DNA of 64,000 nt from Raillietiella orientalis. Its lineage: Eukaryota. The DNA is taken from positions 124,001 through 188,000 of the forward strand of contig JAYWIR010000022.1 in assembly GCA_036172245.1 (NCBI GenBank). The letters run 5' to 3'. Below, piece by piece: positions 1 through 64,000 of the stretch. Both the position numbers and the translations under genes were made by a program. The notes under the pieces were generated by a model, which was not told where the DNA came from, searched no databases, and was given only the letters and a program-made list of their open reading frames with translations. The first letter of the stretch is position 1. Each line of letters opens with the position of its first letter.

Positions 1-2002
1 CGATATGCGGTTGCGTGTGAGCTGGTGCATCGACAGACAGACTTTTTCTGGGTTTTCCTTTGAGATTGAGCAAGAGAAACTCCTCAGTATTTCTAATGAT
101 CTTAGCAGCAACGTTATTTCATTGTTTTTTTTTTGTCATTTTATTTTTTTTTCTTTTGTTGTTGTTGTTTTTCTTGTTTCGTCATTGTTTTTACTACTTT
201 CGATGCTGTTTCGATGGTCTCACATTTCACTGGTTGTTTCCCGATGGGAGTGCTTTTCCAGCTCATTGCAGTACATCAGTCGGGAAAAAGCCAACAAGAT
301 ACCCTCAACGAGGAATTGCACGACTCAGAAAGCCCTACAGCTCTCAAGCTGGAGGACTCCCACTCTCCTAATTCAGAGAATTAGAATCCCCTCTGAAAAT
401 TTCCGATCTCCTTCCGAAACGATTCTTCTCGGTCCTAGGGATGCGCAGGCACTGACACAGGGGATCAAATGTGTTCTCACCTAGTACCGAACACCAATAA
501 CACGAAAATGTTGGTCACGTATTCAGCTTCGCCCGTATTTCTTTCCTCCCTGCATGTTCGCTGTTCGGCGACTTTGTTTTAAGCCTAGGACTGAGCCGCA
601 TTGTTGCTACCGGAGACAGGATAGCCACAGTTGCCATCAGAAATAAATGTGGAATTCAGTGAAAAGTTTCCTCTTTTTTTCCTTACTCTCTCTCTCTCTT
701 CTCCTACAGTGAATGATTCCGTTCTGAGAGTTTTGTATGAGACTTTTCTTAAACTGTACTAATATTGCTTTTTATCCTGCCAGAGCATATGCTCAGCATC
801 GCTTTTCCTAACATAGACGGCTGTAGCAGCAGTGTCCCAGTGGGAACGCGGACAGCCTGAGAAACAGGAAGTTTCCGAGGAAGAATTTTGAAATTTCTGT
901 TTGGAATGGAAACTTTGGAACCCAAACTTCGTTGGAACGAACACGTTCTACTGGGAGGGAAACACGAACAAGTTGCAGAAAGAATTGCTATACATCATTA
1001 GCTAAGGACTCACCATCGTGTTCGAGTAGCAGTAAGTAGTGTTTTGAAATAGTAAAGCAGATTCCGAAACTGCAGTTGTTTAAAATAAAATAAGCCTCGG
1101 AGAATCTAAAAACAGTACATGTGAGAAGTGTGACGCATGTTTATATGGCGTCACATGTTCATTTTGAGTTATGAACTGAGGCTGCCACTTCACAATCATT
1201 TGCGAACATGCAGGAGTAATCGACAGCTTTTCTAGAGACAGCAAGCTGCTGATGGGTTCTGCAGATCCAAGTAGGAGGAATTTTGCAATGGTTACATGTA
1301 ATAGCAAAAAATGACATTTTTGTGGAACAACGTGAAAAGAAAAGAAAAAAAAAAAAAATCTCCTAATTGGCGTTTACAAGCTTATCATTTCCCTAATTGG
1401 GCTAATGGCTGCTACAAAGACTTCATCGAGAATCACCTAATGTCTGTGTTTCAAAAAACACATGCTGTATCGGTATTTAGTAATGGGAAGTCTCTTTGCC
1501 GAGCGAGCGTTCACTGTTAACGAACGAATGCACAAAGGGGACGGCGATAAATAAGGAGCTGCGGAAGGTCAACAGGCATCCACTGTGAATTCGTGGAAGA
1601 CTGTACGGTGGGATGTACCTGCACAATCGCTAATTGGTGTACGAGCTGAAACTCTCCACGAATGTTCTTGTGTGGTGTGTTCTGACATCCTCACATTAAA
1701 GTTGCTGCGTTTCTCCCTGATCTCTGGCGATTACGTATGCAGTTGGGGGGATTCTCAGTTTGAAAACTAAAGGTCGAGACACTTAATTACAGAGCTCAAC
1801 TTTCGCTAAAAGCAATGGATGCGATCATACTGTAGCTTATAAAATAATTTTGGAACAGGATACAACTAGTAATTATCATACAGGTTTGATTCCGTAGGAC
1901 TTGAAACCTTTAAAGCATCGATCTTGTGTGGAATTCCGAAATCGATCCATGCTATGTGGAAAAAGAAAACTATGAATATGTAATCCATACGTTTCCTTTG
2001 AT

Positions 2003-2090
2003 GCGTGAGTGCGTGCGTGTCTGTCTGTGTGCACACGTGTATGTACGTGTGTGTCTGTGTACGTGTGTGTCCGTATGCGCGGGCGCGTGT
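2003..2090. repeat. Degenerate (TG/CG)n alternating purine-pyrimidine microsatellite
   Basis: Direct reading: gcgtgagtgcgtgcgtgtctgtctgtgtgcacacgtgtatgtacgtgtgtgtc... Confidence 0.85.
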
Positions 2091-5000
2091 ATTAAAAGGA
2101 TACCCCTCCCATCTTTTTGCTTTTTTTTTTTTTTTTTTTGCTCCCCTGTTTTTTTTGAACATACAAGGCAACGCACATTTCACATCAGTTTGCCGAATTC
2201 CTCAGTGCATTTCCGAGGTGCGTTCCTGGTGCGGCACGGAGTGTTGCTTTCCGGCTCGGAAAGGGATTTTCAGCGGGCGTCCAGTGTCCCGTGTGTTTCA
2301 GGAAGACGCAGCATCCCCTGCCCCATCCCACGAGTGAACGAGAACACCCACGAAAAAAAGAGGGGGAAGGAAAGGGGGGGGGGAAGGAAAACAAGGAGGA
2401 TCCCGCAACAATGGATGAAGCCTAAGCTGCTTCCAGCATGTTCGAGAACTGGGATAATAATAGCTTTGGTACGGTCGAGCGATGATGGCGGGCGTTGGCG
2501 TCGCCAGGAGCAGGAGAGATCAGCGGAAAAGACCGAAAGTCCGTACGGTGCTTTAGCGGGAACTGTGCGTACACGGCGCGAAAGTTGGCAACTGGGAACG
2601 GCAGAGGAGAATGTTATTGAGACTTTTTTTTTTTATTGGTGTGCGTGTGTGCTTGTCCCGATGAGCAGATGGAAACTGTCTTGGAATTTCAGTTCACAGT
2701 TCGACTTCCCAAAGCCTCGTTTTCCTAGGAAATGGAACCAGACAAACAAGGAAAAACATAAGGCCTTGTAAAAATGTAAGGGAACAGAACTGCTGTGACG
2801 TGTAGGTGAATACATGAAATAAGGGTAATGCCACCGTTGGACTTTGAATTGTGATTTTTGCTTCATATTTCTTTTGAGAGCATTGCCCTTAATCATTTGC
2901 TGTTTTCTTTTTTTTTTGTTTGTTTCCTTTCTTTCTTTTCTTTTCTTTTCTGTTCTGTCCTCTTTCTTAAAGAAAGACAAACACATTCGCGAACATTTCC
3001 ATTCTAAGGTACCTAATATTAATACCTGCCATTTGAGAGCCGAGATATTCCGCGATGCTTTTCTCTCCGGCCGGGGAATATTTAAAACGCGCTCGCGAGG
3101 CATTCTGTCGCAGGGGCGAGCTGCCAGATCCATCACCAGACGGGGGCCTGCGAATCCGTTTCGAACATACGGAGACCGTAATGATGCAGAAGTTTCGGAC
3201 CCGTGAGCAACGCATGCAGTGTCGTTGGGTTCCGCCTGCGTCCGCCAGCTACAGATTATTGCAGTGGGAGCGCACTCATCACGTGAAATATGTTCAGAAA
3301 ACGCTGCTCGCGCAGCAAATTGAAGAGAACGTTGCTCTGAGTGCGTCTATGTTCTGGGAGAGGGGGGGGGGGAAGGAGAGAGGAGAAGGCAGGGAGGTGG
3401 ATGCTCTTCACTGCGCATGTTTTCCCCGCTCCACACTCGTCTCTGTCTCGGGAAGGGGGCAATGCGCAAAGCAAACGACAGCCCTCTCCGGCTTATTGGA
3501 GCTCTCCCGGGAGCTTGCAGACGCCTGCGCAGCAGAGGAGACCTCGGCTCGCGCGCGGAGGAGGACGGAAGGGAGCCGAGGACCGGGTCCTCTGCTCTTT
3601 CGCTCTTAGAGTGAACGCTCGGAGAGCGTCGCTGCCTCTTCGCAGTCTTCGTGTTCCGCGCCTTTCTTTTTTTTTCCCCCTCCTCGACCGAACAGCCCGT
3701 GCCGGAGCAGCACTGGGCAAGAAGTGAGCCTGCGCCACCGAGAGTCATCGCTCTCACCTCATGATGCTCTGCTACGCCTCTGCCGCCGCTCCCAGCCTCC
3801 CGACGGAGACGGAAGAGCAGAAATGGCAGCAGCACTGTAACACGAATCGATCCTTTCGCTTCCCGCCTCCGCCCAACCCGTTGGCTTCCGAAACGACTCG
3901 CTGGCTCGCGCGGTTGGGAACGAGAGGAATACCCCCTCCCCCCCCTCTCTCTCTCTCTTTCTCCGCCGTTTGGCAGGAAAGGGCGGGATGCCCTCCGCCA
4001 CCGCGCCCGCCAGCTGCCGCCAAAGACGGCCAGACTCCGAGGTCTTCCAGTGAAGGAACTCCACCACCACTCACGCCCGCATCCGGAAGGAAACGTGAAG
4101 GGATAGGTGGCCCTCCTTCCCGCTTCCTCCTCACCCCGGACAGGGTCAGCCCTCTCCGCGTTTCGATCCCACTCCTCGCTTACTGTCTGAAGAGGAGCGC
4201 GAGCTCCTCCAGAAGGAGATCCTCCGTTTCTCCCTGCCTTCTCCCAGAATCTCCACTTCGGCGCGGTTCCCGGCACGTCCCTCTCCACGCCCCGCTTCCC
4301 CGCGTTCCTGACGCCCCCTCCGCCCCGGCGAGAGCGCTCTGCTTCTCCCCGATGCCTCCTACTCCGACGAGCAGGCCTCTCCCCGACGGGAGAAGCCTCT
4401 CCCTGACGTCCTTCGGAGGAAGCTGACGCAAGGGAGCAGCATGGCACCTGGGAAGAACCCTCAGCTTCCCCTCGGGGAATAGAGAAGGGAGTCGTACTCT
4501 CGAGATGAGGCAGCAGGACGAGTTGAGGGACGGCAAATCCGCTCCCCCCCCTTTCCGCCCTCATCAGAGAGAGGAGGATTCGCCGAGAGGGAACCCGGAG
4601 GGCTCAGCTGGGTGGGAAAGAGGCAGAGCGAGAGCCCTCTGCTCCCGAACCCCAGCTTAGCGCGATAAGAAGGGTCCAGGAGCGGAACGCTGCTCCCCCT
4701 GCGGAGGGAGCGGCACATTCCTCGGGGATCGCCAAAAAAGGTCGGCTGATCGCTTCGTTTCTCCGTGGAAACCTCGGCAGGGGGACGCCCGCGTGGCCGC
4801 CGCTGCTACTGAAGGTCGGTCTCCAAGGAGGCGCGTCTGGTGCGCCTCGGAGGACTCGGCGACAAGCACGCAGTCCGGACCCAAGGAAGGAGCCGAAGGC
4901 ACAGCCGGCAGTGCCCCGAGGACAGCTTCCTCGTAAGGTCTTTGCTACGGAGTCGCTGAAGGGGCCTCCCGGTCGAGAGTTCGCTTTCCCGGAAAGCGAA

Positions 5001-8000
5001 ATGCCCGCTGGAAGAGACGCAGTGGCTTTGCGGGGGAGATAGGGGAGGGGGAGAGGACATGGGTGTCTCCGATCCACTTCCCTCTCCCCTGAAGAGCCGG
5101 AGCTATTTCCCCGCTAGTCAGGAGAGATCGGTGGGGCGGTCCCGCTCTTTCTCGGAGGAGGGAGCCTAGGCCCTCCTCCGAGCCCTGGAGTCCCGCACGA
5201 CGGCGGCCTTTCCCGGTCCACGGTGCCGAGTTCCATCGGGACCTCCGTTGGCACAAACTCAAGGAGGGATGAGGGAGAAACTCTTGCTCGTGGGACCCAG
5301 ATCTCGAGGGTCGTCCCTCCCCCGGGCAATCGAGGCCGCTTGGCGGCGCCGAAGCAGAAGGAACGGATGCCTCCCGCTCCCCGACGCGGGATGAACCCTC
5401 TCCCCTCTGCCCGCAGGGGCAAGGTCCGCCGCCGCAGGAGCTGTCAACGCGCGCGTTTTCGCTAACTCAGGTCCCACCGAGTCACGCGACCCCGAAGGAG
5501 GCGACCGTGGCACTCAGTTCCCAGGATGCAGCAGGGCTCTTGCCGGAGGGGGCGGCAACCGCCTGACTTGAGTCTTCCCTCCGCCCCTCGCACGAGCCCT
5601 GGGAAGGACGAGCTCTCACGCCTCGACCCAGACCGCTCCGGAAAGTTCACTCCCCGAAAGCGGTCGCTCAGCAGCTTCCGGGGTTGCTGCTGAATGGCGC
5701 GGCAGACGACGGCGCTCACCCAGGGGTGACGGCCCGTCGGGCGCGGGCCCGGGAGCTGAGGCTCCTTCGTCCGGGGCTCTTGGGCGACGGCAGGATGGCG
5801 CAGGCCGGACGATGCACGGCACGTGACTTGCGCGCCACCGAGGCGTGCATCTCGCGCGTACAGGGAGGGAGCGACCCTGCGCGTGTGGTCCGTTTCCCGA
5901 GGGAGGCCACAGAAACGGGGGTCGTTCCGTTCCCCCTCCCTTCCCCGTCTGTCCCGGCGCGCAAACGGGAAGAGCGGGAAGCCTGTCTGCTGACTGCGGG
6001 CGTGGCAGCAAGTGAGGGCGCAGGCCGGGCCGTGACAGAGGCGCCAACGGCCCTCCCCCTCCAACCGTCGCGATGTGCATGGAGCAGGAAAGTCGGCGGA
6101 GCCCGGAGGAGAGGCCGGAAGGCTTCCGCGGCTCGTCGCGGATCTTCGAGAGCTACCTCGAGACGACCCCCTGCTCCCTCGGGGACGGCGGTCAGCGCTG
6201 ACGGAGGTCGGGTCGAGGAAGAATGCATGCGCCCCTGCGCCCTCCGAGGGAAAGAATGATCACTTCCCCCGTCGGAGTGACACGCCCTGCTCACCCGGCA
6301 GAGGGGCGGACCGTGGCCCCGAAGCAGGTCGCGCACGTCCGGGGCTCGAAGAGCACGCGCTTTCGCAGTTGTAAGGGTCGCCTCCGAGCGTCCACCAAGG
6401 TCGTCCATCCGGGGTCGCGAGGGGGTCAGCTCCCGGGGGTGGCGTGCAGACGAGCCGTCCACCCACGGCGGGAAGAGACGGCTGGTCGCCATGGAAGGGC
6501 GCGCGAGAGCACGTCTCTTCCTCGCTCCTCCTCTGCTTCCGCGCGCGGGCGCGTCCATCCTCCTTAGGACGGGCAGTGGTCGAGCACCCATCGTTGCCTC
6601 GCGGCTACCGGCGCGCTTTCCGGGATTCCGGGAGGGAGCTGCTGCGAGGTCGGGATATGGCGCCCGGTGCGACCGACGGATGGTGTGCCGGGAGGCCGTA
6701 GCGTGTGCAGGGGTCAAACCGGGAAAGCGCGACCCATAGAAATGCCGTACCTCTTCCCGTTGCGCCTCCTCCTCTTCGTGGCGTACACGGTTCCTAATGC
6801 ACTCATCCTCTTCTGCGTCCTTCGGGACTCTTTGTCGCGCCGCAATCACTTGGAGCCGGAGGCAGCCGCGAGGGATCTCTGTGTTCTCCGGAATCCTCGC
6901 GCGTTCTCGGGAGCGGAGGCTGAGCCTCGGAGGTTCATCTCGTGTCCCCCCGAGGAGGGGGCAAGGGAGGGGCGGAGGAGGGGAGAGGAAATCGTGCGGA
7001 CCACCCGCTCTCTCGCTCGCCTTCTGGGAAGGCAGGGAGGGAGTCGTGCAGGAGCAGCGGCTCGGGCAGGGTCTGTCTAGCGCGAGGAAACGGGCGCTCT
7101 CGTCGACAGGGAGGTGCCACTGGCAGCGCCGCGCAGGGCAGTCGCGTGCTCCGCCGCTGCAGGTTGCGCTTCGACTGGGCTGCTTCCTGCGCGCGAGGGG
7201 GAGTGACCGCGCGCGGCGCGACGTCTGCCTCCCGGTAGGTACCAGCAGGCAGACGTGCGGAAGCCTGCCATCAGGCCCCTCCCTCTGCGCCGCTGAGCGC
7301 CCAATGGGGTGCCGAGCCGCTGCATACGAGCGCGGTCGGTACTGCGCCGCTGCTTTTATAAGCGGAGGGAGGGCACAGAAATCAATGCCTCAGTCGGACG
7401 CAGCGCGTCCGGGAGGGGTGGCGCCGCCGTTCCGCGAGCTGGGCGGGGAAGGGGGCAGGGTCGGAGGGAGGGGAGCTGGGCGCTCCCATCCTCCTCCCGC
7501 CGCCGAAGGAGGGAAAGGGGTCCCTCCCGCAGCGGGAGGGGCGCGCAGGTGCATTCCCTCTCCGGCAGAGAACCCGGGAAGGCCTCTCCCGGGCCGCAGG
7601 TGTGCGGGGCAACAACTGCGGCTTTCGTGCCGGGAAGCCATAACACGACGACGCGGGAGCGGTATCCAGGAGACCCGCAGATGCGGGCGCCTTCCGAGAC
7701 GCTCACGTAAGGCGCGAGCCTTCCTGCGCGGGCCCACTGGCGCTGGTTCCCCCGGGCGAGATCTTCGAGTCCATGGGACCTTAACCAACGCCCGTGTATC
7801 CCCTCACCCCAAGGGGTGGGAGGAGGGGGCGATGCCCACGACTGGTCTGTTCCCCCCCCCCTCCCTCCGACTTGTCCGTCCCGGGACGCTTTGTTCCTGC
7901 CGGAGAGGGTCCGGTGGGTCGGCAGGGTCCGGAAAACTGAAGGTTCCCTCGTCTCCCCCTCCTTCTCCCCCCTCCTCCCTTCTCGTGGCCGTCAAAACAA

Positions 8001-11000
8001 AAAGGGGGGTGGGGGAGAGGCGAACACACAAACACGCTCTCGCGCACGCACACACGCACGCAAGGGAACGGGCGGCAAACACGATTTGGATGACGTCACC
8101 GTCGCCCTGGCAGGTGCGCGCGTGCGCGCGCGCGTGCCTCTCCCCCCCCCCATCTTTGCCGCGGCCGGGCGGATGGGCGTAGGGCTATCTCCCTCTTCCC
8201 CTTCTCGACACAGGATGCTGGGGATCGGGAACGCGGGTGCATCGGCAGCCGCCACAGGCTCACCTACAAAAGCTCCCACAGTCCCCACTCGTGATGGAGC
8301 CCATCCTTGCGCCCCCCATCCGTCGCCGGGTCTGGATGCCTCGAGCCGTGCCAAGTGGGTTGCGACACCCGGTTGCTGACCAGAGACACCCTCGGACAGA
8401 CCCCATGGGATGCAGAGGAAGTGGGGGGACAGGCCCTGCCCAGGAGACGAGCCAAGAGGCGTGCGACCTCGTCACCTAGGACGGAAGAACGCCTCCCGAG
8501 ACACCAGCGGCGCTTCGACTTTGGGTTGGGGGAAAGGGGAGGCAGGCGAGGTCAATGGCGTCTCCCCGTGTTTCATCCTCCCGCATGCATGCAGGACAGA
8601 CAGCTCCGCGGAGCGTGCCGGAGGGGGAGAAGGGCCGGGGAGGGGAGTCTGGAGCGAGTGCTTGGGGTGGAGGTGCTATGGCGACTCCAGGGGATGCGAC
8701 GGAACGGGAGGAAGCTCGTGGGGGGTAAAGCAAGTAGCCTCCTACTTGCTTTACCCCCGGGATAGAGCAAGGGGCCTTGAGGGCGGCGACCTCCCGTCCA
8801 CGCGCAAGCCAGCCAGAATTGCCGGGAGCACCGTCAAACGCGGCCCTTGGGGCGAGAGCGGAGAAGGCAAAAGACTGCGGTGGCCCTGCAGGCGGACGCC
8901 ACTCGCCCCCTGCCCCACCCCACGTCCCCCTCAGGCAGCGCGCACGGACACGTCCGCGGCTGAGAGCAGGGGGCAGAGGAGGGTGAGGCGGGTGACTGCG
9001 CCCCGAAGACACGGCGAGCGACCTGAGGGTCGGAACTCGCGCGCTTCCGCAGCTACTTCCGCGGGGTCAGCGTGGCTGCGGTCCTCTTTTCCTGGGAGTG
9101 CCGAGGCTGACAACGAGCGGGGGGAAGAGGATATCGTGCTCCTGCTCCGAAGAGGCGGGAGCAGTCCCCGGACAGCAGCCTTCCTGGTTCCTTAGGGACG
9201 GACGAGTCGCCTCGAAAATGCCACCGGGCACAAGGTCCCGAAGGGACTCCTTCCCGCCGTTCCCTCCCGGGGGAGCGCGCCAGTTCGATGGCTTCTGTTC
9301 GCTTCCTCTCGAAAGGATGGCGACCTTCGTGGCCGAGGGAGCCCGGACCCGCGCCTCCCTCACCATCGTCCGCCCTTGGAGCTCCCCACGTCTTTGGTTC
9401 ACATCGAGAAAGGACGGATGCAGCGACAGATGCTGAGGTGAAAGAGGAGGATCCAAGGAAAAATACGAGGGTGCCGATGCTATTAATAATTCGTGCATCT
9501 GCGTGCGGAATCAATTGGATCCGGATGCTGCGCTGGGGGCGCCGCCGCGGAGCGCCTGCCTTCCTGCTACGGAGCAGGTCTCCTCCCCCCGGGGAAGAGG
9601 AGCCGGGGGAGCTCGGGAGCGTCTCCCACCGGAAGAGGTCATCCCCGGGGTGAAGGCCGAATATCCCTTCCGCCCGGCGAAGCTCGGGTCTCGCAGGCAA
9701 CGCGCGGAGCCACCCTCCTGCAGCCGGGAGGGCCGCCTCCCGAGAGCAGTCCGCTGCGCACGCGGGTGGGAGCGTCTCCGGAGGGAAAGTCCCCTGCTCG
9801 CGCGGTTCAGGAAGCCTCCCGATTGCTGAGCTGCGTGGACGGAAGCAACAGCAGCCGACTGCTGCTTCCGCCTTGGAAATTCTTGATATTTCCATTAAGA
9901 GCTTACAAGGCGGACTGCCTCCTCCGAGAGGAATCCTGGCGGCCGATCCACGGGCTCCGAGCCCTCCCCTGTGTGCGGGGCGGTGAGATGTGCGGGTCGT
10001 GTCCCCCTCCTTCCCACAAAGTCGTGTCCCTCGTGGCACGGGGGCAGGGGACCACCACGAATCTCCTATCGGCTTAGACTCGCGCCCTCCCCTTCTCCCC
10101 GTGTCACGGAAAAGTCACACTTCCTTCCTCCTCGTGGGTCGCTGCGAGGACGCTCCCACGTTTCCTCCCTTAGCCACGCGCCCAGGTGCGCCCGGGCGAC
10201 CGACTCGCCCCCGATGGATCCTCCGCATGGACGATGATGCGATGAAGGGACCTCGTGAAAGAAAGCTTGCCGGCCAGGGTTAGGGTCGCACAGAGTGCCG
10301 CTAGGGTACCAGGCTGAAACCTTAACCTCCCTTCCCGCACGGAAACCCCAAAGGCTTTCCAGTGCATAGCCCAGCATCCAAAGTCCTCGTAGGTCGACGA
10401 ACTGGCCTGATTTAAGAGCGCAGAGGCACCTGGCTGCACCCGGCCCGGTGACTCTTTCGTTTTTTTTATTTTATTTCCTCTCTTTCACCGTGTGAAAACA
10501 AAAGAGGGGCACAGGGAGGAAGGGGGAAAGACACCTCCTACCTTGACTGCCGGTCGCAGCGGATCCGCAGGATGCCTGCGAGATGGGAAGCCGGTTGGAC
10601 CACCCGTGGGAGCGGCCGAGGTCCCGCACGTGGTCGCATCCACGAAGCTCATCTCGGAGGAAAAAAAAAAAGAAAAAAGTCGACAGATTCGTTCATCCGA
10701 TTCATGCGAACGATCCTCGAGCAAAACGCCTCTGCCACCATCCTCATCCCTATCTGCCAGGATCGAAGCCGCTGCCTATCGTATGTCCCTACGCAAAGAT
10801 ACTGCTTGCATTAAAGACCTATCAAATGTGGTATTGGTCATAGCAGCGATGTCTGGAATGTATCCTTCCGCTGCACGTCAGATGGAAATAAGAAGAAAAA
10901 TCAACACATTCGGGATTTTACGATCACTCGAAAAAGATCGGTCGATTCATAACAACTCGAAAATTTTCTAGGCTGCATGAGTTATATCGGCATTTCACTT

Positions 11001-12890
11001 TGCAACCTCCTCTCTCCCCTCCTCTCCCACTCTCTTCGTATTAGGGTAGAAACGTTTTTCTGACGCATCAACACTTGTCACAAGCCTGCTGAGCTCTCTC
11101 AAGCAACGACTGGCCTAGCTGAAGAGAGGCCCCACGGATTCTCCCAGAATTCCTTTCCGATGGTTCGCCGGGCGAGCAAGCAACATTGCGCCCCGCGAAA
11201 GGCGCAGTGGGAAAATTCGAGAGCTGTTGGTCCAACAAGTACGACGCGGGGCCACAGCCGCGCGGATGCTTTGCGGGAAGATCTGCGCTGGGAGGGGGGG
11301 CCCCGCCTTTTCCACGCCCGCTGCGAAACGCTCCTGAACGGGAAGAAGCCGCGGCTCGCTCGCGAGCACTTCTAGGGAACGTTGTAGTTGGTAGAACGCA
11401 AGTCATCAAGGCTACTGTTAAGTGCATGTAGCAGGTCAGAAAGCACCTTGCACGATGCCACGAACGCAGCCAACTTTCCCACCATGCGGAGGATGGTGAT
11501 AACGTGTGCTTCGGAGTTGCTGCAAGCATTTCACATGTTCCGAGGACTGAGGAAAGGATCAAAGGAATGATAACCGTCGACCACCGAGCCGCCGTTTCAT
11601 CTCAGGCCACCGATAGCAGCCGAAACGATGGTAGGTGGTTGCGTTCCATCAGGCCGCTCGTAAGGAAAAGTTTCCACAGGTCCCAACGCTCGCAGCAGGA
11701 GGACACGGCCTTTTTTTTTTTCACCCCCCCCCCCCCTACTAGCACCAGGAGGAGTTTTAGGATTTTTTAAGCATTTGTAGAACTCATGTCACATAACTCA
11801 GCGACGAGTGGTCGGTTTTCCTTTTGATGGATGGAAACATCAGTTTTCTTCGCATTCGGAAACATCGCGCGTACGGGATAATTGCTACGAACGAATTTTC
11901 TCGTAAGCCGGATTCGTGGGTGCATCGGAAGCAGAGACGATAAAAGCAAATGCTGAAAAGATTACCTCTTCGCACAGATGAAAATTTCTGATGGAAAAGT
12001 TTCCAACGCTACTTCAGATTGTGTCCTTACGGCGTGGTTCCCACTTTGCATGTGAAGATGTCACTCGCTCGGCACCAAGAACACTTGGCGAGTGACGCAC
12101 TTTACCCTGCTGGCTCGTGTACGAGAAGGATTTTCAGTCCCTAAGAGAGAAAATCTCTGCAAGATCGCGAACGTGCAAAGAAAATCACACGGTGTTGAAA
12201 AGTGGGTGACGTTTGCACATCTACAGAGGCATTCGCTCACGAAAATGAAAATTCATTCTTTTGGAGAAGGGCGATTCTTTCGGGAAGGATGAGGTAAATG
12301 CCGATGTTCCTGTATATGCTCTTGGCGAGAATGCCTTTCTGAAGCCCTGTCCTTTGAAAATGTGGTAGCCACACATTCAGATACAAAGAAGTAAGATAGC
12401 ATGCGAAGCGAATTAACCGGTCAAGTGAACTGATCAAAAACTCATGTGGTCGCTGAATTACTGGGCAATGGCGGCAAACAGCCATACCGGCACACTTCGA
12501 GCCAATCTTCAAGCTGTGATATTGCAGATGTGGTTTATAAAAAATCACTTGAGGGTCTAACAGCAGCATGACGAGTGGATTTGCGGGTGCTAGCCAGTGT
12601 TCAGTATGGACACAGCCAGTAGCTGCAGCCACATCAGCATCCCCTAAAGTTACTTCTTTTCTTTTTTTCTTTTTTTTGCTTTTCTTTTGCATGCACAACT
12701 TCGCATCTATCCATCAGAACCTCCTGGGCCACCTAACATGGCGATCATCTGTCTTCTTGCGGTTTTAGGTTTCCGAGTGCTGGTCAGGGAGTCACTGCTA
12801 GCTAATGGTTGATAAACAGGCAATATCCTTGTTGCCTGTTTTCTTCGGAGTCAGGAATCTCGAAGGATGGTTTCCCTGCCAATGTCTACT

Positions 12891-13708
12891 GCTGTGCTTA
12901 TGAAATTTCATGTAGATGAATGTCGGAGGTTTTGTGGTGGCGTGGCACCATGCGTCGCGGGTTCGAATACTCCGGCAGAAACTGACGCCACTGCGCCGTT
13001 GGGTTCCGAGTTCCTCTTGCAATGGCGCTGGTGGGCCGAGACATTCGGGCGTGGCACCGGCGGTGGTTTAAGTCGGAGGCCCCCCATGAAGTGCGGAACA
13101 ATGGGAGTCGACCTTCGGGTCCTTCCAGGAATCAAGGAGTGGGGAGTTCCCCCTCCGGTCGTACAACGGAAAGCGGAATCCCCACACTGGGAGGACCCTT
13201 CCGGTTTCAAGATGGAGCAGAAGCCTTCACAGGCACCTCTCCAGTTGTTCAAGGAGCGGATCCCCCCTGTTGCGGGGAGGACTCTCCGAGCCTCCGCCTC
13301 TCCAGAAGAGTGCAAGGAAGCAAGCGAGGGCGTTCCCCCTGCGGGAAGCTGCAGCGCCCCTTTTGAGTTTCGGAAGCGTCCCTTCGGGGTTCTCTTCAGA
13401 GGAGTGAACAGGAGCCGTTCCCTTGCGGGCTCCCTCCGGAGAAGAAATTCCTACTAGCAGATCCTTTCCGGGTTCCCTTCGGAGAAGTTGCAATGGAGAG
13501 GACCATCCACCCCCCTTCGGGGTTCCGTAGAGGCTAAACTCCGTGTCCAGAATTGAAAGACAAATGGCCTTCAACTGCTTTGATATGTTTGGAGTAAGTC
13601 TGTTTTGTCGAGAATGCTCTGAATTCAAATGTAATCCTATTCATGCTAAGGAAAAAGTGCTTTTCTCTTGTGTATCTTGTAGTCAGTACCGAAGTGCAAC
13701 AAACTTAC
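12891..13708 (+). pseudogene. Interrupted, decayed duplicate of the Cys-rich sequence at 14958-15191 (inverted orientation)
   Basis: 12891-12916 is identical (26 nt) to the reverse complement of 15166-15191. 13547-13708 matches the reverse complement of 14958-15119 with 10 mismatches in 162 nt. The two blocks are separated by the 12924-13524 insertion. Confidence 0.75.
12924..13524 (+). mobile_element. tRNA-headed SINE-like element, copy A (5'-truncated)
   Basis: B-box-like gtcgcgGGTTCGAATac at ~12954-12970. Colinear similarity to the reverse complement of ~55240-55800. Absent from the paralogous site at ~15145-15160. Confidence 0.6.
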
Positions 13709-13868
13709 CTACAGCCACCCCATCCAAACCTGCCCCGACGAAACATTTTCGAGAGGGCGAAAGACTCGACTTTTGAGTACGATGCAAGTGGTTTTCGAAT
13801 TCTCATCTCAATCGCAGATAAAAGCCCTTGGAAACTTGCTGGGACTGTGATCAGTAGAGCGGATCGAT

Positions 13869-13925
13869 AGCAGCAACAGCATTCCATGCTGCTGCTGCTG
13901 CAGCAGCAGCAGTAGCAGCAGCAGC
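13869..13925. repeat. Compound CAG/CTG/CAG triplet repeat
   Basis: agcagcaacagca-ttcca-tgctgctgctgctg-cagcagcagcagtagcagcagcagc. Confidence 0.9.
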
Positions 13926-14881
13926 TTTTGCTTTAACTTGCAAGGCCGGGAAAAAAGGATTCCCAACTCGCTTCCTTTTCCCCTCAGTGGAACGCGTTCT
14001 GAAATGTTCTGAAAGCGTCCCACATTGCAGAACCTAAAAAAAGGAATGAAAAAATCACAAACATGGGTGTGCAAAAGAGCAGCCAAGATGCTTTTCTACA
14101 TGGCTTTTTATTTCGGTGAACGATTCATCTCGTACTCTACCTCAAGAGTAAATCGGAAATGCACTCAGATGACGCAGGCAGAGTCACATTTCACGTGAGT
14201 GCGTGGACTTCCGAATGCAATGGGAAAACAAAGTATGAGACTGAACATGCAGACAAGGTGAAGACCATAGCGGTGCTCTGAAAAACTGCAGATGGAAGCT
14301 GAAAGATGCCAAATAATTCATCACATGTGGAATGATTCTGTTGAAGCAGGCAGGAGCTGTTCACGGCTTCCTACCCAGACTTTGCGAGCAATTCTATCAT
14401 CCCGTCAATTTTCTGAAGCATACTCGTGCACAGTTCCATGTGTTACCTTGACATCTATGTTGAATACATAAATATTATTGTAGTCTTGCATATTGTATAT
14501 TAGAAGAAAAAAAGAAACATCGAAAACTAAATATCGCGTTATACAACCCACGCACATTATTATAAGAGCTGCTTAAGGAAGATACATTTCGAGATCTGCG
14601 TGCATATCATGTGCAAAACACTGTTAAACGTAAATCCCCTGACAAGGAGATGAACTGATCATTGGAGAAACATCACAAGTCTCTGGACAACCTTTTTGAA
14701 CTTTCTGGAAAGGAAAACAGCATCCTTGCACATGCAGAGGACCTCAACTTACAAGTTATACTAATTTGTAGATATTGGGAAGCATTCTTTCGGTAGAGAG
14801 AAAGAAGGTACTTGGATACTTCCAAACATGTTGCCACTTGGCAATTGTTTTGGAGCCCTGGTTAATTTTTTTTTAACTCAC

Positions 14882-15319
14882 AGTATGGATTTCATCATTT
14901 TTGCAAGAGCAGTTTTCATGCTGCGTAAGGTAGATTTGATGTCTGCAATTTCAGTTTGCAAGTTTGTTGCACTTCGGTACTGACTACAAGATACACAAGA
15001 GAAAAGCACTTTTTCCTCAGCATGAACAGGATTGCATTCGAATTCAGAGCATTCTCGGCAAAACAGACCTACTCCAAACATATCAAAGCAGTAGCAGGCC
15101 ATTTGTCTCTCAATTCTGGTCAGGAGTTCAGCATTAATGAATTGCTCTACGGCGGAGTACATACGTCTACATGAAATTTCATAAGCACAGCCATATTTGC
15201 AGTTGGCTTCCGAAGATCTCCACAGAGTGGTCTCTGTTCCAGGCACGCATGTTGCAACGATCTCACAGCAAATGTAGCGCACGAACTGGGGATCAACACC
15301 CACACCTCCAGACTTTCTC
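14882..15319 (-). other. Open Cys/His-rich reading frame followed by a coiled-coil-like segment; candidate exon or transposon ORF1 fragment
   Basis: Frame reads ...CYCFDMFGVGLFCRECSEFECNPVHAEEKVLFSCVSCSQYRSATNLQTEIADIKSTLRSMKTALAKMMKSIL. It ends at a GTGAGT donor (14881) and has a possible ttgctttaag acceptor at 15320-15321, giving 438 nt in phase 2-2. Confidence 0.35.
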
Positions 15320-17286
15320 CTTAAAGCAACTCGGAATGCTACGAGTCATTATTTCCAGTTTTTTGAGCCCTGGAGGATGGTGGGAATTCCAGCGGAATCA
15401 GCAAGTTCGGAACCGCCTGGGATTCAGGCCCGAAGTGCCTTGACACTCTCACCATTTCAGCAGTCTGGTGCCCGTAAAGGTGCTTAATGAATCACATTCA
15501 AGAAGAAGGCTCTCCATAATGAAACGCTCATTGTCTTTTAGGTTGTTCTTAAACAAGCTGCATCCTCAGATGAGTAAAATAAAATGGATATCGGAAGTAA
15601 ATCATGAGAGCAACACGAAGCAGAATGCAGCATAAGACAATTTAATTTTTGTATAACCCCCATGCAGGTGTCCCATCAGCAGTCTTTGTTATCTTTTTTT
15701 TTTTTTTTTGCCTGGAATCCATTCACCGTTGATATCATCGACGGAATGTCAATCGAATGTAAGCAATAATTACCCAGGTTCTCTCGTTGTGTTGCTTGAT
15801 TTACGTGAGGATAACTTTCAGGATAACTTCATCCAATGATAGATTGGATCAATAGGAATTCTGGAGATGAAGACCCACGCACACTTTTTCAACTGTTGCA
15901 TCGAACACAAAACACGATTTTGTGGATGCTTCCACAGTGAAATCACAATTCATAACCAATCTACCTGTTCATAATGCATAAAACGTAGCTTGAACACCAG
16001 TGTAAAATAACTCGTCTATACACTTTGAGGAATCTAAATTGACGTTTTCAAGTTATTCTCTCAATATCCTCATAGGAGTTGCTCCCTGCAGCATTGTGTA
16101 TACATTATGAGAAAATGCACTTCTAGAAGGTTCACTTTGCTTGAATCAATCAATTCAGCCGCCAGCATTTGCCATAAAGTACGCATCACTGATTTTACAG
16201 ATGTGAAGAGATTCAGCCCTAATATTTCAGTAATATATCAACACTTCAGCCCAACTGATATGGATTTTCATATAGATGTGGCACATCTGTTTTGTTTTAA
16301 CATCATGTAGTGAGAGAATGTGTTAAATATATGTAAATATCCTTCATGTTAAATATATTCTTCTCTTTTGCCGTGTCTTTGAGTAATTCTTACTGGAATT
16401 TAACGTTTCACCCACAGGTTCTAGATAATGCACACATGACTGCACATGTATATGTGCAGCCATGTGTACATTCTGGGTAATTTCTGTAGTAATACTGTAA
16501 GAGCATAAATTGCTCTGCATTCAGTCAGAACACCCGAAATGATCCACAATAACATTTCCAGTGCAAAAGATTACTCAAGTGAAAGATGTGGTCACTGGAT
16601 AAATATTCTTGAAAAATAACTGCAACATTCTTGTAACTGCATTTCAGATGATACTGCAAAAATCTACCTTGTTGGGAAACCTGCCCATCTCCAAATGTGA
16701 ACAGGTGGAAGCACTTGAGCTGAAATTCTGATAGGACGAAAAATGGGACAGACATAACATGCAGAAAGGAAAACTGAGTGCTCAGGAATTTGCTGTAACA
16801 GAGATTGAGAGATCAAGGTCAAGTGTGTAATAAATACTCAGACTGGCAACTGGGAAATATATCAGTGTACCTAGTGCACTTACACTCCAGAAGCTCACAA
16901 ATCAAGCAAACTGACGTTTTTCTTTTTTGGTAAACCATCAAAGTTAATAAACCAAATGAATCACATTTTACTTAAGAAAAAATCTGATATTCAAACTCTT
17001 CTTTGTAGTTTGAACTCACACAACCCCAGACATATTGTAGATACTTTAGGTCACATTGTATACAAGCAAAATTGCCCTGGATTCAACTTCCTAAGAAAAA
17101 TACCCAAATAAAATATTACAAGGTGGGTGGTCCAGATTAGGCTGCTGAACAACTTTGGAGTTCATGGAAATAAGGAAAGATTAGCAAAAGGAACAGCAAC
17201 ATGTTACCAAACAACCAATACAATCCAATGGTATTTTTGACAATACAGTATAAAAAAAGAGAATCAGCAGATCTGGCTCAATCATT

Positions 17287-17292
17287 TTTATT
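17287..17292 (-). terminator. Candidate poly(A) signal of CDK20
   Basis: AATAAA on the minus strand ~160 nt after the stop codon. Confidence 0.45.
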
Positions 17293-17452
17293 AAAATGTG
17301 CATTAGAATACAGACAGCTTGCAAAGTTATTTTTTTCTGTTTAGTGTTTCAACTTCCTTGAAACTTCCCAGAAAATTTTGAAAAATGACACACCAAAATT
17401 GCAATAAAAATCATTACCAAATTAAAAGTTGACATCATCATCTTCTTGAATG

Positions 17453-18760
17453 TTAACGACCAGTGTGATTTATTGAGGCAATTTCTTTCTGATCAGATTT
17501 TGTTTCTGGAATTGGAAGTTGCCATGGCTTAAGAGGGAATGGTTTGGTGAGAAAATATTCATCATTAAGGGCCTAAGGTACAAATTCATACTGTCACATG
17601 AAATCAGTTGGCTTACATCTGCAGCTGAAATTCGTTTCTTTTCATCGTACTGGAGAAACAGATGGATTAAGGCCAGAGCTGCCTCACCAACTGTAGGGAA
17701 TATCTCTTTCAACAAAATGCCATCCATCTGTGAAAAATGAATTTTATGGAAATCAGGCAGCAGTGTATGGCCTGGCCATGACTCTTCAGTTGGAGTTCCC
17801 AAGACCTTAATGACTCGACTCAGTTGATCAATATCAGTTTCACCCTAGAAATGGCAAGAGCATGAAACACAGTAACTACCATCTTACTGGGAAAACTGGG
17901 AATCCATTGATCAATTCTCCAAATATGCATCCAATGGCCCAAATATCTACACCTTCTGTGTAATTTGTAGAACCATATAATAGCTCTGGAGCTCGATACC
18001 ATTTTGAAGCTACTTGATGAGAATATGGTTTAACAGAATTCTTGTTATGTAAACGGCACAAACCAAAATCACCTATTTTTAGCTTTCCTTCAGAGTCTAT
18101 TAAAAGATTTGAAGGTTTTAGGTCCTTAACATCAGAAGTTTACTATACAGAAATTCTCATTACTTACCCTATGAATAATTCCTAATCTGTGGCAATGAGA
18201 GATGCCTTTTAAGAGCATAATCATATAAGCTTTGATACAACCTTCTGATAGTTTTCCAGCTTTCAGAACTTGTGACACATCAGATATCATATACTCAAGT
18301 ACTAACACAAATCCCATTCCATAAGGAAAGAAATCAATCAGTTTGATTACCTACAAAGTGAGTAAACCAAAAAAACATGGAATTATCATGGGGTACCCTT
18401 TCATCCTTTAGCAAATTAATACTCATGGCGAAGTTTTGTACAAACTATGCCAGACTGAAATTAAAACCGCATCAAAATCTTTTAATTCTACTTTAAAAAC
18501 GATAGGCATATGATGATCTTCGAAGGCTTCATTCATGATTGAAATGTGATTCATGATTGAGTTTCAAAACTTACATGTTCGTAATCAAGGTGCTGCAGTG
18601 CTTTTACTTCCCGAAACAACCGAATCGGTATTCCATTTTCAATTTTCTTAATGTGTATTTTCTTTAAAGCAACAATCTCTGCGGTGCTTTTTTTGCGTGC
18701 TTTCACAACTACACCATGGGCACCTTCACCAATGTTTTCCAAGATCGTATAGTTTTCCAT
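17453..18760 (-). CDS. CDK20: Cyclin-dependent kinase 20 (CCRK)-like, 317 aa; exons 18575-18760, 18168-18350, 17888-18124, 17617-17844, 17453-17572
   Basis: Spliced frame contains IGEGAHGVV, VALKK, PIRLFRE, HRDLKPSN, DFGLCR, YSHQVASKWYRAPELLYG, GETDIDQL. Four phase-0 GT-AG introns (224, 43, 43, 44 nt). GEGAHG and Y[S/T]HQVA are typical of CDK20. Confidence 0.92.
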
Positions 18761-18773
18761 TTAGAAGCTTCAT
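18726..18773 (-). promoter_or_regulatory. Out-of-frame uORF overlapping the CDK20 start codon
   Basis: gccATG at 18773, 13 nt upstream of the main ATG; reads MKLLNGKLYDLGKHW* and stops inside CDK20 exon 1. Confidence 0.45.
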
Positions 18774-20555
18774 GGCTACTTTGGAAATGCTATGAAACAA
18801 CTGCTCCAAACCTCTGCCCCCCAACAGTGCGGTGGTCAGCGAACCACGGAACCAAACTTCCGGATCGAAGTCTTCCGTCGTGGAGGCACCCAAGAGTTCT
18901 TTTCCTCAGGGCAACGTGTCCCTTCCGTGCACACCTCCGGGCAGGAGATAGCGGGCAAACGAAGAGGGCTGCTTCCGTCAGGTGGCCGCCCATTCCATCA
19001 CGGGGAGTTCGCTCTGTAGAAATTTCGAGATCCCAGTCGGCGAGACCACCAGAAAATCCCTCGGGGGTACCGTACAAAGGATTTGCTTTGTACAGGAGGC
19101 CAAGACCCGACCGCGTACAGCTCGGCTACGCATCAAAGTGTTGAGGCACTCAGATCATTTACTTTTGCTTGTTTTTCCGGTTGTCTTTTTTCGAGAACTG
19201 CATTACCCTGCCAGGAATGGTCAACTAGTATCTCTCCTTTAACAAAAGATCGAAGGATTTAACCATCAGAAGAAGCAAAATGAGCATTTTTTAATTTTTA
19301 GGATCTTCTTTAGATTTTTTAAAATTTCGGCGATCGAAGTTTTTCTCTTCAGTCTTGTCAGGGAAGCCACTGTGGCACCTAAAATGGAAGCACCTTCATT
19401 AACCAAGAAGTGTGCTCAGTTTCCTATTTTGCCCGTCGGCTTAAGCAGCAAACTAACCAAATGCCCTGTTCTATGTGAGAGGCTTTTCAGTTCCGGGGTA
19501 GAGTGAATGGCTTCTCTTGCTACCAGAACTCACATCAAACCTACAGCTTCCGCCGCCTTCTCTTACAATTCCAGCAACACGCCTGCTGTGCATGCGGCAG
19601 CAGCATGAAGTTCACGCTACCGTGAGCTTGTAAAAGTGATTCGGTAAAAAGTGACCCATTGCCTCGTGCTTTGAGATCCACTTATTTCTCCTGATGCGTT
19701 TTTCTTCTCTCTGCAAAAATTCTCACTTCCCACTGTCAAATGCTTTGCACCTTCCTGCTGAAGAAGTGCAAATTCGGTACCACTACGCGCCCGACGTGAG
19801 CAGCGGGATGCAATGATGGCACGCGAGAAAAAAATTTGCAGAGAATCCGTCAGACGCCTAGAATCAGTACAGGTGCCAAAGAAGAGCTCTGGGACGCGCG
19901 ATGTTGACCTGACTTGGCTGGGACGCTGTCAGGAATTAGGAATCGAAAAGTCTGGCCCTCGGCGAAGAATCGCGGCGAGTCAGGAGCATCCGGGTTGATT
20001 TCCTAGGCAAGAAGTCTATCTTTCATCTCGAGTGACGGAAGACGAGACGCTCGCGGTGGACTTCGCCACGACATGACCGACCAGTCGGGGTCAGCTGGGA
20101 GTGGCGAACGGCCAAACTGGGGCATCGGAGCGAAGCACAGATTTCGCCGAGCCGCAGGTGGCAGCGAACCGTATGCAGTTCTTGACTCCCCGGAGCAGAC
20201 ACGAGAGGAGCTGCACGATCGTGCCTCGGCATGCAGTGCCCCTGACTCTGGGAGTTCCATCCCTCCCTTTCTAGAGGAGCCTAGAGTGCCCTGACTACCT
20301 GGCTTAGGGAAGGGGGACTACCCTCCCTCTCCCCGGGATACTCACGGCCCAGCAATCGGGCAGCTCAAGACGTAAGAGGGCCTCCGTCGTGAATTCAGCA
20401 AAATCCCTAGCCCAAACCTAAGTGGAACCCACTTCCTGGAAGGGACGATGCTCCCGGAGGGAGGAATAATGCCTCTTGGAGGACCGCCCCCGAGCACCCC
20501 ACAGGAGTATCTCAATTCCGTAGCTTTTATGACCGAAACTTTCACAACAAACGCG

Positions 20556-23015
20556 TCAGCTGCTGGACGGAGTCCCCGGCAGCGGGCCGATGATCTCGAC
20601 GTCTCCGGGAGATGGCACATCCTTCCGGTTGTGGATCCTGCCCTTGCGGTACCTCTTCCGGCGGCGGACGAGGACAGAGAAGGCGCCCAAGCACATCATC
20701 ACGAAGCATGCGCTCAGGACGACCAGCACCGCACTCGTCTTCCCGCTCGCGAGGGCGTCCCGGAATTCTGGGGAGACAGGACGCGGGATTGGAATCTCCC
20801 GAGCGTTTTTCCCGCCCGCACCTCCTCCCGCCTTTCCCCTCGCGGTCCCCGTGGTCACCTCGCAAAAAGTGTCCGCGCGTTCTGTTCCCCTCGGTCAAGA
20901 GAGCCTCTTTTCCTTTGTCGGGTTGCCCGTGCCAGGAAGTCCTTGTGCTGCGGAGATTCTCGTCCGGAAGGGGGGTTCGTTCCGGAAGCGAGGGCTTCGT
21001 CACCCTCTGGGGAGGCGAGGTCACGAGCTCTGCGCCACCAGGACCGGGAGAGGTCGCGATGCTGTCGATTGCAAAAGCAGCCGCCGTCTCGTTCTTCGGC
21101 TCCCTCGCGGGATTCGACCCCTGTTCCACGGATTGACTCTCGCCCGACCTTTGGACCGTCCAGCTTCCGTTTGGTTCTGCGGATGGTCCACCCTGGTCGT
21201 CCTTCAGAGTCGAGTTTCGTCCACCCTGGTCGTCCTTCAGCGTCGAGTTTCGTCCACCCTGGTCGTCCTTCATTGTCGGCTTTGATTCACCCTGGCTTGC
21301 GGTCAGCATCGAGTTCGGTTCGTCCTGGTCTTCCGTCGGTGTCGAGATGGTCGCCGGCAGGTTTTCGTGCAGTGTCGTGGCGGATTGGTCATGTCCTGTC
21401 TTCTGGGTCGGGGTAGGTCTTCCCTGACTTTCGTCCGGTGTCGAGGCTGGTTTCCCGCTGCCCCTCGTCGTCGAGGCTGGTCCACCTTGATCTCGGCTCC
21501 CTTCCGAAGAGGGGGCGCCTCCATTCAAACTGACCTGCCAAAGGTCCTCTTGGAGGTTTCCGTTCGAGTCTAGGAGGACCGGGCTGGTGGGAGTGCGGTG
21601 CCCTTGCCCCTGTCGCTGCGGTGCATCACCGAGGCTGCCGTTCCTACAGGCGTCTGGGCAGTTGCGTACGACGGAACTTCCCTTGCTCGGGGCACTCACG
21701 TGAGGCCGGAGAAACCCTTATGCTTCTCCTCGCTGGGGTCGGCGCCCGACTGGCCACGCTTGGTCTTGTTTTTTACCACTCCGGCGTGGCTCGCGGACGC
21801 CGTCGCAGCTCCCGGAGTGCCTCCGCTGGCCTTCGTTGAGGTGATGGTCTTCAGCTGCCCCTGGTCAGGGGAAACCACGTCGCCGCTGAGGGCAAGAATG
21901 GAACGCATCCTGGCAGGTTCCACGCTCAAGGTGGTGTCGGGGGCTCCCGAAGGGTCCGACCTCGTCCATTTCTGGGTTTGGGACAGCTGTGCGTACCGCG
22001 CGAGTTCCATGACGACCAGGCAGAACGTGCGCCAGATCAAGGAGACGTAGGGCCGGGAGAGGTCGTGTGGGGTCGGATCCGTGTGCTGTCCCCCTGGGAC
22101 GTCTCCCTTGGAGGCCATCGCGGCAGCTGCGGCGGTCGGCGGTCGGAGGTGCTGCCGCGCCGATCCGCCGGCAAACGACGACGCTCTCCCCAGCTCGTTC
22201 GAGAGTTTCTGGCAATTCCTCAGGAAGCTCCCGAACATCTCGTGGAGGTCGGGGTCTAGGAGTCTTCTGCTCCAGAAGGCGTGCCGCAAGTGCGCGATCT
22301 CCTCGGAGACCTTGACGCAGTACCAGTGGACGTCGTTCCGGAGCAGCAGCAGGTGATTCCCTGCTTCCTGGACCAAGGTGTCCTGGAAACCGGCGCAGGG
22401 GACCCCTTCCGCCCCCTCGAGGCAAAAAGAGCTGTCCAGAGTGCATGCAAGGGTCTCCAGACACGGGAAGTGCTTCCGGATGGCGAGGAGGACGTCCTCC
22501 GTGACCTCCGCCGATAACTTCAGTGGGTCCTTTCTGGCGGAGCTCTGGAGCGCGTCCTGCCGAACCTCTTTCAGGCAAAGCGAGCAGTCCGGCCACTCCC
22601 TTAGGAAGAACGCCTTCATGCTGGGCCGTTGGACCTTTTCCAGGGTTTTGGAGAGCAAGTTCATGTAGCGGCAGTCCCAGGAGGAAGGACACAACGTGCT
22701 CTGCAGCTTCAGGACGAGCGTCGCCCATGTGGAGAATTCGTCAAGCGCCTGCTCCAGAATCTGAGCGCGCATGAGCAGCTCTCCGACCGTGCAGTCTGCA
22801 AGGGGGAGAGCCGAGAGATCACTCTGGTTTCCACCCACCGCGCGAGCTATGAGTCCACGGCGGCTCCTTGCCGCTCCCATCCTCCGCCTTCTTCCTCCGG
22901 ATCTATTCCCTTCCCTCCCGTGAGGCAACCTCCTACCTTGGAGCGAGCAGGAACTCGCCGCCTCGCAGGCCGCCAGGGCGAGCACGACGGACGCGAGCAG
23001 CCGGCGCATCCTCAT
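20556..23015 (-). CDS. Orphan type I transmembrane protein, 723 aa (signal peptide, Cys-rich helical ectodomain, mucin-like stalk, TM, short tail); exons 22937-23015, 21700-22795, 20859-21643, 20556-20767
   Basis: Three GT-AG introns (GTAGGA..ctctcccccttgcag 141 nt; GTGAGT..cctgtag 56 nt; GTGACC..ctgtctccccag 91 nt) join three separate ORFs into one 2172-nt frame. N-terminus MRMRRLLASVVLALAACEAASS; TM SAVLVVLSACFVMMCLGAFSVLV followed by RRRKRYRK. Confidence 0.8.
21186..21345 (-). repeat. 33-bp coding tandem repeat (about 3 good plus 2 degenerate units) encoding KDDQGGRNSTL
   Basis: Plus-strand unit gtccaccctggtcgtccttcagagtcgagtttc starts at 21186, 21219 and 21252. Confidence 0.9.
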
Positions 23016-23520
23016 CGCGCTCCCGTTCCTTAGGGATTGCACGCGCGGGTCTGGAGAACCCGGGACGCGTCCCCGGAAGCGGCGTGCGCGAGGGCTTTGC
23101 GAGCCCCTGAGGGCGATCCTTGCGCGCAAGGCGGCGCCGACGGCGGGGGCTAACGTGAGGTCTGAGTCTGTCCCCCGAGGGCAGGAAGAGGCGCTCCGTC
23201 CCTCCCTCACTGGATGAGGTGGCGCCGCTCGCAAGGGGATACCTCGTGGCGTTTCCGTTCCCCCCCCCCCCTTTTCCCGCGGCACCCGTCTATTTCTAGG
23301 AGCGCCCCCTCGCCTCGCTTCCGCTGTTGCCTTCCCCTCCGCTGCGGGCGGGCGCTCCAGACGAGCCGTCGAGAGGAGGCGGTCAAGGCCTTGAGGTGAC
23401 GGAACTCTCTGCTGGTGCGTGGGCAGGTGGAGACGGAGGACGACCGGCGCTGCTGGCGTGGAGGCAGCGTGGTTCGGTGAGGAGGCGCCCGCTCCAGGGT
23501 CTCCGTTGGCTCCGAGAGCT

Positions 23521-24028
23521 GCCCGCGAGCAAGGAGATCTGCAGGGCTATCTCCGGCGAGGTCGTCAGGTCTCCTTGCCTGCCTGCATCGTCAACACCCC
23601 CTGAGGGAGCCTTCGTCCCTGTGGGGAATGGATTCCCGGGAAACCGCTCCCCTGCACTCCGGCGTCGGTTCGTCAACGAGCCAGACGCTCCCCGGTTCTT
23701 GACCCTTCCATGCGGGTCCAAACTGCCATGGCACCGCTGGGTCAGGGACCTTACGCAGACGTTGGCGCCAGGCGACTGGTCTCCTGGGATTTTTCCGTGG
23801 GAGGCTCTGGGGGCCGACGAGTGGCACACGCGGCGCTGAGAGAAGCCTCCATGGCGCTGCCTGGGAGCAAAGGAGAGCAGGCGCTCGCACGTCTCCACCT
23901 GCCTTTCGCACCTGAAAAGGAGAAGAAAAGGGCAAGGGTTCCCTCTGGGGGTGGTGATGATGCAGGCAGGCAAGGAAAACTGACGACCTCTCTAGGGACA
24001 ACCCCTCAGGATCTCTTCGCTCGCGGAC
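23521..24028. mobile_element. Foldback/MITE-like long inverted repeat (arms ~23521-23620 and ~23929-24028)
   Basis: 23558-23608 matches the reverse complement of 23940-23990 at 46/51 nt, with weaker similarity ~37 nt further outward; spacer ~308 nt. The inverted repeat is directly visible; its mobile nature is inferred. Confidence 0.55.
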
Positions 24029-26512
24029 TCCGAGAGCGGCTGCTTCCACAGTGATGGCGGTGGTGCTAGTGCTCTCCGCTAGGGTGGGCACGACACGGGC
24101 AGGCGCGGAGCAAAGTCATAGCTCGAACAGCTCCAGGAGTGAATCTGGGTGCGCGCTGCCGGAGGCCCGAGGACAAGCAGACACCCCCGGAAAGAGGAAA
24201 AGACCATCCCCGAGACCCCGGCTTGCTGTGGCTCCCTATGCAGGGAGAGAGCATACCCCCGAGAACGTGAAATTTTCTTGGAGGACAAAGCGACTGGAAC
24301 CACCCTGTACCATTGCCCAGAGGGCAACTTGCGGGGATCTCCGCCTACTACTGTCCTCGTACTGGCGGGTCGCAAGATATGCCCGGAGGCTCCGTGGGCT
24401 CCCCAGTGGCCCTTCACCATCCCAGACCCGGACCCCGGAGCGGACTGCAGAGCGAGAGACTCGGGAGAGACGAGACCGGGAGGCGGTCAGTGGAGCGGTC
24501 GCTTCCTGTACGGACGGCCCCGCGTTGCGTTGTCTCCGCCACGGAGCGCGGGGCCGCTGTGCCTTTCGACTCGACACCACCCTCTCTTCCAGCCCCTTCC
24601 AGGTCAGAGGTCTGCGGCGCCCGTGGAGATCGCCAACCCATCTTTCGAACGGAGGGAGCGGCGGTGCTGCATGTTCTTTCCGCCCGCCCTTCTGTGGACA
24701 GCGGCCCAAAGGAAAGCGGGCACCAGGAGAATAGCGGGCTCGGAAGCGAATCTCCCGAAGGTGCGCGCAGATCTTGCGGATCCGACGGGTCCTTCGATCG
24801 GCAGCTCTTCTCCCGAGCGAAGGTGACCTGCTCTGCGTCGAGACGACCTACAGAGGGAGAAGGTCGAGCTGTCTCCGTTTGAACTGAGGAGGACAGGTGC
24901 GTTCGAGAACCGCCTGCCCATTTGGTTCCCATTGCTGAAACGGAGGACGTTCGGGCTTCGTGCCCAAAGGCAACGCTGGAAAGGATGCCCATCAGTCAGG
25001 TCGATGTCACTGTCGAATCTTGAGGCGCAGACGTTTGAATGGATCACTCGATTATGAATCCCTGCTTGCGAGAATGCTCATTAGTTCGTTTCCTTCTTGA
25101 AGCTCAGCATCCCCTTGCATAGGGAGTTAAGTTTTCACTTCCCCTCCCCCAGAAAAGGCTGACATAAAACCTTCGGAGCACGAAAGACTGCTTCCGCGTA
25201 TTGGAGTCATTTTCCATTTGTCACGTAGAAAACATTCCATAGGGACCTCGTAAGATCTGTCGGAGTGCGATTAACTGATGCAGATCGGGTGGAGAGATTT
25301 TTTGCTTGATCTTTGTGATCGATTCATGAGCTGATGCATACCAAGTAAACAAACAAACGAGAATGTGCATTCTGTTTTACTGAACTGTTCTTTGCAAACA
25401 GCGAAGAAACTGCTTTCAAGGTCACCTTTTACGTTTCTAAATACTAGTTAGATGATTGATGAAATGTTATAAAAGATGACGATACATTTTCTCCCTAATG
25501 TTATAAATTAATCAGCCAGCATAAGCCCCTCCACCAAAAACACATCAAACGCACTAGTCACCCAAGGGAATATTTTTCCAACTGAGATTGCTCAAGGAAA
25601 ATATGTGTGTAAACTCATCGAGCGGAGACAAAAAAAAAACAACAACAACAAAAAAAAAGAGCCTTCGACGGTCGTCCTCCCGTCACATTCTTTCTCTCCA
25701 ACACCAACCATTGGGAGTCGAGGTGCACGTTGATCACAAACACCAGTCGCTGACACCAATCTTTTGAGCCAGAAGACACAGCAAGCGGTGCGAACGACAC
25801 CGATTCGCTATGGCCGACCACATGCCAAGATAATAACGAATAGTTCATGTAACTATGAGCTAATGGATATTGAGCAGAAAAGTGTTAATGGAGATTTGCG
25901 CCGCTGGCTGGCATCTTTTCTTTTTTTTTTTTCGGTATCAACTGGTAAAGATTGGCTTTCTTTTGTATGTCGTGTCAGGAAGTCATGACATTGTATTACA
26001 TCAGCAAAAATTTTTTGGATGATGTCGTAATTAACAGTCTTGGTGGTATTTTAGAGTCTCGTGGTTTGGTTGCTGCAGCTGATGAATGGGCAAACTGTGT
26101 GACTGACGAGTGATTTTCTGGATTTCTTTCCCGACTTGGAACACGATTTTTTCTGTTCGAAAAATCGAGGATGCTGAACTCATGCAATCAAATCGATTTA
26201 TATCTGGGGGATATCAAAAAAAATATAAAAACGAGCCGTTCTCTTTGTTTTGCCTTAGATCACCAGTTTCCTTGTCAACTATGTAGAACTCCCTTATTTA
26301 CACATTTATCACATTGTACTGCGAGCATAGGAGTTTCAGTTATCAACAGAGGTTGTGCCAAGTGGCAGTGCGTCATCACACCCCAGCTGATGATCGCCAT
26401 GTTGAATGCATTACTGGAGATACTTCAGTAGAAATACCCATCTTACACAGCCTTATTGTAACCGAAAAAAAGAGAATAGCTGTACATAAGCTATATTTAT
26501 AAATTCAATAAA

Positions 26513-28016
26513 ATGTCAACTGGTATGAGTCCGGAGTAGTAAGTATTTTAGATGCCAATAGTTTTTAGTATTTGAAAGTTGGGAATTTGCATTGGAAAAT
26601 GTGTTGGTGAAACTGTAACAAAACTTGTATAAATTTGTATTACGGTTAATTGGTTGCCTTGCGTTGTGTTTTATGTATTCTCCATCGGAATGAAATGAAA
26701 TTACGTAGTTGTGTTCTCATCGGAGGTGTTCTGTATTTCCCATCAGAAGTAAATTGCCCACTTTCATACTGTCAGCATTCATACTGACACCTAGTTGCTA
26801 ATAATGATAGCGAAGGTGTTTTGCTTGTTATGTTTAAGACCTAGGAATCCTTAGTTCCAATTGTGTTTCTGTTTAGATAATATTTGAAAATTTAAAAGCA
26901 GATTTGCTTGTATTGTGAAGCAGAAAATTATCTCAAACGTAGTTGAGAATTAGTGGTCATTCTTTAAGAGTTTTTGCCCCCAAAGCCTCATAGATATTCA
27001 TGAGGGCACAATCCTGAGTAATTTCTCTTGTCAACTTCACAGAAACAAGTTTTGCTGTCAAGCAAGCTATGTTTGAAGCTGAAGTTTTCAATAAGTACTT
27101 GTATCCCAATTCTGTAATTTGAATGGTATTGAAAAGTTGTAATTTTGTTGGGTGATTTGAGGGAATTTATCGGTAAATGTATCATATTTGCTAAGATTTG
27201 TTTTTTTGATTTTCTAGTGATTATTTGTTCAAACTGTTACTGATTGGTGACTCAGGTGTAGGAAAATCATGTCTTTTGTTACGTTTTGCGGTGAGTATAA
27301 CAAAATTTGTCTTCCAACTAATGTTGTATTTTAGGATGATACTTACACTGAAAGCTACATTAGCACCATTGGAGTTGATTTTGTAAGTTGTGTTCTCTCT
27401 TTTCAGTATGCATTGTGACAGTGTTTTCCAGAAAATCCGTACAATTGAGTTGGATGGGAAAACTATCAAGCTGCAGATTGTAAGTATCAGTTGGTAATCC
27501 CCTACCTAATATGCAAACTTACAGTGGGACACAGCAGGCCAGGAAAGATTTCGAACCATAACTTCCAGTTACTATCGTGGAGCTCATGGCATTATTGTAG
27601 TTTATGATGTCACTGACCAAGATTCCTTCAATAATGTGCAGCAGTGGTTACAGGAGATTGATAGATATGCTTCAGAAAATGTTAACAAGCTGTTAGTTGG
27701 AAACAAATGTGATCAGGCAGTCAAGAAAGTGGTGGATTATAACACAGCCAAGGTAAGGTTGCATATTTATGTTTTGTTTGTTTGTTTTTGTTTCTGATAC
27801 ATTACTTCATGTTTGCAGGAATATGCGGAAAAGCTGAGTATTCCTTTCTTGGAAACATCGGCCAAAAATGCAACAAATGTTGAGCAAGCCTTTATGACCA
27901 TGGCTTCTGAAATTAAGAACCGCATGGGTCCTCCTACATCTTCTGGACATCAGACAGGAGGAGTGCACATCAATCAAGGTGTCCCAGTTGATCAAAGCAA
28001 GTCAGGATGCTGTTGA
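26513..28016 (+). CDS. Rab1: Ras-related protein Rab1, 206 aa; exons 26513-26538, 27218-27290, 27335-27382, 27432-27479, 27525-27752, 27819-28016
   Basis: [68 protein letters not shown]-terminal GCC. GT-AG introns of 679, 44, 49, 45 and 66 nt; total CDS 621 nt. Confidence 0.97.
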
Positions 28017-28246
28017 ATCTTCATTGATAAAAGTTTACAATCTGTGAGCATAGCAAGTTGAATTGGCATTGGCAAGATCCCTAACAGCATCCTTATCTTG
28101 TTTAGTTTTTAGTTTTGTTTTTGATCTGTACACACTTTCAAGTTGGTACTCAGCTGCCTCCAAGCAAAAGACTTGCATGTTCAGTTATCATGCAATCAGT
28201 GCTCCTTTATGTGTGCACACATAGCATTCCCAAATTTCATTCAGAC

Positions 28247-28252
28247 AATAAA
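28247..28252 (+). terminator. Candidate poly(A) signal of Rab1
   Basis: AATAAA ~230 nt after the stop codon. Confidence 0.45.
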
Positions 28253-29210
28253 AGCATCAATATCACATGTGGCAATATTAGCAAAATAGCATGGATAATA
28301 GCAATGTTTCAGTGATGTAATTCCATTTTTCGTGACTTGCTGTATGTTTTGCAGAAATCTAATTTTTTAACTTTCCATAGTAATGCTTTAATATTATTGC
28401 TTTGTTATGTTTTTCTTCAAGTGCAAAAAGGAAAGCAAATTTTTTTCACTTCTTTCAAGGAAATCCCGGGATGTACATTCTGATTGATGTTTAATATTTT
28501 CATTTTGAAACTTCAAAATACAAGACATAAATCAGTCTTTACAGCTGATGGAGATTTGAGATTGAGTTTTCTTTTGAATTTTGAAATGTGTGTTTGTAAC
28601 TCATAATCTGATGAAAGGTAACAACTGTTTTGTTCATGTGATACATTTTAATTGTGTGAAATGTGTGCTGAAGCAATTTTTAATGATCTTTGAAAGATAT
28701 GTCTTAATGTATATTTGTTATTGAAGAAAAATAATATCAATGGACTTTAACATCATTGCATTTGTGATTCTAGTTATTTTGGCTTCAGGCGTGTTTTCTT
28801 TTACTGTGGCTGTAAGTGTTCTCTTTGGTTGCCCGTATTTGTTTGAAGGTTGTTTTTTTGTATAGTTATTGAAAAGCATTCGAAGTGCTTTGGAATCCAC
28901 TTTTGAATCCATGACTATGATTTCGATGGCTTGATCCAAAATGGCAGTTTTCGAATTTGTGGTCCCCCTTCGAACGTAGGGGGCTGTGGGGCTTTCCCAT
29001 TTTCTTGCCGCAGTGTCGGTAAAAGTGCCCTGCTCTCGTTTCGTGGGTTGCGCCTGCAGCTTGACCACTGGCACGCCCGCGTCGCTTTTCCGCCCACGTC
29101 GCGGATCGATTTTTTCTGCATCGCGATCGTCCCCATCCCAGAGCTGAATTTCCGCTCCGAAGATTCGATCTGGACGGTGGCCGCCGGTCGCGCATTTGAC
29201 GGCAGGGCAG

Positions 29211-29245
29211 GGAAAGTACACACACGTACAGTGTGTGTACTTTCC
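29211..29245. repeat. Perfect 15-bp inverted repeat, 5-nt loop
   Basis: ggaaagtacacacac-gtaca-gtgtgtgtactttcc. Confidence 0.9.
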
Positions 29246-32200
29246 TTTGTCTCGAGTGCAAAGGATTAGGGCGGAGGGTGCCCAGACGGCAAATCCGCCA
29301 GGTCAGCCACCGCCCAAACGGATCCTGGGGTTTCGAGCACCATCACTTGAGAAGTCGGGTCTCTCCGTCGCCGCCCTTCCCTTCGTACTTTGCGTCTGTT
29401 TTCGTTATCGGTATCGCTTCCGGCAAGAGGAGAGGAATGCCGTGAGCTACTTTAGCTCCACCTCGGTAAGACGAAACTTCACCGAATGGAGGTCGACCGT
29501 CCTCCATTGGAAAACGCCGTCGCAGTAAGCCGAGAGTTATCCCAGGATGTTCTTTCCGAGCGCTGGCCATGTGGTGGTGTCCTCGCATGCAAGCGAAGGA
29601 ACGAACGTTGCACGCAGCAGCACGTCGATCTTTCTCAGACTTTCCTCCTATGCGGCCGTCACAGCACGAGAGTTCGGGCACAGCGGCGATAAGCACATGG
29701 CGGATTTACGCAACGCCCTCGGCACCGAGTCGCGCATTTCTTCTGCCTGGAGCGTTTATGTCGTGGCTCCTGTTGACTCATTTGCTATGCAATGATCGGT
29801 CATCCGGTTGCGGATTAGTCGACCATCTCACTAATCAGCGGCCCTCCCCCCCCCCCGTTCCAAGTGACGCAGTAGGTGTTGCGAGCGTGCCGCGGTGCGT
29901 ACCCCTCCCCGCCCGTTCGCGAGACCCCGGGCGGAGGGGGCACGGACTTGCGCAGCACCACCGTCGCGCATTCGGACGGGAGCGTCGCCCGCCAGTCCGA
30001 CCGGGGCGAAGGTAACGCGCAAAGCTCCCGCTGACGAAAAGCAAAAGGTGGAAGCTGAGCGCCGCACCTGATGCTCGTGCGTTTCATCCCGGGCTTCCCG
30101 CCCCCGTCGGCACGGAACTTGCCGCCTCCGTTTCGCCCCCTCTCCAAGCGTCCAGCACTTGGGCATGCACTGAATCCGAAAAGCCCCACTTTTTCGTGCG
30201 TCTTCGGTTGCCAAGACGTAGCGAGCTTCCGCTTCAAGTCGTGAGAGTACCGTGTACAAACCCGCCCCTGGTGGACAAGCTGAGTTGCCGAGGGTGGATG
30301 CTGGTAGTGACCGTGGGAGGCCCACCGGTGGTTAGTTCGCAGTAGTAGGTGGCTGAATTTCTGTGAGCGAGTGGGAATGCCCCGTTCCTGTCGTGTTTCC
30401 CGGATGTATTCTGGGAAATTTTTTGCAGCGTTCGTTCCCGTGTGTGCCAAGGTGCTTGCACGGATGAACAGGTGAGGCATTCCTATACAGTCGTGGGCGG
30501 ACTGGCGCGCTGCGTTCTCTTTCGACCATCGATTGAGTGTAAGGAGGATGCATTTGGCACAGCCCGCACACGTCAAGATGCCCGTGCCTGCTGTGTTTTC
30601 GGGAACACGGAAAGAGAACGAGGTGCAAGAAGAGTGGCGCTGCCTGCGCGCCGTTTCTTTTGGATGTCTCCGATCTGTTTTGTGTTGTCGGTTTCCCGTG
30701 AACGCTGTGAAATGACAGCGACCGCAGCGAAACGGTTGCCGCCGTCGCGGTCAGTTCATTCGTCGAGGGAGCAGTCGCGAAGGGGTCTCCGTAGTGCGCC
30801 TCCACCCGGTGCCGCGTGGGCTCTTCCGGTTTCCGCTGCCACACTCCACCCAGCAGCAATCGCGATTCCGGGGGGTGGTTTCGGAAGGAGGTATTGGATG
30901 TGGCGAGCAGTGTTGCCGCATGGCGCCGCTCGCGTTTTGTGCCTTTTTGAAAAAAGGGCGTCGCCAGGCACGTCCTCTTGCGCGTTCTTTGCAGGCTGCT
31001 GTTCCCGCAGAGATGCTTGACACGGTCCCTCCGGTACATTCAGTGAAAAAGAAAGTAACAATAGACAGACAGAGGTGGTAGGCTCTGAGGCCTACCCAGC
31101 CCAACCATTCATGGGGGAATGCCGACGAGGTCTGCAACGGGAACGGAGGGGAGGGACTGCAAATCTAGAAACGAAAACAACTGCATCAGCGTGGTGGAGT
31201 GCGCACGCCTTCGTGCAAATCGATGCCCAGCCGTGCGCGTGGGTGTGTGCCGGAGTCACCTCCCTCGTAGGTTGCCTCGAGAGACTTAGCGGCAGGAGGG
31301 TCCCCGGAGCACCCTTTGCCGCCGGGTCCGCCCAGCGTCCGGTGCTGGCGAGGACGCACCCTACAGCGAGTGAGGAAGAGCCGGCACTGCAAGGGGCACT
31401 CTCCCCGGTCCAGGTACGAAGGGAGAATGGAGGGGTGGACTCCGAACCCACCTCAGAGGCTGCAGGCTCCATGTCGCCCTCGTGTGGCCATAGGGCGGGT
31501 GCATGCCACTGCATGTCTCGTCCGCCCTTCATCTTCGAGGTCTCTTCGAGGTCCTGTCCCCTCATGCCGGGAAAGGAAGCCCCCAGGGACCGCGCTCCTG
31601 GGCAGGGAGCGAGCTGACCAGTCCAGTTCCGATCCTTCCTAGCTGGAGTTTTTTCTGGGCCAGTGCGCCGCCTCTCGTCCCGCTTACTGGTCCGGAAGGT
31701 GTGCCCAGCGGCCCTGTCCATGCTGTCCTCAGAGCGAAAGGAAGTACGAAACGCGAACAGCCCTTGGCGGTCTCCTTTCGACGAGGATCCGCCAGGGCTC
31801 ACTGCGAATGGGGCAGCGGCTTCCCGTGCCCCAGGCGCCCTCATTGCTTCGCGCCCATTCCCTACAGCCGCGACCTTCCTTGTCTTAGTTGCTGCAGAAG
31901 CCTCAGCAGCGAACAGCTCGAGATGCCCAAGGGATCCAGCGGATTCTCAGGCCTCGTCCTACAGCATAAGGCATCCTTTCGATTCTCTTAGGCACAGCGC
32001 CTTCCTGGGTTGCAGTGCCACTCGAAGAATCACGTGTTGGAGATGGACTCATGGATGGATCCATTAAGGAGTGACCGCGAGAGAGGAGGAGGGTGATGCA
32101 GACATTTCTTGGAGTCATCGTCAGGGATCAATCGAACACATAGGAAACGGATCACTTGACAGGGAAACCTGCTCGTGTTCGACAGCTGTGAAGCAACTGG

Positions 32201-33973
32201 TCAGGGTCCACTCCTCCAAGTGAATGCTCTCTGTTATGTGATTCTCCTTTCTCAAGAGAGGAGTCCAAAACCTTCAGATGGTCTTTGGATTGTTCTGGAG
32301 TAGTGCGAATCGAAGTGCATTGCAAAATACTGCGATGTCCAGGAAAAAAAAAATTGCTCTTAGAGCAGCTGTGAAGTCCACACGGGGAGTTTTTTTTTTT
32401 TTCTTCTTCTTTTTATTCTCCGCTGTGGCAATGCGTGAAGCAACAGGAAATCGAAATCTTCACAGGTTTCTGTCTCTCCCGTGCCCCGAATCCACCGTTC
32501 CTTGTCTCACCCCCGTCTTAGCATTAACTGCAGAATCTAAACCGTTGTCGGGAATCTCAAGAATTGGTGCACATCAGAAGATGGATGGTTTTTAAATCTC
32601 GGAAGACAATAATACGTTCGTTGGGCAGCCTTTGCTGGATGCCCGGAACCTGCTGAAGCTGTAAAAGTATACTATCAAGGATAACCGCCACCTGTGTAGT
32701 GTTTACGTAAGGACCATATCAGGATAACGGGGACGTGCAAATTGATTTGCTGCCTTGCCAAGCGGCACATTTTAAAGGGAAAACACGATGGAGTTGCGAG
32801 GGAGCTGCCTCAAGTGACTGATTCTCGGCAGACGGGGATGCCATGGGGAAAATCGCTCCCCGCCCTTACCTGAACAGGAAACGCCTGAAAAATAGTACGC
32901 GAGAAGACATCTAATTCCGACGATGATCAAAAATGAAACTGAAAGAATCCCCACGGGAACGCTTGCTCTAACGAGCCATGCAAAAGTGAAATTATTCAAA
33001 TCATTCCCATTACGTTGGTCCCTCGTAAGATTGGACGCGCGCACTAAACGGAAGAATAACAGCGAAAATCCTCAAACCCGGTCTCTCCCTTCTCTGAAGC
33101 TCCGGGAGCCTAAGACTGTGCAGGGGGAGAGGCGAAAGCAAAAAAGCAGCCGCAAAGAGCCGCAACTTTCCTGCACGTTTTTCTTCTTCTTCGCGACTTT
33201 CCTTGTCAACTTGGGAGGCGAAAGTTCACGTGCTGTACGGCCACAGATCGCGTGGAAAGCAGGACATTCGTGGCCAATGGCCCTCCAGCGTTCCAATTAC
33301 CTGGGGGACCATGCCAATCAGTCACGGTCATTAAGCAAGAGCCCTTATCAGCAACCAATAATGGATGCAGTGCCATCTCGCCAAGTAACTCCACGAGAAA
33401 TCTCATAAAGTATTTCTCGTGCGATGCCTATCTCAACGGTAACTTAATAGGATTAGGACGAAAAATTCATGACAGCAAAAAATGATTTCCTCATTCCGTG
33501 AACGAATGCGTTAATCACACGCATCAAGGAGTTGGAATTTTTCCATGCCCATGCAAAGACATTCGGTATCATTAATGACGATCATGATGCACAAACACTG
33601 AACTGCGCGACCTTGCCAAGTCTCCCATGTGCGCACCTTTATTTAATTAAACTTTAATAATGCACCTATGAATGGAATACCTTCAGGTTGCTCATGATTT
33701 CACACTTTCATTGAAAACAATGATCCTTCCCACACGACTTACGGCCGGCTGGCCCCATTGCTCGCATCGAAAAGGTTGGCCATGAATGCTTTCGTTTCAA
33801 GAGCGCATTTTTGAGAAACCGTGGAAAGCTCAATATGAGCGGCAGTGCGTTCTTTCCATAGAATGCTGCGTGAAGCAGAACACATGAAACACACTTAGGT
33901 CAAGGAATCTTGAAACAGCTCGTCCACTTTTATCAAAGTGGAATTCGGCGGTTGCTGAACGAAAAAGCGCGTT

Positions 33974-34007
33974 AGACTCAGCAGTGAAAGAGAGACTCAG
34001 CAGTGAA

Positions 34008-34034
<27 letters not shown>
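33974..34034. repeat. 19-bp tandem duplication running into a (GA)n microsatellite
   Basis: agactcagcagtgaaagag twice (33974, 33993), then gagaga... Confidence 0.9.
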
Positions 34035-34038
<4 letters not shown>

Positions 34039-34278
34039 GGCCATACCAACGTTCCACCATCTGCCCATCAAGACAATGAATGACCGTTCAAAAGTGAAAT
34101 CAAATCAAAAGTGTGGGCTTTTCAACTGTGTATCCATGCAAAGCCTACTTCCAAGTTCCTTATTTACACCTTCTTGTAGCAGGAAATCACTCTCCTATCT
34201 CAGCTGCTTCAATTAACCCAACTTCTCTTAGCGGATTCTGCAGAAATGAAAGCAACAAAATCACAAGGAATCATTCTA

Positions 34279-36520
34279 TTAATAAGGTCGAGAGCGCCGC
34301 GTTCCTGCAACAATTCTAGCTGGAGGCGTAATAGCAATGTCCAAGAAATCGCCAACACAGAACCGACACCCAACTAAAGATTTAGCATCATCATTTCCTT
34401 TCTGGCCGGAGCATGTTGTCCCAATATCTCGCATACGGTACCCTGGTCCACGAACATCAGGAAAAACAAGTGCGAAATCAAAATAAGTTCCTTTCCTCCT
34501 GGAATCCGGATTCACTTCTTTGATTAACCCTGTTAGCTCCTTTAATGTGGCATCCATCCTGAAAATCCATCTACTTTGCGTTCTGCTTCACATTCTTTAC
34601 TTACCATGTGTAAATCTGGAGCTCATTTGCAGGCACATTACCACGGGAATACTCACTCAATGTATGATGTCTGGTATTACTGCAGAATACACGCAGCAAA
34701 AGAGGGCATGTCTATAAAATTGCAGTAGAAATCACCAATCACCATCAAACACTTTGCAACACATAGCAGTCAAATGAACTGCACTTTATGAAACAAAACA
34801 AAATGCAAGAAAAACATACATAAGAAACTTTTTGTTTGCATTCACAAATACCAGAGTCAACATAGCATTTACTAGCTGAAACAGATTCAAAACTGAGTCC
34901 AGTTCAAATTCTGGAGTCTTCAACAATTACTAAAATAAAACCTGATTTTGTTCTAATCATGGAAACCCTTGGAGACTCCAGAAGTAGATTTCAAAAACCT
35001 GATGCATAAACAGATATCCAGAAAATTTACTACAATAAAACTTGATTTTGTTCCAAATTTTCAATTATCTTCTGTATATCTATGCATGCATCAGACTTAC
35101 AACGATGGAAAAACAGTGAACAAACATCAAAAATAGTAAAGATTTGGAAAAACAGTAAAGTTATTCTGATATCTGAATCATCATCATTACAAACAGCATT
35201 TATGATATTAAACAATCCCTTATCATGAATTTCACTTTATTAAGAAATCTCACAAGAAGAGAACCATTGCAAAGTCATTATACTGCAGGACACTAATAAT
35301 GAAGATCATTCATCATGGACTTAATAATTGCAATTCATTTATTTACAAGCTTACTTCACTATTTTTCTTGAATCTTGAATGTAAAAGTTAGCACAATGAA
35401 CTTACTAACTGTTTCTTTACTTACAGAGGGCATCAGATCCAAAACCACACCTGTTCCTAAAGCACTACATCAGTTCTGTGAAACAAAATCTTTATCTTAA
35501 AATCAAATAAGTTAACATCTCCATCTTCTGATCATGTTTAGAAAACATTCAAGCCATAGCAAAAAAAATTCAGATGTTGTCTTCAAAACCTTGTATGGAA
35601 AGGGGAAGCTATATTTTCCAATCCTTCAGATCTTCATATGAGTAAAAATATACAGCACCGAAAACCCATAAGGAAAAAAAACAACACTGCATAACGACTG
35701 AATCAACCCAGCACTTTTCTTAGTGCACTTTCAGGATGCATCATCAAATAACTTACTGGAACACCAAGTTCAACTTTTTACAGCAATGCGAATGCATTCT
35801 CTCGAGAAGCTTGTGATGCACAGATTGAGAAGCTCAAACATATGTATGGGCAACAGATGAAATTACGTTTCAAACATAATTTCATTCAAATTGATCAAAA
35901 TTTCTTAGGTACTCCCATCATTTTTCTGGTGTTCGGCAGTAAGGGTATAAAAACTCATATACATTTCACACATTCATTTTACTCGAAAATTTAACTTGAA
36001 GTTCCAGACGCTGCAACTGATTTTAAGCAGTTTTGTAACTTTGTACCAATTAAAAACAACGGTATTACAGAGTACAACAACTTGTAGGAAAAGATCACAA
36101 GTACCATAATACAATGCCAGACCTAAAACAGTGTGCGACAAGTTTCTATACACGGTGACTGGGGCAATAATGATGGGAAAGTCTCTGAAACGTTGGTGTG
36201 GTTAAACTGCATATCAAATTTTGTAAAATGTCCACACCCCAAATTATGAATATCTTGCACCTTATAACTAGGAAACGATGAGGGTGACGAGAGGGAATCA
36301 AGAAATCTGCGTATGCAGCTCCCGTGAATACAAACGAAATCCGATGTTCCTAATACATACGCAGACGTACGCAGATTCACAACAAATGAAGGAACAAAGT
36401 TTACATTTAACATTAACACTTGGTAATTCACACGAACACTATACTTACTTTTTCCCTATCCACAGGCTTTTCAGGTTCCGGTTTTTCCTCCACAATCATA
36501 GACTCCACAACTGCAGCCAT
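34279..36520 (-). CDS. SAP18: Histone deacetylase complex / ASAP complex subunit SAP18, 152 aa; exons 36449-36520, 34605-34711, 34279-34558
   Basis: MAAVVESMIVEEKPEPEKPVDREK|TCPLLLRVFC...ELQIYTW|MDATLKELTGLIKEVNPDSRRKGTYFDF...GDFLDIAITPP...RPY. GT-AG introns of 1737 and 46 nt. Confidence 0.96.
35425..35475 (-). other. Candidate 51-nt poison cassette exon in SAP18 intron 1
   Basis: gattttgtttcacAG|AAC TGA ... gccctct|GTAAGT; in-frame stop at codon 2. Confidence 0.4.
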
Positions 36521-38199
36521 GTTTAGTATTTCACAAAACTCACTCTTAGTGATTCCAAAGTGAGTCCGCTACCTACCGCGCTCCAAACCATCAACAAGGA
36601 TTACCTCTTGAAATTTTTTAAATGCATTTTTCTAGAAACATAAGTAAAATCCAATGTAGATGATGCATAAAGTGACGACTAATTAAAATTACAAGTATGA
36701 TAAGTAAAGTATAGGAAATTTAGTACACGTCTCAATGTGAAAAAAAACAAAGCTGACTCAATTTGTGCAATTATCTGTAAAAAATACTTTAAATTCATTT
36801 TTTACATTTATTGGAAATGCAGGTTTTTCGTTTTAGATAATTCAAATAATTTCCTCATTTATGCTCCAAAAAGCTCGTATTAAATAGTACTGGAGTCAAA
36901 ACGACTGACGAGACAAAGTGGTTAGTAACATGGAAGTTTGACGATGCTCGTGAAGTAAAATCAACAAAAGATTTTATTTGAAACTTTTCATTTGCTCTCT
37001 AATGTTTCCCTATCTTAAATGCGTAGATGCAACTTCAGCCAGCATCTACACATTTCAATTCTGTTTCTATGGATGCATAAACTTTCCAAGAAAAAGCAAA
37101 GACACGCATTTACAGCTGCATTTTAATGCATTGAGAAGACATCTGAATCATACAAACAAACTCCAAAAATTCATTCATAGCTGGATGATATTTTCCGTAA
37201 ATTATCGTGTAATTATTGAATCTCCATATTCTAATCAGTCATAATTTTGCAACTTCGGTTAAGATCACTTCTTTAGAATGCATTTTAATCTGTATCGTTT
37301 GTTGGTCAGGACTAGAATTTCGAGGACAGGAATTTGACATCAATTTGTTGCTTTGGTTTGTTCGAGTCTTCAGCTATCATATCCCAAGCAGTAACTGCTG
37401 CAAATTGAAAACCACAGAAATATCGAACTGACCCTGCAGAAACAAAGAGAAAATTAAGAGATACCATGCGCCCGTGCATTTGGAAAAGCTGCAGCTCATT
37501 GTTCATTAGTTCAAGGTAACCTTGGAACGACTGTCCTGATTTACATAGTAAAGACTAATAAAGCTGGTTTTCAACAGACGAACTTAGACGATCAATACTT
37601 TTAACTGCATATGCATGTTGATTTTCACTATCGATTACGACGGGCAGTATATGGGTCCAGGGTAATTTTGATAATGATCTTTAACAGTCATAAATGACGC
37701 ATATGAACTCCTTCAAGCAGATATGTAAAGTCGCGAATTTATTAGCTGAGAATGCGAATGAAGATGTAGCATAGAAAAGACTAATTATTTTTGAACAAGA
37801 ATCAGGCCATGCACCCGAACCGGTTTGCTATTTTGAAAGCAGGATTTCTAAGAAAGAAGCAAACTAACGTTTGAAAGATGTTACATTAGTATCTATGAAG
37901 TATCCAGGACATCTGCACTTGTACGTAATGTAGCATTACTGCAAGGAAAATCTGCATATGTGCATGTACTAATTTCTGCTACTATTTTCTACAAAGATAA
38001 AGAATGAAACTTGAAAAATACTATCTAGAAGTGCTGAAGATCTTCGCAGGTCACGTGAGGTGATCATGGACACTGTATATACTTCCTGTCTAATACATTG
38101 CCACCAGTCTCGTCATTAATGAAAGGAAGCAAAAAATAAAAGTCTTCTACGAGCAACCCAAAATCGTAAGCGACGATCAATATCACCATCAAATTGGAA

Positions 38200-38340
38200 C
38201 GTAAAGCTTCCAGGCAGCTAAGCGTGTTACTTGCAGTACAACTTGAAGTTTTGTAGCTAATGCGAATGTCACACAAAGGACAAATTTCAGTTCTACTCGT
38301 TTTCGTGAGCACGTGCTCAGACAACATTTTCTTTTATAGA
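38200..38340 (-). mobile_element. Possible decayed BED zinc finger (hAT-type transposase N-terminus)
   Basis: KRK, then after a frameshift LSEHVLTKTSRTEICPLCDIRISYKTSSCTASNTLSCL, resembling the BED pattern WxHF..CxxC...ISY...TSNLxxHL; the Trp and His ligands are lost. Confidence 0.3.
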
Positions 38341-39862
38341 GTTCAGAACTCGAAAACATTTCCGACACAAGTTGGGCTTTTTCCTTCTCTGTAAGAGACA
38401 CCATTTCCCTGGAACCTTACACAGTGCTCCCGGTAGCAGGAGGATGAGGTTTGACACCAGATACTGCTGCGAAGGGGTGGATTTTTGAAATCGTGGGTGG
38501 GAGGCTGAGAGAGAGAAATGGAACAGCAGGAAGTCGAGTAACAGCAGCAGCAGGCCAAGAAACCACTCTTTGAAGGGGCTGCATCCACATAGGAAACTCC
38601 ATAGGTCTTCTCTTCTACACAGACTTTCAAGAAGCGATTATTCAATAGCCCCGGTGGAATGATTCTTGGTGCATAACGGAGGATATATGGAGTAGCAGAG
38701 ATACGCTTAGCTTCAGCAGCGACTGGATAGAGCAGAACTCCATGTCGAGGACTTGTGTTGAGCGGACATTTGACAAGTGGCTGTACTGACACAGAGAGCT
38801 GACTAGCGGGAAGACGGAATTAATGAGGACATCCTCGAACCTTCCTGGAACAGAATGGCGGCCAGAGGGACAGATGCGGAGTTTTCCAAATAGTAGAGAA
38901 CAGATCGAGAGTAGTAGGAACCAAGATGGTCTTTTTATTCCTCCCTGGTATGCAGACCGCGATAGAGGTTGAAATTAAGAGTAAGTGACTTGAGCTCTCC
39001 TGACATCCTCAGTTTCCTTGATTGCATAAAAGTGGGAAACTCGTTAAGAAGAATACTACTGTGGCACTGTGGACACCGATGTCGATGATGCAGTTCTTTG
39101 ATGCAGGCAGGTGCCCATTTGCTTCAAAGCAAGTTCCTGAACTTGTTTGGAACCCTTGGATACTAACTGAGAAGAAGGAAGCAGCAGGATGGAGGCACCT
39201 CACCTGTAAGGAAGTATGCACAGGCAATCAGAATACAAATCCACGCACACAACAAGTAAGGGATGACGGCCATTGACAGTACTGCTGACATTTTTTTATG
39301 GAAGAAGACCAAGAAGAAGGAGGGACTGTTTCCTATGTCGAAGGAGTTCTCTAGCCACAATACTCACTGAGGACTCTCGTTGACGATGGAATAATAAAGG
39401 TTCAGGCTATTCCCTTCCAGAATCTTCCGCAAAAACGTATACTTCATGGTATGGTTTCCAGACGCCATCGTTGACCAAAAGAAAAGAGTGGGGATATCTT
39501 CAAGGGGATGTGCCAGCATGACTAGACATCTAGTCCCCCGCCGTTTCCTCGGGGCTGGTCGGGCTGGACAGATCCCTGATGCGCCTCTTCCAAAAGGAAG
39601 AGCGGCAGCCTCGAGCTCCCCTAGCGGCTTCAGGTCTCCTAGCTAGCTTTGCGCTTCTTCCTCATGCGAAGAGATGGCGCGCGCAGCCTTCCCATGCAAT
39701 CGGGTCATAGGAAAAGTGGCTTAAGCACCGTCGGGGCACTTTCTTCATCCACCGTTCCCAGCCGGCGGGACCCTCTTCGCACCTGCTGCCGTGTACTTGT
39801 CACGGGACAGTTCCGCGTGCTCGTGGGGGTGGCACTTGAGCGTAATCTAAATCCGACCGCTC

Positions 39863-40340
39863 ACGTGTGCATCCAGGCGTCTACAAGGAGGAAGCTCGCT
39901 GGTGTGCACAGAACACGTGTATATGTAAACGTTCGCAAGCTGGTGTGCAAGAGATGCCTGTACTCTGATTTGGATGCTCACTGGATATGTACTCATGAGT
40001 ACATGTGTGTGGATGGATGCGCACATGCATGTGGACAAAAAAAGATGTGTACGTTTCCAGTCTAACCATATAAACATACTGGATACATACATGTCTTACA
40101 TCTGGATACAACACATGAAGGTACACACGTGTGCATATATCCCATGTGTGCACATTTGCTTTCACGAAGACATCTCGTTTCTACGCTCACAAGTGTTCAC
40201 ATGACCGCGTACACCCACGCAGGTTTGCAGGTATGCGCGTGCGCTGACACGCATAAGTACATGTGACAGCGCAGATATTTTTTGTAGACATACATTGTAT
40301 ACGCGCATGCGCACGCCGGCACGTGCACAGTGAGCACGCA
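39863..40340. repeat. Low-complexity alternating purine-pyrimidine tract (TGTG/CACA/TACA/CATG)
   Basis: Dense cacgtgtgca, acatgt, gtacac and tgcaca micro-palindromes over ~480 nt. Confidence 0.7.
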
Positions 40341-43300
40341 CTTGTAATCACGTCGGAGCGCTACGCGAAGACAGAGCCACTGCAGGACAAACGCAGGATG
40401 GGTGTACTCCGAGAGTTCGCGGCGCGGCTCAAGCGGGCGACTTCTCGAAGGGATTTCTCTAACTCCTTCCTCTGAGCTTCCGACCCCTCCCATGACGGAC
40501 CGCGTTGATCCCTGCTCCCGCAGGATTTTGCGCTTCGCGACCGGCGGTCCAGATGCAGCCCTATCCCGGACACCCTCTTTCTCGTTCTTCCTCAAGCGAG
40601 GCAGGTGCCCATTTGCTTCCGGTGCCCTCGCTTTGGGCAGTGAGGCATGGCGGGCTGGAAAGGGTGCACGCCAGGACCGAAAGGGACGACTTCATGCAGT
40701 ACCCTGCGTCCAGTGTGTACGAAACTGGACACCCGGAGCTTCGAACCCGCTGTTTAAGTTCCGGGATTCCAACCGTCGACTCAGAGGGTCAACTCTGGGG
40801 TCAGAGATGGCGAGCCGGAGGCTGCGAGGCGTCTGGAGAGAAGTGGCTCGTGGAGGCTTCTATGCATAGGCACTGCGGCCTCCCTCCCCTACGCCGAGCG
40901 TCGGCACCTCCTCCGTGGTTACTGCGCCGACGTAGCAGGGGCGGCTTCCGCCTTCCTCCAAAGATGAATCTTTCGATCCCCACTAGTCTTTTGTGACCAC
41001 GCACGAGAGGAACGCGGAAACATTCCCCGCCCCCGTCCTTGGACTGAACTACCTCTGTTTGCTCTCGGGGATAGGGGGGCGCAAAGTGCTTCAGGGGCGG
41101 AACGCAGACGCACGTGCCCTCGTAGCTGCTACACGCAACCGGGTTCCGCATCCTCGGCTATCCCGAGTCCGGGGTACCGAGGATGAAGGATGAGGCTGTT
41201 CCTGGCGTCTCGCACAGACTTCGCGCGACGAAGGCGCGAGCGGTTCGCTGCCCGACCGCGAGGGAGCCCGCGGGCCAAGCCTGCCTCTTGCGTGGGGCGA
41301 GCAGCACTGGAAAAGCCTACGCTGCTCGCAGGATCCGCACGCCGGAGCGACCGGCCAGCTGCTTGACTCGGCGGCTCACCAACAATGAGTGCAGCTGCTC
41401 GAGTCGGCGAATCGCACCAACAATGAGAACCCGCTCCGATATTGTTAGGCTTTCTATTTTTAGTTGCTTGGTCCGTCCGGCTTGTCCCCTGCCGTTGCGG
41501 GTAGCGCTGTGCGCAACCAGCTGCGATCGCACGGGTGCAGAGCAAAGGGAGTGAACCCTCGTGAAACCATCCGGTGCTCTCCTACCGGAGCAGGGAGATA
41601 CCGGGAGAGGGAAAAATGTCAGTGCCCCGGGAAGAACAGCCGTCGTCATTGCGACGAGCTTACGCGTGTTTCAGGAAGGGGACGCGTCGTAACGGCAGAC
41701 GGGACGGGAGCTTCCTTTCTGGAAGGTGTTCTGAAGCAGAGAAGGCTTGGAGGCGCACAGTGGATGGAGGAGGGAGAGGGGAGGGAAGGAGGGAGGAGAA
41801 GAGGAAGTCTTTTCTTTTTCAGTAGGGAGAGCGAGTTCGAGGCGCTGTGGCTCCTCCAGGTCACTCGTTAGGAAGGCGGCGTACCGCACGAGACGGCGTG
41901 GCGACGGTTCATTGCCAAAGGTTCGGCCAGAGCGAGGCTACGGGAGTGCGACGGGTAGACGCTTGACGTGCCGCCAGTCTGCAGTCTCGGGATGGAGCGG
42001 TCTGCGTTTCGCAATTCTCGCGCCGCTCCGCTCAGGCGAGAGAGAGAGAGAGAGAGAAAGAAGGGGGGGGGACACGGATGCTAACGCATGGGCACAGCAG
42101 AGAACCCAACGCACAAGAAGATGCAAAGTGCGCTCACTCCGGAGCTCTATGGGATCCTTTTCTTCCTTGTGCAGAGTTTTCGCCCGCCAGGCCCGCGATC
42201 GGCTGCTGGCAGATCCCGACGCCTCTGGGGAGACCTCAAGGGATGACCTCGAAGTCGACCTCCTCCGGGAACACCAGACCGTCCCGTTCGTTAGGTCTTC
42301 TTTCACCCAAAGGAGTGTCCCTGCGCGTCAGAGACTCGGAGGAGTGCCTGGTAGAGACTGGGACGACCGGAATCCCGGGGGAAACCCGAGGATACCAGTC
42401 CTCCCTCTTGGCAGGGAACGGCCGGGACACGGGCGGACCAAATACTCCTGGCAGGGCGCGGACTCGGCTGGTTCCTCCTGCCTTCCCCGGAGCTCGTGAC
42501 AGTCAAACAATCGGCAAGGCAGCGGAGGTCACGGAGGTCACCCACCGACGGAAATCGCCACACCATCGGGCAGGAAAGCAGTAGGAACGCTCCACTCTGA
42601 GCGGCGCTCCCTGCAGGGAACTCGGGGGGAGGGGACAGAGAACTCACAGGTCGTCCACTGACCACATCCCACCTTCCCGTGCTCCTCGGCCGTCGCCTGG
42701 AAACGGGGAGGAGGAAGGCGAGGGCCCGCGAGGAAACAACCCTCAGGAACTACCGGCCCGCACTGTGGGGCGCAGCCCGGGAAGTTCCGTCGATGGCAAA
42801 GCGCCAGTTGGGCGATCTGACTGCTGCTCGACCTTGTGGGCCGGCTGCCTTCACTCCTCCCCTTGGGGGGCAGCTCCCTCTCAACATCCTCAGGAAGCCC
42901 CGGAGAGGTTCAGAGAAAGGAGAGAACTGCGGTGGGCGCACGAAGGACTCCGGGGCGGCTTTGAAGACGGGAGGAGGCCCCTGGCCATCAGAGGCCGCAC
43001 ACTAAGCGCGGGTCTGACCACGAAAGCAGGAAGGGGAGGGGAAGAACGGGTTGATCCTCACGGACCCTCCCTCTGCGCAAGGACGCGGGCCGCCAACTCT
43101 CCCGAGGGAACCCTTGCTTGAACCCTCCGTCCCGTCTCCGGGAAACCGCGCCTCCTCCCGGCCAGTCACGGCCTCAGAGCCCTCTCTCGACGCCTCAGCC
43201 CTCGGGCTTCTCCGCGGACACGCCAGGTGTCTCCTCGGCCCCTCCCGGATTCCTCTCCGAAGAGGCCGCGTCGAGCGCGCAGTTCCCCCTGGCGGGAGGG

Positions 43301-45521
43301 GAAGGGGGTGAGGCGTTCGCCGCAGCTGCGCCTCCTGGTGATGCCGAGGTCAAGGAGATCGGCAGGTGCGAGCAGGTGCATGCGCGGAGGGGGGGGGTCC
43401 CGGTCAGCCGGGGAAGACAAAGAAAGGGAAAAGATGGAGAGGCTGCACGGCTCGGACCGCCGCTTCAAGGGCAGAGCGATGAGGAGCAGCGGCGAGGCTG
43501 CGTGAGGAGGGGCCGTCTCTCTGGAAATGCTTGCTGGGGTCTCGCTTCGCCCCCCCATCCTTCCGGAGCGAGGACGACTCCGGCAAGCAAGGGAGCACGC
43601 CATCGGTGGTAGGGCACGCGCCCTCCCCTCCGTCCGCCCTCGGAGGCGCTACTCCCCGGAACGGCTCCTGTGGGATTTTCGCTCCTGTCCCCCGGCCCCT
43701 GCCCTCGCCGAGGGTCCACTCCGCCCGGCTGGCCCTTGCCTCCCCCTTTTCGCTTCTTTTCTTCTCAACCGGAAAGGCGGAGGGAGACGTTCGAGGCGGG
43801 GTTTCGAGCGAAGACTCCTCCTCGCGGTCCCTCCCGGAGTGTCCCGCGGGAATGCTGAGGAGGAGTTAGGGGGGACTCCCTTCGGCCCCGCCTCTCAGGT
43901 GCGCTTCGGGGAAAGAAGACAGAAGGTAGGGATCGGATGATTCCACTCCCCCCCACCTCGCGTCCCCTAGCCGCCAGCAGAGGATCCGCCCTCGCACGCC
44001 AGAAGTCGCGGTGCTGCCGTCCACTTCCGCTCTCGGCACACCACGGAAGGGAAGCTGGAAAAAGGACAGGAAAAAAAAGCTCCCTGCCGAGACATAGGAA
44101 ATGCGGAGAACCCTTCCGACAATGCTCCCCGAAGATTCGGACACCATGGAGACATAGGAGGTAGAGTTTCCCGAGGGAAGGAGAGATGCCTAGTCCGGAA
44201 GGTCCCGCCGCGTCAAAGGGAAGTTTCCTGAAGACGTCCCCAAGGAAGAGAGGGAGGTCAGCACAGCGCAAAGGTTCGCGCTGCCAGTCCATCGCCCCTC
44301 CCCTCCTCCTTCCACTTCTCATCATCGTAGGCGGGGATGCAGCCCCCTTGGTGGTCTCGCATCCCCTCGTAGCAACGCCGTACCGCCGAGCGGCGCCGTG
44401 GCGATTTTAGCCGAGGTCTCCAGTCACCACGGCGACATCTGGACGACATGCCATCGGGCAGACCACGAGGGAAGGCCCCGGTCGGCTCCTGTCGGCGGGA
44501 TCAGGGGGGGGACCTCCCGGAGCCTCTCTTGAGGGACGTTCTCAGAAGGGAAGACTCCAAGTGGCAGCCGGGAAGGGACTGCCTGCTGCGAAATACCCTC
44601 CTCGGGGCCCTCTCCCCCTTCAGACACGACAAGGGGTGAACTGGGGAGGAAGGGGACGAGGAACGAGCGGCTCCCGAGCCGCCCTGGGGAGATGGCGGTG
44701 CTCGAGTGGCTCCTCTCCTGTTTCTGCCGACAGAAGCAGACCGGGGCCTTCCCTTGCTACCCACCTGACGGCAGGTCGTCGTGACGTCGCCATGGCGACC
44801 GGTTGCCCGTTCGCGCCAGCCTCGCGGGAGGCGTCCCTCCCTCCCTTCCTCTCCGACTACCATCGCTTCTCTCCTCCCTCCGCGCGGCAAGCCTCGGATG
44901 GCACCCTGAAAGTTTCCTTGGAAACCGCCTCTGCAGCTGCAGCCTCCAATTCACCGGCTTCGGGAAGATCGTTTCCCCTCGGGGTCTCGGATGCTGCGTT
45001 CCTCGGGTGGCAGGTGTTCCGAGAGCCGCGTGCCTCTCTCGCTCTCTCGGGCGCCCGCCAGAGGCGCGGAGATCGGGTAGGGAAAGGGAGCTCCAGCCCC
45101 GAGGCAGACGTGTGGCCGGGGACCACGGTGGGAAAGCCGCTCTCCCCGGGTGTTGCTAGGCGGCCGGGGAGGGACGCTGCGCGACGCAGGGGGAGGCGCA
45201 GTCTGGAGTGGAGAGTGTGGGGGGATATCGGAGCGGCGACCGTGGCAACGGGCAGGCCCACCGACCGCCAGAGTTCGGCGCTCCAAGGGGACATCCTCCT
45301 CAGGATCTCCAGCCGAGCTGCATCCTCACCTGCCCGGGGCCGGGAGAGATGCCGGGCAGGCGACCGGTGGAGGAGCTGCAGCACTCCCGATCGCATCCCT
45401 CGCGGGACGCCTCTTTTCGGAGCCCCTCGGGGGAAAATTGGGGGTGGGGTGGAAGAGAGCAGGCAAAGTGCACTGGCGATCCCCCGCTGATGGAGCACAG
45501 GCGTGGTGGTCTCGCAGTTGC

Positions 45522-46842
45522 CTTTCCGCTTCTCTTTGCCTTTGTTCTCATCTGCGGCGGCGCGCTGTCCTTTTGATGGGAGTCTCACCGCATCCCCATA
45601 GGCATCGAGGGTGCCTGGACCACGTGCGGAAGGGAGAGGATGCCCTCGCCCAGACCAGGAGGGCGTGGAATTCCTGGGGGAGGCGTCGAGGCAGGCCGTC
45701 TGGCTTGGACACGCTCCGGAGGGTCAGCGAATGGGGGCGAAGGGTTAGAAGCGGTCCCCTTCTTCCAAGGTGGGCCCTCGAACCACCTCAACCAACCACA
45801 GTCGCCCTGGAGAAGCCCCGAACGCGCTCTCTCTCCCCTCCGGAGGAGGGAGGAAAGGATTCCCTGTGGGAAGCTTCCGGCGCCCTTCCCTTGTTGCGCC
45901 CTCGTCCCTTCGTGGAGCTCCGATGGGCGCGAGCGCGCCGTAGGCTGCTTCATTCGCCCCTCCCCTCCCCCATCCTCGGCTTCCACTGCGGAAAGGAGGG
46001 TGGTGCGCGCGCAGAGCGGAAGGCGCGTGGATCTCCAGCTAAGGAGAGGGAGAGAGGAGTTCCCTTCTCCGGGAGCGGAACCGACGAGGCCTCTGCCGGG
46101 TTCATATCCCGAGCAGGAGGCTGCGAGCGCGTCGCTCCGATCAGTCGAGAACGCCTGGCGGGCCGGGAGCTATGTGCTCGTGCGAGTCGTTGGTTACTCT
46201 GGAGGGTGCCGGGCTCTGGCGACCAGTTGAGGGGGAGGAAGGGGGAGAAGGCAAAAACAAATGGAAGGGGAGGGAAGGGGTGAGGGAGGAGGAGAAGACG
46301 AATCGGCGCGTTCGGCGAGCGCGGGAAGGTGAGCACGAACGAGTGGGGGTGGTGGGTGATGAAGGGTGGGGACCGATTCGCCGTAGCGGTAGCGACTGAG
46401 CGCCTTTTCATGTGCGAAGCAGGCGCCCCACGCGAGGCTCCAGGCAATGGAAAGTCTTGGCAACCGCGGAGTAAACGGGCAGGTGAGAGAGGCAGCGAAC
46501 TGGAGGATCGAACTCGCCGCACGTCGCATCGCTGATCCATTAATCACCGGGAATTAAAACGACGTGAAGTGCCGTGCACCGAGAGGGGGAGGGAAGGAGG
46601 AGCGGCGACTCCCACCCGTCCCGAGGCTATCGTGACGCGCGCCGCCGGAGGCGAGGATTCCTTTCTGGCCGTCCCGGACCCTCCGATACGTCAGTGCGCC
46701 TAAGCCTGCTTTCCGCTTCTCTTTTTGCCTTTGTTCTCATCTTCGGCCGCGCGTGGTCCTTCGGATGGGAGTCTCGCCGCATCCCTGCCAGCAGCGAGAG
46801 TGCCTGGACCGCGTGCGGAAGGGAGAAGATGCCCTAGCCCAG
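45522..46842 (+). repeat. Pair of ~133-bp direct repeats (45522-45653 and 46709-46842)
   Basis: Hand alignment: about 17 mismatches plus a 2-nt gap; shared cores tttgcctttgttctcatct, gatgggagtctc, gtgcctggacc, cgtgcggaagggaga. Confidence 0.9.
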
Positions 46843-49800
46843 GCTGGGAGTTTTGCTGGAAGCCGGGGAGGAAACTCGGAAAGGCCAGCCGAGAGAACTG
46901 GATTGGTCGACTGTCCCATTTAGACGAGGCGTCGGCGCGCGAGCGAGAGCCCCGCCTCCGTCGCTGCCGACTGACACGTGCGGCCAAGCCCCCGGGGCCA
47001 ACCAACCAACTGGCCGGGAACGCCCTGCATTTCTCCTCCTCGAGGAACGCACGCAAAAAAAAAAAAGGGCGGGGAAGGTGGGTGAAGCAGCTGGCACTCC
47101 TGCCCGTGAAGAGCGCGCTTTCCCGAACCACGCTTGGCAGGACGGTCCCTGTTGACGGGCAGCTCCAACTTCTGTCTTCCTGCCCCGCACCAGGACGCCC
47201 CTCGGGTGTCGGCGACGCTTCCCATTTCTATCGCCCACCGCTGAGGGTGACGAGCAAAATGGAGGGGGCGGGGAAAAGTAGGGGACCTTCGACCCGTAGG
47301 AGGGAAATCCTTCGTTTCCCGCGGCCTCCTGGTTCGTCGTCACGAGCCAAAAGGCCCGAAGAGAGCCCGCTCTCTAAAAATAGACTTCCCGGAAGGAAGG
47401 CACTGCTCGAAGGGAGCGCCGGGGAGTAGGAGAGGTGCCTCCTCTGAACCATCTGCTTCCTCTTCGGGGTGCACACTCCGCCCCCATCTTTTACTTTCGC
47501 ACCCTGGGCAAGAAGGGCGAAAAGAGCGCGGGACCGCTGCTGCCGCCTAGTGGGACAGCTCGGCCACGGCCGGAGTGCGCGGTCGTTTGGGGCCCGGCAC
47601 GAAGGAGGCGATCCATTTCCAGGACGACCGGAGGACAAGCCCTGTGCAGGGACCGTCCTGCCCTCGGAAGGGGGGCTCCTGAGTGGCCTCTTGCCTCTGC
47701 CACAGACCACGAGCCTCCCGGTCCACGCGTGGCATTCGTGGGGCCTGCTTCCTCGGAGGCGCTGGCCAGTGAGAGCAGCCCTCCCGCGAGTACGCCCTCC
47801 CCTCCGCCTGTCCTCCCTGAGCCGCGAGCGTGTGAGCGCAATCTCGGGGGAGGGGCGGGGGCCGGGCAAGCCCGTCGTCAGGGGGACGCCCTTCTGCCTT
47901 TGCTCCTCTTCCTCCTCCCCTCAGAGGCGCGCGTTGCCTGGGAAACCCGCCGCGCGACTGCGAGTGGAGCGCACGCGACGCCCAAAGGCCTCACGCGAAC
48001 CTCACCCCCTTCCTCCCCCCTCTCTCTTTCAGGCAGGCCGTCGCGTGCGAGGAGCGGAAGGAGATCGTTGCTGCCGCCAACGCGCGAGGTGGATTTTCCG
48101 CCGTTGCCTGGATACACAAGGGAGGAGGAGGAAGAGAGGAGGGGGAGTTAGCGTGGCAGGGTATCGATCCGGGGCCGAGAGATACGTCCCCAATCCCGGG
48201 CGGCCCGCGGTGGAGACTCCAAAAGGGCGGGAACGTCTCTGGGAGGAGAGCATGAGGGAGGAAGGTAGGAAGAGGGTGTACCTGCGCACCGTTGCCCTGT
48301 CCTTCCCTCCCGGAGGGCTGGCCGAAGTCTGGCGGCTGCCCCTCTCCACGATGCAGGCCGTGTTCGAGTGAAGGGGGATGATCCGTTGCTCTCCTCCTTG
48401 TACTCCCCCTGAGGGCATCTGCAGGTGCCTGGACCCTGCAGGCTGCCCTTCTTCGCGAAGAATCCCCTCCTCTCGGTCGTCCCAACACCTGGAGGGAGGC
48501 GACGCTTCCTTCGGTTTCCACGTGACTTCCACCCGTCCAGTAACCCGCCGCCCACGCACACGGCCGGAAGCGGCGCTCCCACAGCGGCCCGCGCTTGGTG
48601 GACCGACCGGCGTCTTCGGTCGGGTGGGTCACTTAGGGATAGATCTTCCCTTGTTGCTTACCGAAGGCGTTGCATCCGGACCAGCATTGTCAAGGAGACG
48701 CGATCGTGCACCCACGGCCCCGTAGGGTGGGGTGGAAAAAGGGCGACCTTCGCCGATGCTTGGGAGCGTCGCCTGCTCCTCGCGTGGCGACTTCATAATG
48801 GAAGGAGGCTGTCGAGTCCCGGGCTGCATTCCAGGGATCGTGCCCACTGGCACTTCCCACCACGACCTCTGAAAGCGGCGACGCTGGGAGCGAAGTGGTA
48901 GACCCCGGAAGCTCTCAGGGCAAGCGACGGCAGCTGCCCACCGGCGAGGTGGGAGTTTTCCTGCACCGTCTCGGGGAGGGCGAAACTCCTAAGGGGACTG
49001 GAAGACGTGCGGGTTGGTGGACGCCTCCACTCTGCATGTCCAGGCGACGGAACGCCTCCCGAGTGTCGCCTCTGAAGAACCTACGGTCCTTGCCGATGCC
49101 CGGACGCTCCCGCTCTCCTGGAAGCATCCCTCTTTCTGCACTGGGGGTGGGAGGACTACGGAACGAGGAGAGCCGGCAGCACCTCCGTTTCCGCGTCAAT
49201 CCGCCGCACCTGCCTTTGCCCACTGCGGGGCCTGCCTAGAGCTGTGGGGGAGACCGGCGCCAGCGCAGGCGGACACCGCCGGCCCTCGTCTCCACCTTCC
49301 TCTTATTTTCCTGGTTTTTTCCTCATTCCCCACTATCTTCCGCTCCAGGCCTTCCCCGGTTTTCACATATCCATCCTGACGAATACGCTGGGATGAACCC
49401 AAACTTCTCTGCCCTTCCCACCGGATTCCCCCTTTTCTTTTTGTTGTCCTCACTCTCCTTCCCCTCATTCCAGACCTTCCCGCGTCTTGACCTGCTGCTC
49501 AGCGCTCCTTCTCTGGACTTCGGCCTTCGACTGGGAACCGCCTTGTTCCCGACGGGTTCATTTCTATGGAATAAATTCACCAGTCTCTTCTCCTACCCCT
49601 ACCCCCTTCGATTTCTGAGGGCGAAGAGAGAAAATCGGTCATCGTCGCAGGGTTTTATTCGACCGGCTCCCATGGAACGGTCCAGAGATCCGAAAAGCTT
49701 CTTGAAGGATGCAGCCGTCCGCCGAGGATCCGCGGACGCCCACAGGAACGCAGCGGTGCACCCGCCGAGCCGCCCTTGAGTTGCCTCCTTGCCCGCGCGA

Positions 49801-52800
49801 GCGACGGGGCGATCTCCCTCCGTCCTCGAGCACGGGAGGCCAAGGGGCGGATCCTTCGGCGGGCGCGAGAAGCAGTGGGTAGCTTTCCACCGGTGGCTGA
49901 GGCTTCCTCGACGACTGCTGTGCCACCTGGAGCTGCGTCCATCCGTCCGTCCACCTCGCGAGTCACCTGGAACACATAGGGGGGGGCCTTGGTCAGCAGC
50001 TCCTTCGCAGGTCAAAGCGCCACGAAAAGGCAGGACGACCGCCCGGCGCCCCCCCCTCCAGCACCCGGAGACACGAAAGGTACTTACGCTGCGAGCAGGA
50101 CGCCCACCATCCCGAAGAGGGCCGCCGCCTCCGGGATCCTCTCCCGGGGCCCAACGACTCCGCCTGGAAGAAAAGATCGACTGGCTTAGAGCTGCTGCCT
50201 CTCCCGCCGTGGTGCCGGCTCCACGATCGGTTGGGCGCTCCCCACCATCACACCCCGCGCGACCTCGCTGGGTGGGCACGGCCGGAACGAGAGAACTCCG
50301 GCGCCTCGAAGCCTCCCGTGGACTGCGCACTCGCGCGGCGCGTCCCGTTCCTCCCCGGGCAACCTGGCGGCTCGCTCCAGAAGGAGTCTGCGACGACGAG
50401 CCCACCCTCTCCAGTGGAGGCAAATCGCCACGTGAACAGCGGACCTGGAGGTCGCGACGCCCTCTTTTCCACCCACCGAACGGGGAGAAGTCGCATATTC
50501 GGGGGGGCCCTCTCCGGGTTGTCCAAAGCATGGTACCGGACGCAGGGCATTCCCTGCACTGAACTCGGGGAGGGAGAGGAAAGGCGGGCGCTTCGCGATG
50601 AAGGCCTTGGCATGGAACGCGCGGGGTCGGCGGAAGGGATCTCCGTTGGCGCTTTGAAAGCGAGTGCGCGGGAGGAAGGGCGGAGAAGAAGGCAAGAAGA
50701 AGGCCGCCAGTCAGCGGAGACGGAGAGCGCGTCCGCCAGGAAGCATTTCCACAGGAGGGTGGGCCAGGAACCCGGGCTCGGCTGACAGCCATCAGCCATT
50801 GACCGGTCCACGTCCACTGGCGCGAAACCCCCTATGCCGCGTGAGGGCGCGGACAACCTGAGTGTCGGCCGGCCGTTGCCCCGCCTGCCTCCGAAGGTTG
50901 CCGTTGGCTTCGGCTGCCGTGCCAAGTCGTCTTGGCTGCGGTGGCGTAAAGCGGCTCGGCGAGAGAGGACCGCAGGCGGGCGGGCGTCGTGCGCGAGGGG
51001 CTCGTGGGTCTGCCTGTACCGGGAATCAGGAGGGCGCCAGTGCGGACCTTGGGAAGGCATTCCGACCAGGGAAGGGACGCCCACCAAATCCGGAAGGGCA
51101 CGCCGGGGCGGTGGCTCGGGGTGGCCCTCGGAGGCCGGGAGGCGGACACGAGAAAAGCCGTCGGGAGAAGAACGGGCCGTGGTTCTGAGGCGTCCCGCAG
51201 TGGATCGCAAGAGATGGCTCCGCTGCCCTCCAGACGCTGCCGTGGTCCCTCTTCCAGGACAGTTCAGCGGGGTGGCCACCACACGCATCTCACCGAGAAT
51301 CGAGGCCAGGAGGGACATCGAAGAGATGGCTGGATCTCTCTCTCATCCTCCCGGAGGGGCTTCCTCTCGAGCGCCCTCTGGGAGGAAGAGGGACGGAAAG
51401 TTTCTTCTGGAGAGTTCTGAGTCCCCGCACAGGGAGGTGCGCAACGCGCTGCCCGTTGCCGGGAGCAGCTCCCCACAAGAGTCTCCTCTCCCCCCTGCAC
51501 CCGCCCTTCAGCTCCCGCGCCAGCCTGTTGCAGCTGCGGGGAGGAGCCTCCAAGGGGAGCAACAACGAAACGGGCGCCAAGCGCTGTTCATTAAGAGGCG
51601 GTTCGAAGTAGCGGCTGGGGTCCCGTTTTCCCTCCTGGAACACCGGGTCGGTTCCAGCAGCCAGGTAGCGCTTCGCGCCTTCTCCGAAAGGGAGCGGAGG
51701 AGTCCCATTCACCCCTCCAGCGTTCCCTCGGCGACCAGAAGGGCGATTTTCCTTCCTCCCTCTGGGTCCGCCCGAGCGCATCTCTGCACCCTCGGCAGCG
51801 AATGGAAAAGGGACCTCCCTCCCCCGGGAAAGAGGGCTGCAGCAGCAGCAGCAGCCATTTGCTTCCCCGGTGGCGTCCAGCTCCCCCGCCCACCCACGCG
51901 TTCCGACCTCCGCCGCGCAGGCACGCGCGCGTGCAGTTCGCTTCCTCCGCCTTCCAGGAAGCGAGGCGATTTGTCTTCTTCCCGCACAGAGGGCGCGAGA
52001 GCGGAGATCCCTTCGCCGCCGTCGCCGCGGGGGACTTTCGCCTTCGGATCTCCGCCGGGAGCACGCGGTCCCTTCCGGACCTCGTACGGGGATGTCGCTC
52101 CAAGGGGCCGGAGGGGATGAAAAATGAGTGCTTTGTACTCACCTCCAGCGCCGCCTGTCGGGATACCTGGAAGCAGAAGAGGGCGGTTGTCGGACCTGTC
52201 GAAGGTCACGGATGCCAAATGCTCTCATCAAACCCCCCTCAAGGCGTGGAATGAGGGGAGGGGCAAACCGTGCGGGGGGCGTTCCGAACGGGGCTGCTTG
52301 CAAGGGCCTCGGACCCGAGGGACGCCGCGACGGGAGTCGAGTGCTCCTGGAGCGGCTGCGCCTCTCGCAGGCAGCCCACGCAGCGGCCATTCAACGCGCG
52401 CAGCCGCCCCCACTGGAAGCGTTGCTCTGGGAAACGTTTGCAGGAGCCGGTGGGGAGACTCTCCGACGAGGGACTCAGGAGGGAGAAGAGGAGAAGGAGG
52501 AGCATCCCTGGAAAACGTGGAGGCACCGGGGGAAGTACCGACGGCCCTGACGGTCCGGATAGGTCCAAGGCAGTTGGGGCAACTCCGCTGCCCGCCTCGC
52601 GTCGCCCTCCTTCCGGCACCGGGAACATCCGAAGAGGCCCTGGCAGAGCGAAGGAGCGGGGGAGGAGCGAAGAGTAGCCGTTTTCGTCGCTCGCGCGGGT
52701 TCGGCCCGTGTCCAGGGACCACTGGACATCTGCCTCCCTCGGACGCGATACTTGGCCTTCGGGCTGGCGGCAACTTGGACTCGCGAGGTCTCATGGGAGG

Positions 52801-55109
52801 CGCAGCAGCGAGCTCTAGCGCGCGGCGTCCGTACGTCTGTACCCTCGCCCTGAGCTTTACGGTACAGGGGCACAACCATGCTGACAGCACCCTAACGTCA
52901 TGAGGATCCACCCTACGCATCGGCCAGCCGGCCTGCTCACCCTCGCTGCTCATGACGCGCCACCTGCTGGCGCCTCTCTCCCTGCAGCCGCTGCAGCAGC
53001 GGGAGGTGGAAGGCGCCGGGGACTGTCAAAGCCAGAAGGAACGTCAGCCGCAGGTGTACCGGCCGCACCGACCGGCGGCCGAGGCACCGCCACTCGGCGA
53101 GCGCAGGGGACTCTGGGAGGGGAGGGGGGTCGGAGGGTCTCCGACGACCTGACCGACAGTCACCTGACGACCATAAGGAGCCCGCTGGTCGGGCTAATCA
53201 AAGGGAGGGGGTGCCGCCTCCGCCCCTCCCTCCTTCCAAATGCCGGAACGCAAGACTTCCGACGCCACCAAGAGGACAGAGGGTGGAGTTCTCCCCTCCT
53301 TCAGGGCGGACAGGGGGGGGGAGCACAATCCGGGGCACGAATTCCGTGGGTGGCGGGAAGAATCCGGGGTACGCGTCCCGTGGGTTCCATCGGTAGCGCA
53401 GGCGTCAGTGATGCGATCGAAGCCGTCCCTCTGCTTTCAGCATTCCCGCTGCTCTTCCTCGCTTCAGAGGGAGGGAGGAGCTGCCAGATGCATCCCTTCC
53501 GGAGAGCGGCATCTCGAAAGGGGAGCATCCGAGCGCTCGATCCCAGGACTTCTACTTGGGATGGCTGCAGCGGGGGAGATCACGAGAGGCGGATCATCAT
53601 TTGTTTGGGAGACGCCAGAAGCCGCCCGAACTGAAGGGAGCAAGAGCACAGCGCCCATCGGAAAGGCGACGGCGGTGCAGCTCCCGGTAAATTCTGGCTT
53701 CACCGGGAGCGCCGTTATGCAAATCTTTGAGGGGAACCCTACGCCGGTGCCGGGGGGGAACCGCGCGCGCGTTCAGGAACGACGAAGGGTGATGTCGACG
53801 GAGAAATTTGAGGAGGAGGGGGAGGGGGAAGGAACAACACGATCGATGAGGGCACTGGTAGAGCAGGAACAGATTGAAGGGGCTGATGAGCGTTCGGGGG
53901 CGAGACACCCGCCCCCAGTGAAATTCCGCGTCGGAGGGGGAGGAAGCTAAGGGAACGACGATGGAGAGCGGCGGTTCCTCTTTTCCGTGTGGGCCGGGAA
54001 CGCGAGCAGGGTTAGAGCAGCACGTCGTCGCCTTCGTGAAACCGTCGGAGGGACTGACACGAGATGCCCGGCAGGGATGAATTGCGGGAGACGAGATGGG
54101 AAAGGTTTGGAGCATAAACCGCGGGTCCTGCCTTCGCTCCGAGATAAAAAGGGGCAAGGCAGATACTCGCTGGATGGGGGAAGGCAGTGGATGCTGGACG
54201 TCAGGAGACGCCTGCTCGCCGGATTTACGCGCGCAGATAAGGGATACTCGGAAAGGCCGCCAGGGGAGCCACTCGATGGTCGCGGCGAGCTGCGGTGGCG
54301 GGCACGAACGGGCTTCTCGATGACGCAAAAAGTCGCGGCGGGGAAGGGGGGGACACGCGCGACCTCCTCCTCCTCTTCCTGGAACCACACCAGCTGGGAT
54401 ACGCTCGCGGGAGACGGCAAGGCGTGGGTGAGCCGCGCGGGATCTCCGGCTGCCCTCCGAGCCGCTCCCGCAGGTTCCCCCTCACTCCGGGAGAGCAGCG
54501 GCCCCGGCCCTCGCTGCCTCCCCGTGAACACGTTACGAGGAAGGAGCGGCGACGGGATAACAGCGACCGCGTGGCTCCGGGGTGGGTAGGGTTTCCCGAC
54601 AAGGCAGCAGCATGGAACTTACCGACGAACGGGAACGTCTCCGCCCGCAGCTCCTGGGTCTTCATGGAGGAAGGCAGGACTTTGCCGAGGGTTTCGTACT
54701 GGTCTGAAGGAGAAGAAGACGTACACTTTAATCTCGGATTGGCGATGCGGTGCGCTCGCAAGAGCTCTGGAGCGGAGCCACCCACGCGTCCAGCCAGAGC
54801 ACAATGGAAAGGGGGAGGGGAAGCCGGAGAGCAATCCGGCTGCCGAATCGAAGACACCATGAGAAAAGGCGCGCGCGCGGCATCCGCGGCGTGTGCGCTC
54901 GGAGGCGGGAAGCCGGAAGGACGCACGAGAGTCAAACGTCCCGCACTCCTCACTTGCGCAAGAGAAGTCGGGGCCTTCGAAGCGAGCGAATTCCCGGAAG
55001 CAGTTTGCACCAAGAGAGACGATTCCTCCCCCCTCTCCTGTAGTAAAGCAGCAGCAGGTGCGGTGCTGCGTAACCTTCTCGCCAAAGGACAGTAGGATCC
55101 CGACAATCG

Positions 55110-55813
55110 CATGGAACCCCGGGAGGGTACCATCCTATCAATCCAGGAAGGGCTCCGGAGAATGGAGTCCCGTTTCTCTCACGCATGGGTAGGGATCCCT
55201 GAAGGGAACCCTCCACTCTGGTTGTCTCCTAAGGAAACTCCAGAGGGAATCTCCTTCCTTTTTCTCTCCGGAGGGACCCTCGAAGGGGATCTGCTCTATT
55301 GTTTCTTCTCCGGAAGAAGCCTGCAAGGAAACCGCTCCTGGTTTCCTCCTCTGAAGAGAAGCCTGAAGGGACGCTTCAGAAATTTCTCAAAAGGGCGCTC
55401 CCCGAAGGGAGCGGCACGCTTCTTTGCACTCTGGAGAGGTGTCATCATCAATCCACCAGCTCCATGATACGAGACTGAGGGTCCACTCACGAGATGGGGG
55501 GGGGGAAAGGCTTCTTTGCACAACCGGAGGGGAACCCCGAAGGGAACCGGACTCCTTGATTCAGTTCCTGGAATGATCCCTCAGGGTCGACTCCCAATCC
55601 CTGCCACTCATTGGGGCACCCTGTTTGCACCGCTACCATTGCCGCACCCGAATGAATGGCCAACCAGCGTCAGCTCGGTAGAGGAACTCAAACCCGTAAC
55701 TCACTTCCTCCCCCCCCTCCTCGTCTCTCGACGTCGATTCTTTCAGAGTATCCGAACCCGCGACGCTTGGTGGTGCAACGTGCGGAGACCTCAACCACGT
55801 GATCCAACGCAGA
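55110..55813 (-). mobile_element. tRNA-headed SINE-like element, copy B (head intact; 3' boundary approximate)
   Basis: Minus strand TG-GATC-acgtggttga-GGTC forms a tRNA D-arm/A box, followed by gtcgcgGGTTCGGATac (B-box-like). Body colinear with 12924-13524 (gagttcctc, tgggagtcgacc, atcaaggagt, cacctctccag, gaagcgtcccttc, ttctcttcagaggag, tccggagaagaaa). Confidence 0.6.
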
Positions 55814-57320
55814 CCACGTGGTTGCGCTCTCTGCGCCCCGACCGGGAACCCCCGGTCAGCACTTGCCGGTCGGAGTCGAGACGGACCGGAAGGCGGCGCC
55901 GGCGGCGAAGAGCCGACTTTCCCAGGGAGGAGCCCTGGTTTTCCGGCCGCCGTGCCCGCGAGCGGCGTCTCCGCAACGGTTCCGTCGGATTCTGTCCCGA
56001 TTCCCACGGGCGCCCCCACCGGACAGGTCAACACACATGCCCAAGATGACAACTGAGTTCCGCAAGTGGCCTAGAGCGCACGGCTCAGGCCTCCAGCTCC
56101 GGGCCGAGGTGGGACGAAGGAATGCGCAAAACCGAGCAGAAACACGGGACGGCCACGGGCTCGACATCGGACGCGATGCCAGGGGCGATGAACGACCGAA
56201 CCGCGTGCGCAGTGCGGACAAATCGGATCCCTCGGGAGCTGCTAGCCAGGACCCGCTCCTCGTAGTTGTAAGGTGGCGGGGAGAACCCTCTCGCCGGAGG
56301 GGAAGCAGGACCCCCGGGGATCCCGGTCTTCACGCCGTTTGGAGCTCAGACGGACCAGAACGCGAGACAGGCGAAGAGTCGGCTTTCCGAAGGAGACCGC
56401 CGTTTTCCCGTCCTCTGAATCCGAAGGAGGTGGTTCGTTCAAAGAGCCGCATCCTGGCTGCATAGTCCAGCCCACGACGTCGCCTTCATCCCCATTTCGG
56501 TGCGTGGGGTCTGGAGAGGCCGGGAAAATGCGTATGTCGGAAAGGGCACAAAGCTGAGCGCGTGGGCATGCCATCAGCAGGGACTCAGATGGATCCTGCG
56601 TTTCCGCAGAGCCAGCGGTCCATGTGGCAAACAAACAGCTCCGTAACCAAACACGACGATGCTGATGTGCTCCATGATCATCGCATTTATCAATGCTGGA
56701 ACAGAATTCGGGAAATTCCCTTTTGATTTATGGGACGGAGGGGGCGACTGGAAATCAATCTTCAAGGCCCGACATTATTAATTTCTTGGCAATTATCTTT
56801 GTTTGTAGGAACGCGTCCAAACAATTAGAAAAGGATTCTACATCTCGTCTGCTGGTCTCAGGAAACAGCAAGGGGAAGAGGAGACACTCGGGAACAACCG
56901 ACACCGGAGAGGTTCCACATTGGTGCATGGACGGACCACCCTGCAGCACCTCCATCATCGCGTGTCTGTTTTGCGTGGACCCGCGCAAAGTGTACAAAAG
57001 GCACACACGCACTCGTGTGGTACATCCAGGAACAGCACGGATGCCAAAGGAGCTGGTTCTGGGGAGGTTGCACCGGAAGAACTTGTGGACCTTTCAGAAG
57101 TTCCTCGAAAGAGAAAGAGCGGCCAAGGAAGAGCGAATTCCGAGTCGTCCTCGCGCGTCAAGAAGCACGACATGGGAAAGGCGAACTGAAGGAGCCTGCG
57201 CACCGCCACTTGCGAGGTCGCGGCAGCTAGGGAGGAGGACACGACCGTCATCCAAAAGGTCAGCTGATTAATAATCCGATGCCCTCGGACACACTTTCTT
57301 TATCAGGTCACGAATAATAC

Positions 57321-60300
57321 CTTTATGAAACAGCAAGGTCCGTTTTTCGGAGTAGTTGGTTCCAGGTATGATAAGCAGGCATTCAACGATGGTGTCTACT
57401 GGCAAGGGGCTCTCGTGGAAGGTGTTGTGCACTTGTATGTTGTATGTTCCATTACGAGATTCCACCTTAACTCTGGGCTCCAAATTGTTCCTGGAAAATA
57501 AAAACACACATAGGTCTAGCGCGTGCACACTCGTTTACGTAGCCGAGTGAACGAAAGAACGACTGAATGTTCAGCCTGCATTCTTATGGCAGAGGACTTG
57601 GCAGAGAGAACACCTTGGATACGAGAGAGTACATCCAGCAATTCCTCGTTGACAAACCCGCGAGTGCAGACATCATCCACCTAACAGGGAGATTCTGGAA
57701 ACCGTGCTACTCTACTTGCAGTCAGGGCCGCTGAGAAACAACCGGAAGCGAAACAGATTTCGTTTCCAGGGGAAGGATTCGGAAGGGGAAGGGGGAGGGG
57801 GGATGAGTATCATGGTGATTTGGTCGGATTCCATAGGATCATATCAATCAGCAAATGCTTCCAGAAACGTGGAAAAGGATCGAAATAATGCTTGGCTTAA
57901 AATTCCTCAAAACGAATGGAAAAGCAGCGAGCGTGGTCTTCACATGCAATGAGTTTTCTGAGATTCAATCAACAGACACACCAAAGTCGGCCCGCAAACT
58001 CGTCCACGGAACCGAAATCAACAGCAATCAACAGCGACAGAATCAACACTTCCTAGGAAGGAAACCCAGAACTCGGATCTCTGGACCATCACAACTGTCA
58101 TCACTATATCCTGGTCAATAAAATCACGTGAAACCATAGCCGATTTTCGCTGTGGAAACACGAGCTCTGGGGTGATCGCCGGGCTGTTAGGATTCACAGA
58201 AACCAACATCTCTGCACTACTTTTACTGACCCGAAACCCATCCCCCACTCCATGCAAACGCCAATTTGTGTTCCCTGAACTTCAAAGAGAAGCATGGATC
58301 GGAATCAAGAGAATTGGTCCAGTAACCAAGAACATGAACATTCTTCCGTGAGCGGAATTCTACAAATCTCTTTACGACAAGCCACTAACGACACTCATTA
58401 CGACTAATATAATCGCGGTTCATGAAAATCACATTGTAGTGTGATTTTCATGAACCACATCTAAGTAAACTCTTGAAGGAGCATGCATGGACTGCAAAAG
58501 TGTCTCGAATTTGACGAACACCTTTCTATGGATTCGTGCCTCAAACGTAAACGAAAGTTTCTTTATCAACTGCGTGCATATAATAAACTGAAAACTGAGC
58601 CCATGGTACAGCTTTTGGTACAGCATGTCAGTATCCCAGAATACACTGAAATGCTGCAATACAAATATAGAAAACAAGACTGGTGGATACAATCATCCGA
58701 GTTCCTTGGAATTCGGATTTACCCCAAGATCTGTCGAGTTTTTCCTTCGCGTTACAGCGTCTTTAAGCACGTTTCCAAACGGAAACTTTGAGAAGATGCT
58801 CCAGGAAACAACTCCGCGAATTTCGGTTCAAATAAAATGTTCTGAAACGCGGTGGCAACCCCTGCGTTTCCGGAGATGCGGCATCTTATTGGGACACGAA
58901 CTCATGACCGCTTTCCAGGATCCTTTGCAAAAGGGTCCCGCTGTTACCGCTCAGGGATGGGACAAACGACAATCCTCTTAAAAGTAATCACCATCTACGG
59001 AGGAGATGCAACCTGCTCAGAGTGCAAACCTCCGGCGTGCTGGATCCGACGAGCCTCCCAAGTGCAACTCAAGAGTTGTCTGAATCTCACGCCTCATCAG
59101 GAAACGGCCTCTACCTGCATCTGGAAACGCGCGCTTGAAGTCCTCGAGTGCACCTTGAGATGTGCTCGATGTGGGGCATGTGGAGATCCCGCAGATGGCA
59201 GCACAACAACGCGGGGAAAAAGCGGCAAACCTACTGCCCTCCCATCTTTAAATTCCGAATTTTCATCGCCCTACATGTTGCGAGTGCAGACACGAAAAGG
59301 TGGGCAGGGAAAAACCATCATTTGAGTTTACTCTTCATCTCCTCCAGCCGCCCCTGATCGATGAAATCTGAGCAGCACCTCTGATGAAATCCACTCACGC
59401 TAACTCACTTGACAGAGGACCCGGAGGTCAACTCGATACAGCTGCACAAAGGATGCATCCACACCCAATGGTCTTTCTTCGGTGAGGTTCACTCTCCTCG
59501 AAGAGGAGAGTTCTGTCTCTGTGTGCAGCTGCAGATGGTTTTCGGAATAGGAAAGAGTTCAAAGAATATTCTGGGTGCCAAAAAGAAGAGACAGACGGGA
59601 AGCAGCATGTATTTTAAATAGTGAAGGGGAGAGAGGGGAAATACAAGAACACCAAGAATTTGATTTCATGACCCGAAGCAACAGCTCATACTGGAATCTT
59701 AACGCAACAGGTTCAAAACAAACAGATACCCTGTCGGTTCCCGTATAGATAACAGGAAGAAAACCATCTCAAAGAGGAAAATTTGCAACCAGAAGGTTTC
59801 GGTACTATAAAAGTCGAGAGCTTTGAATCACCATCTCTGGAGTCTTCGGCGAAAAGTACCAGTGGCTTCACCGACGAGAAAACGCCGAAGAGCGGAATCG
59901 TGGTTTCCACGAGCGTTCACCTAAAAGGGGTGTGTGTACACCGCACATCTTCCAGGTTCTCCCTTCTCTCGGGTTTATGCAAGGTCCCTCACGAGAGCGG
60001 GTCCTCCGCAAAACGAATCGAGGCCGCGAAACACCAGCAAGCGCTCAGCACTTCGATGGTTTCGGCTCACAGGAAATCGGATACCCATTTTCTCGTGACT
60101 TCCAGTCCCAAAACTGGTTCCACAGCACGTAACCGTCGACTCTGACAGCTACTTTTTCCAGCTTTATACATGGTCTCTTTGCTGCTGTACTGCCAGCGGC
60201 AGGTTTCAGCTTTTCACCCTTTTGAAGCTCTCGGTGCCACTTGGTTGGCCACGACACCTAAATCTTTGAGAACAACTTGGTGCCAACTAGGAATCAGCAC

Positions 60301-60938
60301 TCTTAATCATTGCAGCCGACTAACCCATCCAGATCCAAAGATCCTGTTTATCAAAATAAAGAGTATCTGAAGATTCCTTACTTTGTGTGTTCTCCACTTC
60401 GGACCAGAGTCAAAGTGACGTTCGGTTTGGGGAAGACACCGTTCGCGTAACAGGTCACACTTCTGGTACTGGTCGAGACTTTACGTGAAGTGAGTTTCAT
60501 CATGCTCGGGGCAGCTGAAGAAGACCCAGCCTACGACTGGCACAATTCGGGCTGATCTGAAAAACTTACTGAACACGGTCATGTTTCTCTTCTCTGTCTT
60601 CTCAGCTTCGTAGGAAGACACATAGCAGGTGTATTCCCCACTCATTTCGGTGGTGGGGTGTATAATTTGCATAGCACGGTGCGCTTTGTACACGTCGGAG
60701 GAAACACTGTAGTCCAAGTTCACTTTTCCCTTGAGAATCCCAAGATCTTGGGGACGCTGTGGGGGTATCCACTGGTACACCAGATCTTCCTGATTATTGA
60801 AGAACCATTTGATGACCAAACCCTCCTTCTCAGAGTCCTTCACTTCATACTCGCAATCAAGGATTACAGATCTGACAGCGTTAGTTTGTACCATGGGAGG
60901 GACATTCATTTCAACGATCTGTAAACCGTGCAGCAAAT
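57321..60938 (-). CDS. Two-Ig-domain cell-surface protein (Beat/CG5597-like), partial; exons 60570-60938, 60382-60514, 57321-57490; signal-peptide exon not found, last exon uncertain
   Basis: V-type Ig: VILDCEY..GLVIKWF..VYQWIP..SGEYTCYVS. Second domain: VTCYANGVFPKPNVTL|..NGTYNI..VECLLIIPGTNY. Splice phases 1-1, 1-2 and 2-1 are mutually compatible; introns 55 and 2891 nt. Confidence 0.85.
58417..58456. repeat. Perfect 17-bp inverted repeat, 6-nt loop, in the Ig-gene intron
   Basis: ggttcatgaaaatcaca-ttgtag-tgtgattttcatgaacc. Confidence 0.9.
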
Positions 60939-63900
60939 CTGGAATGCAAGAAATCTTCGATTTGTTTCGATCTGTTTCGTGTGGATGCAAGAATTCAAGA
61001 AGGGGAAAAATGCATAGAGCTCAGCGCAGCGAACTTGGTGCATGCTTGCGGAAATATCAATTAAAAGTTGAAGGAATGGACTTCATATTTTGGAGGGAGG
61101 GACTGTGGGCAAGAGGTGACTTGTTTTCCTCCGTTCATCTGAAAGCTGCTGAAACATCAATAATATCTTCAGTACCCTCGAAGACTGCGTACAGCCTGCA
61201 CGTTTAGGATTGCCATAATGCACCCTTTATTTCCAAATGATTTGCCTTTCTCAAGCTGCCCCCTCTAATCTCGTTTGGTGATGTGCTCTCCCTGTAACCA
61301 TAAGGCTTTCTTGGCAAGTGTGTGTTTTTTCCACCGAATAATGCAGGATAACGAAATAAACGACACTTTCTCAAGCTGGGACATAGGGATCGAAAAGCCT
61401 CCAACCTACAAATGTCAGCTTTATAAGTTTCTCATCCTCCCAAAGGTAGAATGTCATTTAAAGTTTTGATACATCTTGTTCTCGAAGAAGGACATGGCAG
61501 AGTTGCCTTTTTTGTAAGTCAGTTTCTTGCAAACAAAAGACTTGCACACGCTGTTCCACTTTGTGTAACGAAACGCAAAAAGTATTCAGTGCTCTGAAAT
61601 CATGCATTCATCAATTCATAAGTCACTCCTTCATTGTAAGCGTACTGTACCGAAGACTTCTTGCAAGTTTCATGAACTTGGATCGCGAGGAAAAAAAAAA
61701 AAAAGTTCCTTCGTCCCGTTTCTCCGGAAAAAATCCGGAAGGTATTCTTTCCCCACTGAGTTTCCTTATCGTTTATCTTTAAAAGCTTTTGAAAGTTTCC
61801 ATAAATAATAACTTATACCTATCAGTATTTGACTGGATCGAAAGCTATCACGAAATAACAACAGCCACTCGCCGATGCAAGCAGCAAGCCCTGCGTTATG
61901 ATCTTTTCCATAGCTTCATGTGCAATCAAGAAAAATTTGTCGAAACAAAGTTGCGTTTAATGTCAGATGTCGGACTGCCCGGTAATTAATAACTCAGAAC
62001 TACGTGACTCCAACTTGGGAGGAAAAGGCAAAAAAAAAAGGAGAGAGAGTAAAAGAAAAGTCAAATCTGAGGTTCCCTGCACAGGCGCATCCGTTGATGC
62101 TCGCCGTCGGTGCAAAAATGGGGGGTCGGCATCGATTGTTGATCCTAGCACGCGCATTGTTGCGCACGTGCAACAATAAGTTTCCGAATGGGGAGAGGAA
62201 GTAGGCCCACGCAGCCCCCCCCCCTCTTCCTTCCGAGGGACACGAGACAGGGTGTGCGTGAAAAGAAATTCTTCCCCGCATGGAGGAAGCCGGCCAAACT
62301 GCAGGCACAGGGTCGAGTACTGGGGAGATGCGAAGTGTGTCTTTGCAAGTTCTGGCGGGAAACCGGGAAAGCCCGGGCGCCATTTCCAGAGGTAGTCCCG
62401 ATTGAAAATCACAGACAGCGCATTTCCTTTTCCTCCGTGGAAAAAGAATTTCGTGTTCGGTTATTTTGTGCTCTGCTGAATGAGAATCCCCCCTAATGAT
62501 ACGGCAGCACCTTGAACAAGATATGATTAAAAGATAATTGTAGTTCAGAATCACTTTAAACAGTCGTTTTCTCTTTTGGCTCTGCAGATGACACATGATT
62601 GTACAGAATTTGATGTCGTCGGGATTACGAGATATTTTCACTTTAGGTTTTCCCTCGATGCACCGGAGATCACGAAGGGAGGAGGCAAGAGGTCGCTTAT
62701 ATTTCTGTGCTCCGCAGAGGGCATTGACGGATTCTTACCTATCTCCACTTGCTATTGATTTCCCAATTATCTCCCTGATTTTCCATCTGCTTGCTGCTTT
62801 CCGAATCCGAAAGTCAGACCTGCAAATCAGTTACATAAATTGTCCTATGACGCGAGATCAAACTTGGGTTCCCAAGTCGTAAATTTTTTTCTCGCCAGTG
62901 TCCTGCATGGCCTCTGAGAGCTGAAGGAAGTCATCCGAATGCAAAGAAGATGTCTTTATGAGATCGATCCGACAATTTCCACAAAGGTTTTTTTTTTTTT
63001 TTAAAAAAAAAGCTAACTACATAAAAAATACTTTAGAAACGATAAGTTTCTTTATGAGAAACAAGACCGCTAACATAAAAAATAATTATCTGTCAGGCAA
63101 ATGGAGCGATCACTGTTCGATTGCAATCGAGACCCAGTCTGGAAGGGAAGCACTTGAAGTCAGGAGCGTTAGGATGAGGATCAAAGAACTGAAAGGGGGA
63201 CTTCAAATTCATCGCGGGTGCAACACAAAAGCCAAAAGAGAAAAAACTCGTTCTTTTTTTTTTTTTTTTGCTGCTCTCTCGGCTGCTGAAAGAGACAAGT
63301 TGCATAAACCACAAAGCATAAAGCGCCTCGGATGTGAAATTCTCTCAAAATTCGCGAAAAAAACGTCAATCAAAGGCAGGAAAGGAGGAAAACAGGAGCA
63401 AGGAGAGAATTTTTCCGCATTTCATTTCAATCACTCATTGGCTTGTTGTCGAAGTCGCAGGATCCGCAAACACAGTCGAAAACACTCTTTGCTCACAGAC
63501 ACAGATGGAATCGAACCGCATCCCTTGAGGAGGGAGCTGCTGCTTTGATGAATGCCGCTTGATTTGACGCGTAATAGGCTGTTAGAACGAAAGGAGGAGA
63601 TAACTTAATCAAGCTCTTTTGTAACTTTAAATTAAGGTCAGAAGAAACAATTTGCTCCAAGCCGCTATGGCTGATTTCTGAAACGAAAGGGAGTTTCGAT
63701 TCTTAATCGCAGATAAACGATCTCGGAAATTCCGTGCTCCGAATGGTGTTAAGCTGCGCAGAGCATGAGGATTAGGCATATCCATTAAAGGATACGCGAG
63801 AGGAATTGCTTATCGGGGTTCTCCGAACTCGGGGAAGCTGCCTTAAATTATACTGTGTCGAAAGCAAGAGTACCAAAACATGAGAGGTGTGCTCATCTCT

Positions 63901-64000
63901 CCTGAATTTATTGCAGTGGGAGAAGTGCTGCATTCCGAATTCGGGGACGCAGAGAGTCGAGGTCTGCAATCCTCCTCGGGGTCTCGAATGGCGGCAAACC

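Follow-up and report, generated by a model that had tools for sequence, protein, structure and literature searches.

Among the described systems closest to the locus presented here, the precursors of CSF-1, KIT ligand (SCF) and FLT3 ligand are built around a domain of ~150 aa, a short-chain four-helix bundle, that binds and activates a class III receptor tyrosine kinase, and CSF-1 is a covalent dimer; to our knowledge, these families occur in vertebrates only. The sialomucins CD43, CD164 and PSGL-1 possess juxtamembrane ERM-binding clusters, and the glypicans (PF01153; Dally and Dlp) combine a helical core of ~14 cysteines with a convertase site and a flexible stalk bearing SG sites near the membrane. 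A preliminary description of the 64,000-nucleotide stretch of DNA analysed here (the window) had proposed that it hides an orphan gene for a type I membrane protein laid out like the cytokine precursors. We consider it reasonably probable (roughly 60%) that the locus is a genuine four-exon arthropod gene whose product, a type I membrane glycoprotein of ~723 aa with a single membrane pass, is restricted to its lineage and resembles the cytokines only by analogy, drawn from layout alone.

Gene model and genomic setting

Joining the four minus-strand exons of Table 1 yields 723 codons and a stop (2172 nt), with GT-AG borders in all three introns and intron phases of 1, 2 and 1; coordinates, junction sequences and protein are as the preliminary description gave them. 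There is no ATG within 400 nt upstream of the start, and beyond the stop a variant CATAAA lies at 24 nt, followed by the next ATTAAA 1260 nt downstream. Intron 1 is itself open in frame and would add 47 residues if retained, its in-frame GC3 of 0.57 being like that of non-coding DNA. The first three bases of intron 2 complete an in-frame TGA, so that an unspliced message would stop at 392 aa, before the transmembrane segment is reached.

Table 1. Features of the gene model (positions in the window; a slash marks the exon/intron junction)
Feature	Position	Strand	Description
Exon 1	22937..23015	-	ATG 23015-23013; MRMRR + LLASVVLALAA + CEA, signal-peptide-like
Exon 1, 3' end		-	phase 1; donor AAG/GTAGGA
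Intron 1	22796..22936	-	141 nt, GT..AG; strong polypyrimidine acceptor ctctcccccttgcag
Exon 2	21700..22795	-	Leu-rich, predicted helical head to ~residue 310 (~21945), then S/A/G/T-rich linker
KTKR, residues 370-373	21756..21767	-	dibasic proprotein-convertase-type motif between head and stalk
Intron 2	21644..21699	-	56 nt; consensus donor C/GTGAGT; weak acceptor gcctgtag
In-frame TGA	21699-21697	-	completed by the first three bases of intron 2
Exon 3	20859..21643	-	261-aa polar, Cys-free, G/S/T/P/D/E/Q-rich stalk; 6 N-x-S/T sequons
Tandem repeat in exon 3	21186-21272	-	33-nt unit = 11 aa, KDDQGGRNSTL; 98% identical
Intron 3	20768..20858	-	91 nt; donor GAG/GTGACC; strong polypyrimidine acceptor cctgtctccccag
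Exon 4	20556..20767	-	transmembrane segment, RRRKRYRK stop-transfer, tail; stop TGA 20558-20556
Predicted transmembrane helix, residues ~665-687	20667-20735	-	followed by RRRKRYRK

The genome is AT-rich and contains islands of 60-70% GC, 3-17 kb in length, that look non-coding; apart from the gene, no stretch of these islands in the window is clearly coding. Conserved genes ~5 kb away have a GC3 of 0.34-0.38, as against 0.81-0.96 in exons 1, 2 and 4, and the extreme GC3 of the gene follows its local 60-70% GC island. A search of the literature on arthropod GC heterogeneity brought up no account of such a phenomenon. The SAP18 (75-86% identical) and Ig-like neighbours of the gene find their best matches in arthropods, by which evidence the host is an arthropod, consistent with the invertebrate origin suggested earlier. 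The neighbourhood also includes a Rab1-like gene. Scanning the window for Rfam families and tRNAs returned nothing, and tblastn revealed no paralogue of the gene model within it, the remaining matches having E values of at least 2.3.

The strength of the gene model lies in its codon signature, which we compared with equal-length segments in all six frames of the remaining GC-rich islands of the window. Exon 1 reaches a GC3 of 0.96 over 26 codons (GC2 0.60), a value found in 0.05% of 4086 background segments. For exon 2 (GC1/2/3 of 0.60/0.49/0.81) none of 282 background segments equals either GC3 or GC3-GC2, and the same holds for exon 4 (GC3 0.88, GC2 0.52) against 1530 segments. Exon 3 is the exception: 33% of the background equals or exceeds its unremarkable GC3 of 0.665, and its periodicity is weak (GC3-GC2 of 0.096, reached by 1.9%). 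Furthermore, the high-GC codon position shifts register at the exon 2/3 and exon 3/4 boundaries as the gene model predicts. Eight open, non-overlapping 180-nt segments with a GC3-GC2 of at least 0.3 were found in the 64 kb, the best four of which all fall inside the gene, three in exon 2 and one in exon 4.

The amino acid composition of the exon products is likewise distinctive. Arginine makes up 0.061 of the exon-3 product and S+T+D+E+Q+N+K 0.51, which lies outside the range of all 88 background ORFs of at least 150 aa (minimum 0.091 for arginine, maximum 0.404 for the polar residues). The tandem repeat of exon 3, whose 33-nt period equals 11 codons, likewise speaks for a coding stalk. The head contains 14.5% leucine against a background mean of 8.2%, and 6.6% arginine against 13.9%.

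The codon periodicity is real support for the gene, whereas the matching intron phases, which the preliminary description had put forward, are correct as numbers but prove little, since the exon-2 frame can equally be connected to the frame of the transmembrane segment by 72 open GT-AG paths with one intron and 12,163 with two. Several frames are open at the locus, overlapping on both strands, because the DNA is 60-65% GC, and strong acceptor-like motifs are not rare (116 per 53,608 nt of background). Both splice sites of exon 3, acceptor 21643 and donor 20859, are weak, the acceptor having no polypyrimidine tract; given these sites and the alternative frame-keeping paths, the predicted stalk length and the exon-3 boundaries may be wrong.

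Predicted protein and similarity searches

The signal-peptide and transmembrane calls were made from Kyte-Doolittle hydropathy alone, in 19-residue windows. Two hydrophobic segments only are found, at residues 5-25 (up to 1.72) and 658-689 (peak 2.55), and the six-frame background contains a single transmembrane-grade segment (at least 2.4) in 53,160 windows. On this hydropathy basis, the signal-peptide-like N-terminus, the single transmembrane segment, the positive-inside flank and the extracellular sequons fit a type I membrane glycoprotein; the order of signal peptide, head, stalk, transmembrane segment and stop-transfer claimed earlier is borne out by the two segments and the basic cluster. 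The motifs SCSLQDC, CPSSWDC, CSLC, CLETLAC, KNKTKR and RRRKRYRK that had been singled out are all present in the translation. Across the whole protein there are seven N-x-S/T sequons, all N-terminal to the transmembrane segment, and eight SG dipeptides, and the cytoplasmic tail is predicted to comprise ~36 aa in all, basic and polar in character.

The head spans ~290 aa. A count of its mature part gives the 13 cysteines reported previously, at residues 23, 28, 62, 68, 97, 100, 138, 144, 151, 160, 186, 221 and 285; all fall in exon 2 except Cys23, which is encoded by exon 1. Further cysteines occur at residue 17 in the signal peptide and, twice, in the transmembrane segment. The hydrophobic moment of the head peaks at 95-100 degrees, with the observed mean reached by 6 of 500 shuffles, which upholds the earlier proposal of amphipathic helices. 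An internal duplication of the head was considered and rejected, as blastp between its halves aligned no more than 8 residues (E 3.5). Between head and stalk, the KTKR motif directly adjoins an N369-K-T sequon. Cleavage at this site, with shedding of the head, we infer solely from this one motif.

Searches for relatives agree with the description of the gene as an orphan, and the head, for which a match to a known family would have counted against the cytokine comparison, has none in Pfam, the PDB or protein databases. Scanned with hmmscan against the 24,736 models of Pfam-A, the three exon products matched no family above threshold, cytokine families included; at E <= 1 there were only DUF4012 (E 0.085, 13.8 bits against a cut-off of 28) and TMEM51 (E 0.095, 12.9 bits against 25.5), both sub-threshold. 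With phmmer there were no matches at E <= 0.001 among 1,835,955,588 representative proteins and none at E <= 10 among PDB sequences, and a word-seeded protein search gave 3564 candidates of 200-637 aa, none of them at E <= 1. Viral contigs yielded no match to the peptide pattern; metagenome contigs yielded 100, none of which was confirmed by tblastn.

In the ESM Atlas, where a cosine of 0.9 was the threshold for a lead and the query with the exon-2 product was limited to unnamed clusters, two candidates were rejected: WASH/dynein-tail clusters (best cosine 0.87, recognition 1174, below the 2300 mark) and an unnamed eukaryotic cluster of 233 aa (cosine 0.89 for residues 1-285 of the exon-2 product). 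AlphaFold2, run without an alignment, gave mean pLDDT values of 38.5 (364 aa) and 45.5 (140 aa), both models being unusable, and the helices over residues 1-120 were nearly the same in the two runs at low confidence. Foldseek of the low-confidence 140-aa model against the PDB found nothing at E <= 0.001; what it listed were generic helical bundles with E values of at least 1.3, which we treat as meaningless, and no cytokine was among the matches listed for this model.

Competing readings of the locus

It is exceedingly unlikely that the locus is no gene at all and that GC-rich DNA produced its ORFs, its hydrophobic stretch and its splice-like sites by chance. The empty homology searches are what such a reading would lead one to expect, as are the thousands of GT-AG paths that keep the frame and the open frames that overlap on the two strands, but the GC3 and GC3-GC2 of exons 2 and 4 are reached by none of the background segments (0/282 and 0/1530), a transmembrane-grade segment is a 1-in-53,160 event there, and the compositions of head and stalk are far outside the background. 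A related proposal accepts the gene and regards it as young, with all or part of it (the stalk, for example) having arisen de novo from long open frames of the GC-rich non-coding island. The disordered, weakly periodic stalk with its 98%-identical tandem repeat would suit this origin, as would the embedding of the gene in 60-70% GC DNA with several frames open by chance and the failure to find a homologue among 1.84 billion representative proteins. The head, however, is far from random GC-rich translation in its leucine, its arginine and its GC2 of 0.49, and has both helical amphipathic periodicity and 13 cysteines; an architecture with a signal peptide, a transmembrane segment and three introns is, moreover, complex for a young gene. 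In addition, even the closest database genomes are far removed, SAP18 being only 75-86% identical, so that orphan status may merely reflect sampling. We judge a de novo origin distinctly unlikely. A third possibility, unlikely in our estimation, concerns the extent of the product: exons 1 and 2 would encode a soluble helical glycoprotein of 392 aa that is only secreted, ending at the TGA directly after exon 2, with the stalk region being 3' UTR or exon 4 being joined in some other way. The weak periodicity and background-level GC3 of exon 3, the acceptor at 21643 and the many other splice paths speak for it. Exon 4, by contrast, ranks among the stretches of the window with the strongest coding signature, and its frame contains no ATG before the transmembrane segment, so that it needs upstream exons; donor 21700 and acceptor 20767 are not directly joinable in frame, and the exon-3 product differs in composition from all 88 background ORFs. 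The secreted 392-aa form and the membrane form may coexist as isoforms.

Two further readings assign the membrane protein to a particular class. The first is a membrane-tethered, sheddable ligand akin to a helical cytokine or growth factor, whose released head would signal through a receptor on another cell. In its favour, the predicted order of signal peptide, helical Cys-containing head, sequon-bearing spacer, transmembrane segment and stop-transfer is that of CSF-1, KIT ligand and FLT3 ligand, and a dibasic KTKR lies between head and stalk; the odd number of cysteines would permit a covalent dimer. We nevertheless find this very unlikely. Neither Pfam at threshold nor PDB sequences at E <= 10 offer a match, Foldseek of the low-confidence model is empty at E <= 0.001, the head is about twice the size generally described for those cytokine domains, and no receptor candidate is known. 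The layout, too, is common to many adhesion molecules and sialomucins; a great many surface proteins with one membrane pass have a basic stop-transfer and a glycosylated spacer, and hence the resemblance does not discriminate. It is scarcely credible that the gene is a captured or endogenous envelope glycoprotein of a virus or retroelement, a class that shares the type I topology, the convertase site and the transmembrane segment. The K-x-K-R site and the disparity in GC3 with the neighbouring conserved genes are compatible with capture, but the GC of the gene simply tracks its island, and KTKR is followed by the polar GQSGADPSEEK and not by a hydrophobic fusion peptide. Self-comparison of the window revealed no direct repeats of LTR type flanking the gene, none of the 315 window ORFs of at least 90 aa contains an RT, integrase or capsid domain, and the viral contig and protein searches were empty.

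Proposed working and relation to known systems

For the preferred reading, a lineage-restricted type I membrane glycoprotein, we can outline how the product may work. The n/h/c-region pattern of its N-terminus suggests that a signal peptide would direct it into the ER, where the ~290-aa Leu-rich head of amphipathic helices would fold and be locked by disulfides. The 13 cysteines would make six pairs and one free thiol, and the free thiol could give a covalent dimer. A disordered acidic linker and stalk of ~340 aa, N-glycosylated at its sequons and probably O-glycosylated as well, would hold the head off the membrane. The single hydrophobic segment and the polybasic juxtamembrane cluster would form the anchor, with an N-out/C-in topology predicted because of the positive-inside rule. 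At the cell surface, the protein would most likely serve in extracellular recognition or in adhesion. The head could also be freed in either of two ways: by a convertase cutting at KTKR373, or by termination at the in-frame TGA within the intron-2 donor, giving a secreted form of 392 aa. It is tempting to go further and to envisage an arthropod-lineage, membrane-tethered helical ligand, released by convertase or by splicing, that is an analogue of CSF-1, KIT ligand and FLT3 ligand with an unrelated new fold and that arose or was remodelled in a kilobase-scale GC-rich 'micro-isochore' driving its codon usage far from that of its neighbours; we hold this fuller scenario to be highly improbable.

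Confirmation of the gene would add a new homologue-less extracellular helical domain to the arthropod surface proteome. It would also mean that gene finders based on homology or on the codon usage of the genome as a whole can overlook genes located in islands of aberrant composition. The GC-island context is perhaps more interesting than the protein, given conserved genes with a GC3 of ~0.35 in an AT-rich genome, and the locus provides a useful case for how the base composition of a region, through biased gene conversion for example, interacts with the origin of genes.

With the precursors of CSF-1, KIT ligand and FLT3 ligand the predicted protein has in common the order of parts, a short tail and possible release from the membrane; it differs in a head of ~290 aa with 13 cysteines that matches no family profile, and in the confinement of that head to one exon, where the cytokine genes use several. 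Trypanosome ISG65 and other type I surface proteins with helical bundles resemble it in having a helical head (predicted here), a single transmembrane segment and a short tail. ISG65 comes from an unrelated organism and has no sequence similarity to the protein, and its appearance among the weak Foldseek matches of the low-confidence model (E 2.8, TM 0.25) is at noise level. The glypicans recall it through their helical Cys-rich core, the basic site after the core and the SG-containing stalk. Unlike them, it has no match to the Glypican HMM in Pfam, its SG dipeptides are sparse and lack the acidic SGxG context, and in place of a GPI signal it has a predicted transmembrane helix and a 36-aa cytoplasmic tail.

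The sialomucins CD43, CD164 and PSGL-1 are similarly type I, with a long S/T/P/G-rich extracellular region (glycosylation being predicted here), a short tandem repeat and a polybasic juxtamembrane cluster, here RRRKRYRKGRIHNRK. The stalk is less dense in S+T+P (~31%) than classical mucin domains, and the Pfam and phmmer searches show no sequence relationship between the protein and the sialomucins. Unlike them, the protein bears a large Cys-containing head, of predicted helical fold, atop its stalk.

Codon composition and the gene model

The gene model consists of four minus-strand exons, read within window positions 20300-23300, which join into a 2172-nt frame of 723 codons and a TGA. Its three introns (141, 56 and 91 nt) are all GT..AG and fall in phases 1, 2 and 1. 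Thus, the four segments of the preliminary description do form one open frame, and every motif quoted there was found in the translation. The matching phases had also been offered as an argument for the gene; they are correct, but have little force as coding evidence because many alternative open paths exist. Indeed, enumeration from the exon-2 frame to that of the transmembrane segment (TM) gave 72 single-intron and 12,163 two-intron GT-AG paths free of stops. Since the region is GC-rich (60-66%), with several frames open on both strands, ORF length is equally weak evidence. In comparable DNA, strong acceptor-like motifs turn up 116 times in 53,608 nt, or about one per 462 nt.

The real evidence for coding is composition, which we compared with a background comprising the window's other GC-rich islands (3300-10000, 23400-24900, 29400-31900 and 40300-56400) in all six frames. 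In addition to the values tabulated, exon 3 has a GC3-GC2 of 0.096, reached by 1.9% of 378 background windows, and in-frame GC3 falls to 0.57 in intron 1 although the frame is open. A 150-nt sliding profile places the GC-rich codon position in a single register across exons 1, 2 and 4; in most windows over exon 3 it comes first, alone or in a tie, in the shifted register that the model predicts. When the whole 64 kb was searched for open stretches of 180 nt whose GC3-GC2 is at least 0.3, eight non-overlapping windows emerged, the best four all inside the gene; outside it lay three in AT-rich DNA and one that is GC-rich. This last (52951-53130), the only other GC-rich open coding-like window of that length, could represent a small exon or have arisen by chance.

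The exon-3 product has 0.061 Arg, 0.51 polar residues (S, T, D, E, Q, N, K) and no Cys, as against 0.091-0.211 Arg and 0.197-0.404 polar residues in 88 background ORFs of at least 150 aa; the other two frames of the same DNA contain 9 and 3 stops, with Arg at 0.22 and 0.16. The TM reaches a Kyte-Doolittle peak of 2.55; among 53,160 six-frame background windows of 19 residues, three segments reach 2.0 and one reaches 2.4. In addition, the 400 nt preceding the start codon contain no ATG. There is thus no reasonable doubt that exons 1, 2 and 4 code for protein. Exon 3 probably does so too in the frame proposed, with boundaries that may differ from those predicted.

Donors 1 to 3 read AAG/GTAGGA, CAC/GTGAGT and GAG/GTGACC. 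The polypyrimidine tracts of acceptors 1 (ctctcccccttgcag) and 3 (cctgtctccccag) are textbook; acceptor 2 (gcctgtag) is weak. Path enumeration showed that splicing the consensus donor at 21700 straight to the strong acceptor at 20767 breaks the frame, so that an intermediate exon in a shifted frame is needed, as originally proposed. We hold the gene to be real with high confidence; that the 723-aa model is exact at every predicted junction is only somewhat favoured.

Features of the window, with base composition by codon position and supporting observations
Feature	Position	Strand	GC1/GC2/GC3	Observation
Exon 1	23015-22937	minus	0.65/0.60/0.96	part of joined open frame; GC3 reached by 0.05% of 4086 background windows
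Exon 2	22795-21700	minus	0.60/0.49/0.81	part of joined open frame; GC3 reached by 0/282 background windows
Exon 3	21643-20859	minus	0.62/0.57/0.665	part of joined open frame; GC3 reached by 33% of 378 background windows
Exon 4	20767-20556	minus	0.58/0.52/0.88	part of joined open frame; GC3 reached by 0/1530 background windows
Rab1-like GTPase, three exons	27210-27383, 27510-27794, 27798-28013	plus		Pfam Ras, E 6.4e-30 (27510-27794)
SAP18 exon (histone deacetylase complex subunit)	34282-34587	minus		Pfam E 2.8e-20
V-set Ig-like ORF, 179 aa	60484-61020	minus		Pfam V-set_CD47, E 5.4e-6, 26.6 bits (cut-off 21)
Open 180-nt window	52951-53130	minus		GC3 0.84, GC3-GC2 0.31
Dispersed repeat pairs	13533-13706/14960-15132, 13353-13485/55265-55399, 45522-45661/46709-46850			130-175 bp, 80-93% identity
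Inverted repeat	23523-23611/23937-24026			90 bp, 81% identity

Architecture of the predicted protein

Residues 1-21 (MRMRR, a hydrophobic core of 11 residues and CEA/A) are predicted from hydropathy and rule of thumb to be a signal peptide of classical pattern. The head that follows (residues ~22-310) departs strongly in composition from GC-rich random translation (Leu 14.5% against 8.2%, Arg 6.6% against 13.9%). Its hydrophobic-moment spectrum peaks at 95-100 degrees, with a mean moment of 0.267 against 0.212 +/- 0.021 in shuffles, 6 of 500 of which attain it. These values point to a head made largely of amphipathic helices, in agreement with the Leu-rich amphipathic head described previously; the 13 Cys reported there were likewise counted in the mature head, with two more in the TM and a Cys-free linker and stalk. 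Duplication within the head was sought and not found. AlphaFold2 run without an alignment gave mean pLDDT values of 38.5 (364 aa) and 45.5 (first 140 aa) and no credible topology; both low-confidence models are mostly helical, with similar positions over residues 1-120, consistent with the hydrophobic-moment result.

An S/A/G/T-rich linker (residues ~311-392) carries N369-K-T and the dibasic convertase-type motif K370-T-K-R373 (KTKR). The stalk (residues 393-653) is encoded in part by a tandem repeat of 33 nt, or 11 codons, with 2.6 copies at 98% identity. The TM (residues ~665-687) precedes RRRKRYRKGRIHNRK and a short Pro/Ser tail, an arrangement that places the head outside the cell by the positive-inside rule.

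Genomic setting

Across the window, AT-rich DNA (36-45% GC) is interrupted by islands of 60-70% GC with sharp boundaries, which lie at about 3-10, 20-25, 29-32 and 40-57 kb. A Pfam scan of all 315 stop-to-stop ORFs of at least 90 aa and 11 shorter ones gave matches in AT-rich DNA only, where the conserved genes sit with a GC3 of about 0.35 (Rab exons 0.38, SAP18 exon 0.34). Outside the gene, the islands yielded no Pfam match and no codon periodicity (600-nt windows, best-frame GC3-GC2 at most 0.15); they are non-repetitive, are not repeats of one another and have CpG observed/expected ratios of 0.9-1.0. The gene's own island has flanks and introns of 0.59-0.70 GC. The gene's extreme GC3 follows that island and on its own need not mean foreign origin. 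This unusual compositional setting slightly raises the otherwise modest interest of the gene.

Of the three dispersed repeat pairs, which may be small mobile elements, two are inverted and one is direct. The 90-bp inverted repeat precedes the start codon by 0.5-1 kb, within flanking DNA that is GC-rich.

The SAP18 exon finds its best named hits in a millipede, spiders and a centipede (75-86% identity), and the Ig-like ORF in uncharacterised proteins of porcelain crab, Lepidoptera (moths) and locust (41-46%). These hits mark the host as an arthropod, bearing out the earlier 'invertebrate'.

Orphan status, function and known families

The gene had been called an orphan, and the searches concur. 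Pfam returned two sub-threshold rows only, and phmmer with the 364-aa exon-2 product found nothing at E <= 0.001 among 1,835,955,588 representative proteins. None of the 3564 candidates (200-637 aa) from a word-seeded search reached E <= 1; PDB sequences gave no match at E <= 10 and viral contigs no pattern match, and of 100 pattern matches in metagenome contigs none was confirmed. ESM Atlas values of 0.87 and 0.89 both fell short of the lead threshold, and recognition was low. Foldseek against the PDB with the low-confidence model had no hit at E <= 0.001; its best row (E 1.3, TM <= 0.38) and all others were generic helical bundles. The collections also lack the window's own protein, and no close relative of the organism is among those sampled, as the best hits of the conserved SAP18 exon share only 75-86% identity with it. 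'Orphan' is therefore to be read as lacking relatives beyond an unsampled clade that may be narrow or wide. Very probably this is a real gene; no relative of it is known.

The gene most likely encodes a lineage-restricted type I cell-surface glycoprotein, an explanation to which we assign a probability of about 0.6. The sequence features and the coding signature are directly observed; the picture built on them is inferred. After ER targeting, a helical, disulfide-stabilised head would be displayed at the surface, held up by a long, disordered and acidic stalk that carries glycans; one TM followed by a polybasic juxtamembrane cluster would serve as the anchor. The head may be released by cleavage at KTKR or by way of the stop in intron 2, and a role in recognition or adhesion can be suggested tentatively.

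Among the alternatives, a secreted-only product draws on the intron-2 donor, where C/GTGAGT creates an in-frame TGA at 21699-21697; an unspliced message would therefore encode a 392-aa protein that lacks both stalk and TM. Given the coding signature of exon 4, we consider it unlikely that this is the only product. A de novo or young gene, less likely again, would suit the empty searches and is compatible with a surface glycoprotein, but the head looks mature. Chance could supply the open frames and phases, and a viral or retroelement envelope the type I layout; codon composition in the one case, and the empty viral search in the other, leave both highly improbable.

It is tempting to compare the predicted protein with the precursors of CSF-1, KIT ligand and FLT3 ligand, and the layout is indeed the same. 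The likeness noted previously is real but not specific: sialomucins fit equally well, as do glypicans except for their anchor, and Pfam places the protein in none of these families by sequence. The cytokine-like ligand is an analogy, for or against which the low-confidence models say nothing, and a sheddable ligand of this kind is an improbable reading. As a lineage-specific single-pass surface glycoprotein, the product would add to a broad and well-known class.
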